Assembly (NCBI GenBank): GCA_051362555.1 | Contig: CM120641.1 | Span: 27,038,401-27,102,400 of the forward strand | Direction of reading: 5' to 3' | DNA: 64,000 nucleotides | Source of the DNA: Lingula anatina | Lineage: Eukaryota; Animalia; Brachiopoda | Shown here: positions 1 to 64,000 of the stretch, one piece after another | Layout of the letters: the number at the start of each line of letters is the position of its first letter | Position numbering within the stretch: position 1 is the first letter of the stretch | Notes under the pieces: generated by a model | Seen by the model: only the letters and a program-made list of their open reading frames with translations | Database searches by the model: none | What the model was told of the DNA's origin: nothing | Made by a program: the position numbers and the translations under genes

Positions 1-400
1 GTTGAAGATGTTGTGGTTAGCAGTGATTATAGAGGAAAACAATTAGGAAAAGTGTGAGTATATTTTAAAGCTGGGTTTGTTTTAGATGTTAAATTGGACA
101 TGCCTCTTCATTTCCTTAATCATTAACTGTATCATTTATTATTATTACATGTGAAAAAAAAATGGATGACTAATCTTGGATGACTAATCTACACACTGTA
201 ATTCTTACATAGATTATTCTGTCTTATATCTTCAGCTCTAGACTTTTTTTTCCAGGCTTGTAGCAGCTTTGACTTTTCTTGGAAAACATGTTGGATGTTA
301 TAAAATGTCGTTGGAATGTACAGACGACATGGTTCCTTTTTATCAGCAGCTGGGATATATAAGAGAACAGAACTACATGCAACAGCGATTCAAGAATTAA
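1..400 (+). CDS. GNPNAT1: Glucosamine-6-phosphate N-acetyltransferase, last two exons (5' part outside the window)
   Basis: Exons <1-53 and 256-400 (GT-AG intron) give VEDVVVSSDYRGKQLGKV-LVAALTFLGKHVGCYKMSLECTDDMVPFYQQLGYIREQNYMQQRFKN*. The GNAT acetyl-CoA motif RGKQLGK and the GCYK.SLEC...FY...GY pattern are typical of GNA1. Confidence 0.92.
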
Positions 401-2931
401 AACAAGATTTTGAAATGGAACAAGTTTTTCAGAAAAATCATGGCTCAAAAATTGAATTCCTTTAGAGCACTGTTACTGGCTCCAATATGTCCCATACTTT
501 TTAAGTATGAACAGTATAAAAAATTGTGGACTACTGATTTCCTGCCTGAATTTCCATCTAGATAATGAACTAGTAAATAGTTGTTTAACCTTTGTAGAGG
601 AATTTGGAAATGGTCAGCTAGAATATTTTATATGCCATGTGTCTTTACAAGAGGAATTGATCAAAAGAGGATTCAAGTCTTAACAACGAGTATTTATTAA
701 TCTTCGGGCAGAAGGGTATGTGCCTCATCTTTGCAGCTGTTTCACTATAAAGATCTGACATCTCTTATAAAATCTTCCCATCAGTAGTTTGTGCTCATAT
801 TTTGACAAGCTGTTTAAATGTACAGAATTGTTGAATTTTTTTTTCATCATTAATACCTAAAACTAAGGTATTCCAGAATTATCTTTACTAATGCTGTCAA
901 AACCATTAAATTGAGCTTTTTATTATTATCATTATTTTTTTTTGTGTGTGTGTGTAGCCAAGGTTCAGGGTCAAGAAATATATAAATGGGCATCACGCAG
1001 CTGGTGAAACTATGGCATAATCTGTGATAAAGAACAACAATACCTATAGACTTTGATAAAAACAAGTTGAATACAACATAATTGTGTATTTTGAACAAAA
1101 TAGTTTGTGTGTGTCACATAATTGTATATTTTGTTTGAAAAGTACATTGACCAATTGCAATATGAACATTTTGCCACGAGACTTAATTAGCTTTTATACT
1201 AGAATGCGGTTTGCTTGAAGAAGCTGGTCATTTGTATCTCAAAATGGGTCCAGGGTTTTTCAATTACTTGTTTTCATATATTATAATTATACTATAATTG
1301 CTTTTGGTAGTACATGTGAAAATGGTAGATTAGGACCAGATGATTTTAAATGCCTCTGAATCAAGGAATAATTGGATGCATGAAAAATCATTTGCAGTAG
1401 CAAATTTGTAGAATTAAATAGTTTTCTAACATGATATACATGCAAGATCTGGAATGTCTCAAGAACCTGGTGTAAAGTTTATGTATCATCTTTTTGTGTT
1501 CATGTCTGTAGGTGCATGCTTAAAAATTGCTACCTAGTTTGTACTAATATTTTATGTGAAATCCTGTGAGAGGTGTGTCTGCCAAGCCTCACCATAAAAA
1601 CTCCCAAAAAAAGAAAAAGAAAAAACTGTGATTGTCCAGAAAAGTTTATCTCTAGTCATTATGCAATCCATGTATAGTTTTTACTTCATGTAATTTTAAT
1701 GTTCATATGTAATGATATCATAAATCATTAAAATCCAATGACATATGTACACTGGGTGTGAAATTCAGAGGATGCATACACACCATTTAAGTGTGTAAAT
1801 ATATCTCTATATGATTGAAGTTTCATTTATGTTTATTAAAATACAAAGACAATATCGGTGGGAAAGGTTTTAAGAATGAATGGTTATATTTATTTACTAA
1901 TGCAGTCCAAAATGTGCAGCGATTCACAATAAATATCAGGTGTATAGCTGATATAGTTTGTTGGCTTGATGTTCTGCAACATTTTTCACCATACCTGTTG
2001 ACTTTTTGAAGAAATTAATTTTTTTTCAGAAAAAACAAAACAAAAAAACAATGGTTGAAGATGAGGTCTAGTTCTTGATATGCACATTGATAATGTAAAA
2101 GTGCAAATAGAAATGAAGAATTTTATTCCATATTTTTGTTCACAAGAGAACTCCTCCATCCTTGTGACACTTAAGGCATGCTAAGTGCTTTTAAGACCTT
2201 TATTCAGCACAAATTAAAAATGAAATGAAAAATAAGACTCCTGGAATTCCAGCAACTTTCCCTTTATCATCAATTTACATCCTATCCAAGAATGTTAACA
2301 AATTGACAAATTATGAACCCATTTTCCAGTAATAATTACTAATGTTTACCATCAAAAGTAAAGTTGAGTTTCTGTCCCCGTTATGGGAGCCACTGGATAA
2401 GAAGTTTACAGAAACTAATTCTGCAAACAATTATGGATATAGCATACCTTGGTTATTGAAGTGAAAACATTCCAATCTCTAAGGAAATTGTATTTCTCCA
2501 ATATAGGTCAAAGTTCATTGTGTGGTTTTAAAGGTTTTACTTAAAAGTAAAGGTGCTGAGCTTACTGATTTGGTGAGCTTTACAATGCACACTTAAATCA
2601 GTCAAATCAATGAACTTAACAGACTTCTGTCTTGGGAGTTCAACCCCCTTGTAAATGTCTTTTCTTCTGACCATGTCTTCTTAAACACTCCAAAAAACAC
2701 TGAAAACAACGCAGACTCCCCTCTTCAAGAAATCGACAAAAAACTGGAAGCAGGTGTCATTTTTTGCTTTTTTTCTGACTTGCTAGAGTAACACCATATT
2801 TTTAAATAAAATGGATAATCTAAAACAAAGTATCAACAGTTCAAATTTGTAAATGTGCACTTTTTTGTCCATTTCTTGAAGGTTGAATCTACAAAAACAA
2901 TTTTCTGCACAGCAGTCAAATATGGCAGTAG

Positions 2932-5037
2932 TTAACTATGGTCACCCATTGAAGTTCTGTACATTTCATAAGCATGTACCTCTTTATGTTCCTTATCACA
3001 GTACACTCCAATATAGTCCAATTCTAGGCTGAAAGGTCCAGCAGTACCATCTGCTATTATTATAGAACACACTGCGACTCTTGAGAGGTCTAATGGACGT
3101 TGAATATCATTTATAATCCCAGAATTTGTGAAGAAGAACTTAGAAAAGGGGATCTGAAATTCAAAATAAAAAAGTAAAAAATGACTATTTTCTGAAAATA
3201 CGTGTTTTATTATTTATTCCAGCTAATAAGAAAAAAAAGTGCTATAATTAAGTTTGATAAAACAGCAGGAGGTTAGTAATAACGGTTTAGATTACAGTCA
3301 ATAGAAATTTAGATTTATAAGCACATATTTCCTCTAATCCTGAAGTAAATAAGAGACCATTCCCACAGATATTTAGATCGATATATCCCCCTGTCGCGTC
3401 TCACTAGATTTGTGTCAGCTTAACTTTAGTGTGTGCCAGGCTCCCGGAAGCTGACAGCAATTTAGCATGAATCCCCAGGGAGTTAGGTCTATCCAGATGG
3501 ATCGGTCTAAATCTGTGGGAACTGAGTCTAAGACCCCATTCCCAGAGATTAGATCGATCCAAACTAGATTGACCTAACTCCCTGGGGGGTTCATGCTAAA
3601 CAGCTGTCAGCCAAGCGGGCACGAAAGTTAATTACCCCCTTACAGCTTGTAGTTGGCGGGACAGACATTTAAGTCGGATTATCTGACAGTAATCTAGTGA
3701 GACTTCCCAGGGGGGATAGATCGATCTAAAATCTATGGGAATACGCCCTAAAACTATAGTTATTTATTTTCACCTTGATAGTCTGCCAATAAGGACCACC
3801 CCTTGTGTACAAGAAGAAGTTGTGCATGTCATAAAAGTTGAGGTTAAACTGTTCATCACGCCCAAGCCCAATTCCATACACTCTCCCATCGCCACGGCAA
3901 CGGATAACAAGATGTGTGTAGTCTGACCAATCAAAAGGGGCTCGTCGTCCAAAAGATTCCTAAATAGACATATACCATGGATTAAAACAGACTGCATATC
4001 AATTGCTCAATTATTCATATATTTACAAGACCCAACAGTTAAAAAAGGCTATTTCACAGATAGTCTCTTTGTCTCACATCTCAAAAATTCAAAATTATCT
4101 GGAAAAACAAATGTATCAGGCCAAAGAAAATTTAAACTCCAAGGCATGAAAGAGGCCATTCAGAATGAGATGAGCCAAGTGCTAGCTAGGCCACGACCTA
4201 AATATGGCGGACATACATGAAAGGAAGACCGCTTAATCGTGTAATGGTCTCTCCGCCTCTCATACACCTCCCCACGTGTCATTAATTCCTGCATGGGCAC
4301 AGTAATTAAATCTCAGGTCAACTCAATCGGTCAAGGGACAATGCGTGGGGAGCCGTGTGAGAGGCACAGAGACTATTACAGGATTAAACAGTCTTCCTTT
4401 CATGTAGGTCCGCCATATTTAGGTCGTGCACTTTAGGTTTAGCACTCGGCTCTTCTCATTCTGAATGGCCTCAAATTGATTTCAACAAGAATGTCTGAGA
4501 GGGTGGTTAATAAAAAAAAAATAGTCTAACCCATCTCCTCTTGTTAATTAATGAACAATATCCTGCTCTCTCTTGCAATTCTCTATTCTGAATAGTTGTT
4601 GCAAGGGTTCCTCGGAAATGTCCATGATTGTTTTTTGTTAAGACAAGTTCTGCCTCAGAAAATCCAAGATTTTCTTGCTTATCTGTGCTCAGAATCCAGT
4701 CATTAAGACTATCTTCCCCCTTAAACTTCCATACAATACGAAGATCACCATGGCGGACTTGTTGGCTGATTTCTTGGCTAATAGGCGAAAGGAGAGACAA
4801 GGGATTACTGCGTAATTTTTTTCCCCACATCTTAAGGTGTTGTGGAAAGTTTTCTAGAACTTCATCTGTAGTTGGTATGCCTACATAATAAGACGGTGGC
4901 TTTTTTTTATGATGGAGGACTGACTGCCTTTTGTATCTTTTGGAAATCACACATGTCTGAAGTCTCTGAATACCATTGGTCTTTAGTATACTGTTCCCAG
5001 AGTGTATAACAGCTGTCAGTGGACGTGCCATTAGCAT
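2932..5037 (-). CDS. NDUFAF1: Complex I intermediate-associated protein 30 (CIA30), mitochondrial complex I assembly factor, about 304 aa
   Basis: Coding exons 5037-4531, 3959-3774 and 3153-2932. Motifs: W.F...L..W...D...GFS, AGYCS, DWSDYTHLVIRCRGDGR, LYTRGGPYWQ..KIPFSKFF, GPFSLELDYIG. The N-terminus is basic like a mitochondrial presequence. Acceptor at 5050-5051; the start could be ATG 5037 or 5031. A non-coding exon 1 probably lies near 6830-6990. Confidence 0.9.
3353..3528. mobile_element. Foldback MITE, family A copy 1 (PIF/Harbinger-like)
   Basis: Imperfect TIRs gagaccattcccacaga...tctgtgggaactgagtc, flanked by TAA at 3350-52 and 3529-31. Related copies at 3532, 23411 and 61003. Confidence 0.75.
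3532..3748. mobile_element. Foldback MITE, family A copy 2, abutting copy 1 in opposite orientation
   Basis: gaccccattcccagagattagatcgatc...gatcgatctaaaatctatgggaatacgccc, flanked by TAA at 3529-31 and 3749-51. Confidence 0.75.
4152..4472. mobile_element. Long-TIR MITE, family B, in an NDUFAF1 intron
   Basis: Near-complete palindrome: gaggccattcagaatgaga...tctcattctgaatggcctc, with inner arms cacgacctaaatatggcggac / gtccgccatatttaggtcgtg. Shares its core with 57338-57636. Confidence 0.85.
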
Positions 5038-5303
5038 TGTGTATAATGCCTGCAAGTATAATATGATAAAAGTGTAAGCACTTAAGCAAGCATGGTCTTT
5101 CTTTTCCAAACAGACTGAAAATGAAAGAATACATGCACCGTCTGAAATAATCTACCAGTACAACTTACCTTCTAAAACCTTTTCACCCTACTTAGATCAT
5201 TTATTTCACACCTAGATAACCAAACTAAGATTCATGCCATAAGGATCACAGACCACATAAGTAACTCTAGTTGATGTTTACACAAAATGCCATAAATACA
5301 TCT

Positions 5304-5304
<1 letters not shown>

Positions 5305-5339
<35 letters not shown>
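5305..5339. repeat. Poly-C run
   Basis: About 35 consecutive C. Confidence 0.95.
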
Positions 5340-5815
5340 ACTGGTCATCACATCCTGATCAGGGCATCAGAAGAGAACGACATCGGTGTGATCCTTGGCA
5401 CCAAATGATCACTTGAAGCCCATGCAATGCTGTTCTGACATCCAATAGAACCATGGGATCCATAACATCGACATACCAATATGCAGACATGGTCTCTTTC
5501 AGGCAACTCAACACAGCACTTGTTAGGCCACATGTGGAGTAAGGAAATGTCTCATGGTTTCTCGATCAGAAGACCTAAACACAATTGAGAATGTACAGCA
5601 CAGAGCAACTAAACATATAACTTGCTTACATGACCTGAGCTATGAAGAGCAACAAAAAGAGTTGAAGTCACCAACATTGGTATACAGAGGCATCTGACAG
5701 TGAGGGGATATGATTGGGACCTATGGTACAAGATCCTTCACGAGGTTTATGACACTAGAATGGCATCCAAGTACATATTGAATCCTGCTCCAGATGGAAT
5801 AACCAGAGGCCATAA
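5340..5815 (+). mobile_element. Degenerate CR1-clade LINE ORF2 C-terminal fragment
   Basis: Disrupted translation retains EENDIGVI, ALVRPHVE, TIENVQHRATKHITCLHDLSYEEQQKELKSPTLVYR and TRGH. These match the CR1 pattern EKDLGV..LVRPHLEY..LE.VQRRATK.I..L..LSYEERL..L.L..L..RR..TRGH. Confidence 0.8.
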
Positions 5816-6178
5816 ATAATAATAATCATCATCATTATTTTTAGTTTTAGCATATTTTTACAAAGGCGCTTAGGCCATGACCAAACAAATATGTGAGAAG
5901 TATAATGAAATATGTAAATGTTTAGATATACTTACTAGTAATTATAAATTATGATATACAGCCATGCAGTGGAACATGATATCCTTTTTACAGAGATTGA
6001 AGTTACTGGTTGTCTGACATATTCTTTACTTTCATTAGCTTGGATATTTCCATATTCCATTTATACAAATTGCTAGTTTCAACACCCTATATAAAGGCAC
6101 AGCAAAACTACTTCGGCCTTTGAGTAGCAAAGCTCTGAAACTCACTGCCTGAATCTGAATCCACCAACTGGTGCTGGT

Positions 6179-6186
6179 CACATACA

Positions 6187-6222
<36 letters not shown>

Positions 6223-6252
6223 TATACAGTATATACAGTACATATATATATA
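6179..6252. repeat. (CATA)n/(TA)n microsatellite
   Basis: catacatacata... followed by tatata. Confidence 0.9.
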
Positions 6253-6959
6253 GTATACCAGTAATCTCATCAAATACAAATAAACCACATTGGTAATAAG
6301 TTTTATACTTTACTGTGTAATCCATGTATAAATGAATATTGTGGATAAAATTTAATGTATAAGATTCATTTTAAATATGAAATAAATCAAATCAAATCAA
6401 AGGCTTAGGCATTTAAAAGACGACTAGACAAGCACTGATGTAACCAAGTCTGAATATGACCCAGACACATGCATATTACCAGAGACATTTAACGTGTTCA
6501 ATGACCTGAGGGATATGAAAACAGTTGAAGGAAATCTGGACATAGAGGCTCCATAGGCCGCATCTAGTAATTGTTACATTTGAATACATACATGTAGAAT
6601 AATTATAAGATACAGTGTACATGTATGTAGCTACCTGTGTGTTACCTACAACTAGCTAATGGTCAACTAATGGGTGTGAAAATGGGTAAACATAAGGGCA
6701 AAAAAACTAATTATAAGAAATGGTCAAAATGTTACATGTCTCACACCGTATTACAAATGCACATTTTCACAGAACCGACCTGTCCAAGCTGGGATGCTGT
6801 AAGGTCACTGGCTGCGAAAACACATTTACTGCGGGTCTATGAACGTTACATATGTCGTCAATTGAAATTACCAAAATTAGATTTTCCAAATTATTTTGGG
6901 CCAAATAATTCTTCCATTGTTTGTTGGTGACTGTGAAGCCTATATTATTTTTATAGAAG

Positions 6960-7030
6960 AGCACACTGTGTATAATTTTGCATTTATCCCCAACATCGTC
7001 ATTACGTCATTACGTCACTTCCGCCTTCCT
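6960..7030. promoter_or_regulatory. Candidate bidirectional promoter NDUFAF1/CHP1
   Basis: cgtcATTACGTCATTACGTCActtccg at 6997-7023 gives tandem CRE/PAR-bZIP-like sites plus an ETS core. It is locally CpG-rich and lies between divergent genes. Confidence 0.55.
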
Positions 7031-7126
7031 CTGTTGATCGAGAAGTGATTATAAAAAGATTGTAAGACATGTAAAGATATACTTTTTTCATCATTTTTAT
7101 AAATTATTCACTATTTAATAGCTAAG

Positions 7127-9351
7127 ATGGGTTCCAAGGCATCAATCCTTCTTCAAGACGAAGAAGTTAGCGAAATACAAAGGGAAACTGGATGTAAGTA
7201 AAATTTTCAATGTCACCTCTGAACGGAAATCGTCTCTTTCTTAAAAACTGTTTCAGCCCTTATTATTTAGAATGTTAGACTTACATTATGTGGGTAATCT
7301 CGCGCTTGGTCGCAAAGGAATCCCCCCTCCAATGCAATAATTTTGGACAGCCTGTTTCAAAATCCTGCCTAGACCATTGCTTTCATTGTAAATTAAATGG
7401 AAAATCTTTCAATTAAAGTTTAAACATTATTTTTCAGTTTCCCACAACCAGATTGTTAGACTGTACAGCCGTTTTACAAGTCTGGATAAGACCAACAATG
7501 GTTTCCTCAGGTATAGTAATAATGATAATGATGATTACAATTTATTAAAAATTGCAGCTAAAAGGTTAAAGTTTTATAGTTTTGGTATAGTAGAATATTG
7601 AAAAGCATATGATGATTAATTAAATTATTATGTATATTTAAATTTAGATCTACATAATTTAAATACTTGAACTTAAAAGTATAATTTTCAGGTATATAAT
7701 TAACAGTAGTTAGTCTTTTTTTATAAGGGTTGGCAAGCAAATTGAACTGGAATTCATGTTTAAATGTTTACTAGTAACAGAACCAAGACAGGCATTGAGC
7801 TTTATTACTATTTTTAGTGAATTTAAATAGCAAGTGACAGCAGATGCAACAAATACCATTGTTGTATTTCTTGAACTATGGATGAGCAAAATGTGTTTAA
7901 ATAATCCTACTTTGTTTATGGATTTATATGTTTTCTTTTATAGTCGAGAAGACTTCTTGAGGATTCCAGAACTAGCCATTAATCCATTAGGTGACAGAAT
8001 AGTCCATGCATTTTTCCAGGAAAGGTTTGTAATTTTATAATATTAATATTAAAAGACACGTGATGTCCTGTAGAGGGATTAGATATCTACACTACACTTA
8101 CGCCTTTTGCCATTTTTGGATGACCTGTTGATGGGTATTTCATGCATGAAAATGATAATCTAAAAATTGCAGTGTACTTTTTATGCAGTGTTTTTATGTA
8201 TTCTTTTTTCTTAGCAATGATGACAGTGTTAACTTCCGTCAGTTCATGAGAACTCTTGCCAGGTTCCGACCAATCAAAACAAACCGCCTCAATGAATTGA
8301 ACAGTAGAGATGAGAAACTTAAATGTAAGTCGCTTGATGAATCAGGGTGTGTTGCTCTCAAGCTCATCTGTTGAAGTCATCTAAATATTAAAAAGCAGCT
8401 GTTAATGTGTTAGTATTTTAAAAAGAAAAGTGAAATTTTATACATGATGATGAAATTAAATCTGAAATCCATTACTGAGTTTGGTTAACTTGATTTTTTA
8501 GTTGCATTAAAATGTATTTACTTGTTTTTTTAGTTGCATTTAAAATGTATGATCTTGATGGAGATGACAAGATCTCAAGAGAAGAACTGCTTGCAGTGTT
8601 GCACATGATGGTTGGTGCCAACATCTCTGAGGAACAGGTAAACCAATATATATAATTATGTAATTAAGCATTTAATTGTGAAAATAAATATCTTCTGCTG
8701 TAAGATATTGAACATGAAAGATTAAAAAAAAAATTAATATGCTTATGTGAATAAGATTTGTGTATTATTACTTAATTAAGGATAACATTTGTCAACATTC
8801 TAGGTTTGTTATTGCTAGCTTTTTTATGTTTCGGATACTTATGAAAAAAATATCAAACAAAATTATCATCCCAGTAATCCAAAATTTGTACAAAATTTGT
8901 TCAGGCATATTATTGATAAGTTGAAAGTTTGAGATTTGAACTTTGTAAAATACTTTCTTTCCCCAGTTGGGCAGTATTGCAGACAGAACAATTGCTGAGG
9001 CTGATCAGGATGGAGACAGTATGATTTCATTTGAAGAGTTTGCCAAGGTGTGTAGAATGGATGTTCATGACTCTGAAATGCTGTTTATTTGACAAAAAAT
9101 CTAAGCATGAAACTGGGCACATTCTTAAATAGGCTCAGTGCCGTGCAAATATTTCATGATTAATATAATTTTGTTGTTGTTTCACTTCATTTTTTATCCA
9201 ATAAGAAACTTTATGTACAATATATCAATATGGCTAACTTGAACCACTTCAGGCTTTGTATGTTGTGATTCAGCACGTTTTTTTTTTTATGATACAGGCT
9301 ATGGAGAGAGTTGACGTTGAACAGAAGATGAGTATAAGATTCCTCCACTAG
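7127..9351 (+). CDS. CHP1: Calcineurin B homologous protein 1 (EF-hand, N-myristoylated), about 189 aa
   Basis: Exons 7127-7193, 7438-7510, 7944-8024, 8215-8324, 8534-8637, 8967-9047, 9298-9351. Sequence MGSKASILLQDEEVSEIQRETGFSHNQIVRLYSRFTSLDK...LSREDFLRIPELAINPLGDRIVHAFF...[52 protein letters not shown]...VEQKMSIRFLH*. Confidence 0.96.
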
Positions 9352-10902
9352 GTACATTTCTGCTGGACAGAATAGAACAAGATTGCACAAGATCACACAA
9401 TGACATGGAACATTTAGGTTGTCTGACTTCTGACTCAGTTATGGTCACAGTTTTGGATAAGTAAGACTGAGGTCTTGTTGAATTCAGCATTACTTAAGTT
9501 TGTTGGCGATGTGCATCAGTTTCTGTATCACTGTTTAAAAGTCATTTTGTTTAATAAGAAAGACTGTGAGAGTAATTTTCTGTTAAGAGATGGAAGCAAA
9601 CCAAGTGGCTTCAATTCCTTCAATATTAATTCAGGATGTGTTATTGTAACTGAAGTACTGCTGTTAGTTTATTACTTAAAGAAAAATAAGGGAAAATGTC
9701 ACAGATTTCTTTTGAATTCATAACACTAAGTTACATTCTATACTTTACAATTATTATGAGCTGGGGTTTTATATTAACACTGCCTTTACATAGTCTACAA
9801 GTATATTAATCAGTATTTGTTAATGGAATACTCTGCGTACAATTTTTTTCTGTCAGCTTTAAGACAATGGTGGCTTGCTTTATTTAGGGTTGATAAAGAA
9901 ACAGATCATTGATGTTAAGTTTTGCAAAGACTTGTTGCACCCTAACATTTTTTATTCACAAGAAGCATCCAACAACAGATTTAGACAAATGATGGTAAGG
10001 AATATATATTTTGGACACTTGGATTGCTTCAAGTAATGGAGAGGAGTTCTGTTGAAGGTTATATTATACTTTATAATACTCTATACACCAGATAATGTTT
10101 ACTATTGAAATTGCTTCTATTATTTTCATGAAACTAGCTTCAAAATAACCCGTTTAAATGTATGATTGCACCAAAGTTTTATTTATTTGTACTAGTTTCA
10201 AAAGTCCTAATGGGTGAAAGGATGGTGTAAATAAATATTGTTGACTAAGTTTTCTTTGTAAAAGCGTCTTTATTTTTTTATCCATTTATAATGTGAAATT
10301 TTTGAAACTATGGCTAACAAACCATCGAGTAAACTATCCTATAATCAATAATCATACCACTGGCATATAATTATTTTGACACAGAGAAGCACATTTGACA
10401 TTTCGCTACCTAATTTAATACAACACGCCATTTTAATGTCATATTTATTTAATACTATATCATAAATATTATATTCACATATACATGTGTATATGGAATT
10501 TGGCATAAAATATTTTTTTATCCAAAACAGCCATTGTCATCAACTGTGTAGAAATAGTTTAATATCATGGAATAAGCATGCTCAAATATAATTTTGCAGT
10601 GTCTCGTGCAAAGGCACCATTTCAATAGAAGCATATCAAACTATTCTGACATCAAGAAATTGTTGAATTCATAAGTCTATGCATACAATGCATAGAAAAT
10701 CTAGTGCCAACATACAGTTTCAGTGTGTGTCCCTTTCTTCTGTCTTCGTATCAGCTACAACCGTTTGGATCCTATCACATAAGGTCTTATTGAACTGCCT
10801 ATTCAGTTTCACTCTATTATTACAAAACACAGACCTCTCTTTTCAAAAGGCAAATCGTTCAAATTATTTATTTATTTTTGCACAGAAATGCTTTTCTCTG
10901 TG

Positions 10903-19586
<8,684 letters not shown>

Positions 19587-20224
19587 CTAGATATAATAAT
19601 GATTGTATTGCAACTGGTTGAGGAGATTTTTATATTCACAAAGCTTTGTGTTGATTTAAAGAATACTGCACTATTTTGTCTAAACGTACTGAGATATAGC
19701 ATTTCTACCTCACCTGCCTTCTGACTATGTTTGCTGGGGATGGTGTACTAAAATGAATAAGATTAGCACTGTCTCAATGTGCCAGATTCATTTAACTAGA
19801 ACTTGGGGTAGAACTTGGAAGAACGCGACTCACTTATGTTATTTAGACGCACATACAGTATGTCTCTGCTTAACGACCAAAAACAAAACTCAATGTTAAT
19901 ATATAAAAATGAAGGCGATTCAATAATTCTACTCGACTTCTCACTGCCTAAGATTGTCAGCTTTTGACGGTCCATTTGAGCCTGGACTGAAACTTCCCAG
20001 CCGGCTTCAGCTTCAACGCCAATCTGTCGTGAAGTGTAAAGTGCCGACGATATTGATAGAAGCCGGTAAACGAAAAGCTGCGTAATTGTAGGTTTTTAAA
20101 CAATCAAGTCTCTTTAAAATATAAACTTACCTTTATGGTTTGAAAGTGTGTTGTCTTTATACCAATTACCACACTTAAATAATATGAAAATACTACACGT
20201 AACACATTGACAGATGAAGCCACT

Positions 20225-20306
20225 AAGCGGAAGATGCCACGTCGAGTCCCACAATGCAATGGAATGTGACGTCAGCGGAAGGGAATTCCCTCTCCATTGA
20301 CCTTTG
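20225..20306. promoter_or_regulatory. Candidate bidirectional promoter SEC23/selenoprotein L
   Basis: GCGGAAG (ETS) twice; TGCCACGT 20235-42 (CREB3/CrebA/XBP1-type); TCCCACAATGCA 20247-58 (ZNF143/Staf-like); TGACGTCA 20267-74 (CRE); GGGAATTCCC 20281-90 (kB palindrome). Minus-strand donors at 20130 and 19833 and a plus-strand donor at 20598 flank the cluster. Confidence 0.65.
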
Positions 20307-20930
20307 TCATGTTTCAAAACATTACAACGTGTTAATTACAGCGAGAATCTAAACACGTTGATATGTAGGGTGAGTAAAATAAGTTAAATAAAAGTAACAA
20401 TAATCACAATAATAAGTAAACAGATATCAAACTGATAATCTGCATACAAAATGAAATAATAGATGATTTGTGAATGTGAAATGACAAATTGTGCTGGATA
20501 TGGCAGTGAGCAATTCAAATTGGAGGACCTTGGAGGGGAGGAGCAGGTCACAGATTGATATTAATTTCGTGATTATAAGAATGCGATTTCTGTCGAAGTA
20601 AGCCCTAAAATATTAATATCATAATTACCCCTTCCTCTTTTACAAGCATTTTACAAATGCCAATTTTTGTAAACAAACTAGTAGAAGTCAGTTTCTTAAA
20701 ATTTATTTGAAAATCATTTTTTAAAAACATACTCTGTGCATCTATACATCTCTTATCTTGTACTAAAGTAAATGTGAAAATCATTTTAAAAAATCGCTTG
20801 CTACACTGTAACAGTATATAATTAATCAGACTACTAGTACTTACATGTATATTGCCCCAGTACATATTCAGATTCCAGTGAAAAAAATTGAATTGGTAAT
20901 TATTGTGATTTAGAAAGAGTACTGTATGAT

Positions 20931-23900
20931 ATGGACTGCACAAAGGAATTGCTACATAATGGGCTTGAGGAAGCAATTCATAAGGCTGAGGCGATTTTAA
21001 AGAAGGCCAAAGATTATGCACAAGGTAATAGTTTTTCTAATGTTTTGCCTTGTGTTTAAGATTTCTAAGAGATAGAGGATAATTGATAAATAATGACTTA
21101 ATGTACCAATAAGGTGCATTTCAAAAAGTTTTGTAATTCTGGAGGGGCATATTTAGCCACTTAATTATCTTGTTAAATGTGAAAAGCTGGGTGCATCACT
21201 GCATAAGATATGAATTACAGACCTGTACACTCATATTTCAGATCTCAGTGAATTTTTTTCAAAAAGATAGAATCTTAAAAGCCTAGATATTAATTTGTTG
21301 AAATTTTGAGAAGACAGATTTTCATATACTTTTGATATATTTAGGTTAAAAGAACCTGAATTTTTCACAATTGATTTAATTTCAGAGTCTATGAAGGACT
21401 TTGCGACAGACAACCACACATGTCTTGGTGGTTTAATTGGGGTGTATTACAATCTTTTCACAAGGTAAAAATTTACTTTATAATAGGAAAATCTAAATAC
21501 AGTTTACATTAACATGCACTGAACTATCATTTTAAAATACAAAGAAAAAAAATTAAATATAAGTTGGTTATGAATCATATAAAATTATCCATAGATCTAT
21601 ACCTTTCACAACAATCATTACATTGCTGAAGGGTGAAATAAATATTATTTATTTTTCAGTTTGGGTGTTAAATCAAGACAAGAACTTGAAAAAGTGTGTG
21701 AGAGAAATTTCAGGCATTTGGAAATACAGGAAAGTTGGCATGAATTAGAAACTGTGGAGGTGAGCACTGCACTTGATGAATGTAAAGATAAATTTTGACA
21801 AAAATCATAAATGAATAAGTTTTTAGTTTTCTCTGAAAGGGTATAGTGAAATAGTTTTTAATAATGCATACTGTCACCAAGTAGAAAATGTCTGTTATGT
21901 GTCTGTTTAAACAGTAATTTTATAAAGGTAAATTGTGAAAGTTACCTTTACAACAAAATTTTCCTTGCTTTTTATTCAGAGGGAATGGAATCGGTTTCTT
22001 GATGATGTAGATAAAGAGCAATACTTTACAGAGTATACCACAGTACCTCTGCAGATTGGCTCTCCAGCTCCTGTTGACCTCCCTTTAATAAATTCTCAAA
22101 ATAATCAAACAAATTATCTCAAAGAATGGATGAACAGCAGCTACCTAATCCTTATCTTGTTGCGCCATTTTGCTTGACTGCCATGACGAGACCACATAAA
22201 AGATGTGGAGCAGAGAGAGGTAGATTGGTTTTCAGCTGATTGACTGAATTAAATTTTTGTACCTGTACATTGTTAGAAATGTTTGTCTTTTTCAATCACC
22301 AGGTTTTATTTATGTACGAGTTGATGAAATGCTAAATTTTGAATAAGAATTCAAAGCATATCATTTTAAGAATACTAGTTCATTTATCACAATGCCCACC
22401 ATGATTGATAGTTTATTTGTTTTATTAGTTCTTTTAGACTTACTTCATAAGTTATTTCTGAACTTGGTGATGTTGTGATTTCAGTCAGAACTGACAGCAG
22501 GTGGCAACAAGATAATTGTGGTCTCCTTTGGAGGGATCGAAGGTGCCCGCCAGTGGTTAGAGGTCACACAATGTCATTATGAACTCTTACTAGATCCAGA
22601 TAGAAAGGTATTTATATTCTTGCATCCTAATTCATTGAGTTTAATGGTTTATATAAACTTGTATTTAGGTTTATTGCAAATGTGCCATGTGTTTAAAACT
22701 CTGTAACATAAAAAACTTGAATAATTACCAGGTTACTTTGATGTTGAATTTGATAAATAAATCTCATGTGTCCAATTCACTTGGAAAATGTATATTTCAG
22801 TTGTATCATGCTCTTGGCCTAGGTAGATCCATGTCAAAGGTCAGTTAATATGTATTCATAAACTGAAATATTATTGAAGTAAAAATAAGTAAATTTTGTA
22901 AAAGCACAGCAGACTTTCTTTTTTGTTTTCACATAACCATAAACTGCCTTTTGTCTTTAGTAGAGCTCCCTATGACCTTTGTAATCATATAGTACACTTA
23001 GTGTGTCTGTAATATTTTGAAGGAATTCTTTTATCATTAAATTAAATGTGCAAATATAATTTAAAATCAAAAAGAAAAAAAAAAACATTGTCAATGTTTA
23101 TAATATGAATATGGCTATCATTATTCAGCAGATATGCTGAATGTTTTCTTTTGTTGAATTTCATGTAGGTGTGGAAAACTGACACGCTGAATTATTATGC
23201 GGAACAGAAAGCATCTGGACGAGCTCTTCCCAAGCCAGTGGAGGATGATCCATTGCAAGTAATGAGGAAATAAATGGAAATAAATTGGAAGATAAAAATA
23301 ATGCTAAAGAAAAGAAAGTAATATGTGATTACAATGTACTTTGTTGTATATGGCATATACAGTGTATTAGAATAATAAAAACTTTTTGCTATATCACAAC
23401 ATGAGGCAAAGGGACCATTCCCACAGATATTTGAATTGATCTATCTCCCTGGGGAGTCTCACTAAATTGCTATCAATTCAACCGGCTTAAATGTCTGTCA
23501 CAACTTGTAAAGCTTTTTAGGGGGTAATTATCTTTACCCCCTAGCTGATTTGTTAGGCGTGACAGACATTTAAGCAGGTTAGTTGATAGCAGTTTAGTGA
23601 GACTCCCAAGGGAGTTAGACCGATCCAGGTATGGGAACCCAGTCAAAGTGACACACTCATTATAGTACAGGTAGTAATGACTAATTTGTTTGGTTCCAGA
23701 TGGGTGGTGATTTTGTCATAGATCCAACTGGCCACTTGGTTTACATCCACTGCAGCAAAGACCCCACTGACAGACCCTCAGTTGAACATCTCATTCAGCT
23801 TATTAAAGTAGGTGTCCTAGAGCTACAGTACTAATACATGTTTGCAGCCCCACTTTTCTCATCTTACACATTCAATTGACTTAGTTAAGTATATATGACA

Positions 23901-24384
23901 GATGATTCTCTTATATGTACGTCTACTGGAGGACAATACATCTTTTCTGATTCTTCAGTTTAAAGGAAGTGAGACGTGTGAGTGATGAGAGTGTACTAGC
24001 TACAGTAGTACAGGTATTAGGTCTGTAGGTGTTTGTTTGTGGGTGCATGACAATAGTCCAAAGGTTAAAATGTCAGAAGGTTCATCAATGCAAATGTTTA
24101 CTTTAGAACCTCCAACCAACAAACCCAATTATTGAAAAAAAAATTGATGAAAACATTACATTTTTTTTAATGAACCATTGTACTAATGTACCTTCAGTCT
24201 AGATGCAAGATGCACCCTTGTTCTCAGATGAAGTCTGTTAGTTAACATATTTCTCCATAATATACTTCATTACTTATTATCTCATTAAGTTTTGTTTATT
24301 CATTTGATATATATGGAAGATGCTAAAATAAAGATATCTTTATATTATCAGGACCATGCTGCCACAGGACCAGAAAGCAAGTAA
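20931..24384 (+). CDS. SELENOL: Selenoprotein L (thioredoxin-like AhpC/TSA fold, UxxU motif, two selenocysteines), about 301 aa
   Basis: Exons 20931-21024, 21386-21464, 21660-21759, 21980-22219, 22485-22607, 22801-22839, 23169-23258, 23700-23807, 24352-24384. In-frame TGA at 22175-77 and 22184-86 lie within LLRHFA-U-LP-U-RDHI. Downstream: VVSFG..EGA..WL..T.C.Y..LLDPDRKLY.ALGL and DPLQMGGDFVID..G.L...H...DP.DRPSV. A SECIS is present in the 3' UTR. Confidence 0.93.
23411..23644. mobile_element. Foldback MITE, family A copy 3, in a SELENOL intron
   Basis: gggaccattccca...tgggaacccagtc, with internal inverted arms ggagtctcactaaa/tttagtgagactcc and cttaaatgtctgtcac/gtgacagacatttaag. Confidence 0.8.
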
Positions 24385-24400
24385 AATGTGTTGTTCCTTT

Positions 24401-24470
24401 TAAATGCCAAGATGACAGTTTTAGTGTAAATCAGTTCCTACTGACCACAAAAGCTTGAAGGATGCATTAA
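24401..24470 (+). promoter_or_regulatory. Eukaryotic SECIS element, type II (cis-acting RNA)
   Basis: Helix I aatgc/gcatt. Core AUGAC 24412-16 pairs with UGAA 24456-59. Helix II agtttt-a-gtg / cac-a-aaagct. Unpaired AAA at 24428-30. Apical minihelix tcagt-(tcct)-actga. Confidence 0.9.
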
Positions 24471-25419
24471 GAGGAGCTGCATTCTATTATTTCTGAATTT
24501 ATTCTTCCACCATGGATGGATTTTATCAATTGCCAATTGTACTTGATTATATCAAAATGTTTTTTTTACTGACAGAAGAATATAAAGGGATTATAAGTAA
24601 ATATACAATGGAAATGTAATCTGATAATTTATTCAAGATTATTGTTTTTAGCCTAGATAAATCAAAAATCATCTACTGAACTACAGGGTGTTCATACCAT
24701 GAGTTGAGCAACCCTCAATTGTGTAAAATGTGATATATGACCAGCATCAATGAAAAATGATTTAAAAAAGACTATTCTTTATTGGTGAGGTTATTGTTTT
24801 ACAATTAATTGGTTATTTTAGCATGTAAAAGTTTTCAGGATTATGCCTGATTTTAGGATTTTCAGTTTTTATTTTGGTCATCTTTTATCTTTATAGTCTA
24901 AGTGTGATGAGAAATTGCAAGTAATGTTTTCAGGATTTTTAGTTCTTACAACTGTCACCCTTGTGTTAGCATACAGCAAAACAATATTATGTATTATTGT
25001 TCCTGCCGTATATTAAGACTTTGTTCAATAACCATCTAAAACATTGAATCAATTGCACATGTATGGTTGAATACTAAAGATACTCAGTGAACTATCTCTA
25101 AAATTATGTTTGTCATCTTTGCTTATTGCCAGTACAATTGATGTGAATATTACATATTTTAATAAAAAAAAAACATCATTTAAAATGTATTTTAACTATA
25201 ACAGCTAGCAAAATATAGCCTTCCCAAAAGTCAATAAAAATAAGATGAATATATGTGATTTTGTAACCCAAAAATAATAAAATAAATAAATAAAATAAAA
25301 TAAAGTGTTATAATTAACTTCAAAGGTTCCATAATAGTAAATCTGACCAACTGCACCCGTGAAATTATTGCATTCTCAAACCTTACTTTCTGAGAGGTGC
25401 ATTTAGCCTATCTTGTTTA

Positions 25420-25434
25420 CAGCGCCACCTATGC
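25420..25434 (-). promoter_or_regulatory. CTCF-like motif between SELENOL and the ninein-like gene
   Basis: cagcgccacctatgc; the reverse complement gcatAGGTGGCGCTG matches the CTCF core. Confidence 0.4.
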
Positions 25435-25820
25435 TTTGCATTTCTTGCATCTAGGGAAGCTTTTTAGCAGGTGGGAGATTTGTGTGAATATTTGAATTTC
25501 TTTTGTAAACATATGTCTTCCATCACTCTCTGGAGAAGAACAAGAATCAAACCTCCCAATATTGACAATTTAGTTTGCATTCTTTCAAAGAAGAAGAGAA
25601 ATGGTAATGGATATGAATGGCAACTTTTCGGATGATTGATTGAAATGATAGCCAATAATCCTGGCGGCTGCCCATTCATATTTTTGTCGCAGCCAAAAAT
25701 GATATAGAAAGTTCAGTTCGGCATATTTGAGGTAAAATGTTACCTTTTGTAATGGAATAAACCACATTAAGAGAAATTATGTAACTGGGAACATAAACTG
25801 TGATAAATGATCCGTCCAAA

Positions 25821-26082
25821 ATGGCTGAAGACAATGAGTATGTTATGCAGCTGCGGGAGGTATTTGACAGTTGCGACCATTCCAATACTGGCTATCTAAA
25901 CAAAGCTGAGCTAAAGGAGCTGTGCATTAAGTTACAGCTGGAGGACCAGAGTGATGCAGTGATCAGACAGTTGTTAGGCAGTGATGAGGAAGGCAGGGTG
26001 AGTTTTTATTAGTATTATTTCTTTTACATGTACATGTACACTCTGGTCTAGCAGGTTTTCTACTATAACGCCCCTGTTTTTT

Positions 26083-26128
<46 letters not shown>

Positions 26129-29100
26129 TTAAATGTATTTTGATGTTGTAGATGCAACAGACATCTTTGCCATCTTTGCATTCACGTTTGGTGGCAATAT
26201 GCATGTGATGAATTATAAGCTTCTTAAATGAATGTTTGTTATATTTGTAATTGCAGGTTGGGTTTGACGAGTTTAAGGAAGCTTTTGTGTCAGTGTTGTC
26301 AAGTGCTGTTGATGCTCTTGATGATGCCTCCTCCACTGAGGATGAAACCAGTCAAAGAGAAGATCCAGGTAGTGATATTAAAATAAACCAGCTGCCTTTG
26401 TCTGTTTAATTTTATCATTGCAATATATCATGTACTGTATGCTTTAAAACAGTTGGAAATTTTTATGAATGGTAAAATTAAATATATCTTTAGTGGTATT
26501 GTAACTGAATGCAAAAATTCGATGTCCACCCAAAATCTATTTCATCATTTAGTTAGAAATAATATATTATTATTTCTTTTTGATTTTGTGATTTCAAGTA
26601 ATTTTTAAACAAACAGAGCAATATAATTATATTAGTGAATAATGCTATTACAGTATCTTATAAGATGGAAAATGTATGATTGATAATTCCATCCCATTCA
26701 GGATTATAGACTTAAGTTTCTAGGGAGAAGTTTTTTTACCAATTATTTCCTAAACCAGATTAAGAATATGATTCTGTTATTCTGTCAATAGGAGAAACAG
26801 TGTCCCCAAAGTATGTTAAAGGCAGCAAGAAATATGGCAGAAGATCGAAACCTGAGTTTGACACAGACTATTCTGATACAGATGTTAGTTATCAATCTCC
26901 TAGAAACACACCCAGAGTACGACTTGGCAATAGGGAAAGACTGTCTTCCATTGATTCAGTTGAGGTATGTTTCTTTGTGCAGTTGATTCACCAAAATACC
27001 AATGAATTGGACTAACTTTGTGAGATATTGTTTATCAGATAAATCAAGTAGGTATTCTAGAAGTAAACTATATTTTGAATAGTATAAAAGGTTTTTAAAG
27101 AGAAAAAGAGGAATTATTTTTTCAGTAAAGTTAAGAAAAACATATAAGGGGATGCTACCAAGCATCTGAGCAGAGATTGAGTTTGTTAGTTGTTCTTCTG
27201 GCCTCTTGAATGCTTTTTTGCTCCTCTTAAACAATTTAGTTCATCAGATCATAACAATTATTGTTCTTATTTGACTTTTTATTTCTATTTTTTAGAGCAT
27301 AGGGAACTCGCCAACTGACAGCAAGTTTAATAAATCAGATGACAACGTTCTAAGCAGACCTGGCAGTAAAGCTGAAATGTTTGAAGCCGAAGGTAAGTAT
27401 CAGCAAGGGAAAATTTTTAAAGATATTTAATACGATATTTCTTGAACACAGGGATTTATAAATGAACCTTGATTTTGCTTATTGAATTCTTATAAGTTCC
27501 ATATGGTTATGCTCATCATCATCATCGTCATCATCATCACTGTAATTATCATTATTGATTTCAATACCAACATACTCCAGGAATTAACCATACCAGAATA
27601 GACTGACCTATGTTAGCCCATACAATTCTAGCCTCTTTCATTAAACTTTAGATTAAAGGTTAACTTAAAGCAAATTTACCCCGAGTTTCATAGTGCACTG
27701 GAAACTCATTTCTCTACATTTTGTCAGAGGATAATAGAAATGCTGAGGCGTGCTGTAGTTGAGAGACGAGTCTGCAGTTTCCTCTAAAACTTAAATATTA
27801 CACTGGGTTGCTCTTGAAGATGAACTATTTTATATTAGGAGTAACTGTACATTGCTCTGAGATATCAATTTTAGCATAATTACATTTAATGAGAGATAAA
27901 CATGAAGGTCTACGGGTATCAACCAGGAATCTTATTTGCAATCAGAATTGCAGTTCTGTGATTTTCATTGAGTCCATCAATGTTATGATTGCTGATTTTT
28001 CTGCTGAGTGTGCGAAAATTGGGAAACTGTTTTTAGGGTCATTATGTGAAACCTTGGATGTATTGCAATTATAACTGGTCACACAACTGACTCGTTAAGA
28101 ATCTTAAACCCAAACCTGAGGATGATATACATTATTTATAGAAGAAGATGGAACATGAAATTGATTTTTAAATCAACTGTGGTTCCATACAGGTAACTGA
28201 GAATTTCTAAGTGTTTATGGGCTCATTCCCAATAATAATAATAATAATCTTTATTGGAAAATCGCAACCCGAAGGTTGAAGTTATACAAATATGTAATTT
28301 ATTTATTTATTTAAATGAAATTTTTATTCAAGTCAGAGAAGCTAATGATACTTTTGTTCTATGAAGATCAATCCAACTCTACAGGGACTCTAACTAAATG
28401 CAATCAAATTAAGAGATTTCAAAACACGACTCCTCTTGTTTCCAACATACTGGTTTCATCATTAGCTTTTTCTGCCAGGAGGAGTCATGTTAATCTCTTT
28501 ATCTGATTGCATTCAGCGAGAGTCCCCATGGAGTTGAATCTACATTGAACAATAGTTTCATTGGTAACAATATTGTGAAGTAACCTAACAACTTATCTGA
28601 ATTCACACATATGACTGGTATGTATTTGCAAATGGAATTTGGTTTTGATTAGAAAAAAATGATTACTGTACATCTATCCTTGTTGCTTAAATAATTGTAT
28701 GCTTACAGTAACTCTTCAGAAACCTTAAGTTAGCTAAGAATATTACACATTCAAACTACTCAAAAAATAATTCAGAATGACTCGAGTTCAGTAGGTATTA
28801 AATTTAGATAAGAAAGATATTTTCCTTTCAGGTTGCTAAATTCATCCCATTTAGCCAGGTTTTATTCATCAAAAGAAAAAAACTACTTAAAGAGATAATA
28901 GCTTTGATAATTTTAGCTCACATTAATAGAAAAACGTAAACACTGTTAACAATGTAAAATAATATATAATGCAGGGATTGTGGTTTATGAGTCAGTGTGA
29001 GCCCAGGCACCTGCTTTGGTTGTGTCAGTTTGATGGATATTCAGCACTCAGGTGTAGAGCTTGAAGATAATGAATCAGGAGAACTTGTAAAGAGGTCACC

Positions 29101-32100
29101 GCAGTTCTATTGAACTTTATAGCAACAGGGTGTAAGGTACTGGAAATATGAGAGATATTTGAATGGTTGTTTGATAGCTTTAAACGCACCATAAGAGACT
29201 GTGAAATGTTGTGTAACAAACAGAAAAATGATTTGGTTCAAATTCCGCATGTCAGTTTTTCATTTTTCTTTCCTTTTTTTTGGCATGCTTTTCACAATGT
29301 TGATTTGGGGTCTGACACATGCTTTTTTTAAATTCACAGTTGTACAATGGAAGCATGCAAATGGGGTCTCAAATTGTCAAGATTGTCCATTGAGCAATCT
29401 TCATGTGAGATGACATAATTGTTCACTATCAAAAGAAGCCAGTAAGTTTATCTAAAAACATAGCAACAGTATAGGGTGTGCTTCTTTGTTTATGAGACAT
29501 TTCATTAACTTCAGCCAGATCTGGTTTAAGAGCAAGATTAAACTCACGTCTGGCATAAGATGGAACTGACTCTGGTAAGGCAGTATTTATGGTGTACAAG
29601 ATAGTAAATCATTAGTGATACCTAAGGAATGCATTTTTTTTTCTGTGGGAATCTCCGGAATATTTTTTATTAAGCATGCTTCTTTTATAGTAAGTGGATG
29701 AAAATTGATAGCCTCAAACCAGCAGGATAGTGGGAAGATATCCATTAGTTTATTGTGTGTATCTCTATGTGGGGCTATATGGATGGTATTACAAGTAAAA
29801 AACTATTGCAGTTTTTAAAATCATTTTTACCTGTCAGTTTTCCGTATACTAAAGGTGGCACAGTTTTTGAAACGGTTCCTGTTCATGTTTGTTAATTATT
29901 TACACTGTCACATTTTGAAATCAAATTAATACTTTTGATAAAATCCATGACGTTTTCCATTTTATAATCTAGCATAATGATTTAGAATACTTTCAAGACA
30001 AATTAGAATGACATTTACATTAACTGCTGTGAAATTCAAGATTTTTTTGTTAGAAACTATCTTGAGATGGTCCCTGAAGACCTTTACCTATCTCACTGAC
30101 TGCATACTTTATCTAGAACGTGAGGGTTTCTGCTGCTTTAGATAAACACAGTTCTTCTGCAGGCAGCTTTGGTTAAACAACATGTAGTGCATCCCAGGCA
30201 GCCTTCATCGCTAGGCAACAATATAAGATAAAGAACTGTTGTCCATAAAGTGACTGAAATGGTCAGGTATGATATTGAAACTGCGAGAACAGTGTTAAAT
30301 AAGTACTGATGTCTGTTTTGTTTATTTTCAGATTTAAGTTGGCATTCATGGTGATACAATAAGAATTTGTGTGGCTCATTTACTTGTAACAATATAAAGT
30401 GCTTAAAGCTCTGTTGTAGAAGGATATCAGACATGTATCTGAAAGACTCCTGTGTAACAGGATGTTGAAAGGTGTTATATTGTAATTTTGGAGAGATGAA
30501 TCCAAAAGAGGTTGTTAGCCATTGATATACGTGAAGCATTGTAAATAATGGGCGGATCCAGATATTTTTTTGACAGTCTTCCAAATTATCTTTTTTGAAC
30601 TGTCCTCCATTTTTGACCGTGTTCTGACAGAAAAATTAGATGTCCTTCAGTGTAATCTAAAAAAATTCTGACTTTCTTCCAGAAGACCCAGCAGACGGCT
30701 TCCATCTGCTCCTGAATGACTTAGATTATATATTTTTATTATTACATTTTGATGTCAGTGTACGGAAAGGTTTTACACAAAGCAAGGAAGAACTGTATAA
30801 AAATATATATAATTCCTTGCACATCAGATTCTGTAAACTTAACATTTTCTTTCATTACCTAGGGAGAGTTTTAACATGAGGCATGCACACTTCCTGTGAT
30901 GAAATGATTCATGAACTTATATTGTAATTTTCTAAATAGTTTGGACAACCAGATTGAATGATGCAATGAGTTTTGGTACCTGTCTCTTGAACTAGCACAC
31001 ACCATTATATTATTATCATATTTTTTATCTAAACCACATGCTGTTATCCAGGGGCTGTGTTTCACAGCAAAAAAAATTGACAGTACATAATTTCAGCCCA
31101 GCATGTGATATATACAGAAATCATCCTCTGAGTTTAGTGAGTCAGCTGTGAAATAATAAAAAAATGTCTGTGCATTTCCAGGCCAGATGGACCAGTCTAT
31201 GAGTGCCTTAGACCCTGTCAGTGAGGAGCAGCACCTGAAGGCAATATGGAGAGAGCTGGGCGTTGGTCAGATGGGGTCACTCAGCATACATGAACTCTCC
31301 ACTGTCTGTGAACATATTGGTATGGAGGAAATGACTGATGAGGTAAGGCAGGAAACAATGGCTGTGCTCTTGGCAACTGGTACCAAATGTCAGCTTCACC
31401 TTTTATTATAAAATTTAGATTTTGATGTTATGATAAAGTTAAATTGAAAAAATTCTCATATTGAGAACGCTCCTCAAGTTTTTTTAGATATTTTTAAAAA
31501 CAAATTTAAATGAATAAACTTGGCTATTAGTTTAAGATATTGAATATAAACACTTCATCCAACAGATAGTTTATTGCAGTTTTTGATTTTTTTTAACCAC
31601 ATTGTAATTCAAACTGATGCAGTATACTAAACTCATATTCATACATAGCCATGCAATACATGATGAAATCTTTTTTTTTTTTAATTTTTCAGGAACTCAG
31701 TCAGCTTTTTGAGAGACTAGATGTAGACCAAGATGGCCAAGTCAGCTTTGATGAATTCCTCAGGGGTCTGTTCCAGCATGGGGGCTCAAACCTTCCATCC
31801 ACTCCAATCCGTCCAATAAGCTCCCAGAAACAAAAGCTCAAACTACAGATGTCCATGTCTATGAATATTGATGAATCTTTACGTGGACAGACGCCGTCCA
31901 TAGTTGCAGTTGGGAGTGGTTCTGGGGTGTTCTCTTCATTAGATGTGGGAAATACAGGGTGATTGTCTTTTTTTTTGTGTGTTTATGTGAATAATACATG
32001 GAACCACATGATTTAGAATTCCAAGCGCTTTCACGATCATTACCAGCCATAAAGTCATCCATTTTTGCCTGAACTAAAATGCATGCATTTCTTATGAAAC

Positions 32101-32921
32101 ATCAGTATAAAAGCATCACTGTGTTTTACAGTTTCCATGACTCACATGGTAAAATACAATATGTAAAGCACATAAGTAATTCCTTTTGATGTTCATGTTC
32201 ATTTGCAATACAGATAAAAGCACTACGAATTGAATGGCATATTGATAAACCAAAAGCTTATTGTTTGGTTATCTATTGTTCTGCAGCTACGCCAAACCAG
32301 AGGAAATTACAGAGTTCTGGGACAGTCTTGGAATAAAGAATACCACAGATATCTTGCAGGTACTTAAAAGTTGATTGTTGCCAAATTGGAAAATATATTC
32401 TATTTGTGTGAGCTAGATAAAGACAAAGGACCACCTGATTTTGCAACTATTTTACTAGCAAATATTGGGTAAGATATTTTTTATATACAACATAGAATAT
32501 CTATGCGGTTTTGCCACATGTTAAATTTTCATTCATATAACTCTTTTTTTTTTTGTCTTTTTCAGCATTTAGAGTTTGATACTCATTCCAAGATCCACCT
32601 AGCAGAGCTGTCGTATGCTTTGGAGCAGGAGATTATTGGTATGGAGGAGGACAACGCTGTCTACCAGGCGGCTGTGGCAACATATCAACAGGAGCTACGG
32701 CATCTCAAGTGAGTAGGATCATCAGGTGTATCAACATAGATAAATTAATAAATGAATGAATAAATAATAATAATAATAATAATAATTGTTGGAAGTGCAC
32801 ATTTGTCGGTCATACTTGGAACAGCTCACATATTGCAAAAAGTGCTGTGTGTCTAAGCTGCAGGAAGCAGCTGGCACAGATAATAGATCCAGAAGATCAT
32901 CTAAGAACTAGAGGGATTCAC

Positions 32922-32966
<45 letters not shown>

Positions 32967-35900
32967 GTCTTGCTTGGTAGTGCGTATATCATCAGAAAGA
33001 CGCTATCCATCTCATGAACACTAAAATTGCCTCAGAGTCATGGTATGACTCCGGCATCTTAGTAATTACCAAAGGTTACAAGAATCATCACATAATAATA
33101 ATAATAATAATAATTATTATTATTATAATTATAATAATAAAATTGGTTAGTATATCTAAAGGTATAGTTATTGTGAAAATCAAATTGTGATGTAACCGTA
33201 CACAAACAGGCAGTGGTTCTTCTAATTAATTTGATTACAAGTCTGTTTTGTTTTTCTGGAAGTTTATTATCATAATGCATTTTTCCAGATCTCATACAGA
33301 ACAGTTGACCAATGAAAGAGACAAATTAAAGTCTGATGTGAATGATGCCCTAAACAGAAGTACAATTCTTGTCAAAGAGGCAGATGAAAGGCATATGAAA
33401 ATGGAGAAGGAATCTGAAACTAAGATAAAGTGAGGACTGAAAACTTCTAAAGAACTTATGATAATTATTAATGTTGTTGAGTATCTAAAAGATGACGTAG
33501 AAGATCTTTTGGTTTTTAAATCAAGTTTTGTTTAAGCTGGGGAATAAAACTAACTTGTCATCACTAGTATTGTCATAAAAGTTATTGATTAAAATGAGAC
33601 ATTGTTAACATATATAAATGAAATATCATTTAAGACTACTAGAGAAGAAATACCAAGACCAGATTAAGCAGCTGCAGTCAAAACTAGAAGAAGAAACTGA
33701 ACATTTAACCACCCAAGCAAGAAAACAGAAGCAAAAGTTGGAACAGGAATTGAATTCTATGAAAGAAGAAGAAATCAAATATAAAGACCAGATAGCAGAA
33801 CAGCAAAGGGTAAATATGTATTGTTTCTTTGTTGATATTTCAAAGTTAATGCTATAAGTAGATTTTGAACCTTAGATTTGCAATCATACAAAAAGATAAA
33901 CAAGTGCTTTTGACCTCTTATGAATGGAACATTTTGAAACCCCACTACTAATTAAGGAGAAAATAGACCTTTAAGCAAAAAGAGAAAATACAATTAATGA
34001 AAAGAAAATACAATTAACGAGGCTTATATGTTTTATTTTTTCATATTACAGGAGATTGAAAAACTAGAGAAGGAACTGGGAGATGCCACTGAGAAAGTGA
34101 TGGAACTGCAAAAAGTTAACTTCAAACAACAACGAGAGCTAGATTCAGTGGCAGAACTGCAAGAAAGGGTAAGATTGCATAAACAAGAGTGATCTTGAAG
34201 AATGTGTTTATAAACCTAAAATTGGCCATTCTTTTTCTGTGAAGAATTTAGAAATGAAAATTTATGTAGGTAGGTTGGGGAGACAGATTTAAACAGAGGG
34301 TCCAATATGAAAATAAACATTTGGATATGGCATACTGGAAAAAAATTTTTTGAACCGATGTTTCATATAAGTGAACATTTCCTTTAGAAAATAGGATCCA
34401 GGTTTTTGATTATAACATAATGTATTTCTATTTTTTTTTCTTTCTATATAGTTAGCAGAACTCGAGTCAAACAGAGACCTCATGAAAGATGAACACCAAA
34501 AATTTACACAGCAAAAACTAAAACAAGTGGAGACAGAAAACAAGGTGACCTTGTATTTATTATTGTGATTATTTCTAAATTATATCTAAATTATATCATT
34601 CTGACTTCTGAATTTGTTTGAATGAATCCCATGATTGAACATTTGTATATACAGATGTTGTATGTGTCTGTATGTATTTTGGGTGTCTGTGTCATCTGCG
34701 TTGCAGTCATGCCAGTACCTGCAACTGCAAATGATTTTTACAAAAGTTGTTGATTTTTTTGAACATATTTTGATGACATTATCCCATGATTGATGTACTG
34801 TATTTATTTTATTTTATATTTGCTCTTTTGGTAAAGGCAGATTTCTTTTAAAAATCAGCAGGCAGCACATGATCTGATAATTTTTACAAAAGATATTGAT
34901 ATTTTGCTTTTTTTTTTTGGTAATGTTTATCCAGCTGTCCTTTTTTCTGTTAAATGTCTGCTTATTTGACAGCTTTGCTTTAGAGTTACCCTTTGGCATA
35001 CATTTTACACATTGCACACCTTGTTTATCAATACAGGAACTAAGGGATAAGAATGATGAGCTGACAATGGAAGTCGAGACTCTAAAACAGCAGTTATCCT
35101 CCAAGAAAAGAGGGAAGTCAAGAAAGTCTAGTGAACACAATAAGCCAGTGAGGAGTGGGTCGTTACTGTCAGACTACACCAAACCTGTGATAGTCAAAAG
35201 GGCAGGAAGGTCTTCTTCAGGTTGGTTGCAGCATAACCATTATCAGATATCTTTTGTCTCTCGTGACATGCTTATGTTAATGAATCCCGTTGTATCTTTG
35301 GGATGTGCATAAAAATAGCAAGCTCAGTTGTCAGGTACATTTTTGTTGGAATTTTTAGGTAAGTTAGTCAGAAAAGTTTTTTTTTTCATATTTTTATCAA
35401 TGCTTTCTCTCATTTACCTAGCATATTCTTTTTTTGTGACTACAAATTTAACCCTGTACTTCCAAACAAATCAATTTTACAATGCTTTCATTCTACACAT
35501 GGACTTTCCTTACATAAACTTCGGCTACAGCAATGTTTATGGGAGTATACATCTATCTGTTTATATAAAATTATGTATGTTTAGAAAATTCTGATGAGGA
35601 TGACAGTATGGCAACTGGCAGACCCCGGCGACGTCTGCCATCCAAACCAAATACTCAGGATATGACAGGGTCTAATGAAGAAGATGGTAAGACTTGTGCA
35701 GGATGAGTACTGAAACTATTGGAAACATGTTAAAGTGTTGAAAATATATTTTGTATGTTTTTAAACTTTATTTTATGTATATTGTGAATACTATAATAAT
35801 TCATGTTTGACATTTAGGTGAAAATATATGCTTCTTATATTTGAATATTTCTATCCATGCTATTGTGATAATGAAATTATTAATGTTAACTTTGTTTTTT

Positions 35901-38900
35901 GCATTTTTTACACCAGACAAGCTACAAACGGAGATAGACTCATTAAAACAACAGCAAGAAAGAGAGGTCAAAGAACTACAAAACCAGTTAGAAATGGAAA
36001 AGAAAGAAATAGAACAAGCCTACAAATTAGAGATTACCAAAGTCGAGGAAGACTTTGCCAAAGAAAAAGAGGACTTGTTGAAAGGATTTACTTCAGAAAA
36101 GGAAAAGGCCAAAAAAGAGTTTACCAAGGAGAAGCTGCAATTTGCAGAAAATCTGGAGAAACAGCTGGCAGATAAATTTGAAAATGAAAGACAGGAGCTG
36201 GTCATAAGATATGAATCAGAGAAGAATCTACTTGAGCAAAAGTTTGCAAAGGAGAAAAACAAGATGACAGAAAGGTATGATTATATGGGTTTTTTCCAAA
36301 GTTTTGTCTGTGCACAGAATGCCTTATTTTCCCATAGAAAAATACTGTACACAAAGACAGAAGATGACACAATTTTCACACTCTCACACATATATGAAAT
36401 AATTAATATCTTCCATCATCATCATCATTATCATTATTATTATAATTTTATTTTATTATTAACATAAGTTACATATTTTCTCCTTATGAATTCAGACTAA
36501 AGAAAGAGTTCCAAGAAGATCTCCGTGCTAAGCTCCATGAGCTCCAGGAGGAACATGAAAGGGATAAGCTAGTTCTGAGGGGTGATTTGACCAAGGATAG
36601 GGCAGAAGTGAGTAATATGCCATTATTTTCCAAATTTAAAAAAAAAAAAAGAAAAAAGAAAAGGAAAAAGAGTGTGTCAATTTGCATATACTGATAATGG
36701 AGCTGAAAAGAATCTGCCCAATGTCATTGTGTGTAGACATATATATATAAGATCAATCACCAAGAATTTCATCATTCTTTATTTAAATTTTGGGACATCC
36801 CAATGCTGACATCCCCTTTTACATGCCAAATGTAATTATTCATCTTTGGTTAAATTAATTATGTGATATTACATGATTCTACTATTGGTCATATCTCAGT
36901 GGGGGTAGTGATCTACACAATGGTGCCTCTCAGAGTAGTCAAGATTGTGATGATTTTTAAAAATTATGTGATTAATATCTGTCCCATTCACCCTTAGTTT
37001 GAAGAGGCAAACAGACAGAAGAAGGAGATGGAACTGAAAATGAAGCTACAGAAAGAGGAGATGGAGCTTGAATTTGCCAGAGAGAAGCAAAAACTTAGAG
37101 AGAATTTTTCACAGGAGAAAAGGGACATTGAGGACCAACACAGAATGGAGATTTATGATTATGAGAATATTTTTGTTTTAGTAAGTGCTTTGGCAAGTAA
37201 AATTAAATAAATTTAATTGTTACCATTTAAATATACTTGTTATTTTCAGCCAAGATTCTTGACAGCTGATACTTGATTATAATATTAAACTTATTTTATT
37301 ATATTGTTCGTGCACTACTTTTTTAATTGTCTCAAAAGTCTATAATTAATTGCAAATGAAAGCTATTGCGTTAACTACCTATATATTCTGTATCAGTTAC
37401 ATTGTATAATGTGTAAAAAATTAGTATCAACACATGTACATAAATAGGATGTTAGAATTTATTTTGGAAAAAGTGGTAACACAAAAAAAAATTACAGAAG
37501 AAGATATCATGATATGCGTAAAGACTGAAAGAAGCATCAATGAAAAAAAAAGTTGATTTTAAGTCATCAAAATGATTACATTACAACAGGCTTGTTCAAA
37601 TATGATTATAAATATTTTAATTATAGACATGAATTATAAATATATTATCTGAAAATTGTTCTTTTAATTTTTTTCCTATTTGCTCAATTTTTAGGGAACA
37701 GAAGGCCTGAAAGGTAAAATCAAGGATGATTTCTATGCTCTGTTGAAGAAGTGCACAGCGGAAGAAGTAGAAGAAGAGAGGGTGAAACTTTATGAAGATT
37801 ATGATAAAGAGAAGGAGGGAATGAAAGAAGCATTTGAACAAGAGAAGGCTGCCATTTGTAAGTTCTTGCATCAGTGTGTCACTGCCTGGACGGATTTTGT
37901 GCAGACATTCCCTTCAGTTACAATGCCTCATCTTATATGGCATACTTATCTTTTGTTTTAGTTCAGCTTTATTACAATTCATTACCTCTTAAGATTTTTT
38001 TTTATTCAAAAGTCCTATAAAAAAACTCAATACTTTTGATAAGCATTAATCAAAAGAAGATACATGTATCTTGCATTTAGTGGACTTTGGAATTCAATAA
38101 TTTGTATATAAATATATGTGTATATAATTTATTGATCACACTGAAATTATCTCCTTATAGCAAGGCATGATCTTAATGCCTTCACATGAAAAATATATAT
38201 ATCATATGCACATTAGTAACGTCATCCTTTGATATCTTCAGGCCAAGCTTTCACAGCAGAAAGAGACGAACTTGAGCAGACATTAAAGAAAGAAGTAACT
38301 GGAATGAGAGATCAATTTCAAGTTGAAAGAGATCGCCTGGAGAAACAAATCATACGCTACGAAGAGAAGCTGGAGAGCCTGAAAAGAGACCGAGATGCAG
38401 TGGAAGACAAACTCAGAGAACAGATAGATGAACTGGAAAAGCAAGGGGGAAGAAACCCTTATGATGATGAAGAGTTCATGGAGGAAGTCAAGGAAAAACT
38501 AGAGGTTGTTTTGCAGATAGTACTTTATATTTGAGTAAATTGATATTTAAAATACATTTTGAGCTAGGAAGCACTTCAAAAGCTCAGACCCAGGCTGAGA
38601 AAAAAGACAAGAAAAATATATTTGAAAAACATTCGGAGGAGGCAGATATATTGAGATATATGGAGATATGTAGGTGGAGATACATCAGTATTATTCGATT
38701 CATTTTCACCACTAGCTAAACTAGACCAAGTGTTTTAATTGGATTCCTTATACTTTCTGAACCTTAGAGGAAAAAAATTGCTGGTTATCATTTTTTATTA
38801 GATTTTTTTATACCCAACAGCTGCCACAGCATCACACTCTTGATATAAGTTCCCCATTTACATTATGACTATATTTTACTGCTTCAGGAGGAATTTATGG

Positions 38901-41900
38901 GTCAGCTGGAGAGAGTCCAGAATGCATTTGATGCTGAGCGAGATCAGTATGATCACAGGATAAGTCTTCTGGAAGAACAGCTGGAGGATATGAGGAGACA
39001 CAAGGATGTGGACGAGGAGAACCTGCGTAAGGCAGAAGAACTGGAAGTCAGGCACAAGAATCTGGAGAGAGCTAAAGCAAGGGTAGGGATGACTGACGGG
39101 ATGGTAGATCTGTTAGCTTTTTGTTACATGTAACAGTTTTTGCATTGTCATTTGATGTGTGATTTCACCAAGAGTTCTAACAGCATTTTGTTTATGGTAA
39201 ACTTTTATTTTTCGCTCTGACGTTTAAAAAAGCTGACCTCTCACCCTATTCTCATCTTTTATTTGTATTCCCCCATTGTGGCCACTATTCGATGGTGTCA
39301 TGATCAGTTATAATTCAAGCCCATAGCATGACACATTACATTCACTTGATTTAGACATCACAGTTCAGCATATGCTCACTTTCACTTTCACTTTAGGCAG
39401 AACAACAGATTGAGGACCTGAACCAAAGAGTAGATCAACTCCTCTCAGAGAACAGTGATATCAGGCACACCCTGGAGGGGAGGATAGAGAGGTTGGTGGC
39501 AGAGAAGGAGAGATTATCGCTGTCTGCCAAAGAGGACAGTTTGAGAGCGGCACAGCTAGCAAGCAGTCAGGAAAAGGTTGGTATATGTATTATGGCATTG
39601 TTATGGAGTTCTTTCGTCCTGGTTTTTGTGAAAATTGCTCTTTGATATGTGCACCGGTTGTGGCATTGTGTTTTGATTGTTTATTGATGTTATGGTAGGA
39701 TTTTGATTACCTGCATGCCCCCTTTTTGTTGAAAAGTAGCATATTATTAAATTAAATTGCCAACAGTTTAGAACATAATAAATTGAAACTTAATTAGACT
39801 TTGATTATTGCATATTTTGTTTTAATAGTTCCTAAAATTTAACAACCCATCAGTCATAATTTGCCTTGAATAGTTCTTTAGGCAAATTTCCATTGAAATT
39901 TATAATAATAATGCACGGTGTATTTGATTGGGTTGACTGTTTTGACTCACAGACACTGAAATGTTTGATTTGCTGTGGTTTGCAACTAATATTGAATTGT
40001 TTCCCCTTGCACCAAGGCTGCACAGGATGCACTGCACAGTGAGAAAACTGCACTGCAGCACAAGGTGTCTGAACTGCAAGACCAGGTCAGAGACTTAAAT
40101 ATGAGGCTGGCCAGCCTGGTGGCAATAAAGGTTAGCCCTTTTAGTATTAGGAAATGGAATGTATTCAGAAATATATGTACGGCTATGTATTTATGTGGCA
40201 AAAGTTGGAAATAGATATCCAAATTCCAGTATAGCTTGACCTCCTGGGGCATCATGCTGACAAGTTGCTCTTGGGGGTTCAACTCTTGTATGACACTTAA
40301 AGAATTCATGGGAGTTTTTAATGGAGTCTTTTGTATAATCCATGTAATGCAAGATAATTTTTGAATTGGTATCAAATATTTTTTTTGCTTGAATAATTAT
40401 ACTCAAATTTGACCGTAGGTGTTTTTCAGGACCTATTCAGATTCTACAGATACTTATTTTTATTCATGAAAAATTAGCCCTTCTGCTGTGTATTGGCGTT
40501 GATGAATATTCCACTGTCCTGCACATTCTTTCCTGTCACTTTCACTTCACATTTTTATTTCAATTCACATATTTCACTGAAGGCTGAGCACACTACACTG
40601 TTGGGAGAAAAGAACTCACTTGAGGATAGGTGTCACCACTTGCAACAAGAGCTTTTGAGTCTCAGAAATAAACTGACTTCCACTTCAGCAGCCCAGGTTA
40701 GTGCAAATATGTTATGTTTGTGTAAATAATAGATGTAGAATGTCTCTTTCCTACTTAACTTTCCGACTGTAACATTCTACATATAAATATACACTCGTTA
40801 TTATATATAACAGTCTTGCTAAATTTTATTTCAAAAATGCCTTCTACTAACCAAACTTGCGGTCAGAAATTCATTTGTATGAATTGATGTGAAAATAATT
40901 TATTGCTGTTGTGAAACACATTGGCAATTGTGCTGTGTAATGGATTTTTTTCTTTTTTTTCTGTTTAACTAATACTAACCATTGAAAGCTATATTTTCCT
41001 GATGGTTTATATTTGTTAATGCCCTTGTGATGGAAAATGTGCCTTTTGCCTTGAAATTCTTAGCCACTAACCCATTGCATGTACTAACATTTTGCTTAAA
41101 GGCTAAGTGTGAGATACTCTCCACTGAGAAACAGGCTTTAGAAAATAGACTGAAGGAATTGCAGCACCAAGTAACACTTGACCAGCTGAAATCTATGGAA
41201 ACTGATAAAATTAAGGTACTCTTTAGTCACTTTGATTTTTGAATTTTGAAAGGAGGTGGAAGTGATCAGATAGTATTTATGCCAAGAAAACACAATACAA
41301 GCAATGTTATGCCACTCAGATGTGACATCTGAGCTTCATTTGGAATAAATTGCTAGATTTAAGAATAGCCGAATGTTTCATGTGTCATAACTATTTGATT
41401 TTTTTTCCTCAGGAAAGAATGGAAAACTGGGAAAATGAACGCAATATTTTGAAGGGACAGCTGCAACAAGCTAATGATCAGGTGTGTGGCAAAATTGTTT
41501 CAGAATGTGATAAAACTTCTTTTGCAAAGTCTTTTTTTTAAGTTTAATTAATATGACCATGCTATATCTCAAGTAGATATTTGAAGAATTACTCTGCATC
41601 TTTAAGGCAACAGACAACATTTGTTTCTAAAAAAAATGACAACTTTAAGGTTGTCGGAAAAACATGCATTTTTTGTGATAAATGATTCAGAATATATTTT
41701 TACATTTGTACTGTGTTTTCTAAGCTCCTGGAAGCCAACACCAGTCTCTCGATTGCCGAATCTCAGCACATCCGGGAGATCCAGGATCTTAAGGATCAGA
41801 CAGAAAATATGGTGAATACTGCCATGTACAATGACCAGAAGTTACAGCTGGTGGGGGCAGAGAAGAAAATCAGGGAGTTAGAACAGGCACTTGAGATGAG

Positions 41901-42920
41901 AGTGACAGAGGGGAACAAGATACTTCTAGGTACAGAGTTAAAAAATGAAATTGAAAAAATGTAGAAAATAATAAAATTTTTCTTTCTCATGGTTTGTGTA
42001 TTTTTGCAGTTTTATTCTTTTTAGGTGTTGGCAATATAGATCAGTGCAGGTATATAGTGTACAAATTCATAAATGAGGACATTTCAGTTTGTTCAAGATC
42101 TTTGAAGATGCACTTTAAGATCAATTTATATTATGTAATTTTTGTGGGTGGTCTACAAATGTATTTTTTCTCTTCTGCTATGTAAAAAAAGGTTGTAAAC
42201 CATGACGATTGATTGATTTCATTTATTTCTTGCCAGACTCACAAGCAAGTCATAAGCGTGCCTTGAGAGAGACAGAGGAGGAAAAGGAAAGCACAGCTAG
42301 GAAACTAAAACAAACAACAGCTCTCCTTGAAGAGCAAATACTGAAATATAAAGATCAGGTAGGCAAAAGCTCAAGATAATGTTTTAATCTTGACCTGAGA
42401 GACACAATGCAGTCAGGTGTTTAACAGATATTGAACTCTCAAATAATTGTAGGAAGATTTTAATTCTAATTCTAATCTGAATCTAAAATAAAATGAGGGC
42501 AATGTTGCAATTAGATGGTCATCAGTGGTTATCAAAATATCAACTGTCAACTGACTGTGGGAAAAATTATCTTAATGTAATCTGAACCCAAAATGTAAGG
42601 GGGGGGGGGGGTTAAAATGAAATGCATCCTACACACTTTTATAACATCTTTATATCTCAAAATTCAAGCCATATAATTTTCATATCACAAATTCAGGTCA
42701 CCATATGTCAAAATATTTTTTTCCTGTTCAGTGTGAGAAGACAGCCAGGGCAGGGATGTTGGTAAAGGATCTGTATGTGGAAAATGCACAGCTCATGAGG
42801 GCATTGCAAATAACAGAGGAAAGACAAAAGAATTCAGAAAAACAGTGTTATAAATGGGAAGAAAAATATGTAGCTCTTCAAAGGGTTGTAAATAAAATTG
42901 TTCCAGCAGCATTAGGATAG
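25821..42920 (+). CDS. NINL: Ninein-like protein (EF-hand plus long coiled coil, centrosomal dynein adaptor), about 1464 aa
   Basis: 28 exons with consistent phases: 25821-25997, 26257-26368, 26792-26964, 27296-27392, 31182-31342, 31693-31958, 32287-32359, 32566-32708, 33289-33429, 33635-33809, 34052-34168, 34452-34544, 35037-35220, 35585-35686, 35917-36274, 36496-36607, 36998-37180, 37695-37857, 38242-38504, 38888-39082, 39397-39576, 40017-40130, 40583-40696, 41102-41215, 41413-41481, 41725-41929, 42237-42358, 42732-42920. Signatures: QLREVFDSCD..TGYL, PKYVKGSKKYGRRSKPEF, MFEAEGQ, LFERLDVDQDGQVSFDEF, and C-terminal KDLYVENAQLMRALQITEERQK...IVPAAL as in NINL. Confidence 0.9.
28231..28290 (-). 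mobile_element. Probable 3' end of a non-LTR retroelement (hairpin, AATAAA, (ATT)n tail)
   Basis: The minus strand reads caacc-TTCG-ggttg-cgattttcc-AATAAA-g(att)6. Confidence 0.45.
32764..33140. repeat. Cluster of (AAT)n microsatellites
   Basis: (aat)n tracts at about 32764-32786, 32922-32963 and 33092-33140. Confidence 0.85.
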
Positions 42921-43605
42921 ATGTGTAGTGCAATACACAAGATAGTCATAAAGTAGTGGTATCTTTTAAAGATTTTTTCATTTCTATTGAAAACAATATA
43001 TTTGGCTATTATATCTACTGTTTTTATATTTGTATCTTTAATTCTTAAATTTTGACTGAAGGCAATAGTTATCTAATAATTTAAAAGAGAATGATTTACA
43101 GATAAAGTTTTAAAATTAAATCCTGGAAAGCATTTGAAAGTTAAGTAAAACATGTAGCAATTTATTAATTTGTAGTATTGTTAATAAAATCCTTCTGACA
43201 CTAGCAAAAATAGTTTTGTTACAGTTTTCAATAACGCAATTAATAATAATGATAACTTGAATAGGGACCTACTGTCATTGTTTATAACATAAAAAACATA
43301 CGCTCCTAGTGAAATAATTTAAATTAATGGCATGTTTTTAATCATTTACTGTGTGGCAGTGGACATATCCAAAAAACATATTTTATATCCCAGAAAAAAA
43401 AGTAATCAGTTTCATTTCAGTTTTTTAAAGTTTACTTTCAATTACATACAATTTTTTAAAAATTTCTCTTAATCACATTATTAAAAAACAGACAAAGTTG
43501 GGTAAGCTTGATAAAAACAGCAAACATGTCATAACTTATCTTTGTACTCTGTTATGACTGTAATTAAGCAATTTTAATTGCTCTTGCCTGATTGCACAAC
43601 TTACT

Positions 43606-43770
43606 GAAGTGCAGCTCATGGTGAAAAGTAAGCCAAAGGTCAATTTCAAGGTCACAGTTAAATAGATTGCCTTTGTATTCAAGTTCAGTAGTAACTATCA
43701 GCATATATCTGCCAGTTTTGGAGGTATAAGGGATGGAAAATGTGCAAAGTTCAGTTTACCATAAAAAGTA
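43606..43770 (-). repeat. Single diverged monomer of the 146-bp satellite, about 0.7 kb downstream of the NINL stop
   Basis: catggtgaaaagtaagccaaaggtcaatttcaaggtcacag...ttcaagttcagtagtaactat...tgccagttttggag is the reverse complement of the 51321-52590 unit. Confidence 0.8.
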
Positions 43771-44796
43771 CAATGTATGTCTAAATCTGCCAATTAAAGT
43801 TCATTTATTAGTTGGAAAAAAGAATGTGGAAACCAAACTGCTTGTAGAAGTTTAAGTTTCTGATAAGATTTTATACTTTTTACTTATTTCAAATCAATGT
43901 TTTCACTTACACAGTGACTTACATAACATGCATTGCTATTTTGGAAATAACTGTTCTTTCAATTTTTACATTTTGCTTAGATGAAAAACTATCCATTGTG
44001 GACACTGAATTGACAGGCACTTTTAACTGCTGAACCTCAGATACAGTCTGATGTTGAACAGCATAATTTTGATTATACAGGTTGTTATATATAGTCATAC
44101 AAATTTCAAAATTTTATGTATGCTTTAATTAAATAAAATTTTAGTTATTTCCCTATATATGTTTTGCAAATAACAAATATGTATCACCATTAAATCATCC
44201 AAACGTTTTCATCTAAATGTTAAAATTTTCAGATATTGCTTAGATTTTTATGCTGTAAAGTGAGTGTGGGTGACCATTGACCAACCACTGACCCATTAAT
44301 GCATAGTAATGTGCCCTCTTTAAAAAAGTAAACTTGATGAACATCTTTTGGATACAGGCTATGGTACAATAGCTTTGTATCTTACTTCTTCCAAATTGAA
44401 TGAAAGTAAAATTTCATTTCCTGGCTCCTTATAATAGAAAGTTTTCACTTCCATTTTGAATTGAAGTTATATAATATGCAAATAAAAAAATCTAAGAATT
44501 AAAGAAGGGGCCTCAGACTCGATGAACTAGTAAGTCTTTAATAGTCACACAGCATCTAGTTATACCCAAAAGTATTCCTATAATCGAAAATGTTCTCTTT
44601 TAATGGTGTTTAAGTTCATATTTATGAAAAAGCTTAAATTGTTGATGAAGTTTAGCCTCAGCTGACACTATTGACCTATTTCTAATGAAGCATGACTTTG
44701 TTTACATGTCTTAATCAAAAAAAATGAAACGTCCTTTCCCAAAGCTGCATAAATATGTGCATTTTGTTGCTGTATCTTCTACTGCCTTCAAATGAT

Positions 44797-45948
44797 GAGC
44801 ACTTTCTCTCTCCTACCCCCACTTACAAAGTTGGCAAATTTTGACTGTTAGGCTACACTCAACTAGTTACATAATTTTCTAAAATAAAACTGTTGAGGCT
44901 CCAAAGTTTTTTACATAAGTATGATGCTATACCATAAATATAAATCATTCACCAAATACCAATTTCTTTTTCAAACAATATTTTTTTTTAAGAATTTGGT
45001 TTAAATTTATGAAAAATCCATAAAATTTGACCGCTTGTGACCTCTGACCCATTATCAATGACCCTTGACTTATTGCCATGCATAAATGATTTTAGAAATT
45101 AATTGTCCCATCCCTTTCCTCCATAAGGATATATAATGCATTGATATATCTTTCACCATATTAATGTAGCGAGCATTTTCTCTCCCCTACCCCAACTTGC
45201 AAAGAGGGCAAATTATGACTGTAAGGTTCATATTTAACTAGTTACATAATTTTTTTTAATAAAACAGTTGAGGCTCCAAATTTTTTTCATGAGTGTTTAA
45301 CTATACCATGTCTACAAATCATTCACCAAATACCAATTTCTTTCTCTAAAAAATATTTTTAAAAAGATTTTGGTTTTAATTTATAAAAAATCCATAAAAT
45401 ATGACCTCTTGTGACCTTTGACCCATTATCAATGACCCTTGACTTACTGTCATGCATAAATGATTTATGAAATTAATTGTCCCATCCTTTACCTCCATAA
45501 GAATATATAATGCATTGATATATCTCTAACCATATTGATGTAGCAAGGATTTTCTTTCCCCTACCCCCACTTTCAGAGATGGCATATTTTGGTCATTAGG
45601 TTCACATTCTTTTACATAATTTTCTGAAATAAGACAGCTGAGGCTCCAAACTTTGCTCATAAGCATAAGACTATACCATCTTTACAAATCATTCACCAAA
45701 TACCATATTCTTACTTAAATAATGATTTAAAAAAAAACTTTTTGGCTTTAATTTATGAAAAATCCCCAAAAATGACCTCCTGTGACCTTTGACCCTTTAT
45801 CAATGACCCTTGACTAATTGTCATGCATTCATGACTTTTGAAATAAACTGTCCCATCCCTTGCCTCCATAAGGATACATAAGGATATACAATTTATTGAT
45901 ATACCTGTTACCATATAGATATAGTAAGCATTTTCTCTCCCCTACCCC
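44797..45948. repeat. Tandem repeat, about 375-bp unit x3
   Basis: The anchor ttttctctcccctacccc recurs at about 44797, 45171, 45546 and 45926. Each unit has aaatcattcaccaaatacca and tgacctttgaccc..tcaatgacccttgact. Confidence 0.88.
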
Positions 45949-46790
45949 TATCTAGAAAAAGTCCTTGCTGCTGCAGGGGCGGGGTTATATAAGGTGTGAT
46001 AGCACTCAAAAAGCTACCAGTATGAGAAGGCTATCACACATATTTGGGCACTAGAGACATAGGCCTTACTAAAAAACACTATGAGAATTTGGCCCTTTTT
46101 TGGTACCAATGGCTGAAAATCAGGGGTCTGGCTCATGGACTAGTAGGTCAATGGTCAGTTTCAATTCACAGTTAGATTGGGAGTCATTTACTGGAATTTA
46201 CAGAACAATCAAATCTTACTTTTACTTTGGAGATAAAAGAATTGATTGGATTACAAATACCTCCCCAGATTTTGACAAAATATAGATACCGAATATGAGT
46301 TTTTTGTGCATTTCATTATTCAGAAATACATCTATATTTGTGCTGATTCAAACAATAAAAAAACTCAAAAATATAAAATATGTGCCTTTATATTTTTCAT
46401 AAGCATTGGCAAGTCAAAAATTTAATTTTGAGGTGAAATAGCAATCGGTATGAGGCATAACTTCATCCCTGAACAAGATTTTTGATTATCACAAGTTAAT
46501 TAATCACAAGTGTATGGGTATAACAATCCTGTGCCATCATTTTGGTTTAAACGTTTTTGCTATGGTGTTATGAGCCCCTAATTACAGATTTTCATTAAAC
46601 AAAGGCATTATTTTGCTTTATAAATGACAAAAACTGAACTAAAATTTAAGAAAAATTCCTGGCAGGGTTTTGGAGCACTAAATGGTGTGATTTAATCAGC
46701 ATTGAAATGGTCATCATAGGTGCTCAGGTAAAGGAGAAATTTGAGAAACCAATTTTTCAGTTTTTATCCCAAAGTCACAATTACTGGTAC

Positions 46791-47043
46791 CCCAGATAGC
46801 AAGATGATGTTGGGCCAACGTTGGCACAGTTGGCATTTGGTTCGGATTGGCATGCCGCAATTGGGCCAATGTTGGGCCAAAGTTGGCGCTTTGATGTTGG
46901 CCTGCCGCCATTGGCCTAACGTAGGACCAACATAATTTTTTTACGTTGATCCAATGTAGGGCCTACGTCATTTTTTAACCTTTAATTAAACTTATGTTGG
47001 GCCAGAGTCTTTTTTTTTTAATGTTAAGCCGCCATTAGGCCAA
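46791..47043 (+). mobile_element. Terminal fragment of a CCCAG-ended (CMC/EnSpm-like) element with subterminal ttgggccaa repeats
   Basis: Starts cccagatagca, followed by many palindromic gttgggccaac/ttggcc motifs. No matching opposite end was seen. Confidence 0.45.
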
Positions 47044-47068
47044 TATTTGTTGATGTCAGTTTGTTCTT

Positions 47069-47102
<34 letters not shown>

Positions 47103-48071
47103 ACCAGTGAGCTGAATTCAATGCATGAACTGACGTCATTTTGTCAAATTTGATTTAAATCTATCGAAAAGATCCTAGACCACCCGTAATATGACATATG
47201 TGTAAATGTTAATTAATTTAGTCACTGCATGAACACTTATTATTCATCTATTACCCAAAGGAGTTTTGGGTGACAATATCCTTAACCATGCCAACATCGG
47301 GGTATATCTGGATCAACTCAGTCACATCTATTTTCTATTCCAAACTAACACAAAATATCAATTTTGCTGTGTGACAAGTATCAGATGAATTTTGAAGTGG
47401 TAAACTAACGGAAACAAGCTTAAAGATTTTTTTTTTTTGATAAAAAAAAAAACAATAATTTAAATTGATACATACAGAGCTAATGAAACTGTTCTCTTAA
47501 AGATGTTATGTACTAGCTAGTAAATTAGTTATTGTGTTCATTCTGCTTGATTTCCGTTGATTCCAGAAAATACTTTTGAATCCGCTTTATGATCCTTTAT
47601 TTGTTGAGAATGACTGTTTCTTTTTTGTAATTGCAACTGACTTGTAAAGCGCAGCTCAGCTACACCTGGATCTAGGGGATTTCCAACTTAATTAATTAAT
47701 TAATTAATCAATAATAAATCTGTCAAGGCCCCTTTAAGACCTTTGTAATCAGTCAGAGACGCTTAACCCAAGAAGTTACAACTCCTTGCTAAACCAGACA
47801 ACCAAGAAGAAGAGTCAGGATTATTCAATTTATTGATGCTGCACAAAACGGATGAAAACATCTGCTCAGAGTTAAATAATTATGTCAAAGTCCACTCAGG
47901 CTTTAACTTTTCAGTGCATTTTATCATGATTCCCAAACTCATCACAATCAGGATTTTCTCTGTTATTATCACTTCTAACTGATGTATGCAAACGATGTAA
48001 CATTTTTGTTAAGCGTACGCAGTAAAAATTGACCTCGACGGGCCGCGGGGACAACAAGCGTGTGCGAGAGG

Positions 48072-48072
<1 letters not shown>

Positions 48073-48125
<53 letters not shown>
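48073..48125. repeat. Poly-G run
   Basis: About 53 consecutive G. Confidence 0.95.
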
Positions 48126-48393
48126 CGTTGAAATAAATTACAGTTTTAATGAGCACACGAACGAAACGGGGTGCCTCGATATGAAACCAGACAACTTTTG
48201 TGTTTTTAATCTCCAAATACTTAAAAAAATCAATAAAGCTAATAAATAGGCCGTCTACAAGAATCTATTATATCGTATATTTTATATTAATTATTATTAA
48301 ATATCACAATTATAAACGAGTCGCCTTTTGGTGTACGCCCGGCTATGACCTCTATTAAAAAATATCCATTTTTACGAGATTACAAATTGTATC

Positions 48394-49180
48394 GGGGTCC
48401 GCCATATAGATAAACGTCCCAATAAAATATTCGCCCCGATAGATACGTCTCTATACATACACGTCTCAATAGATTTACGTCTCGTTAAATTTACGTTCCG
48501 ATAGATCCACCAACAGATTCCTATAAACCCACGTATCTTTAGATCCAGGTACCGCTAGATCCATCTATCTGACATCGTAATCGGCTAAAAGGCCCATATC
48601 AACTTGCGTTGTGAAATTTAGAAAACATTTTTATGTTCTTTTTTGTTTTTTTTTTTTTGTTTAGAACACATTTACATGTAAATTCAGAACACTTTTTACG
48701 TGTTCGAATGATACATTTTGAGAACGCTTTAAACAGTGTTCTGACGCTAGAACAGTAATTAAGCGTTGTGAAATATAGAACACACTTTTGTTCTTTTTAT
48801 GTTCTTTCACTGGGTATTGTGTGAAAACGATCTAGTAGAATAATATATTGCTGACTGCGTGCTGTCGTTTTAAAGAAGTGCATTTTATGTACTGAGTAGT
48901 ATACCAACCATTTCGAGCAATAGTGTACCTGTAATGGATCTATCGGTATTTGGATCTAAAAATAAGTGGATCTATAGGTATGCGGATTTAAAGGACGTGG
49001 GTTTATGAGGACGTCATATCTATAGGAACGCAAATATATAGGACAGCAGAAAAAAAATCGGATCTATCGGTATTTAAATCTAAAAAGACGTTTTTTCCGT
49101 TTTTCCTTCATGTATCTATCGGTAACGGGAGTATAGGGACGTGTAATATTTTGGGACTAAATTTTATCCGTACGTACCCC
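48394..49180 (+). mobile_element. Non-autonomous TIR element, family C copy 1
   Basis: ggggtccgccatatagataaacgtcccaa...ttgggactaaattttatccgtacgtacccc, with subterminal tagatc/gatcta repeats in inverted orientation. Near-identical ends in the copy at 53494-54423. Confidence 0.75.
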
Positions 49181-49384
49181 CATTGCCTCGCTTTCAAAAG
49201 TTAAAACAGGCGCTCCAAAATCGTAAGACGAAGTAAAAAAAATTTATATTGACCGAGTTCGCCCCCCAATAAGAATATCCTTACAGCATTATCTGCAATT
49301 AACCTTCTTACGATTTTTAATGTATTTTGCAATATAATTTTCAATCTGCCCGATGAAGAATTTTATTAATCAAGAGTGGGGGAG

Positions 49385-49990
49385 GGGTGGAAAATCCCCT
49401 TGAGGCCACATATAACACTATAAATGCGAAGGGAATCCCCCTTACAATGACGGCAAAATGAATGTTAATCAGGAAAGTCCAATGGATTTGCTTTTCAAAA
49501 CATAAAATCAACAAAATATTTCTAATATGATTTCTCAAAACAACACCAGAAAGCAAATTAAATCAAATAAACCAGACGGTAAACACCGGCAGGCTTTGTC
49601 GATTTCACCATTTGTTTATTTCAAGAAGTTATAACTTCTTGTTTATTTCAAACAGCGTACATTTCGCGCATGCGCAGTAGTTTGAGACCTGTGCTGTTTT
49701 AATTGGCGCTTCGCGAAATAGAACAACTAACGCCACCTAGGGACGTCTGCGCTCGCTATGACCTGGACCAAGGAAAATCCCCGCGATATATATATATATA
49801 TATGAGCAATGGGGAATTTCAAGGGTGTGCCAGAACACTTCGACCGTCCGTGAGAGATGTTCAAGGCGCAGTACTGTACGTACAGTATTTATTGGCCTTA
49901 CACAAGATTCCCCCCTCCCATAGGTGAAGAGCAGATTCTAAACGAGACCTTAAGTAGAGGCACGCCAGGATATTACTCGTAACAGGTAAG
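49385..49990 (+). promoter_or_regulatory. Candidate NF-kB-responsive promoter and non-coding first exon (probably of the TRAF gene)
   Basis: kB-like sites at 49389-99, 49431-40, 49472-81, 49772-82 and 49811-20. NRF1-type GCGCATGCGCA at 49666-76, CTCF-like cgccacctagg at 49731-41. CpG-rich, with a strong donor CAG|GTAAGC at 49985/49986. Confidence 0.55.
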
Positions 49991-50335
49991 CAAAGTCGAT
50001 GTGAAATAACACAAACCTCTTATTTTTTACATATACATTTTAAAAGTATAAACAGTATATGAAAGATTTATTTCTTCACATTTTGGTATTAAAGGAAAAG
50101 TGAGAATACATATACCTGCATGATAAGAATCATAATGGGCGGAAATTAAACGCCGGTGTGGCGTGATAGACCCCTGCCTTGACGAAACCGTTCTGCACAT
50201 GCGCATTGAGGGTAGATTGAAAGAAGTAACTTCCGGTATGACGATGTCGTCCTTAGTATAGCCGCTATGTTTGCACTGAACTATGAACTTTAAATTCATA
50301 ATTCAGTGGTTTTCGTCATGAGAGAGTATGAATTT

Positions 50336-52803
50336 GATAATTGTACCACCAGCGTTAGCGCTGGCGGTACACATGGTTTCGGTCCCGTCCGGATCGTTCC
50401 GCCGGCTCCGCCGGACGGCTACCGTTACCGCTTCTCCTCCTAGACGGTAAGGGCCCCCGTACCCATCTCATGGATTTAGGTCACCTATAATCTCAACTCG
50501 TTCCACGTAAAATTTGGGCTTTGTCGGTATTGGGGTCTGGGTGTGGCACTCATTACAATACACCCTTGTCTAAAAATGGCAAAATTAAATGCTAATTATC
50601 TACCCTACGGAAGGAGTTATGGGAAAAATTTCTATAGACGGCTTTCCAAAAGTCATATGTGTAGATTTCAAATATACCCTTGGATTTGACCTTTGACCTT
50701 TACTTCAAGGTCAAATGGGCCAAAATTTTCAAAAAAATGAAATTTTTTACGAAAAAAATTTTTTTTGCCCTGTTATTCAGACACTACACAGACTTAACCA
50801 ATAATATTATTGGAAAGTGTTACCCTTCAGGTCATCTTTCATCTCCATGAATTTGGGGTCAATCGGTGCATTTTCACGGGAGTAGCGGCCATAAGATACC
50901 GAAACTGAAAACTGTCTCTAATTCGGGAACCGTTAATGCTAGAGACCCATTCTTTTTTGCATTTTGTAGAGCATGTTAAGCCCAACACTGGAGGTGGCCT
51001 CGGTTTTTTTGTATTCCATACGGTTTTTGAGTTACGCTGTATCAAAAAGTACATATTGGTGGTAAAAGCAAAATGTGCAGTACGGTAATGGATAATAAAT
51101 TTTGAACTCTGGAAAAATAAAACATAAGGCTTGGCAAAGCAGACAACTTGTGTTCAAAAATGACATTATTTCATCAAATTTGAACTTTTGAAACTTCAGA
51201 GCACCTCCTATTTCAAGAATTTTGACCAAAATGACATTTTCTTTATTTTAATTAATTTTTTCTGTACAAAATTTAAGGCACATTATGGTAACTCCAAAAT
51301 TATAACATTTAGTCCCTTATATCTCCAAAACTGGCAGTGATAGGTCCATAGTTACTATTGAACTTGAATAGGAAGTCATATACTGGCTATCTTACTGTGA
51401 CCTTGAAATTGACCTTTGACCTACTTTTCACCATGAACTGAACTTTGCAAATTTTGCTTCCCTTTTATCTCCAAAACTGGCAGAGATAGGTCCATAGTTA
51501 CTATTGAACGTATAGGAAGTCATATACTGGCAATCTAAATGTGATCTTAAAATTGACCTTTGACCTACTTTTCACCATGAACTGAATTTTGCAAATTTTG
51601 CTTTTCTTTTAGCTCCAAAACTGGCTGAGATAGGTCCATAGTTACTCTTGAACTTGAATAGAAAGTCATATACTGGCAATCTAAATGTGACCTAGAAATT
51701 GACCTTTGACCTACTTTTCACCATGAATTGAACTTTGCAAATTTTGCTTTCCTTTTATCTCCAAAACTGGCTGAGATAGGTCCGTAGTTACTATTGAACT
51801 TGAATAGGAAGTCATATACTGGCAATCTATATGTGACCTTAAAATTGACCTTTGACCTACTTTTCACCATGAATTGAACTTTGCAAATTTTGCTTTCCTT
51901 TTATCTCCAAAACTGGCAGAGATAGGTCCATAGTTACTATTGAACTTGAATAGGAAGTCATATACTGGCAATCTAAATGTGATCTTAAAATTGACCTTTG
52001 ACCTACTTTTCACCATGAACTGAACTTTGCAAATTTTTCTTCCCTTTTATCTCCAAAACTGGCAGAGATAGGTCCATAGTTACTATTGAACTTGAATAGG
52101 AAGTCATATACTGGCAATCTAAATGTGACCTTAAAATTGACCTTTGACCTTCTTTACACCATGAACTGAATTTTGCAAATTTTGCTTTTCTTTTATCTCC
52201 AAAACTGGCTGAGATAGGTCCGTAGTTACTATTGAACTTGAATAGAAAGTCATATACTGGCAATCTAAATGTGACCTTAAAATTGACCTTTGACCTACTT
52301 TTCACCATAAACTGAACTTTGCAAATTTTGCTTCCCTTTTATCTCCAAAACTGGCAGAGATAGGTCCATAGTTACTATTGAACTTGAATAGGATGTCATA
52401 TACTGGCAATCTAAATGTGACCTTAAAATTGACCTTTGACCTACTTTTCACCATGAACTGAACTTTGCAAATTTTGCTTTCCTTTTGTCTCCAAAACTGG
52501 CAGAGATAGGTCCATAGTTACTCTTGAACTTGAATAGGAAGTCATATACTGGCAATTTACTGTGACCTTGAAATTGACCCTTGACCTATCTTACGAAGAA
52601 CTTAAATTTGATTGTACCATATATATATTTTTTTGCAAAAGTTTAAAAATTCTTGTTGATTGCATTTTTACAGCTTGTCAAGCACAAAACTGGTGGCTGT
52701 GTCCCTTATTTTGTGTATGTGGGGGTCTATACGAATGCGCTTGCTCCAGCTGGTGGTACAATATTCGGAGGCGGTATCGCCTCTCTGATCCTCTAGTTTT
52801 ATT
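50336..52803 (+). mobile_element. Helentron-associated (HINE/DINE-1-like) non-autonomous element with a central satellite
   Basis: 5' subTIR attgtaccaccagc (50340-53) with adjacent inverted repeat cgctggcggtaca (50359-71). Exact 3' subTIR gctggtggtacaat (52749-62). Terminal hairpin gaggcg-gtat-cgcctc (52768-83), then ctagtttt. Confidence 0.8.
51321..52590. repeat. 146-bp tandem satellite, about 8.7 copies
   Basis: The anchor atctccaaaactgg recurs at 51321, 51467, 51611, 51757, 51903, 52049, 52195, 52341 and 52487. Confidence 0.95.
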
Positions 52804-53493
52804 ACTACAGTATAAGGGGGAATGTTGGAAGTGAGCTTTTGATCGTGACTGAACTGTTTTGCTCCGTGTGAAAAACGTGGTAGATCTAAGACTCGTAGTA
52901 TAAATGTTTTCACTCTGCAATGTTCTTTCAATTCAGAGTTCAGTCATTTTCATTAAAAAGAAACTGTGTGTTTGATAATACTACAACTTTCTCTACGGGG
53001 AAATGTTGGAATTGCATGTGCAGCTACGTACTGTAAGTCAACAGACTGCTACCCCCGCGTGAATAATCCGTCAGAACGGTTTATTCACGCGGACGGTTTC
53101 TTCACGTGACACCGGAATGAAAGTATGGGGAAATCCCTTTTTCAGTGAAAGAATGAGTTATATCTTCTGAATACTGCGTTATATCTTCTAAATACTGCTT
53201 AGAAGAAAGCAAGGAGAGTGCTTTATGAAATTAAGAACCACTTATCCAGCAGTGTCCCTGAATTGCGCAAGACAGCGCAATGCACTGGGAAAAAAAAAAA
53301 AAACGCCCATGCAGTTGCCAGGAAACAGTCATTGTCAACAAAACAGGGTGTTATAAAAGCAAAATATTTATTATTATTAGGTAATTAATATTGTTGATGT
53401 AACTTATTAGGTAATTAAAATTGTTGATGTAACTGAACAAATCGGCAAGACTTGTATATCATCGGGTTGGCAGCCATGTTGGCATGTGGGCTT

Positions 53494-54423
53494 GGGGTCC
53501 GCCATATAGATAAACGTCCCAATATAATATTCATCTTGATAGATACGTCTCTATACATATAAGTCTCAATAGATTTACGTCTCATTAAATTTACGTTCCG
53601 ATAGATCCACCAACCGATTCCTATAAACCCACATTTCTTTAGATCCAGGTACAGCTAGATCCATCTATCTGACATTGTAATCGGCTAAAAGGCCAATATT
53701 CAACTTGAGATACAGGTTTGAGGCTTTCGAGTGATAGTCTGGCTGCGAATACTGATCCACTTAGAGATGTGACTTAATTACAACCTGATATTTATTAATT
53801 ATTCATTTATTTATGTATTTATATACTCTATTTATTAGGTGTTCAAACAAGACAATACATGTACATTCGCGTCTACACGTCTACCACACTCTAAAGTTCG
53901 GGAACGCGACGTAAATTGAAACAGAACACATTTTAAGTGTGCAAATGTTACATTTTGAGAACGCTTTCAACAGTGTTCTGGTGCTAGAACACTGAGTGTT
54001 GTGAAATATAGAACACATTTTTATGTTCTTTTTATGTTCTTTCACTGAGTATTGTGTGAAAACGATCTAGTAGAATAATAAATTGCTGAAAGGATTAATA
54101 TGTGTACTGTCATTTTAAAGAAGTGCATTTTATGTACTGAGTAGTATACCAACCATTTTGAGCAAAAGCATACCTGTAATGGATCTATCGGTATTTGGAT
54201 CTCAAAATACGTGGATCTATAGGTATGCGAATTTAAAGGGCGTGGGTTTGTGAGGACGTCTTATATTTAGGAACGCAGATATATAGGACAGCAGTAAAAA
54301 AACGGATCTATCAGTATTTAAATCTAAAAAGATGTTTTTTCAGTTTTTCCTTTATGTACCTATCGGTAACGGGAGTATAGGGACGTGTAATATTTTGGGA
54401 CTAAATTTTATCCGAACGTACCC
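53494..54423 (+). mobile_element. Non-autonomous TIR element, family C copy 2
   Basis: Direct-orientation copy of 48394-49180 with a partly different interior. Confidence 0.75.
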
Positions 54424-55586
54424 GGCTCTTCTTGGCATCAACAGTGTTAATTACCTTGTAATATATTTCGCTTTTATGATAGATCTATAGTTGAGAGAGA
54501 TACAATGTCATACAGACTGAGGACAGTGTAGATGAGTCTATGATTCTGAAGAACTAGTAAACACTGTGGACAAGGGTAGCTTTTTTCCAGAGGGAATGTC
54601 TCATCTTCTCGATAACGAGTCAGTGCAGTGACACATAGAAAAGTTAATACAACTGAAACCACCTATTAAAATGCTGTTCTTTTATCCATTTGTGCACAAT
54701 ATAAGACTGCGATAGTTTCTTATAAAACATCAGCTGTCAATTCACCATTTTTCATTTAAAATATTAAAAATAAAAGTATTTGTAATAAAAATATTGGAAG
54801 AAGAGTTGACATAAATGTGAGTCAAAACCACATGATTGAGGTTCGATTTTGCAAACCTTGATTAAAATCTGGTTTGCTTGTCAAAACTGCAAGGTAACTA
54901 TCAAGTCAACATAGCATACTGTACGTCCAGTGCATTTGATTTAATAAAAAACCAAATACAACAAACAAACACTTACAAAGAATCATAAATGCAAAAATCC
55001 TTTAAAATGTGTGAAAATTGTGCAATGACACCAAACTTGTCTTATTTTTATTTGCCACCATATCTTACAAATTTTGACAAATTAATCACTCAAAAGTACT
55101 GCAGAAGTAATAGACTGTTTTTCAGTTAAGCATATCAATCTCACAATTTTCATAAAACCTTGTTAATTTCAAAAAATTTCATTTATTGTTTTAAGATGGT
55201 GACTTCATGTGTTTAGGTCAGTTATTTGTGATGGGACATTGCTCATCTCAAATAAATCATGTGGCCTTAACACACATGAAAAATCCAAATTCTAAAAATC
55301 CAAAAATCCATTGGCGGTATCTTGTGATCACGGTCTGTGCCCTGAATACCCCGCGGTGTAATTAAGCAAGTTACTTCCAAAGGTGCCTTAGAATTCCAGT
55401 ACCTTTGTTATCTGATTATCAGCTCTCCCTTGATGAACACCAATGACATTGCTGGAAATCATCAACCATAAGCTATTCTGCTTATACTTCATGGTTTGAT
55501 GTTGCAAGTTATGCATCTGGAGTGTGCCCCCCCTCCCTCCAGTGCTCACAGTCATAGATGGTTTCCATTACCTTGATATGTTCTTG

Positions 55587-57031
55587 AGATGTGTCTGTAC
55601 ATATTGCCATCACCTGCGTCTGTAGTCGCCGTCGTCGCCGGCGCCATGCACTTTCCTTGTAAACACGATAATTGGAAGGCAGTTTTACTTTTTTGCTTTA
55701 TATTTACAGAGCTGATGAATATTCATAAAACGCAGGTCAAGTTCGAAAATCAGCATGATCGGGCCATTATTGTAGAAGTTAAGCTGTTTTTTCACTTTTC
55801 AGCATATATGCAACACTGTAAACATATTTCAAGGAAAACCGATAGCCCTGTTGTCATGAAACTCACAGGAGTAATCGAGCTTACTAAAACGCAGGTCAAG
55901 TTCGAAAATCGGCATGATCGGGCCACTATTTTAGTAGTTATACTTTCTTTTCACTTTTCAGCATATATGCAACACTGTAAACACAATATAAGAAAAACAA
56001 ATAGGCCAGTTGTCATTAAATTCACAGGAGTGGTCAATCCTGCTAAAATGCAGGTTGAGTTAAAAAATTTGGGCCATTATTTTAGAAGTTATGCTGTTTT
56101 TTCACATTTCCTCAGATTCAATTCTTAGGCATGTTAACAGTTTCATTATTTAATTAATAAGACACGTAAAAGTGTTTGTTTGACATTTCCTGCATCTTTA
56201 CAACATTGTTAGTTGATTCTGTGAAAATGATGGTAAACTTGTTATCGTGTATTGTGTAATAAAGTTTCAAAAATGGAAATAAACTCATCATTGCAGTTTG
56301 TCAGATTCAATCATTCACTATGTTCAGGATCTCAGAATGGAAGAAATTGGACATTTAACACTGCTCTATTGATATTTTTCCCATCTCATCAATTTTCTTA
56401 GTTGATCACATAAAAATGGCAGTAAACTGTTAATTTTGTTTTGTGTTAAAAATTGTTAAAAATGAAAAAAAAAAAACATTTCAGAACAGTGCTGTCTTGT
56501 TTACATTTTGGCATTTTCAAGTTGTGACTTTGAAGTTCCATGGGCCTGAAGACCTTTGCTAGTCACATTTTCTGAATATCCATGATACTAATATTTTATT
56601 ATTAAAAATTGATGGTCATTATGCTGTTAACCATTATGTAATATTGCGTCAGAATAGAAGAAAACACAATTTTGGGTGCTGCTGCTATGATGACCATTAT
56701 GGGAAAACCATGTTACTTATGATTGCCAAACTTTCAAAAAAGAAATACAGGACTAAAATGCAGCCTGAGTTGGAGGAACAGTCTAATTGGCTTCTTTTTC
56801 TGGAAGTTATACATTTTCAAAGTGTGAACTTGAACTCCCATGGGCCTGAAGCCTTATGCTTGTTACACAAATTACTTACATTGGTATTACCTGTTGAGCA
56901 TAATTAAAATTTGATGTTGAATTTGCAGTTTAACATAATGTACTTTTGCATCAGAATTTACAGTAGCCTATTTTGTGCATAGTTATTTCCTGCTTTTTGT
57001 CTGTACATTTGACAGCTTTGCTGCCTTGTTT
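55587..57031 (+). mobile_element. HINE-like element, family D copy 1 (5' subTIR missing), with about 160-bp internal repeats
   Basis: Begins agatgtgtctgtacat followed by a (gtc)n-like tract and about 160-bp units at 55658, 55818 and 55977. Ends gtctgtacat-tt-gacagc-ttt-gctgcc-ttgttt. Paralogous to 58231-61391. Confidence 0.75.
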
Positions 57032-57337
57032 GATAAATACATCAAAATTTGCATCAATGTGACACATTTAGAAACAAAGCAACTGTGATGATTTAGAATA
57101 CGTTGTTTCATAGATGAAGTACAATATAACATATAGTAGCAATGTTAAGACTGATTTATCCATTCTTGCACTAATTTGTTAGGCCTCATTGGAGGTTAAA
57201 ATATGGCCGACCCACTTGAATACTTCCCCATGGGATATCTATTCAGTGTCTATTAGCAGATTAGATGGCAAGCTTTGTAGTGGGTTGCCATATTTGACCC
57301 TCAGACTTGTTGGTCTCCTATTCTGAATGGAGCCTTA

Positions 57338-57636
57338 GACTGCATTCACATCGAGTTGAGCCATGGATCTACAAAGTCACGAACTAAATATGGTGGACGC
57401 ACATGAAAGAAAACCGCCTATTCTTTTTATAGTCTTTCCGCCTCTCTCACGCCTCCCCACGCATCGTCCCTGTGGGGGTACAGTCATTAAATTTCGACTC
57501 CATTGGGACGACCCATGGGGAGGCGTGTGAGCGGCGGGGAGACTTAAAAGATAAGGCGGTTTTCCTTTCATGTACATCCGCCATATTTAGATTGTGACTT
57601 TGTAGATCCATGGCTCAACTCAATGTGAATGCGGTC
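57338..57636. mobile_element. Long-TIR MITE related to family B, TTA TSD (PIF/Harbinger-like)
   Basis: tta|gactgcattcacatcgagttgagccatggatctacaaagtcac...gtgactttgtagatccatggctcaactcaatgtgaatgcggtc|tta. Confidence 0.88.
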
Positions 57637-60402
57637 TTAGACTCTCTTATTGCCACATGTATATAACTTCAGTTGCACATTACAGCTCATGCTGTTATAT
57701 TTTACAAGTTTCTTTTGCCTCGCTTTCCAGATCTTATGTGGAAGCTTGACATGTGTTTAGGAGACAAGAAAACAAGTTTTATGTAGATTCTTTCTAACTC
57801 CCTCTCCAGTGATCAGAAAAAGACATTTATTTGTTAATTATTAAATATCTTTTTCTGACCGCTAAAGGTAAGTTTGAATAATGTTAAATTGTAATCCTAT
57901 GAATTTTGACCATTTAGCAGTCTGAATTGAATTGATAATATATTTTCAGTTCTTTGACAAAGGTTTTGATTGTCAGTCTGATTTAATAATGTTAAATTCA
58001 CTATTTATTTGTAATTGTATGTTTAGGTGCCTGATAATGGGCCATTCCGTGGTGTGTGTGTCCTGGGCATAAAATTTTCAAATGTACAAAAAGCAGTCAA
58101 AAGTTGCATTTTCTGAAAGAAGAGACTTCAGGGGATAAGAATTTGTAAAAGATTTATCTGTATTTTTTGAATACATGATTTTATAGTGCGTGAAACTTGA
58201 AAAATGTGAAAATTAGCATTACGGACAGAATTTTTATGTACAGACACAGATGTGTCTGTACATGTGGCCGTCACCTGCGTCTGTCGTCGCCGTTGGCGTG
58301 CACTTTTACCGTAAACACGATAAGTGGAAAACAGTTTTACCTCTTGGCTTGAAACTTACAGAACTGATGAATATTCATAATACGCAGGTCAAGTTCGAAA
58401 ATCAGCATGATCGGGCCATTTATATAGAAGTTATGCAGTTTTTTTTCCATTTTTTCAGCATATGTGCAACACCGTAAACACGATCAGTGGAAAACCATTT
58501 TTCCTTTTGGCTTGAAACTTACAGAACTGATGAATATTCATAATACGCAGGGCAAGTTTGAAAATCAGCATGATCGGACCATTTTTAGGGAAGTTATGCT
58601 GTTTTTTTTCCATTTTTTCAGCATTTATGCAACACCGATAACATGATAAGTGGAAAACCATTTTTCCTTTTGGATTGAAACTTACAGATCTGATGAATAT
58701 CTATAATACTCAGGTCAAGTTCAAAAATTGCATGATTGGGCCATTTTTGTGGAAGTTATGCTGTTTTTTTTTCACCTTTTTCAGCATGTATACAACACCT
58801 ATAACACATTTTAAGGAAAATTGATTGGCCAATTGTCTTGAAATTCACAGGAGTGATCAGTGTTACTAAAATACAGATTAAGTTTTGAAAATAAGCTTGA
58901 TCAGTTAAGTTTTGGTGAAGTTATGCCTTTTTTGTATATAAGTGTTTTTTCTTTAAACTTAATTCTCAGGCATGTAAGTCTCATTTTTTAACTAATTTAG
59001 ATATGTTAAGTTGTTTTTTTTTACATTTTCTGCATCTTAACAATATTGTTAGTTGATTATATAAAAATAACGGTAAACCTGTTATTGTCTATTGTGTAAT
59101 AAAGTGTCAAAAATGGAAATAAACTCATTTCTTAACAGTTTGTCAGATTCAATTATATCATTCACTATGTTCAGAATCTCTCAATGGAGCAAATTGGACA
59201 TTTAAAATTGTTCTATTGATATTTTTCCTATGTCAACAATTTTCCTAGTTGATCATTTAAAAATGAAAATAAATTGATTATTTTGCTTAATGTAAAAAAG
59301 GTGTTGTAAATGGAAATAATCCCATTTTAGTAATAGCTATCTCTTGTTTACATTTTGGCATTTTGAAAGTGTGACTCTGAACTTCCATGGTCTAGAAGAC
59401 CTTCCCATATCACATTTTCTGAATATCCATGATACTTTTATTTTTTTATTAAAAAAATTGATGGTCATTGTGCTGTTAAGCATTATGTAATGTTGCATCT
59501 AAATTGAAGACAACCCTATTTTGCGCACTGCCTCCATAGTTACCATTTAAAGAAAAGCATGTCACTTACTCTTCTGAAACTTACAGAAAAGTTGCATAGG
59601 GCTAAAATGTAGCTTCAGTTGGAAAACCCGTTTTATCAAATAACCTTTCTGGGAATTATTTAGTTTTTTGTGAGAATTAAATTTTTCACATAATGACATT
59701 TTCGGGATGTGACTTTGAACTTCTATTGCCTTGAAGACCTTTGCAAATTATATTTTTTGAATATCCATGATACTGTTACTTAATTATTATAAATTGATGG
59801 TCATTATGCTGTTAAGCATTATGTTATATTGCATGAAAGTTGAAAAAAAACCTATTTTGGACACTGCTCCCAGGATAGCGATTAAGGGTAAACCATGTTA
59901 CTTATGATACTCAAACTTACAAAAAAGTTTTATAGGTCTGAAGTGCAGCTTGTGTTGGAAAATCAGAGTGATTGTTTTCTGTTTTGGAAGCAATGCAGTT
60001 CTTTAGAGTACTATGCGGTGCAATAAATGTATATGGATAAAGGTTAGTATGAAATTCTCCCTTGGGTGATCTCTAATTAAATTAAGGTCTATAAAGTAAT
60101 TTGCTTAATCAATTTTCAATTGGGCATTAAATGAGATTACATAAAACACTCGTTGAGATTTCCCTGTAAAGTCCCATAGGTTTAGCTCTGTTAACTGTGT
60201 CACATAATTAGGAGTCAATGATAATTATGCAGGTAAATGTTGTTTTATATTGAAAATAAGTTTACAGAAGAAAATTTTGTGTAAGGCTTACATTAATGCT
60301 AAAGATGAATAACAGGGACTTATAACTCCCAAGGGCATGTAACAGTTCACTTTTATTGATACTACCTGTTGTGCAATATTTGCAACTTGACTTTGCAGTT
60401 AA

Positions 60403-60606
60403 AGGGATAATAACTGTTTGTTTTGGCAAAAAAAAATTTTTTTGTTTTTCTAAAAAGTATTTTTTTGTTATAATCTCTTAAGAGATTATTATAGAATATA
60501 GTCATCTATGGAGGTCATATGGTCTGATGACAAGTTCAGATATCAGAATAATAGCTATAACGCCCTTTTTGTAGTAAAACAAAATATATTATATTTCTGT
60601 GAGTTG
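60403..60606 (+). mobile_element. Truncated Kolobok-like element nested in HINE D2
   Basis: ttaa|agggataataact..., homologous to 62050-62385. Confidence 0.6.
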
Positions 60607-60867
60607 TTGACACTGTTTAAACTCAAGTTGGATGATTCATATCAAGGTAATACAGCTAGACTGATTGGCAGCTTTAGTGGAATATTTTTGTAATTTTTCC
60701 TTTTTTAATTTTTCATTTTTCAAAGTGGTATTTTATAGATGTGACTTATCACTACCATTTACCAGGAGCCCCGTACTGTTACTTTGTAACATTTTCTGTA
60801 TTTTTTTAACTTACAAGAATGATTCTTAGGATTGACGTACAGCCCAAATTAAAAAAACAGCTCTATC

Positions 60868-60916
<49 letters not shown>

Positions 60917-61002
60917 GTTATCATTATTTTTTATCGAGTTTAAGCAATTTTTTTGTGAAATTTTCACTTATTCTCATTCTGGCTTATCAGCCTGAAGCCT
61001 TA

Positions 61003-61213
61003 GGGACCATTTCCAGACCCTATCACACTAACTGTGGGTCCATCTATCTCCAAGGGAATTATCGCTAAATTGCAATCAATGTAAGTGGCTTAGCTGTCCT
61101 ACTGAAACTGGCATGCCAGAATCCTAAGCCGCTTAAGCTGAAAGCAATTTAGTGAGAAACCCCTGCGAGTTGGATTGATCCTTGTAGATTGATCTAGGTA
61201 TGGGAACTCAGTC
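61003..61213. mobile_element. Foldback MITE, family A copy 4, nested in HINE D2
   Basis: tta|gggaccatttcca...tgggaactcagtc|taa. The empty site is preserved in the paralog at about 56845-56868. Confidence 0.82.
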
Positions 61214-62049
61214 TAATGCTTGTTACACATTTTACTTTCATCCCAATCAACTGTTGCGCAGAATTAAAATTTGATGTTGGCTATGCAGTTAAGCATAATA
61301 CATAAGTGCATCAGAATTAACAGTATCCTATTTTCTGCTTTTGTACTTTCTGTTTTTTGTCTGTACATTTGACAGCTTTGCTGCCTTGTTTATTTTTTGC
61401 ATATAACACTCAGAATAAATTTTAATCAATATCTTTCAATTGAGACATAAATTACAGCAATTCCTTGAGGTAAACACATAAAAAAACAAGTGAAATCTTT
61501 AAAAAATAGTTAATTAATCATTAATCCAAAGTCATTTTTTCCGTCCGTAATGATTTGGGCTCTATTTTTTAAGTTTTTTTTTTAAAGACTACTTGGCAAA
61601 AAAAAATTTCCTTTCATATTTTCCTCATCCTAGTCCTATGTTTACCAAATATCCAAAATTAAATTTTTTAACATATTTGATAACAAATTAATTTTATAAT
61701 AAAAAATCATTACCAAGGGAAAATAAGGATTACGGACAGAAAGGCATAGCTACCTGGCTATAACATTTCTACTGAGTGGTTTCATCTGGCATACTCAAGT
61801 AATTGATTTATGAATTTTAAAACTAAAGAAGAACTGTTTCCCTTATAAAGATTATTCACAAATGCAGGATTTAAAGTCAAAAAGTGCTTTTTCTTATCTG
61901 GCAAGACTTGTCAACATCTGGGCAAATAGTTTTATCAAAACAGATGTTTATTACGATTTAGGCATGTTTTCCTTACTAGTACTTCTAATTCAGGAGATAC
62001 ACTGTAAATCTGCATTTTTAATTGATATAGTGTTGTATATGCTGCTTAA

Positions 62050-62385
62050 AGGGATAATAACTCTACGTTTTGGCCAAAAAATGAATTTTCCTGGAGTAAA
62101 CAACAATTTTCCCATACTTACCAATGGTGAATGAATCCATTTTTACATTCAAAGTTAGTCCCTGGTTTTTTTCTAAAAAGTTTGGTTTTTTGTTAAAATC
62201 TCTTAAGAGATTATAACAGAGTATAGCCATCAATGGAGGTCACGTGGTCTGAAGACAAGCTGAGATATCAGAATAAGAGCTATAACTCTTGTTTTTGTCG
62301 TAAAACAGAATATATTATATTTCTATGAGTTATTCACAATGTTTTTATTGTGAATGTAGACCTCATACGAAGAGATATTATCCCT
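62050..62385. mobile_element. Kolobok-like non-autonomous DNA transposon
   Basis: TTAA|AGGGATAATAactct...agagaTATTATCCCT: left TTAA target and AG termini. The right TSD is degenerate. Confidence 0.65.
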
Positions 62386-62435
62386 TAGTTTAATTGTTGA
62401 TTGCTTCTATATTACAATTCCACAGAGGGCAAAAA

Positions 62436-63878
62436 ATGGCATCTTCAGCCACCCATGAGAGTCTGACAGGAAGTTCATCAGTGGCCAGTATAGGGTCAGC
62501 AGAACAACGGCCAAACTTTGTCCACCTTGATGAGCGTTATAAGTGCGCCAAGTGTAAAGATGCCCTGTTAAATCCAATGCAAACTTCATGTGGACATCGC
62601 ATTTGTGAACTCTGCCTTGATTCACTGTTCGGAGAAAATCAGGTCGAGGTCATGTGTCCAGGTGGTGAAGAAGATTGTGACAAACTGAATAAAAATGATG
62701 TCAACTCTGTGAGTATTAATGTCCATTAGCTGTAGAAAAATGTCATTGGTAAAAAATGTCCTCATTGATGATAAACACAAAACTTCTTTTTGAGTTTGGG
62801 TTATCTTTACTAATCTGAAAATATAAACTTTTCTTTTCATTTTCATATGTTTATCTGAAAACCTGGTGATTTTCCAAAATATTCTAATGGTATTTTACCA
62901 TGACTAATTAATGTGAAACTGAGAGCTATTGAACTTTTAGTATCATTTGCAGTCATTCTATTATTATTATGAACCATCATTTACTGGAAGTGCTGCCTGT
63001 TTTAAAATCTGTATAAATTTATGTCCCTGTCTTGATAAATACTTTTTTATATACTAGGTTTTCAAGGACAAGAGCGCTCACAGAGAAATGCAAAGACTTG
63101 AAGTTTACTGCTCAAATAAAAACTATGGATGCCCTAAAAAGATGAAATGGAAAGAGTTGGATGTAAGTACTAATTAGAAGGTCCACATTATTTTAAACAA
63201 AAATTTAATGTAATCTTTCAAATGGCTGAAAATTTAATGAGTTATTGAAGTAAAACTACACTGAATGGCTGACTGTATGTTTTTACACCTAAGTTACATA
63301 TTTCATGTGTGTATTTTAGAAACATTCAGCAGATTGTGAATATACCCCTGAGTGTTGTGTATTTTGTGGCAACCCTATTCCACGTATACAAACAAACCAT
63401 CACCAGACTGAAGAATGTTCACAGCGACCAGTAGCATGTCGGTATTGCCTACAACAGGTGCCCTTTTCAGAGTATGAGGTAAGATTAATGTAATATTGTA
63501 AAATCATTTTTGATTTTAGCAAAAAATAATAGTGACCTTAACTGGCCAAACATCAAACTATATATTATTGTGTTAATGTTCAATATCTTTAAAGCAGTTG
63601 TACTTTTTGGGATGGAAATGATAATTATTAATGCTATTTAAAAAAAATTTTAAGCGATTCTTTTAAATTTGTCCATTGCGACAAAAGCATTTGGAGTTTT
63701 TACATTAGATAATTTTGTATTACCACAGAGGTATTAAAACTGTACAGTTTTTTTACATATTGTTTTTACATACTTAATTGTTTTGACTTGGTTGCAGACA
63801 CACATAGATGAAACATGTCTTGAAGTCCAAGTGGATTGTCCACACAAATGTGGTGCAACTGGAATTAAAAGAGGGGAG
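62436..63878 (+). CDS. TNF receptor-associated factor (TRAF2/3-like): RING plus TRAF zinc fingers, 3' part beyond the window
   Basis: Exons 62436-62708, 63058-63162, 63320-63478, 63798-63878. RING: YKCAKC..ALLNPMQTSCGHRICELC...CPGGEEDC. Linker: VFKDKSAHREMQRLEVYCSNK..GC. TRAF zinc fingers: H...C....CC..C, H...EC..RPV.C.YC, H....C.....CP.KCG. Confidence 0.88.
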
Positions 63879-64000
63879 GTACAATATCTTTTTACTAGTA
63901 GCATTTGTTAGGTCTGCTATCTAATATTTCTTCAAAATTTCTTAGAATTATTTCTCTGAATGACAATCTATAACTTTCTTAATAGACAATCTTAAAAGTT

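Follow-up and report, generated by a model that had tools for sequence, protein, structure and literature searches.

A 64,000-nucleotide stretch of the Lingula anatina genome (the window) contains an expressed gene of nine coding exons that is very probably the orthologue of SELENOL, in which two in-frame UGAs are predicted to specify selenocysteine aided by one SECIS element in the 3′ untranslated region (UTR). Membership of the selenoprotein L (SelL) family, as advanced in the original prediction, is supported by the name given at source to one homolog (P0015), by the description of the family in the literature and by the peroxiredoxin (Prx)-like fold found in homologs. The features of the gene are as follows.

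20300 to 20369, + strand: 5′ exon without coding sequence; 3′ end (20369) well defined, 5′ end approximate
20914 to 21024, + strand: exon 1; 5′ UTR from 20914, start ATG at 20931
21386 to 21464, + strand: exon 2; N-terminal helical domain, recovered by tblastn of P0002 and P0030
21660 to 21759, + strand: exon 3; N-terminal helical domain, recovered by tblastn
21980 to 22219, + strand: exon 4; closing part of the helical domain, opening strands of the thioredoxin fold, redox motif
22175 to 22177, + strand: first in-frame TGA, codon 157, predicted selenocysteine
22184 to 22186, + strand: second in-frame TGA, codon 160, predicted selenocysteine
22485 to 22607, + strand: exon 5; Prx-like domain
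22801 to 22839, + strand: exon 6; 39-nt micro-exon
23169 to 23258, + strand: exon 7; Prx-like domain, from the CDS model and tblastn
23700 to 23807, + strand: exon 8; Prx-like domain with the QMGGDF...DRPS block, from the CDS model and tblastn
24352 to 24384, + strand: coding part of exon 9; TAA stop at 24382 to 24384
24403 to 24468, + (sense) strand: SECIS-like stem-loop, matching positions 1 to 64 (the full model) of Rfam SECIS_1

When joined, the nine coding exons form a CDS of 906 nt (301 codons; + strand, 20931 to 24384) in which the two TGAs are the only internal stops and the frame is otherwise open. All eight introns are bounded by GT..AG, and exons 4 to 9 are in phase 0. The reading frame of exon 4 runs LILILLRHFA-TGA-CTG-CCA-TGA-CGA-GAC-CAC up to a GT donor at 22220, producing the motif RHFA-U-LP-U-RDH (U predicted) across both TGAs, and both alternative frames of the exon are interrupted by numerous stops. 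The coordinates originally given all hold, among them the start at 20931, the first stop ending at 22177 and this donor, and the five in-phase exons proposed to follow the TGAs lie at 22485-22607, 22801-22839, 23169-23258, 23700-23807, and 24352-24384. The start ATG at 20931 has G at both −3 and +4, and an out-of-frame ATG lies at 20926. Searches of the whole window by tblastn with three full-length homologs returned the exons in colinear order, with exons 1, 6, and 9 unrecovered. The three other matches in the window were weak (E values, 0.03 to 0.5), and one copy of the gene was found there. An exon of Sec23A neighbors the gene in the window and assigns this DNA to the brachiopod Lingula or a near relative.

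Transcription and splicing were assessed using RNA-sequencing reads from four runs bearing the same species label (including X1, X2, X4, and X7). Mapping of RNA across the junctions, as the original prediction had proposed, matched 8 of 8; six were spanned in all four runs and two in three of the four. Read support was 74 for 21024/21386, 88 for 21464/21660, 37 for 22607/22801, and 50 for 22839/23169, each in 4/4 runs, while 21759/21980 was spanned by 38 reads in 3/4 runs (none in X4) and 23807/24352, again with GT..AG borders, by 61 reads in 3/4 runs (none in X7). Directly after the TGA exon, the 22219/22485 junction was spanned by 36 reads across 4/4 runs. The joint between exons 7 and 8, which skips 441 nt, was covered by 178 reads in 4/4 runs and mapped at 23255/23697; this would equate to 23258/23700, provided that position 23258 shows a synonymous A>G in the reads. 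For X1, X2, and X4, which are stranded libraries, the first mate lay on the − strand in essentially all exon reads, and the RNA therefore derives from the + strand. Both TGAs are retained in the mRNA, and transcripts neither end at them nor splice around them. Across 22148 to 22219, no variant at a frequency of at least 3% was found in the four runs, with a depth of 11 to 31 reads over the TGAs. RNA depth was similar upstream and downstream of the first TGA, and exon 9 runs on as 3′ UTR past 24900, with RNA depth continuing to 24900.

RNA reads also revealed a feature beyond the model first proposed, a 5′ exon without coding sequence that extends to 20369 and is spliced to 20914. It is supported by 29 reads from run X2 with a loose end before 20913, the consensus of which contains an 18-nt piece matching 20351 to 20368 exactly. 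The borders of this intron read GG/gtgagt at 20369/20370 and ttag/AAAGAG at 20913/20914. Within the exon lies a minimal upstream open reading frame, ATG-TAG (20363 to 20368), the TAG of which is upstream of and in frame with the main ATG.

A search of representative proteins was conducted using a query with Cys at both TGA sites, and 17 of the 24 matches were SelL-like. Predictions ending exactly at the first TGA position made up 12 of these 17 relatives, and the remaining five carried W at both positions (AWLPWR). Despite the Cys residues in the query, Cys was found at either site in none of the 17. One of the truncated predictions, the gastropod protein P0015, is named in NCBI/UniRef as 'selenoprotein l [Plakobranchus ocellatus]' and shares 36% identity with the 301-codon model over 145 aa (E value, 5e−26). 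P0007 shares 38% over 285 aa (E value, 3e−64). P0005 led to two loci, L001 and L002, the latter spanning residues 74 to 123 only; P0017 led to none, and two alignments of related loci were dropped for insufficient conservation. L001, an intronless metagenome contig, aligned to the model from end to end (40% identity over 284 aa with one gap; E value, 1e−65), with stops paired to stops, and its DNA reads CAC CTG GCC TGA TTA CCC TGA CGG. The original expectation of selenocysteine-type positions in homologs was supported by the shared truncation point, the W residues and the TGA-xx-TGA arrangement of L001. The other 7 of the 24 matches fell on long proteins, each aligned in several stretches; the three that were read, P0003, P0014, and P0020, were unrelated repeat proteins, and their matches are regarded as spurious. 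When exon 4 was searched alone, no match was found among proteins of 141 to 2000 aa (word-index search) or among PDB sequences at an E value of ≤10. No near-identical protein appeared in two protein searches, which fits, weakly, with the earlier suggestion that the gene is unannotated in this species.

A SECIS-like stem-loop begins 19 nt past the TAA stop, in the 3′ UTR, and the end of the gene as first proposed (24470) coincides with the end of this match. It is composed of an AUGA core, a 12-nt helix strand, an unpaired AAA, an apical mini-stem and a 3′ UGAA, giving a type-2-like fold of −21.2 kcal/mol (z, −2.33). The SECIS_1 match scored 24.1 bits, below the gathering score of 35 (E value of 0.22 over 4227 families). 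It had the top bit score within 24300 to 29000, and no other SECIS_1 match was found in the 64-kb window. At gathering scores, the whole window returned nothing from Rfam; at an E value of ≤10 with stricter filters, 17 weak matches of microRNA or snoRNA type were obtained, and the SECIS_1 match was not relisted. L001 (including its 3′ UTR) and L002 gave no Rfam match at an E value of ≤1. The L001 3′ UTR folds into a stem-loop with AUGA, AAA, and UGAU elements.

The W residues raise the question of whether the UGAs specify one of the standard amino acids, Trp or Cys, through an altered code or near-cognate read-through, rather than selenocysteine. Seven predictions carry W at both sites (P0007, P0009, P0010, P0013, P0018, P0026, and P0030), and these residues probably arise because the gene caller translated TGA as W. 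In accordance with this, P0009, P0010, and P0013 continue past the exon into apparently non-homologous sequence, as would be produced by such a caller on genomic contigs. The remaining in-frame TGAs of L001 are confined to its 3′ UTR, and a SECIS-like element follows the stop both in the window and in L001. In addition, the nuclear code of brachiopods is the standard one. Lingula also possesses tRNA-Sec, according to PMC5330540. Decoding as Trp or Cys therefore appears extremely improbable. Table 3 of PMC5330540 gives two tRNA-Sec candidates and 34 predicted selenoproteins for L. anatina; the supplementary text of that paper, in the portion available, mentions neither Lingula nor SelL.

To what extent the sequence beyond the TGAs is constrained was judged from polymorphisms, with all counts drawn from the 40 best-supported of 97 rows. 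Among these, 13 lie after the TGAs, of which 11 are synonymous and two, G177A and L268M, non-synonymous; where chance alone would give 21% synonymous changes, the binomial P value is 1.8e−6, and with 30% it is 7e−5. In the N-terminal half, six synonymous changes stand against eight non-synonymous, and this half is less constrained. Purifying selection acts on the exons past the TGAs, in line with the intact gene of the original prediction. These data bear on a reading in which a former CxxC peroxiredoxin-like gene acquired two nonsense mutations and is now dying. Such a history would account for two in-frame stops and for a SECIS match under the curated threshold, but it is difficult to reconcile with strong purifying selection past the stops in a gene that is transcribed and correctly spliced, has all splice sites intact and is free of frameshifts or further stops. 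L001 also has TGA at both positions, gene predictions for 12 independent homologs break off at one common residue, and the Cys form is absent among the 17 homologs. We consider decay of the gene to be scarcely credible and retain selenocysteine as the predicted residue at both sites.

The domain encoded downstream was examined through Pfam and structural models. Exon 5, scanned as a single exon, matched AhpC-TSA_2 (PF13911) with 20.8 bits, below the cutoff of 27 (E value, 5.2e−4), and the full-length homologs P0007 and P0030 exceeded that cutoff with 45.5 and 32.2 bits, respectively. Evidence for the fold comes from homologs that are 38 to 40% identical to the window protein, not from the joined window protein. 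Modeled with AlphaFold (pLDDT, 87.3; pTM, 0.82), the L001 protein shows a helical N-terminal domain, which forms a well-folded unit, followed by a Prx-like thioredoxin fold. In this model U164 and U167 lie at the N terminus of helix 165-176, following strand 154-160. As modeled on the homologs, UxxU appears to stand where CxxC is found in a Prx-like thioredoxin fold, and the original placement of the TGAs at CxxC positions agrees with both the homolog Pfam matches and the L001 model. Using Foldseek, the nearest solved folds to the L001 model were BCP/PrxQ, ResA, and human prostamide/PGF synthase, the top matches being 9a4d_B (E value, 2e−8), 2h1b_A, 1su9_B, 3drn_B, and 3hjp_A.

Decoding of UGA as selenocysteine competes with termination, and the norm could be termination at the first UGA, in which case the product would be a 156-residue helical protein, the downstream exons would serve as a long 3′ UTR, and full-length SelL would be rare or made only when selenium is plentiful. 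The point at which 12 of the 17 public predictions end and the well-folded helical unit of the L001 model are both compatible with this. Set against it are the 11 synonymous and 2 non-synonymous downstream polymorphisms (of the 40 best-supported), the colinearity and 38 to 40% identity of the downstream exons in distant homologs, and the fact that the whole Prx-like domain is encoded past the UGAs. A stop four exons ahead of the last junction would also normally lead to nonsense-mediated decay, yet RNA depth was similar on both sides. Routine termination at this site is therefore judged improbable, and a full-length, two-selenocysteine product is favored.

By this favored route, SECIS-binding protein 2 and the selenocysteine-specific elongation factor would supply both UGAs with Sec-tRNA, and translation would yield a protein of 301 residues with an N-terminal helical domain (approximately residues 1 to 110) and a peroxiredoxin-like thioredoxin fold, in which U-L-P-U would open the first helix, the site of CxxC in thioredoxin-fold enzymes. 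The two selenols would then be reversibly oxidized to a diselenide and act as a low-potential redox center. A more general proposal is that SelL in animals has two domains, depends obligately on two selenium atoms and lacks Cys forms among its relatives, with a conserved N-terminal four-helix domain docked on the Prx-like domain and with the SECIS held no more than approximately 20 nt from the stop in distant lineages because such proximity is needed for efficient decoding of two close UGAs; this we regard as speculative and unlikely.

Public protein sets treat this family poorly. Among the 17 relatives, 12 are truncated at the first UGA (P0015 included) and 5 are given Trp at both sites, and routine annotation would halve the window protein at the first TGA. 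The present analysis supplies a supported gene model for a predicted double-selenocysteine protein of a brachiopod, in which the coding exons are complemented by junctions seen in RNA, by a 5′ UTR exon and by a candidate SECIS.

SelL was reportedly described by Shchedrina et al. (PNAS, 2007) from fishes and aquatic invertebrates. As far as the portions available of these sources go, its characteristics include UxxU, a Prx-like fold, a single SECIS and aquatic hosts (PMC2397514, PMC3316567, PMC13134290, PMC2398784), a diselenide bond has been reported (PMC2397514, PMC13134290), and the protein has already been recorded from several invertebrate phyla (PMC3473315). No description of a brachiopod SelL was identified in the literature searched. 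Since UxxU, the diselenide and the Prx-like fold have already been described, the window gene is of value for annotation and comparison and brings no new concept. It resembles SelL in its UxxU, Prx-like thioredoxin fold, single SECIS (a candidate here) and aquatic animal host, and no defining difference was identified in a comparison for which fish SelL is known by description alone.

PRXL2B (prostamide/prostaglandin F synthase, Prx-like 2) shares with the full-length SelL homologs the Pfam domain PF13911. The human enzyme (9usa, a C44S/C47S mutant) aligned to the L001 model over 170 columns with a TM score of 0.81 (target-normalised) and an rmsd of 2.6; it differs in having Cys where SelL has Sec, in its length of 163 residues without the N-terminal region of ∼110 residues, and in sequence, with 18% identity. 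BCP/PrxQ and ResA provided the best structural matches, yet they are bacterial or archaeal Cys enzymes of 14 to 18% identity, and peroxidase activity should not be taken for granted in SelL. The active site of ResA, which acts as a thiol-disulfide oxidoreductase, is of the CxxC type, and entry 3c71 bears a title naming a variant of ResA whose CPHC motif is DsbA-like. The UxxU Prx-like 2 selenoproteins reported from bacteria in marine metagenomes (PMC2398784, in the part available) place UxxU in a distant Prx-like fold, as in the window gene; likened here by description, they differ in being prokaryotic and without introns and in having a bacterial SECIS within the coding sequence.

The window consists of AT-rich eukaryotic DNA (30 to 40% G+C), and the selenoprotein L (SelL) frame and its two in-frame TGAs lie where the original prediction had placed them. 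Exon 4 reads in one frame as REWNRFLDD...LILILLRHFA-U-LP-U-RDHIKDVEQRE, where U denotes selenocysteine (Sec). Its TGAs occupy 22175-77 and 22184-86, a GT donor directly follows it at 22220, and the remaining two frames contain stops throughout. The five in-phase exons proposed beyond the TGAs are present, and the joined frame of nine exons (906 nt, 301 codons) has no internal stops other than the two TGAs, codons 157 and 160. All introns are GT..AG, and each of exons 4 to 9 starts in phase 0. The joined frame is composed as follows.

20931-21024, + strand, SelL coding exon 1
21386-21464, + strand, exon 2
21660-21759, + strand, exon 3
21980-22219, + strand, exon 4, with both TGAs
22485-22607, + strand, exon 5
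22801-22839, + strand, exon 6
23169-23258, + strand, exon 7
23700-23807, + strand, exon 8
24352-24384, + strand, coding exon 9

Transcription was assessed using raw RNA-seq reads from four runs of three studies carrying the same species label as the window. Summed over the four runs, reads crossed all eight predicted junctions.

21024|21386, + strand, 74 reads
21464|21660, + strand, 88 reads
21759|21980, + strand, 38 reads, none in run X4
22219|22485, + strand, 36 reads
22607|22801, + strand, 37 reads
22839|23169, + strand, 50 reads
intron 7, skip of 441 nt, + strand, 178 reads
23807|24352, + strand, 61 reads, none in run X7

The intron 7 joint was aligned at 23255/23697 (CA..TC); it probably represents the GT..AG joint 23258|23700, with a putative synonymous A>G at 23258 in the reads. 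First mates lay on the − strand in essentially all exon reads of X1, X2, and X4, as expected for stranded libraries and RNA from the + strand. None of the joints listed for the runs skipped the TGAs. Separate alignment of the reads to exon 4, with a reporting threshold of 3%, gave 15 variant rows, all within 22006-22147. No variant was reported at that threshold in 22148-22219, where depth over the TGAs was 11 to 31 reads per run, and therefore both UGAs are retained in the mRNA. The exon 4 variant set of X7 differed from that of X1 to X3. Read starts also clustered at position 24370 of the final coding exon (9 molecules in X1 and 22 in X2), a pattern that short overhangs at the 23807|24352 junction probably produced during alignment.

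In X2, 29 reads had a loose end before 20913, and an 18-nt piece of their consensus matched 20351-20368 exactly, which indicates a noncoding 5′ exon ending at 20369 (GG|gtgagt) and spliced to 20914. The start codon at 20931 is well defined, because an in-frame TAG lies upstream at 20366-68. Two upstream ATGs occur in the leader: one forms a minimal ATG-TAG upstream open reading frame (uORF) within the 5′ exon (20363-20368), and the other, out of frame, in weak context and 5 nt upstream of the main start, opens an overlapping uORF of 24 codons (20926-21000).

Coding differences between the runs and the window were classified from the best 40 of 97 variant rows, ranked by support. Among these, 13 sites lay beyond codon 160 (including the inferred site 23258), of which 11 were synonymous and two were conservative replacements (G177A and L268M). 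Random mutation of the same sequence would give 21% synonymous changes, and the binomial tail for 11 of 13 is 1.8e−6, or 7e−5 at an assumed 30%. The exons downstream of the UGAs are under constraint, the purifying selection that the original prediction had called for. Upstream of the TGAs, the same 40 rows held 6 synonymous versus 8 nonsynonymous differences. Across 20931-24384, the RNA runs were very densely polymorphic relative to the window, with approximately one listed difference per 30 to 35 coding bases.

Relatives were sought with phmmer against 1.84 billion representatives, using exon 4 as the query with U entered as C (E value, ≤1e−3). Of 24 matches, seven were long proteins with several matched stretches each, and the three of these that were read proved to be unrelated repeat proteins. 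Twelve of the other 17 terminate in ...LLRHFA (or RHLA, RHFG), the exact position of the first TGA, and the remaining five contain AWLPWR(D/Q)H, in which W occupies each Sec site; Cys was found at neither site among the 17. The W residues suggest that the gene caller took TGA for Trp, from which the junk past the exon in three of the five predictions would be expected. Truncation by gene predictors, as anticipated, is evident across the family, and public predictions of SelL are mostly truncated or misread. AWLPWR occurs in the public entries P0007, P0009, P0010, P0013, P0018, P0026, and P0030. P0015, named "selenoprotein l [Plakobranchus ocellatus]," is a 156-residue truncation, and the Patella caerulea entry P0019 is a hypothetical protein. 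The joined model shared 38% identity with full-length P0007 (285 residues; E value, 3e−64), 45% with P0002 (152 residues), and 36% with P0015 (145 residues).

At the DNA level, a distant relative carries TGA at both positions, in line with the U or C that had been expected of a homolog. The intronless metagenome contig L001 (1,438 nt) encodes P0005 and continues past it as ...LLRHLA-TGA-TTA-CCC-TGA-CGG..., with 142 more open codons beyond the second TGA. In tblastn, the joined model aligned to L001 with 40% identity over 284 residues and one gap (E value, 1e−65), the stops of the two aligning with each other. Several lines of evidence stand against each of the readings of the gene as a pseudogene, as the source of a truncated product, or as recoded to Trp, and even taken together these are improbable. 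Its reading as a SelL gene is supported by structure, transcription, retention of both UGAs, constraint, the TGA pair in L001, and a peroxiredoxin (Prx)-like fold modeled for the L001 protein.

Both UGAs would be decoded as Sec via a stem-loop in the 3′ untranslated region (UTR). Rfam at gathering scores gave no matches in the window. With permissive filters over 24300-29000, the top match by bits was SECIS_1 at 24403-24468 on the + strand (24.1 bits versus a gathering score of 35; full model; E value, 0.22 over 4,227 families), starting 19 nt past the TAA stop and, in the mRNA, roughly 456 nt downstream of the first UGA. It folds into a lower helix, an internal loop of AUGA opposite UGAA, and a 10-position upper helix topped by unpaired AAA and an apical mini-stem (−21.2 kcal/mol; z, −2.33). 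A permissive search of the whole window listed neither this match nor any further SECIS_1 match. The element is a good SECIS candidate below the curated threshold. The L001 3′ UTR has an AUGA/AAA/UGAU stem-loop at 1029-1112 (−27.7 kcal/mol; z, −3.3), and Rfam gave no SECIS_1 match there at an E value of ≤1. It starts ∼20 nt past the stop, a spacing equally tight as in the window.

The SelL 5′ exon lies head-to-head with Sec23A exons at 17758-19586 (− strand), one of which shares 94% identity with Sec23A of Lingula anatina (next best, 78%), placing the window in Lingula or a near relative. Transcription of both genes probably starts from a common bidirectional promoter region at approximately 19.6 to 20.3 kb. 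Intron 7 holds a palindromic MITE-like element (23427-23632) with 50-nt arms that are 84% complementary and inner 22-nt arms that are 95% complementary; a further match at 3658-3674 is weaker and partial. RNA reads cover the element in both orientations (10 to 40×) and continue into unlike sequence, which indicates a multicopy element transcribed elsewhere. An exon run at 31618-42920 (+ strand) encodes long glutamate/lysine-rich coiled-coil stretches downstream of an EF-hand-like segment and is apparently one large coiled-coil gene. The open reading frame at 62394-62729 (+ strand) has a RING/TRAF-like cysteine pattern (CAKCKDALLNPMQTSCGHRICELC).

The Pfam family AhpC-TSA_2 (cutoff, 27 bits) matched P0007 (45.5 bits) and P0030 (32.2 bits), and window exon 5 alone scored 20.8 bits. 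AlphaFold modeled the L001 protein (mean pLDDT, 87.3; pTM, 0.82) from a 16-row alignment that included four window exons, with four helices at the N terminus (12-114) and then a thioredoxin fold. In the model, both Sec residues (164 and 167) occupy the start of helix 165-176, directly past strand 154-160, placing UxxU at the CxxC position as originally proposed. A Foldseek search of the PDB matched the C-terminal 170 to 190 columns of the model to BCP/PrxQ peroxiredoxins, ResA, and human prostamide/prostaglandin F synthase, the last (9usa) with a target-normalized TM of 0.81 and an rmsd of 2.6. The window SelL is predicted to be a redox protein in which a diselenide cycle would operate at UxxU.

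For L. anatina, two tRNA-Sec candidates and 34 predicted selenoproteins were reported in Table 3 of PMC5330540, which leaves the families unnamed, and the accessible supplement text mentions neither "Lingula" nor "SelL." A literature search on Lingula and brachiopod selenoproteins found no paper describing a brachiopod SelL. SelL was recorded in sponge, Trichoplax, Nematostella, Capitella, and amphioxus, with none recorded for Lottia, in Table 1 of PMC3473315. According to PMC2397514, PMC3316567, PMC13134290, and PMC2398784, SelL is a Prx-like protein of aquatic organisms in which two Sec, two residues apart and inserted via a single SECIS, can form a diselenide. The window gene is an additional member of this already known family.

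Follow-up and report, generated by a model that had tools for sequence, protein, structure and literature searches.

Selenoprotein L (SelL) is described in PMC13134290 as a protein with a UxxU motif, in which two selenocysteine (Sec) residues lie two residues apart, and with a single SECIS element in the 3´ untranslated region (UTR) of its mRNA. The service of both Sec residues of SelL by one SECIS is thus already in print (also in PMC3316567, citing Shchedrina 2007). According to PMC3473315 and PMC2397514, SelL occurs in fish and marine invertebrates, and the former source places it in five of six marine invertebrates.

The type 2 SECIS combines an AUGA/GA core, a distance of 12 nt from the core to an AA, AAA in the bulge and an apical ministem (PMC2761289 and PMC13188914). 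According to PMC8704476, a eukaryotic SECIS works from afar and can serve any in-frame UGA; therefore, the decoding of two UGAs by one SECIS needs no special device. Selenoprotein P (SELENOP) represents a more elaborate arrangement, which combines numerous UGAs with two SECIS elements and with structures in the coding region (PMC5727441 and PMC5133445).

The gene analysed here lies in a 64,000-nt stretch of the Lingula anatina genome, hereafter the window, to which all positions refer. It is a SelL orthologue with the usual single type 2 SECIS, and its one-SECIS/two-Sec arrangement is of the kind already known: it shares with described SelL the UxxU in a peroxiredoxin-like domain and the single SECIS in the 3´ UTR, with no difference in kind. 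As in SELENOP, the 3´ UTR would (by prediction here) direct the recoding of more than one UGA of the same mRNA. In contrast to SELENOP, there are just two UGAs and a single SECIS here, and no hairpin within the coding region is supported.

Gene structure and identity of SelL

The gene lies on the forward strand and comprises 10 exons and nine introns, with all of the joints found in RNA reads from four runs bearing the same species label. Eight of the nine runs listed were used, four for the gene joints and four further ones for the 3´ UTR. Eight of the nine joints are listed as GT..AG, and the ninth would fit 23258/23700 provided that the reads carry a G at 23258.

Exon 1 (20300..20369, start approximate) is non-coding, and its joint, 20369/20914, is present in 19 reads of run X1. 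It is followed by exon 2 (20914..21024), which contains the likely start codon (ATG at 20931), exon 3 (21386..21464), exon 4 (21660..21759) and exon 5 (21980..22219), which encodes the UxxU motif in the context RHFA-U-LP-U-RDH. Downstream are exon 6 (22485..22607), exon 7 (22801..22839), a 39-nt exon found from the RNA joints only, exon 8 (23169..23258), whose downstream joint is the one that depends on the G at 23258, and exon 9 (23700..23807). Exon 10 (24352..25265, 3´ end approximate) comprises the last 10 codons, the TAA (24382..24384) with which the SelL frame stops, the SECIS and the 3´ UTR.

The spliced frame from ATG 20931 has 301 codons, with no internal stop besides the TGA codons 157 (22175..22177) and 160 (22184..22186), the first and second predicted Sec codons. 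Both belong to the spliced frame; the first is further marked by the point at which homologues end, and the second by the conservation of the TGA pair. The two in-frame UGAs separated by two codons, which had been proposed from the letters alone, are thus found in the spliced transcript. None of the 40 read variants listed for run X1 (depth about 31) falls at either TGA. Past the second TGA, 141 codons follow without interruption, spread over six spliced exons.

Three of six exon pieces, in order, match the NCBIfam model NF040769 ('SelL-related redox protein'): exon 5 (E 4e-11), exon 6 (E 0.0014) and exon 9 (E 3.9e-9). These matches score 42.9, 18.3 and 36.4 from single exons, and the family cut-off of 120 bits refers to the whole protein. 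Exon 6 also matches PF13911 (AhpC-TSA_2, E 5e-4).

Exon 5 was the query of a full HMMER search, which yielded 24 matches; 17 short ones were aligned and seven long multi-domain ones were left out. Twelve of the 17 aligned homologues stop exactly before the first U, and the other five read W-L-P-W, probably reflecting TGAs that the gene caller read as Trp. For one homologue, which comes from the gastropod Plakobranchus ocellatus, the source gives the name 'selenoprotein l' (10 proteins were looked up, two of them named). A word-index protein search of exon 5 against longer proteins gave no match, and the best full-length homologue found has at most 42% identity to the SelL protein described here. 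The TGA-xx-TGA motif was found at no fewer than 118 loci (at least 118) in metagenome contigs, 110 of 118 among the matches listed being homologues at E<=1e-4; the search pattern demands both TGAs, and these counts show wide conservation of the pair, not the frequency of its loss. On this sequence evidence, the gene is identified as an animal-type selenoprotein L (SelL/SELENOL), with a predicted peroxiredoxin-like thioredoxin-fold domain.

From the second UGA to the last exon junction downstream, the distance is 393 nt; therefore, the mRNA is likely to be subject to nonsense-mediated decay under selenium shortage.

Several neighbouring features were observed. A Sec23-like gene with Pfam Sec23_trunk and Sec23_helical matches occupies 12900-20130 on the reverse strand, head to head with SelL. 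The first exons of the two genes lie within about 200-300 nt of each other, which suggests a shared promoter. Just behind the 3´ end of SelL, from 25400-26000 onward on the forward strand, lies the next gene, whose first coding exon (25821-25997) encodes an EF-hand pair and which may be Ninein-like. Intron 8 contains a repeat of about 220 nt (23410-23630) with inverted internal symmetry (79%, over a length of 198 nt). Additional copies occur near 3350-3740 and 61040-61180, and reads from elsewhere pile up heavily on the repeat, which looks like a miniature inverted-repeat element.

The SECIS element of the 3´ UTR

The type 2 SECIS element extends over 24403..24468 on the forward strand. Helix I (24403-07 with 24464-68) closes the internal loop below the core, in which AUGA at 24412-15 faces GA at 24457-58 and tandem G-A pairs form at the base of helix II. 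The core pairs are U24413/A24459, G24414/A24458, A24415/G24457 and C24416/U24456, the first being U-A here and U-U in the Rfam consensus. Helix II (24417-26 with 24446-55) has 10 positions, made up of eight Watson-Crick pairs, one U-G wobble and one A-A mismatch (24423/24449). The unpaired AAA of the bulge (24428-30) comes 12 nt after the AUGA and is followed by a perfect 5-bp apical minihelix (24431-35 with 24440-44; pair probabilities 0.94-1.0). For 24403-24468, this canonical fold is the minimum free energy structure (-12.3 kcal/mol), and 18 of its 19 pairs have probabilities of 0.82-1.0.

The hairpin thus shares with the type 2 SECIS the AUGA/GA core, the 12-nt spacing, the AAA bulge, the ministem and the location in the 3´ UTR, and differs from it in a Rfam score of 24.1 bits (below 35), the U-A first core pair and a long predicted lower stem. 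The fold of the wider stretch 24385-24490 has a z score of -3.43, equalled by none of 200 shuffles, and owes this strength to the predicted continuation of helix I (24388-24407 with 24464-24482, spanning 24388..24482 on the forward strand), which starts 3 nt past the stop codon. Two read variants fall in this lower stem, with predicted effects on stability in opposite directions (24392 T>G, stabilising by 2.9 kcal/mol; 24481 A>G, destabilising by 2.0).

Sequence and folding bear out the hairpin of the sequence-only reading, with its AUGA quartet, 10-position helix II with one A-A mismatch, AAA and 5-bp minihelix. The gap of 27 nt that it gave between TAA 24382-84 and the AUGA core at 24412-15 can be read directly from the letters. 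Its location of the hairpin at 24401-24470 also holds, but the predicted helix I reaches 24388/24482, beyond that range.

The hairpin is part of the mRNA. Sense-strand reads cover it in all four 3´ UTR runs, continuously from the last joint and at a depth of 1.6-7. At this same depth (1.6-7), the reads list no variant within 24403-24468, and the flanks vary at 24386, 24392, 24481 and 24553. Sense reads drop to about zero by 25265, and AATAAA signals near the gene end are found at 25161, 25233, 25276, 25285 and 25294. Around 24690-25010 the depth is probably too high, owing to reads that seem to stem from a repeat at another place. Such reads obscure the central part of the UTR, and the 3´ end is therefore approximate.

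A covariance-model hit had been named as a check of the hairpin. The Rfam model RF00031 (SECIS_1) matched it end to end in a 1-kb scan (24.1 bits, E 0.05), but this score does not reach the gathering cut-off of 35 bits, which is a curation threshold and not a biological feature, and the match was lost in larger scans: a 5.3-kb scan gave no SECIS_1 match to the hairpin, and a scan of the whole window at the gathering score gave no match. Rfam alone therefore gives weak support.

In descriptor scans, the background per shuffled 64-kb strand was 0.3 matches for strict and 1.3 for loose descriptors (20 shuffles), and about 0.004-0.02 chance matches are expected per 900-nt UTR. The real window has matches at two places, 24412 and 31221. 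The latter, of GUGA type, is within chance expectation.

The sub-threshold Rfam score, the rate of about 1.3 loose SECIS-like matches per shuffled strand and the additional match at 31221 would all suit a hairpin that is a chance fold, in a gene that is either terminated by the first TGA or a pseudogene. This explanation is extremely improbable: it is opposed by the 141 open codons past the second TGA, over six spliced exons matching the SelL model, by the TGA pair kept in both animal-like and bacterial homologues, and by SECIS candidates at similar places in homologues.

Finally, a second SECIS was absent from 24340-25400 in descriptor and Rfam scans, and from 24385-25300 in a further descriptor scan. 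The earlier remark that no second element could be found by eye thus agrees with these scans of the 3´ UTR, which find the element at 24412 alone.

SECIS elements in SelL homologues

Twenty-two loci were judged to be eukaryote-like full coding sequences on the basis of a long N-terminus or a transcript-like contig and an uninterrupted frame, with taxonomy unchecked; two of them (L041 and L070) are near-identical. A SECIS candidate was found in eight of the 22, with its AUGA or GUGA 30, 31, 41, 45, 47, 53, 102 and 276 nt past the stop codon, that is, within 30-53 nt in six of the eight homologues with a detectable SECIS. The idea that a SECIS near the stop codon is unusual was accordingly rejected, within a comparison confined to SelL. 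A scan of the whole 3´ side with stricter energy lost the candidate of L063 and gained a weak CC-type candidate in L043. Rfam, run on 20 of the 22 loci, gave six SECIS_1 matches in five loci, five of the six being under the cut-off of 35. A stop-proximal SECIS and a sub-threshold Rfam score are thus usual in SelL, since the homologues show both.

No SECIS was found in 14 of the 22 eukaryote-like loci; in five of these 14, the 3´ sequence is shorter than 80 nt. Eight loci (L028, L030, L038, L041, L052, L058, L060 and L070) have 175-2091 nt of 3´ sequence and no SECIS in our own scans or with Rfam. Incomplete ends, non-canonical elements or insensitivity of the scans are possible explanations for the homologues without SECIS.

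Seven of the eight homologues with a candidate have a single SECIS, and L039 has two copies (583-644 and 832-892), a counter-example to one SECIS per SelL unless it is an assembly artefact. The L039 case, together with the approximate 3´ end of the L. anatina transcript and the insensitivity of Rfam here, favours the existence of a second, non-canonical or more distant SECIS, such that the hairpin at 24412 would not be the sole server of the two UGAs. Against it, this hairpin is all that the UTR yielded in two descriptor scans and a scan with Rfam, sense reads are at about zero by 25265 and one SECIS is the rule in seven of eight homologues; we regard a second element as very unlikely.

In Bacteria, a scan of GTDB genomes gave 32 loci, 24 of which are SelL homologues. 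A hairpin with an AGUU loop was observed in 23 of these 24 bacterial loci, mostly from Chloroflexota, 16 nt past the second UGA and 25 nt past the first. The bacterial SelL genes with AGUU hairpins fall within L119-L150 (e.g., L122:609-665), with L003, L004, L006, L007, L021 and L033 in addition; two Acidobacteriota are included. Both spacings fall within the range of 16-37 nt from the UGA in the bacterial SECIS model (PMC13188914). In an alignment of 24 rows, 95% of the cells pair and five of the seven pairs change on both sides; relatedness among the rows, and the use of these very rows to derive the structure, inflate the covariation controls. The AGUU hairpin is likely to be the single bacterial SECIS for both SelL UGAs. 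The service of a UXXU pair by one bacterial SECIS has previously been raised for hydrogenases (PMC13582414). The remaining locus, L126, from a record labelled Akkermansiaceae, is without the bacterial hairpin and has a motif context like that of the eukaryote-like L028 and L041; it is possibly a eukaryotic contig binned into a bacterial genome.

Recoding of the two UGAs

The anatomy of the hairpin, the spliced transcript in sense orientation, the pair of TGAs within a frame that is otherwise open over 301 codons and the presence of this pair in many homologues are observed. Going beyond these observations, the hairpin 24403-24468, the only SECIS found in the SelL 3´ UTR, very probably directs Sec insertion at both UGAs. 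The spacing known to matter is that from UGA to SECIS, not from stop to SECIS. The AUGA lies 462 nt from the first UGA and 453 nt from the second, above the minimum of 51-111 nt and inside the mammalian range of 207-5207 nt (PMC3316567).

As in known eukaryotic Sec decoding, SECISBP2 would bind the GA/GA kink-turn core and bring eEFSec, together with Sec-tRNA, to ribosomes some 450 nt upstream. Sec would be inserted at codon 157 and, three codons further on, a second time at codon 160. This would yield a peroxiredoxin-like protein of thioredoxin fold, in which the Sec pair may be able to form a diselenide. A diselenide between the two Sec residues has been reported for SelL.

It had been proposed that one SECIS recoding two such closely spaced UGAs makes this gene a compact model for processive Sec insertion. 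The single type 2 SECIS and the two-UGA transcript stand, but the word processive does not follow, since the sequence fits two independent insertions equally well. The SECIS could be real and also specialised for processive double insertion, with codon 160 read much more efficiently once Sec has been inserted at codon 157. This would be in line with SELENOP systems, where efficiency is higher at downstream UGAs after the first (PMC5727441), and with the description of some SECIS elements as directing processive incorporation (PMC8704476); the long predicted lower stem, beginning 3 nt past the stop, is also in its favour. It is compatible with the best explanation, that one SECIS serves both UGAs, but it adds one further hypothetical step and has no sign in the sequence, and we consider such specialisation possible, though on the unlikely side. 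An SRE-like helper hairpin 5 nt past the second UGA (22192-22208) was considered and rejected: it has a z score of -3.5 in a 40-nt window chosen post hoc, p 0.066 against synonymous shuffles, and no position common to the eukaryote-like homologues. No measurement of relative UGA efficiency for SelL was found in the literature covered; the founding paper and three papers on processivity were outside this scope and may contain it.

Extending this idea, SelL mRNAs would constitute a minimal natural system for processive Sec insertion, in which a SECIS close to the stop codon, carried by a long lower stem, would remain engaged, with the bacterial SelL as its matched pair. This proposal is speculative, and we hold it to be rather improbable.

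For L. anatina, the locus gains an RNA-supported 10-exon SelL model with its SECIS. For annotation, this is of use in a family whose members are cut at the first UGA by gene callers, as in 12 of the 17 aligned database homologues. If the proposal of a minimal processive system were true, the second Sec-tRNA would be delivered three codons downstream of the first, and more efficiently, without a second SECIS or the coding-region structures used by selenoprotein P, and bacterial SelL genes would manage the equivalent task by means of a single hairpin, located 16 nt from one UGA and 25 nt from the other.
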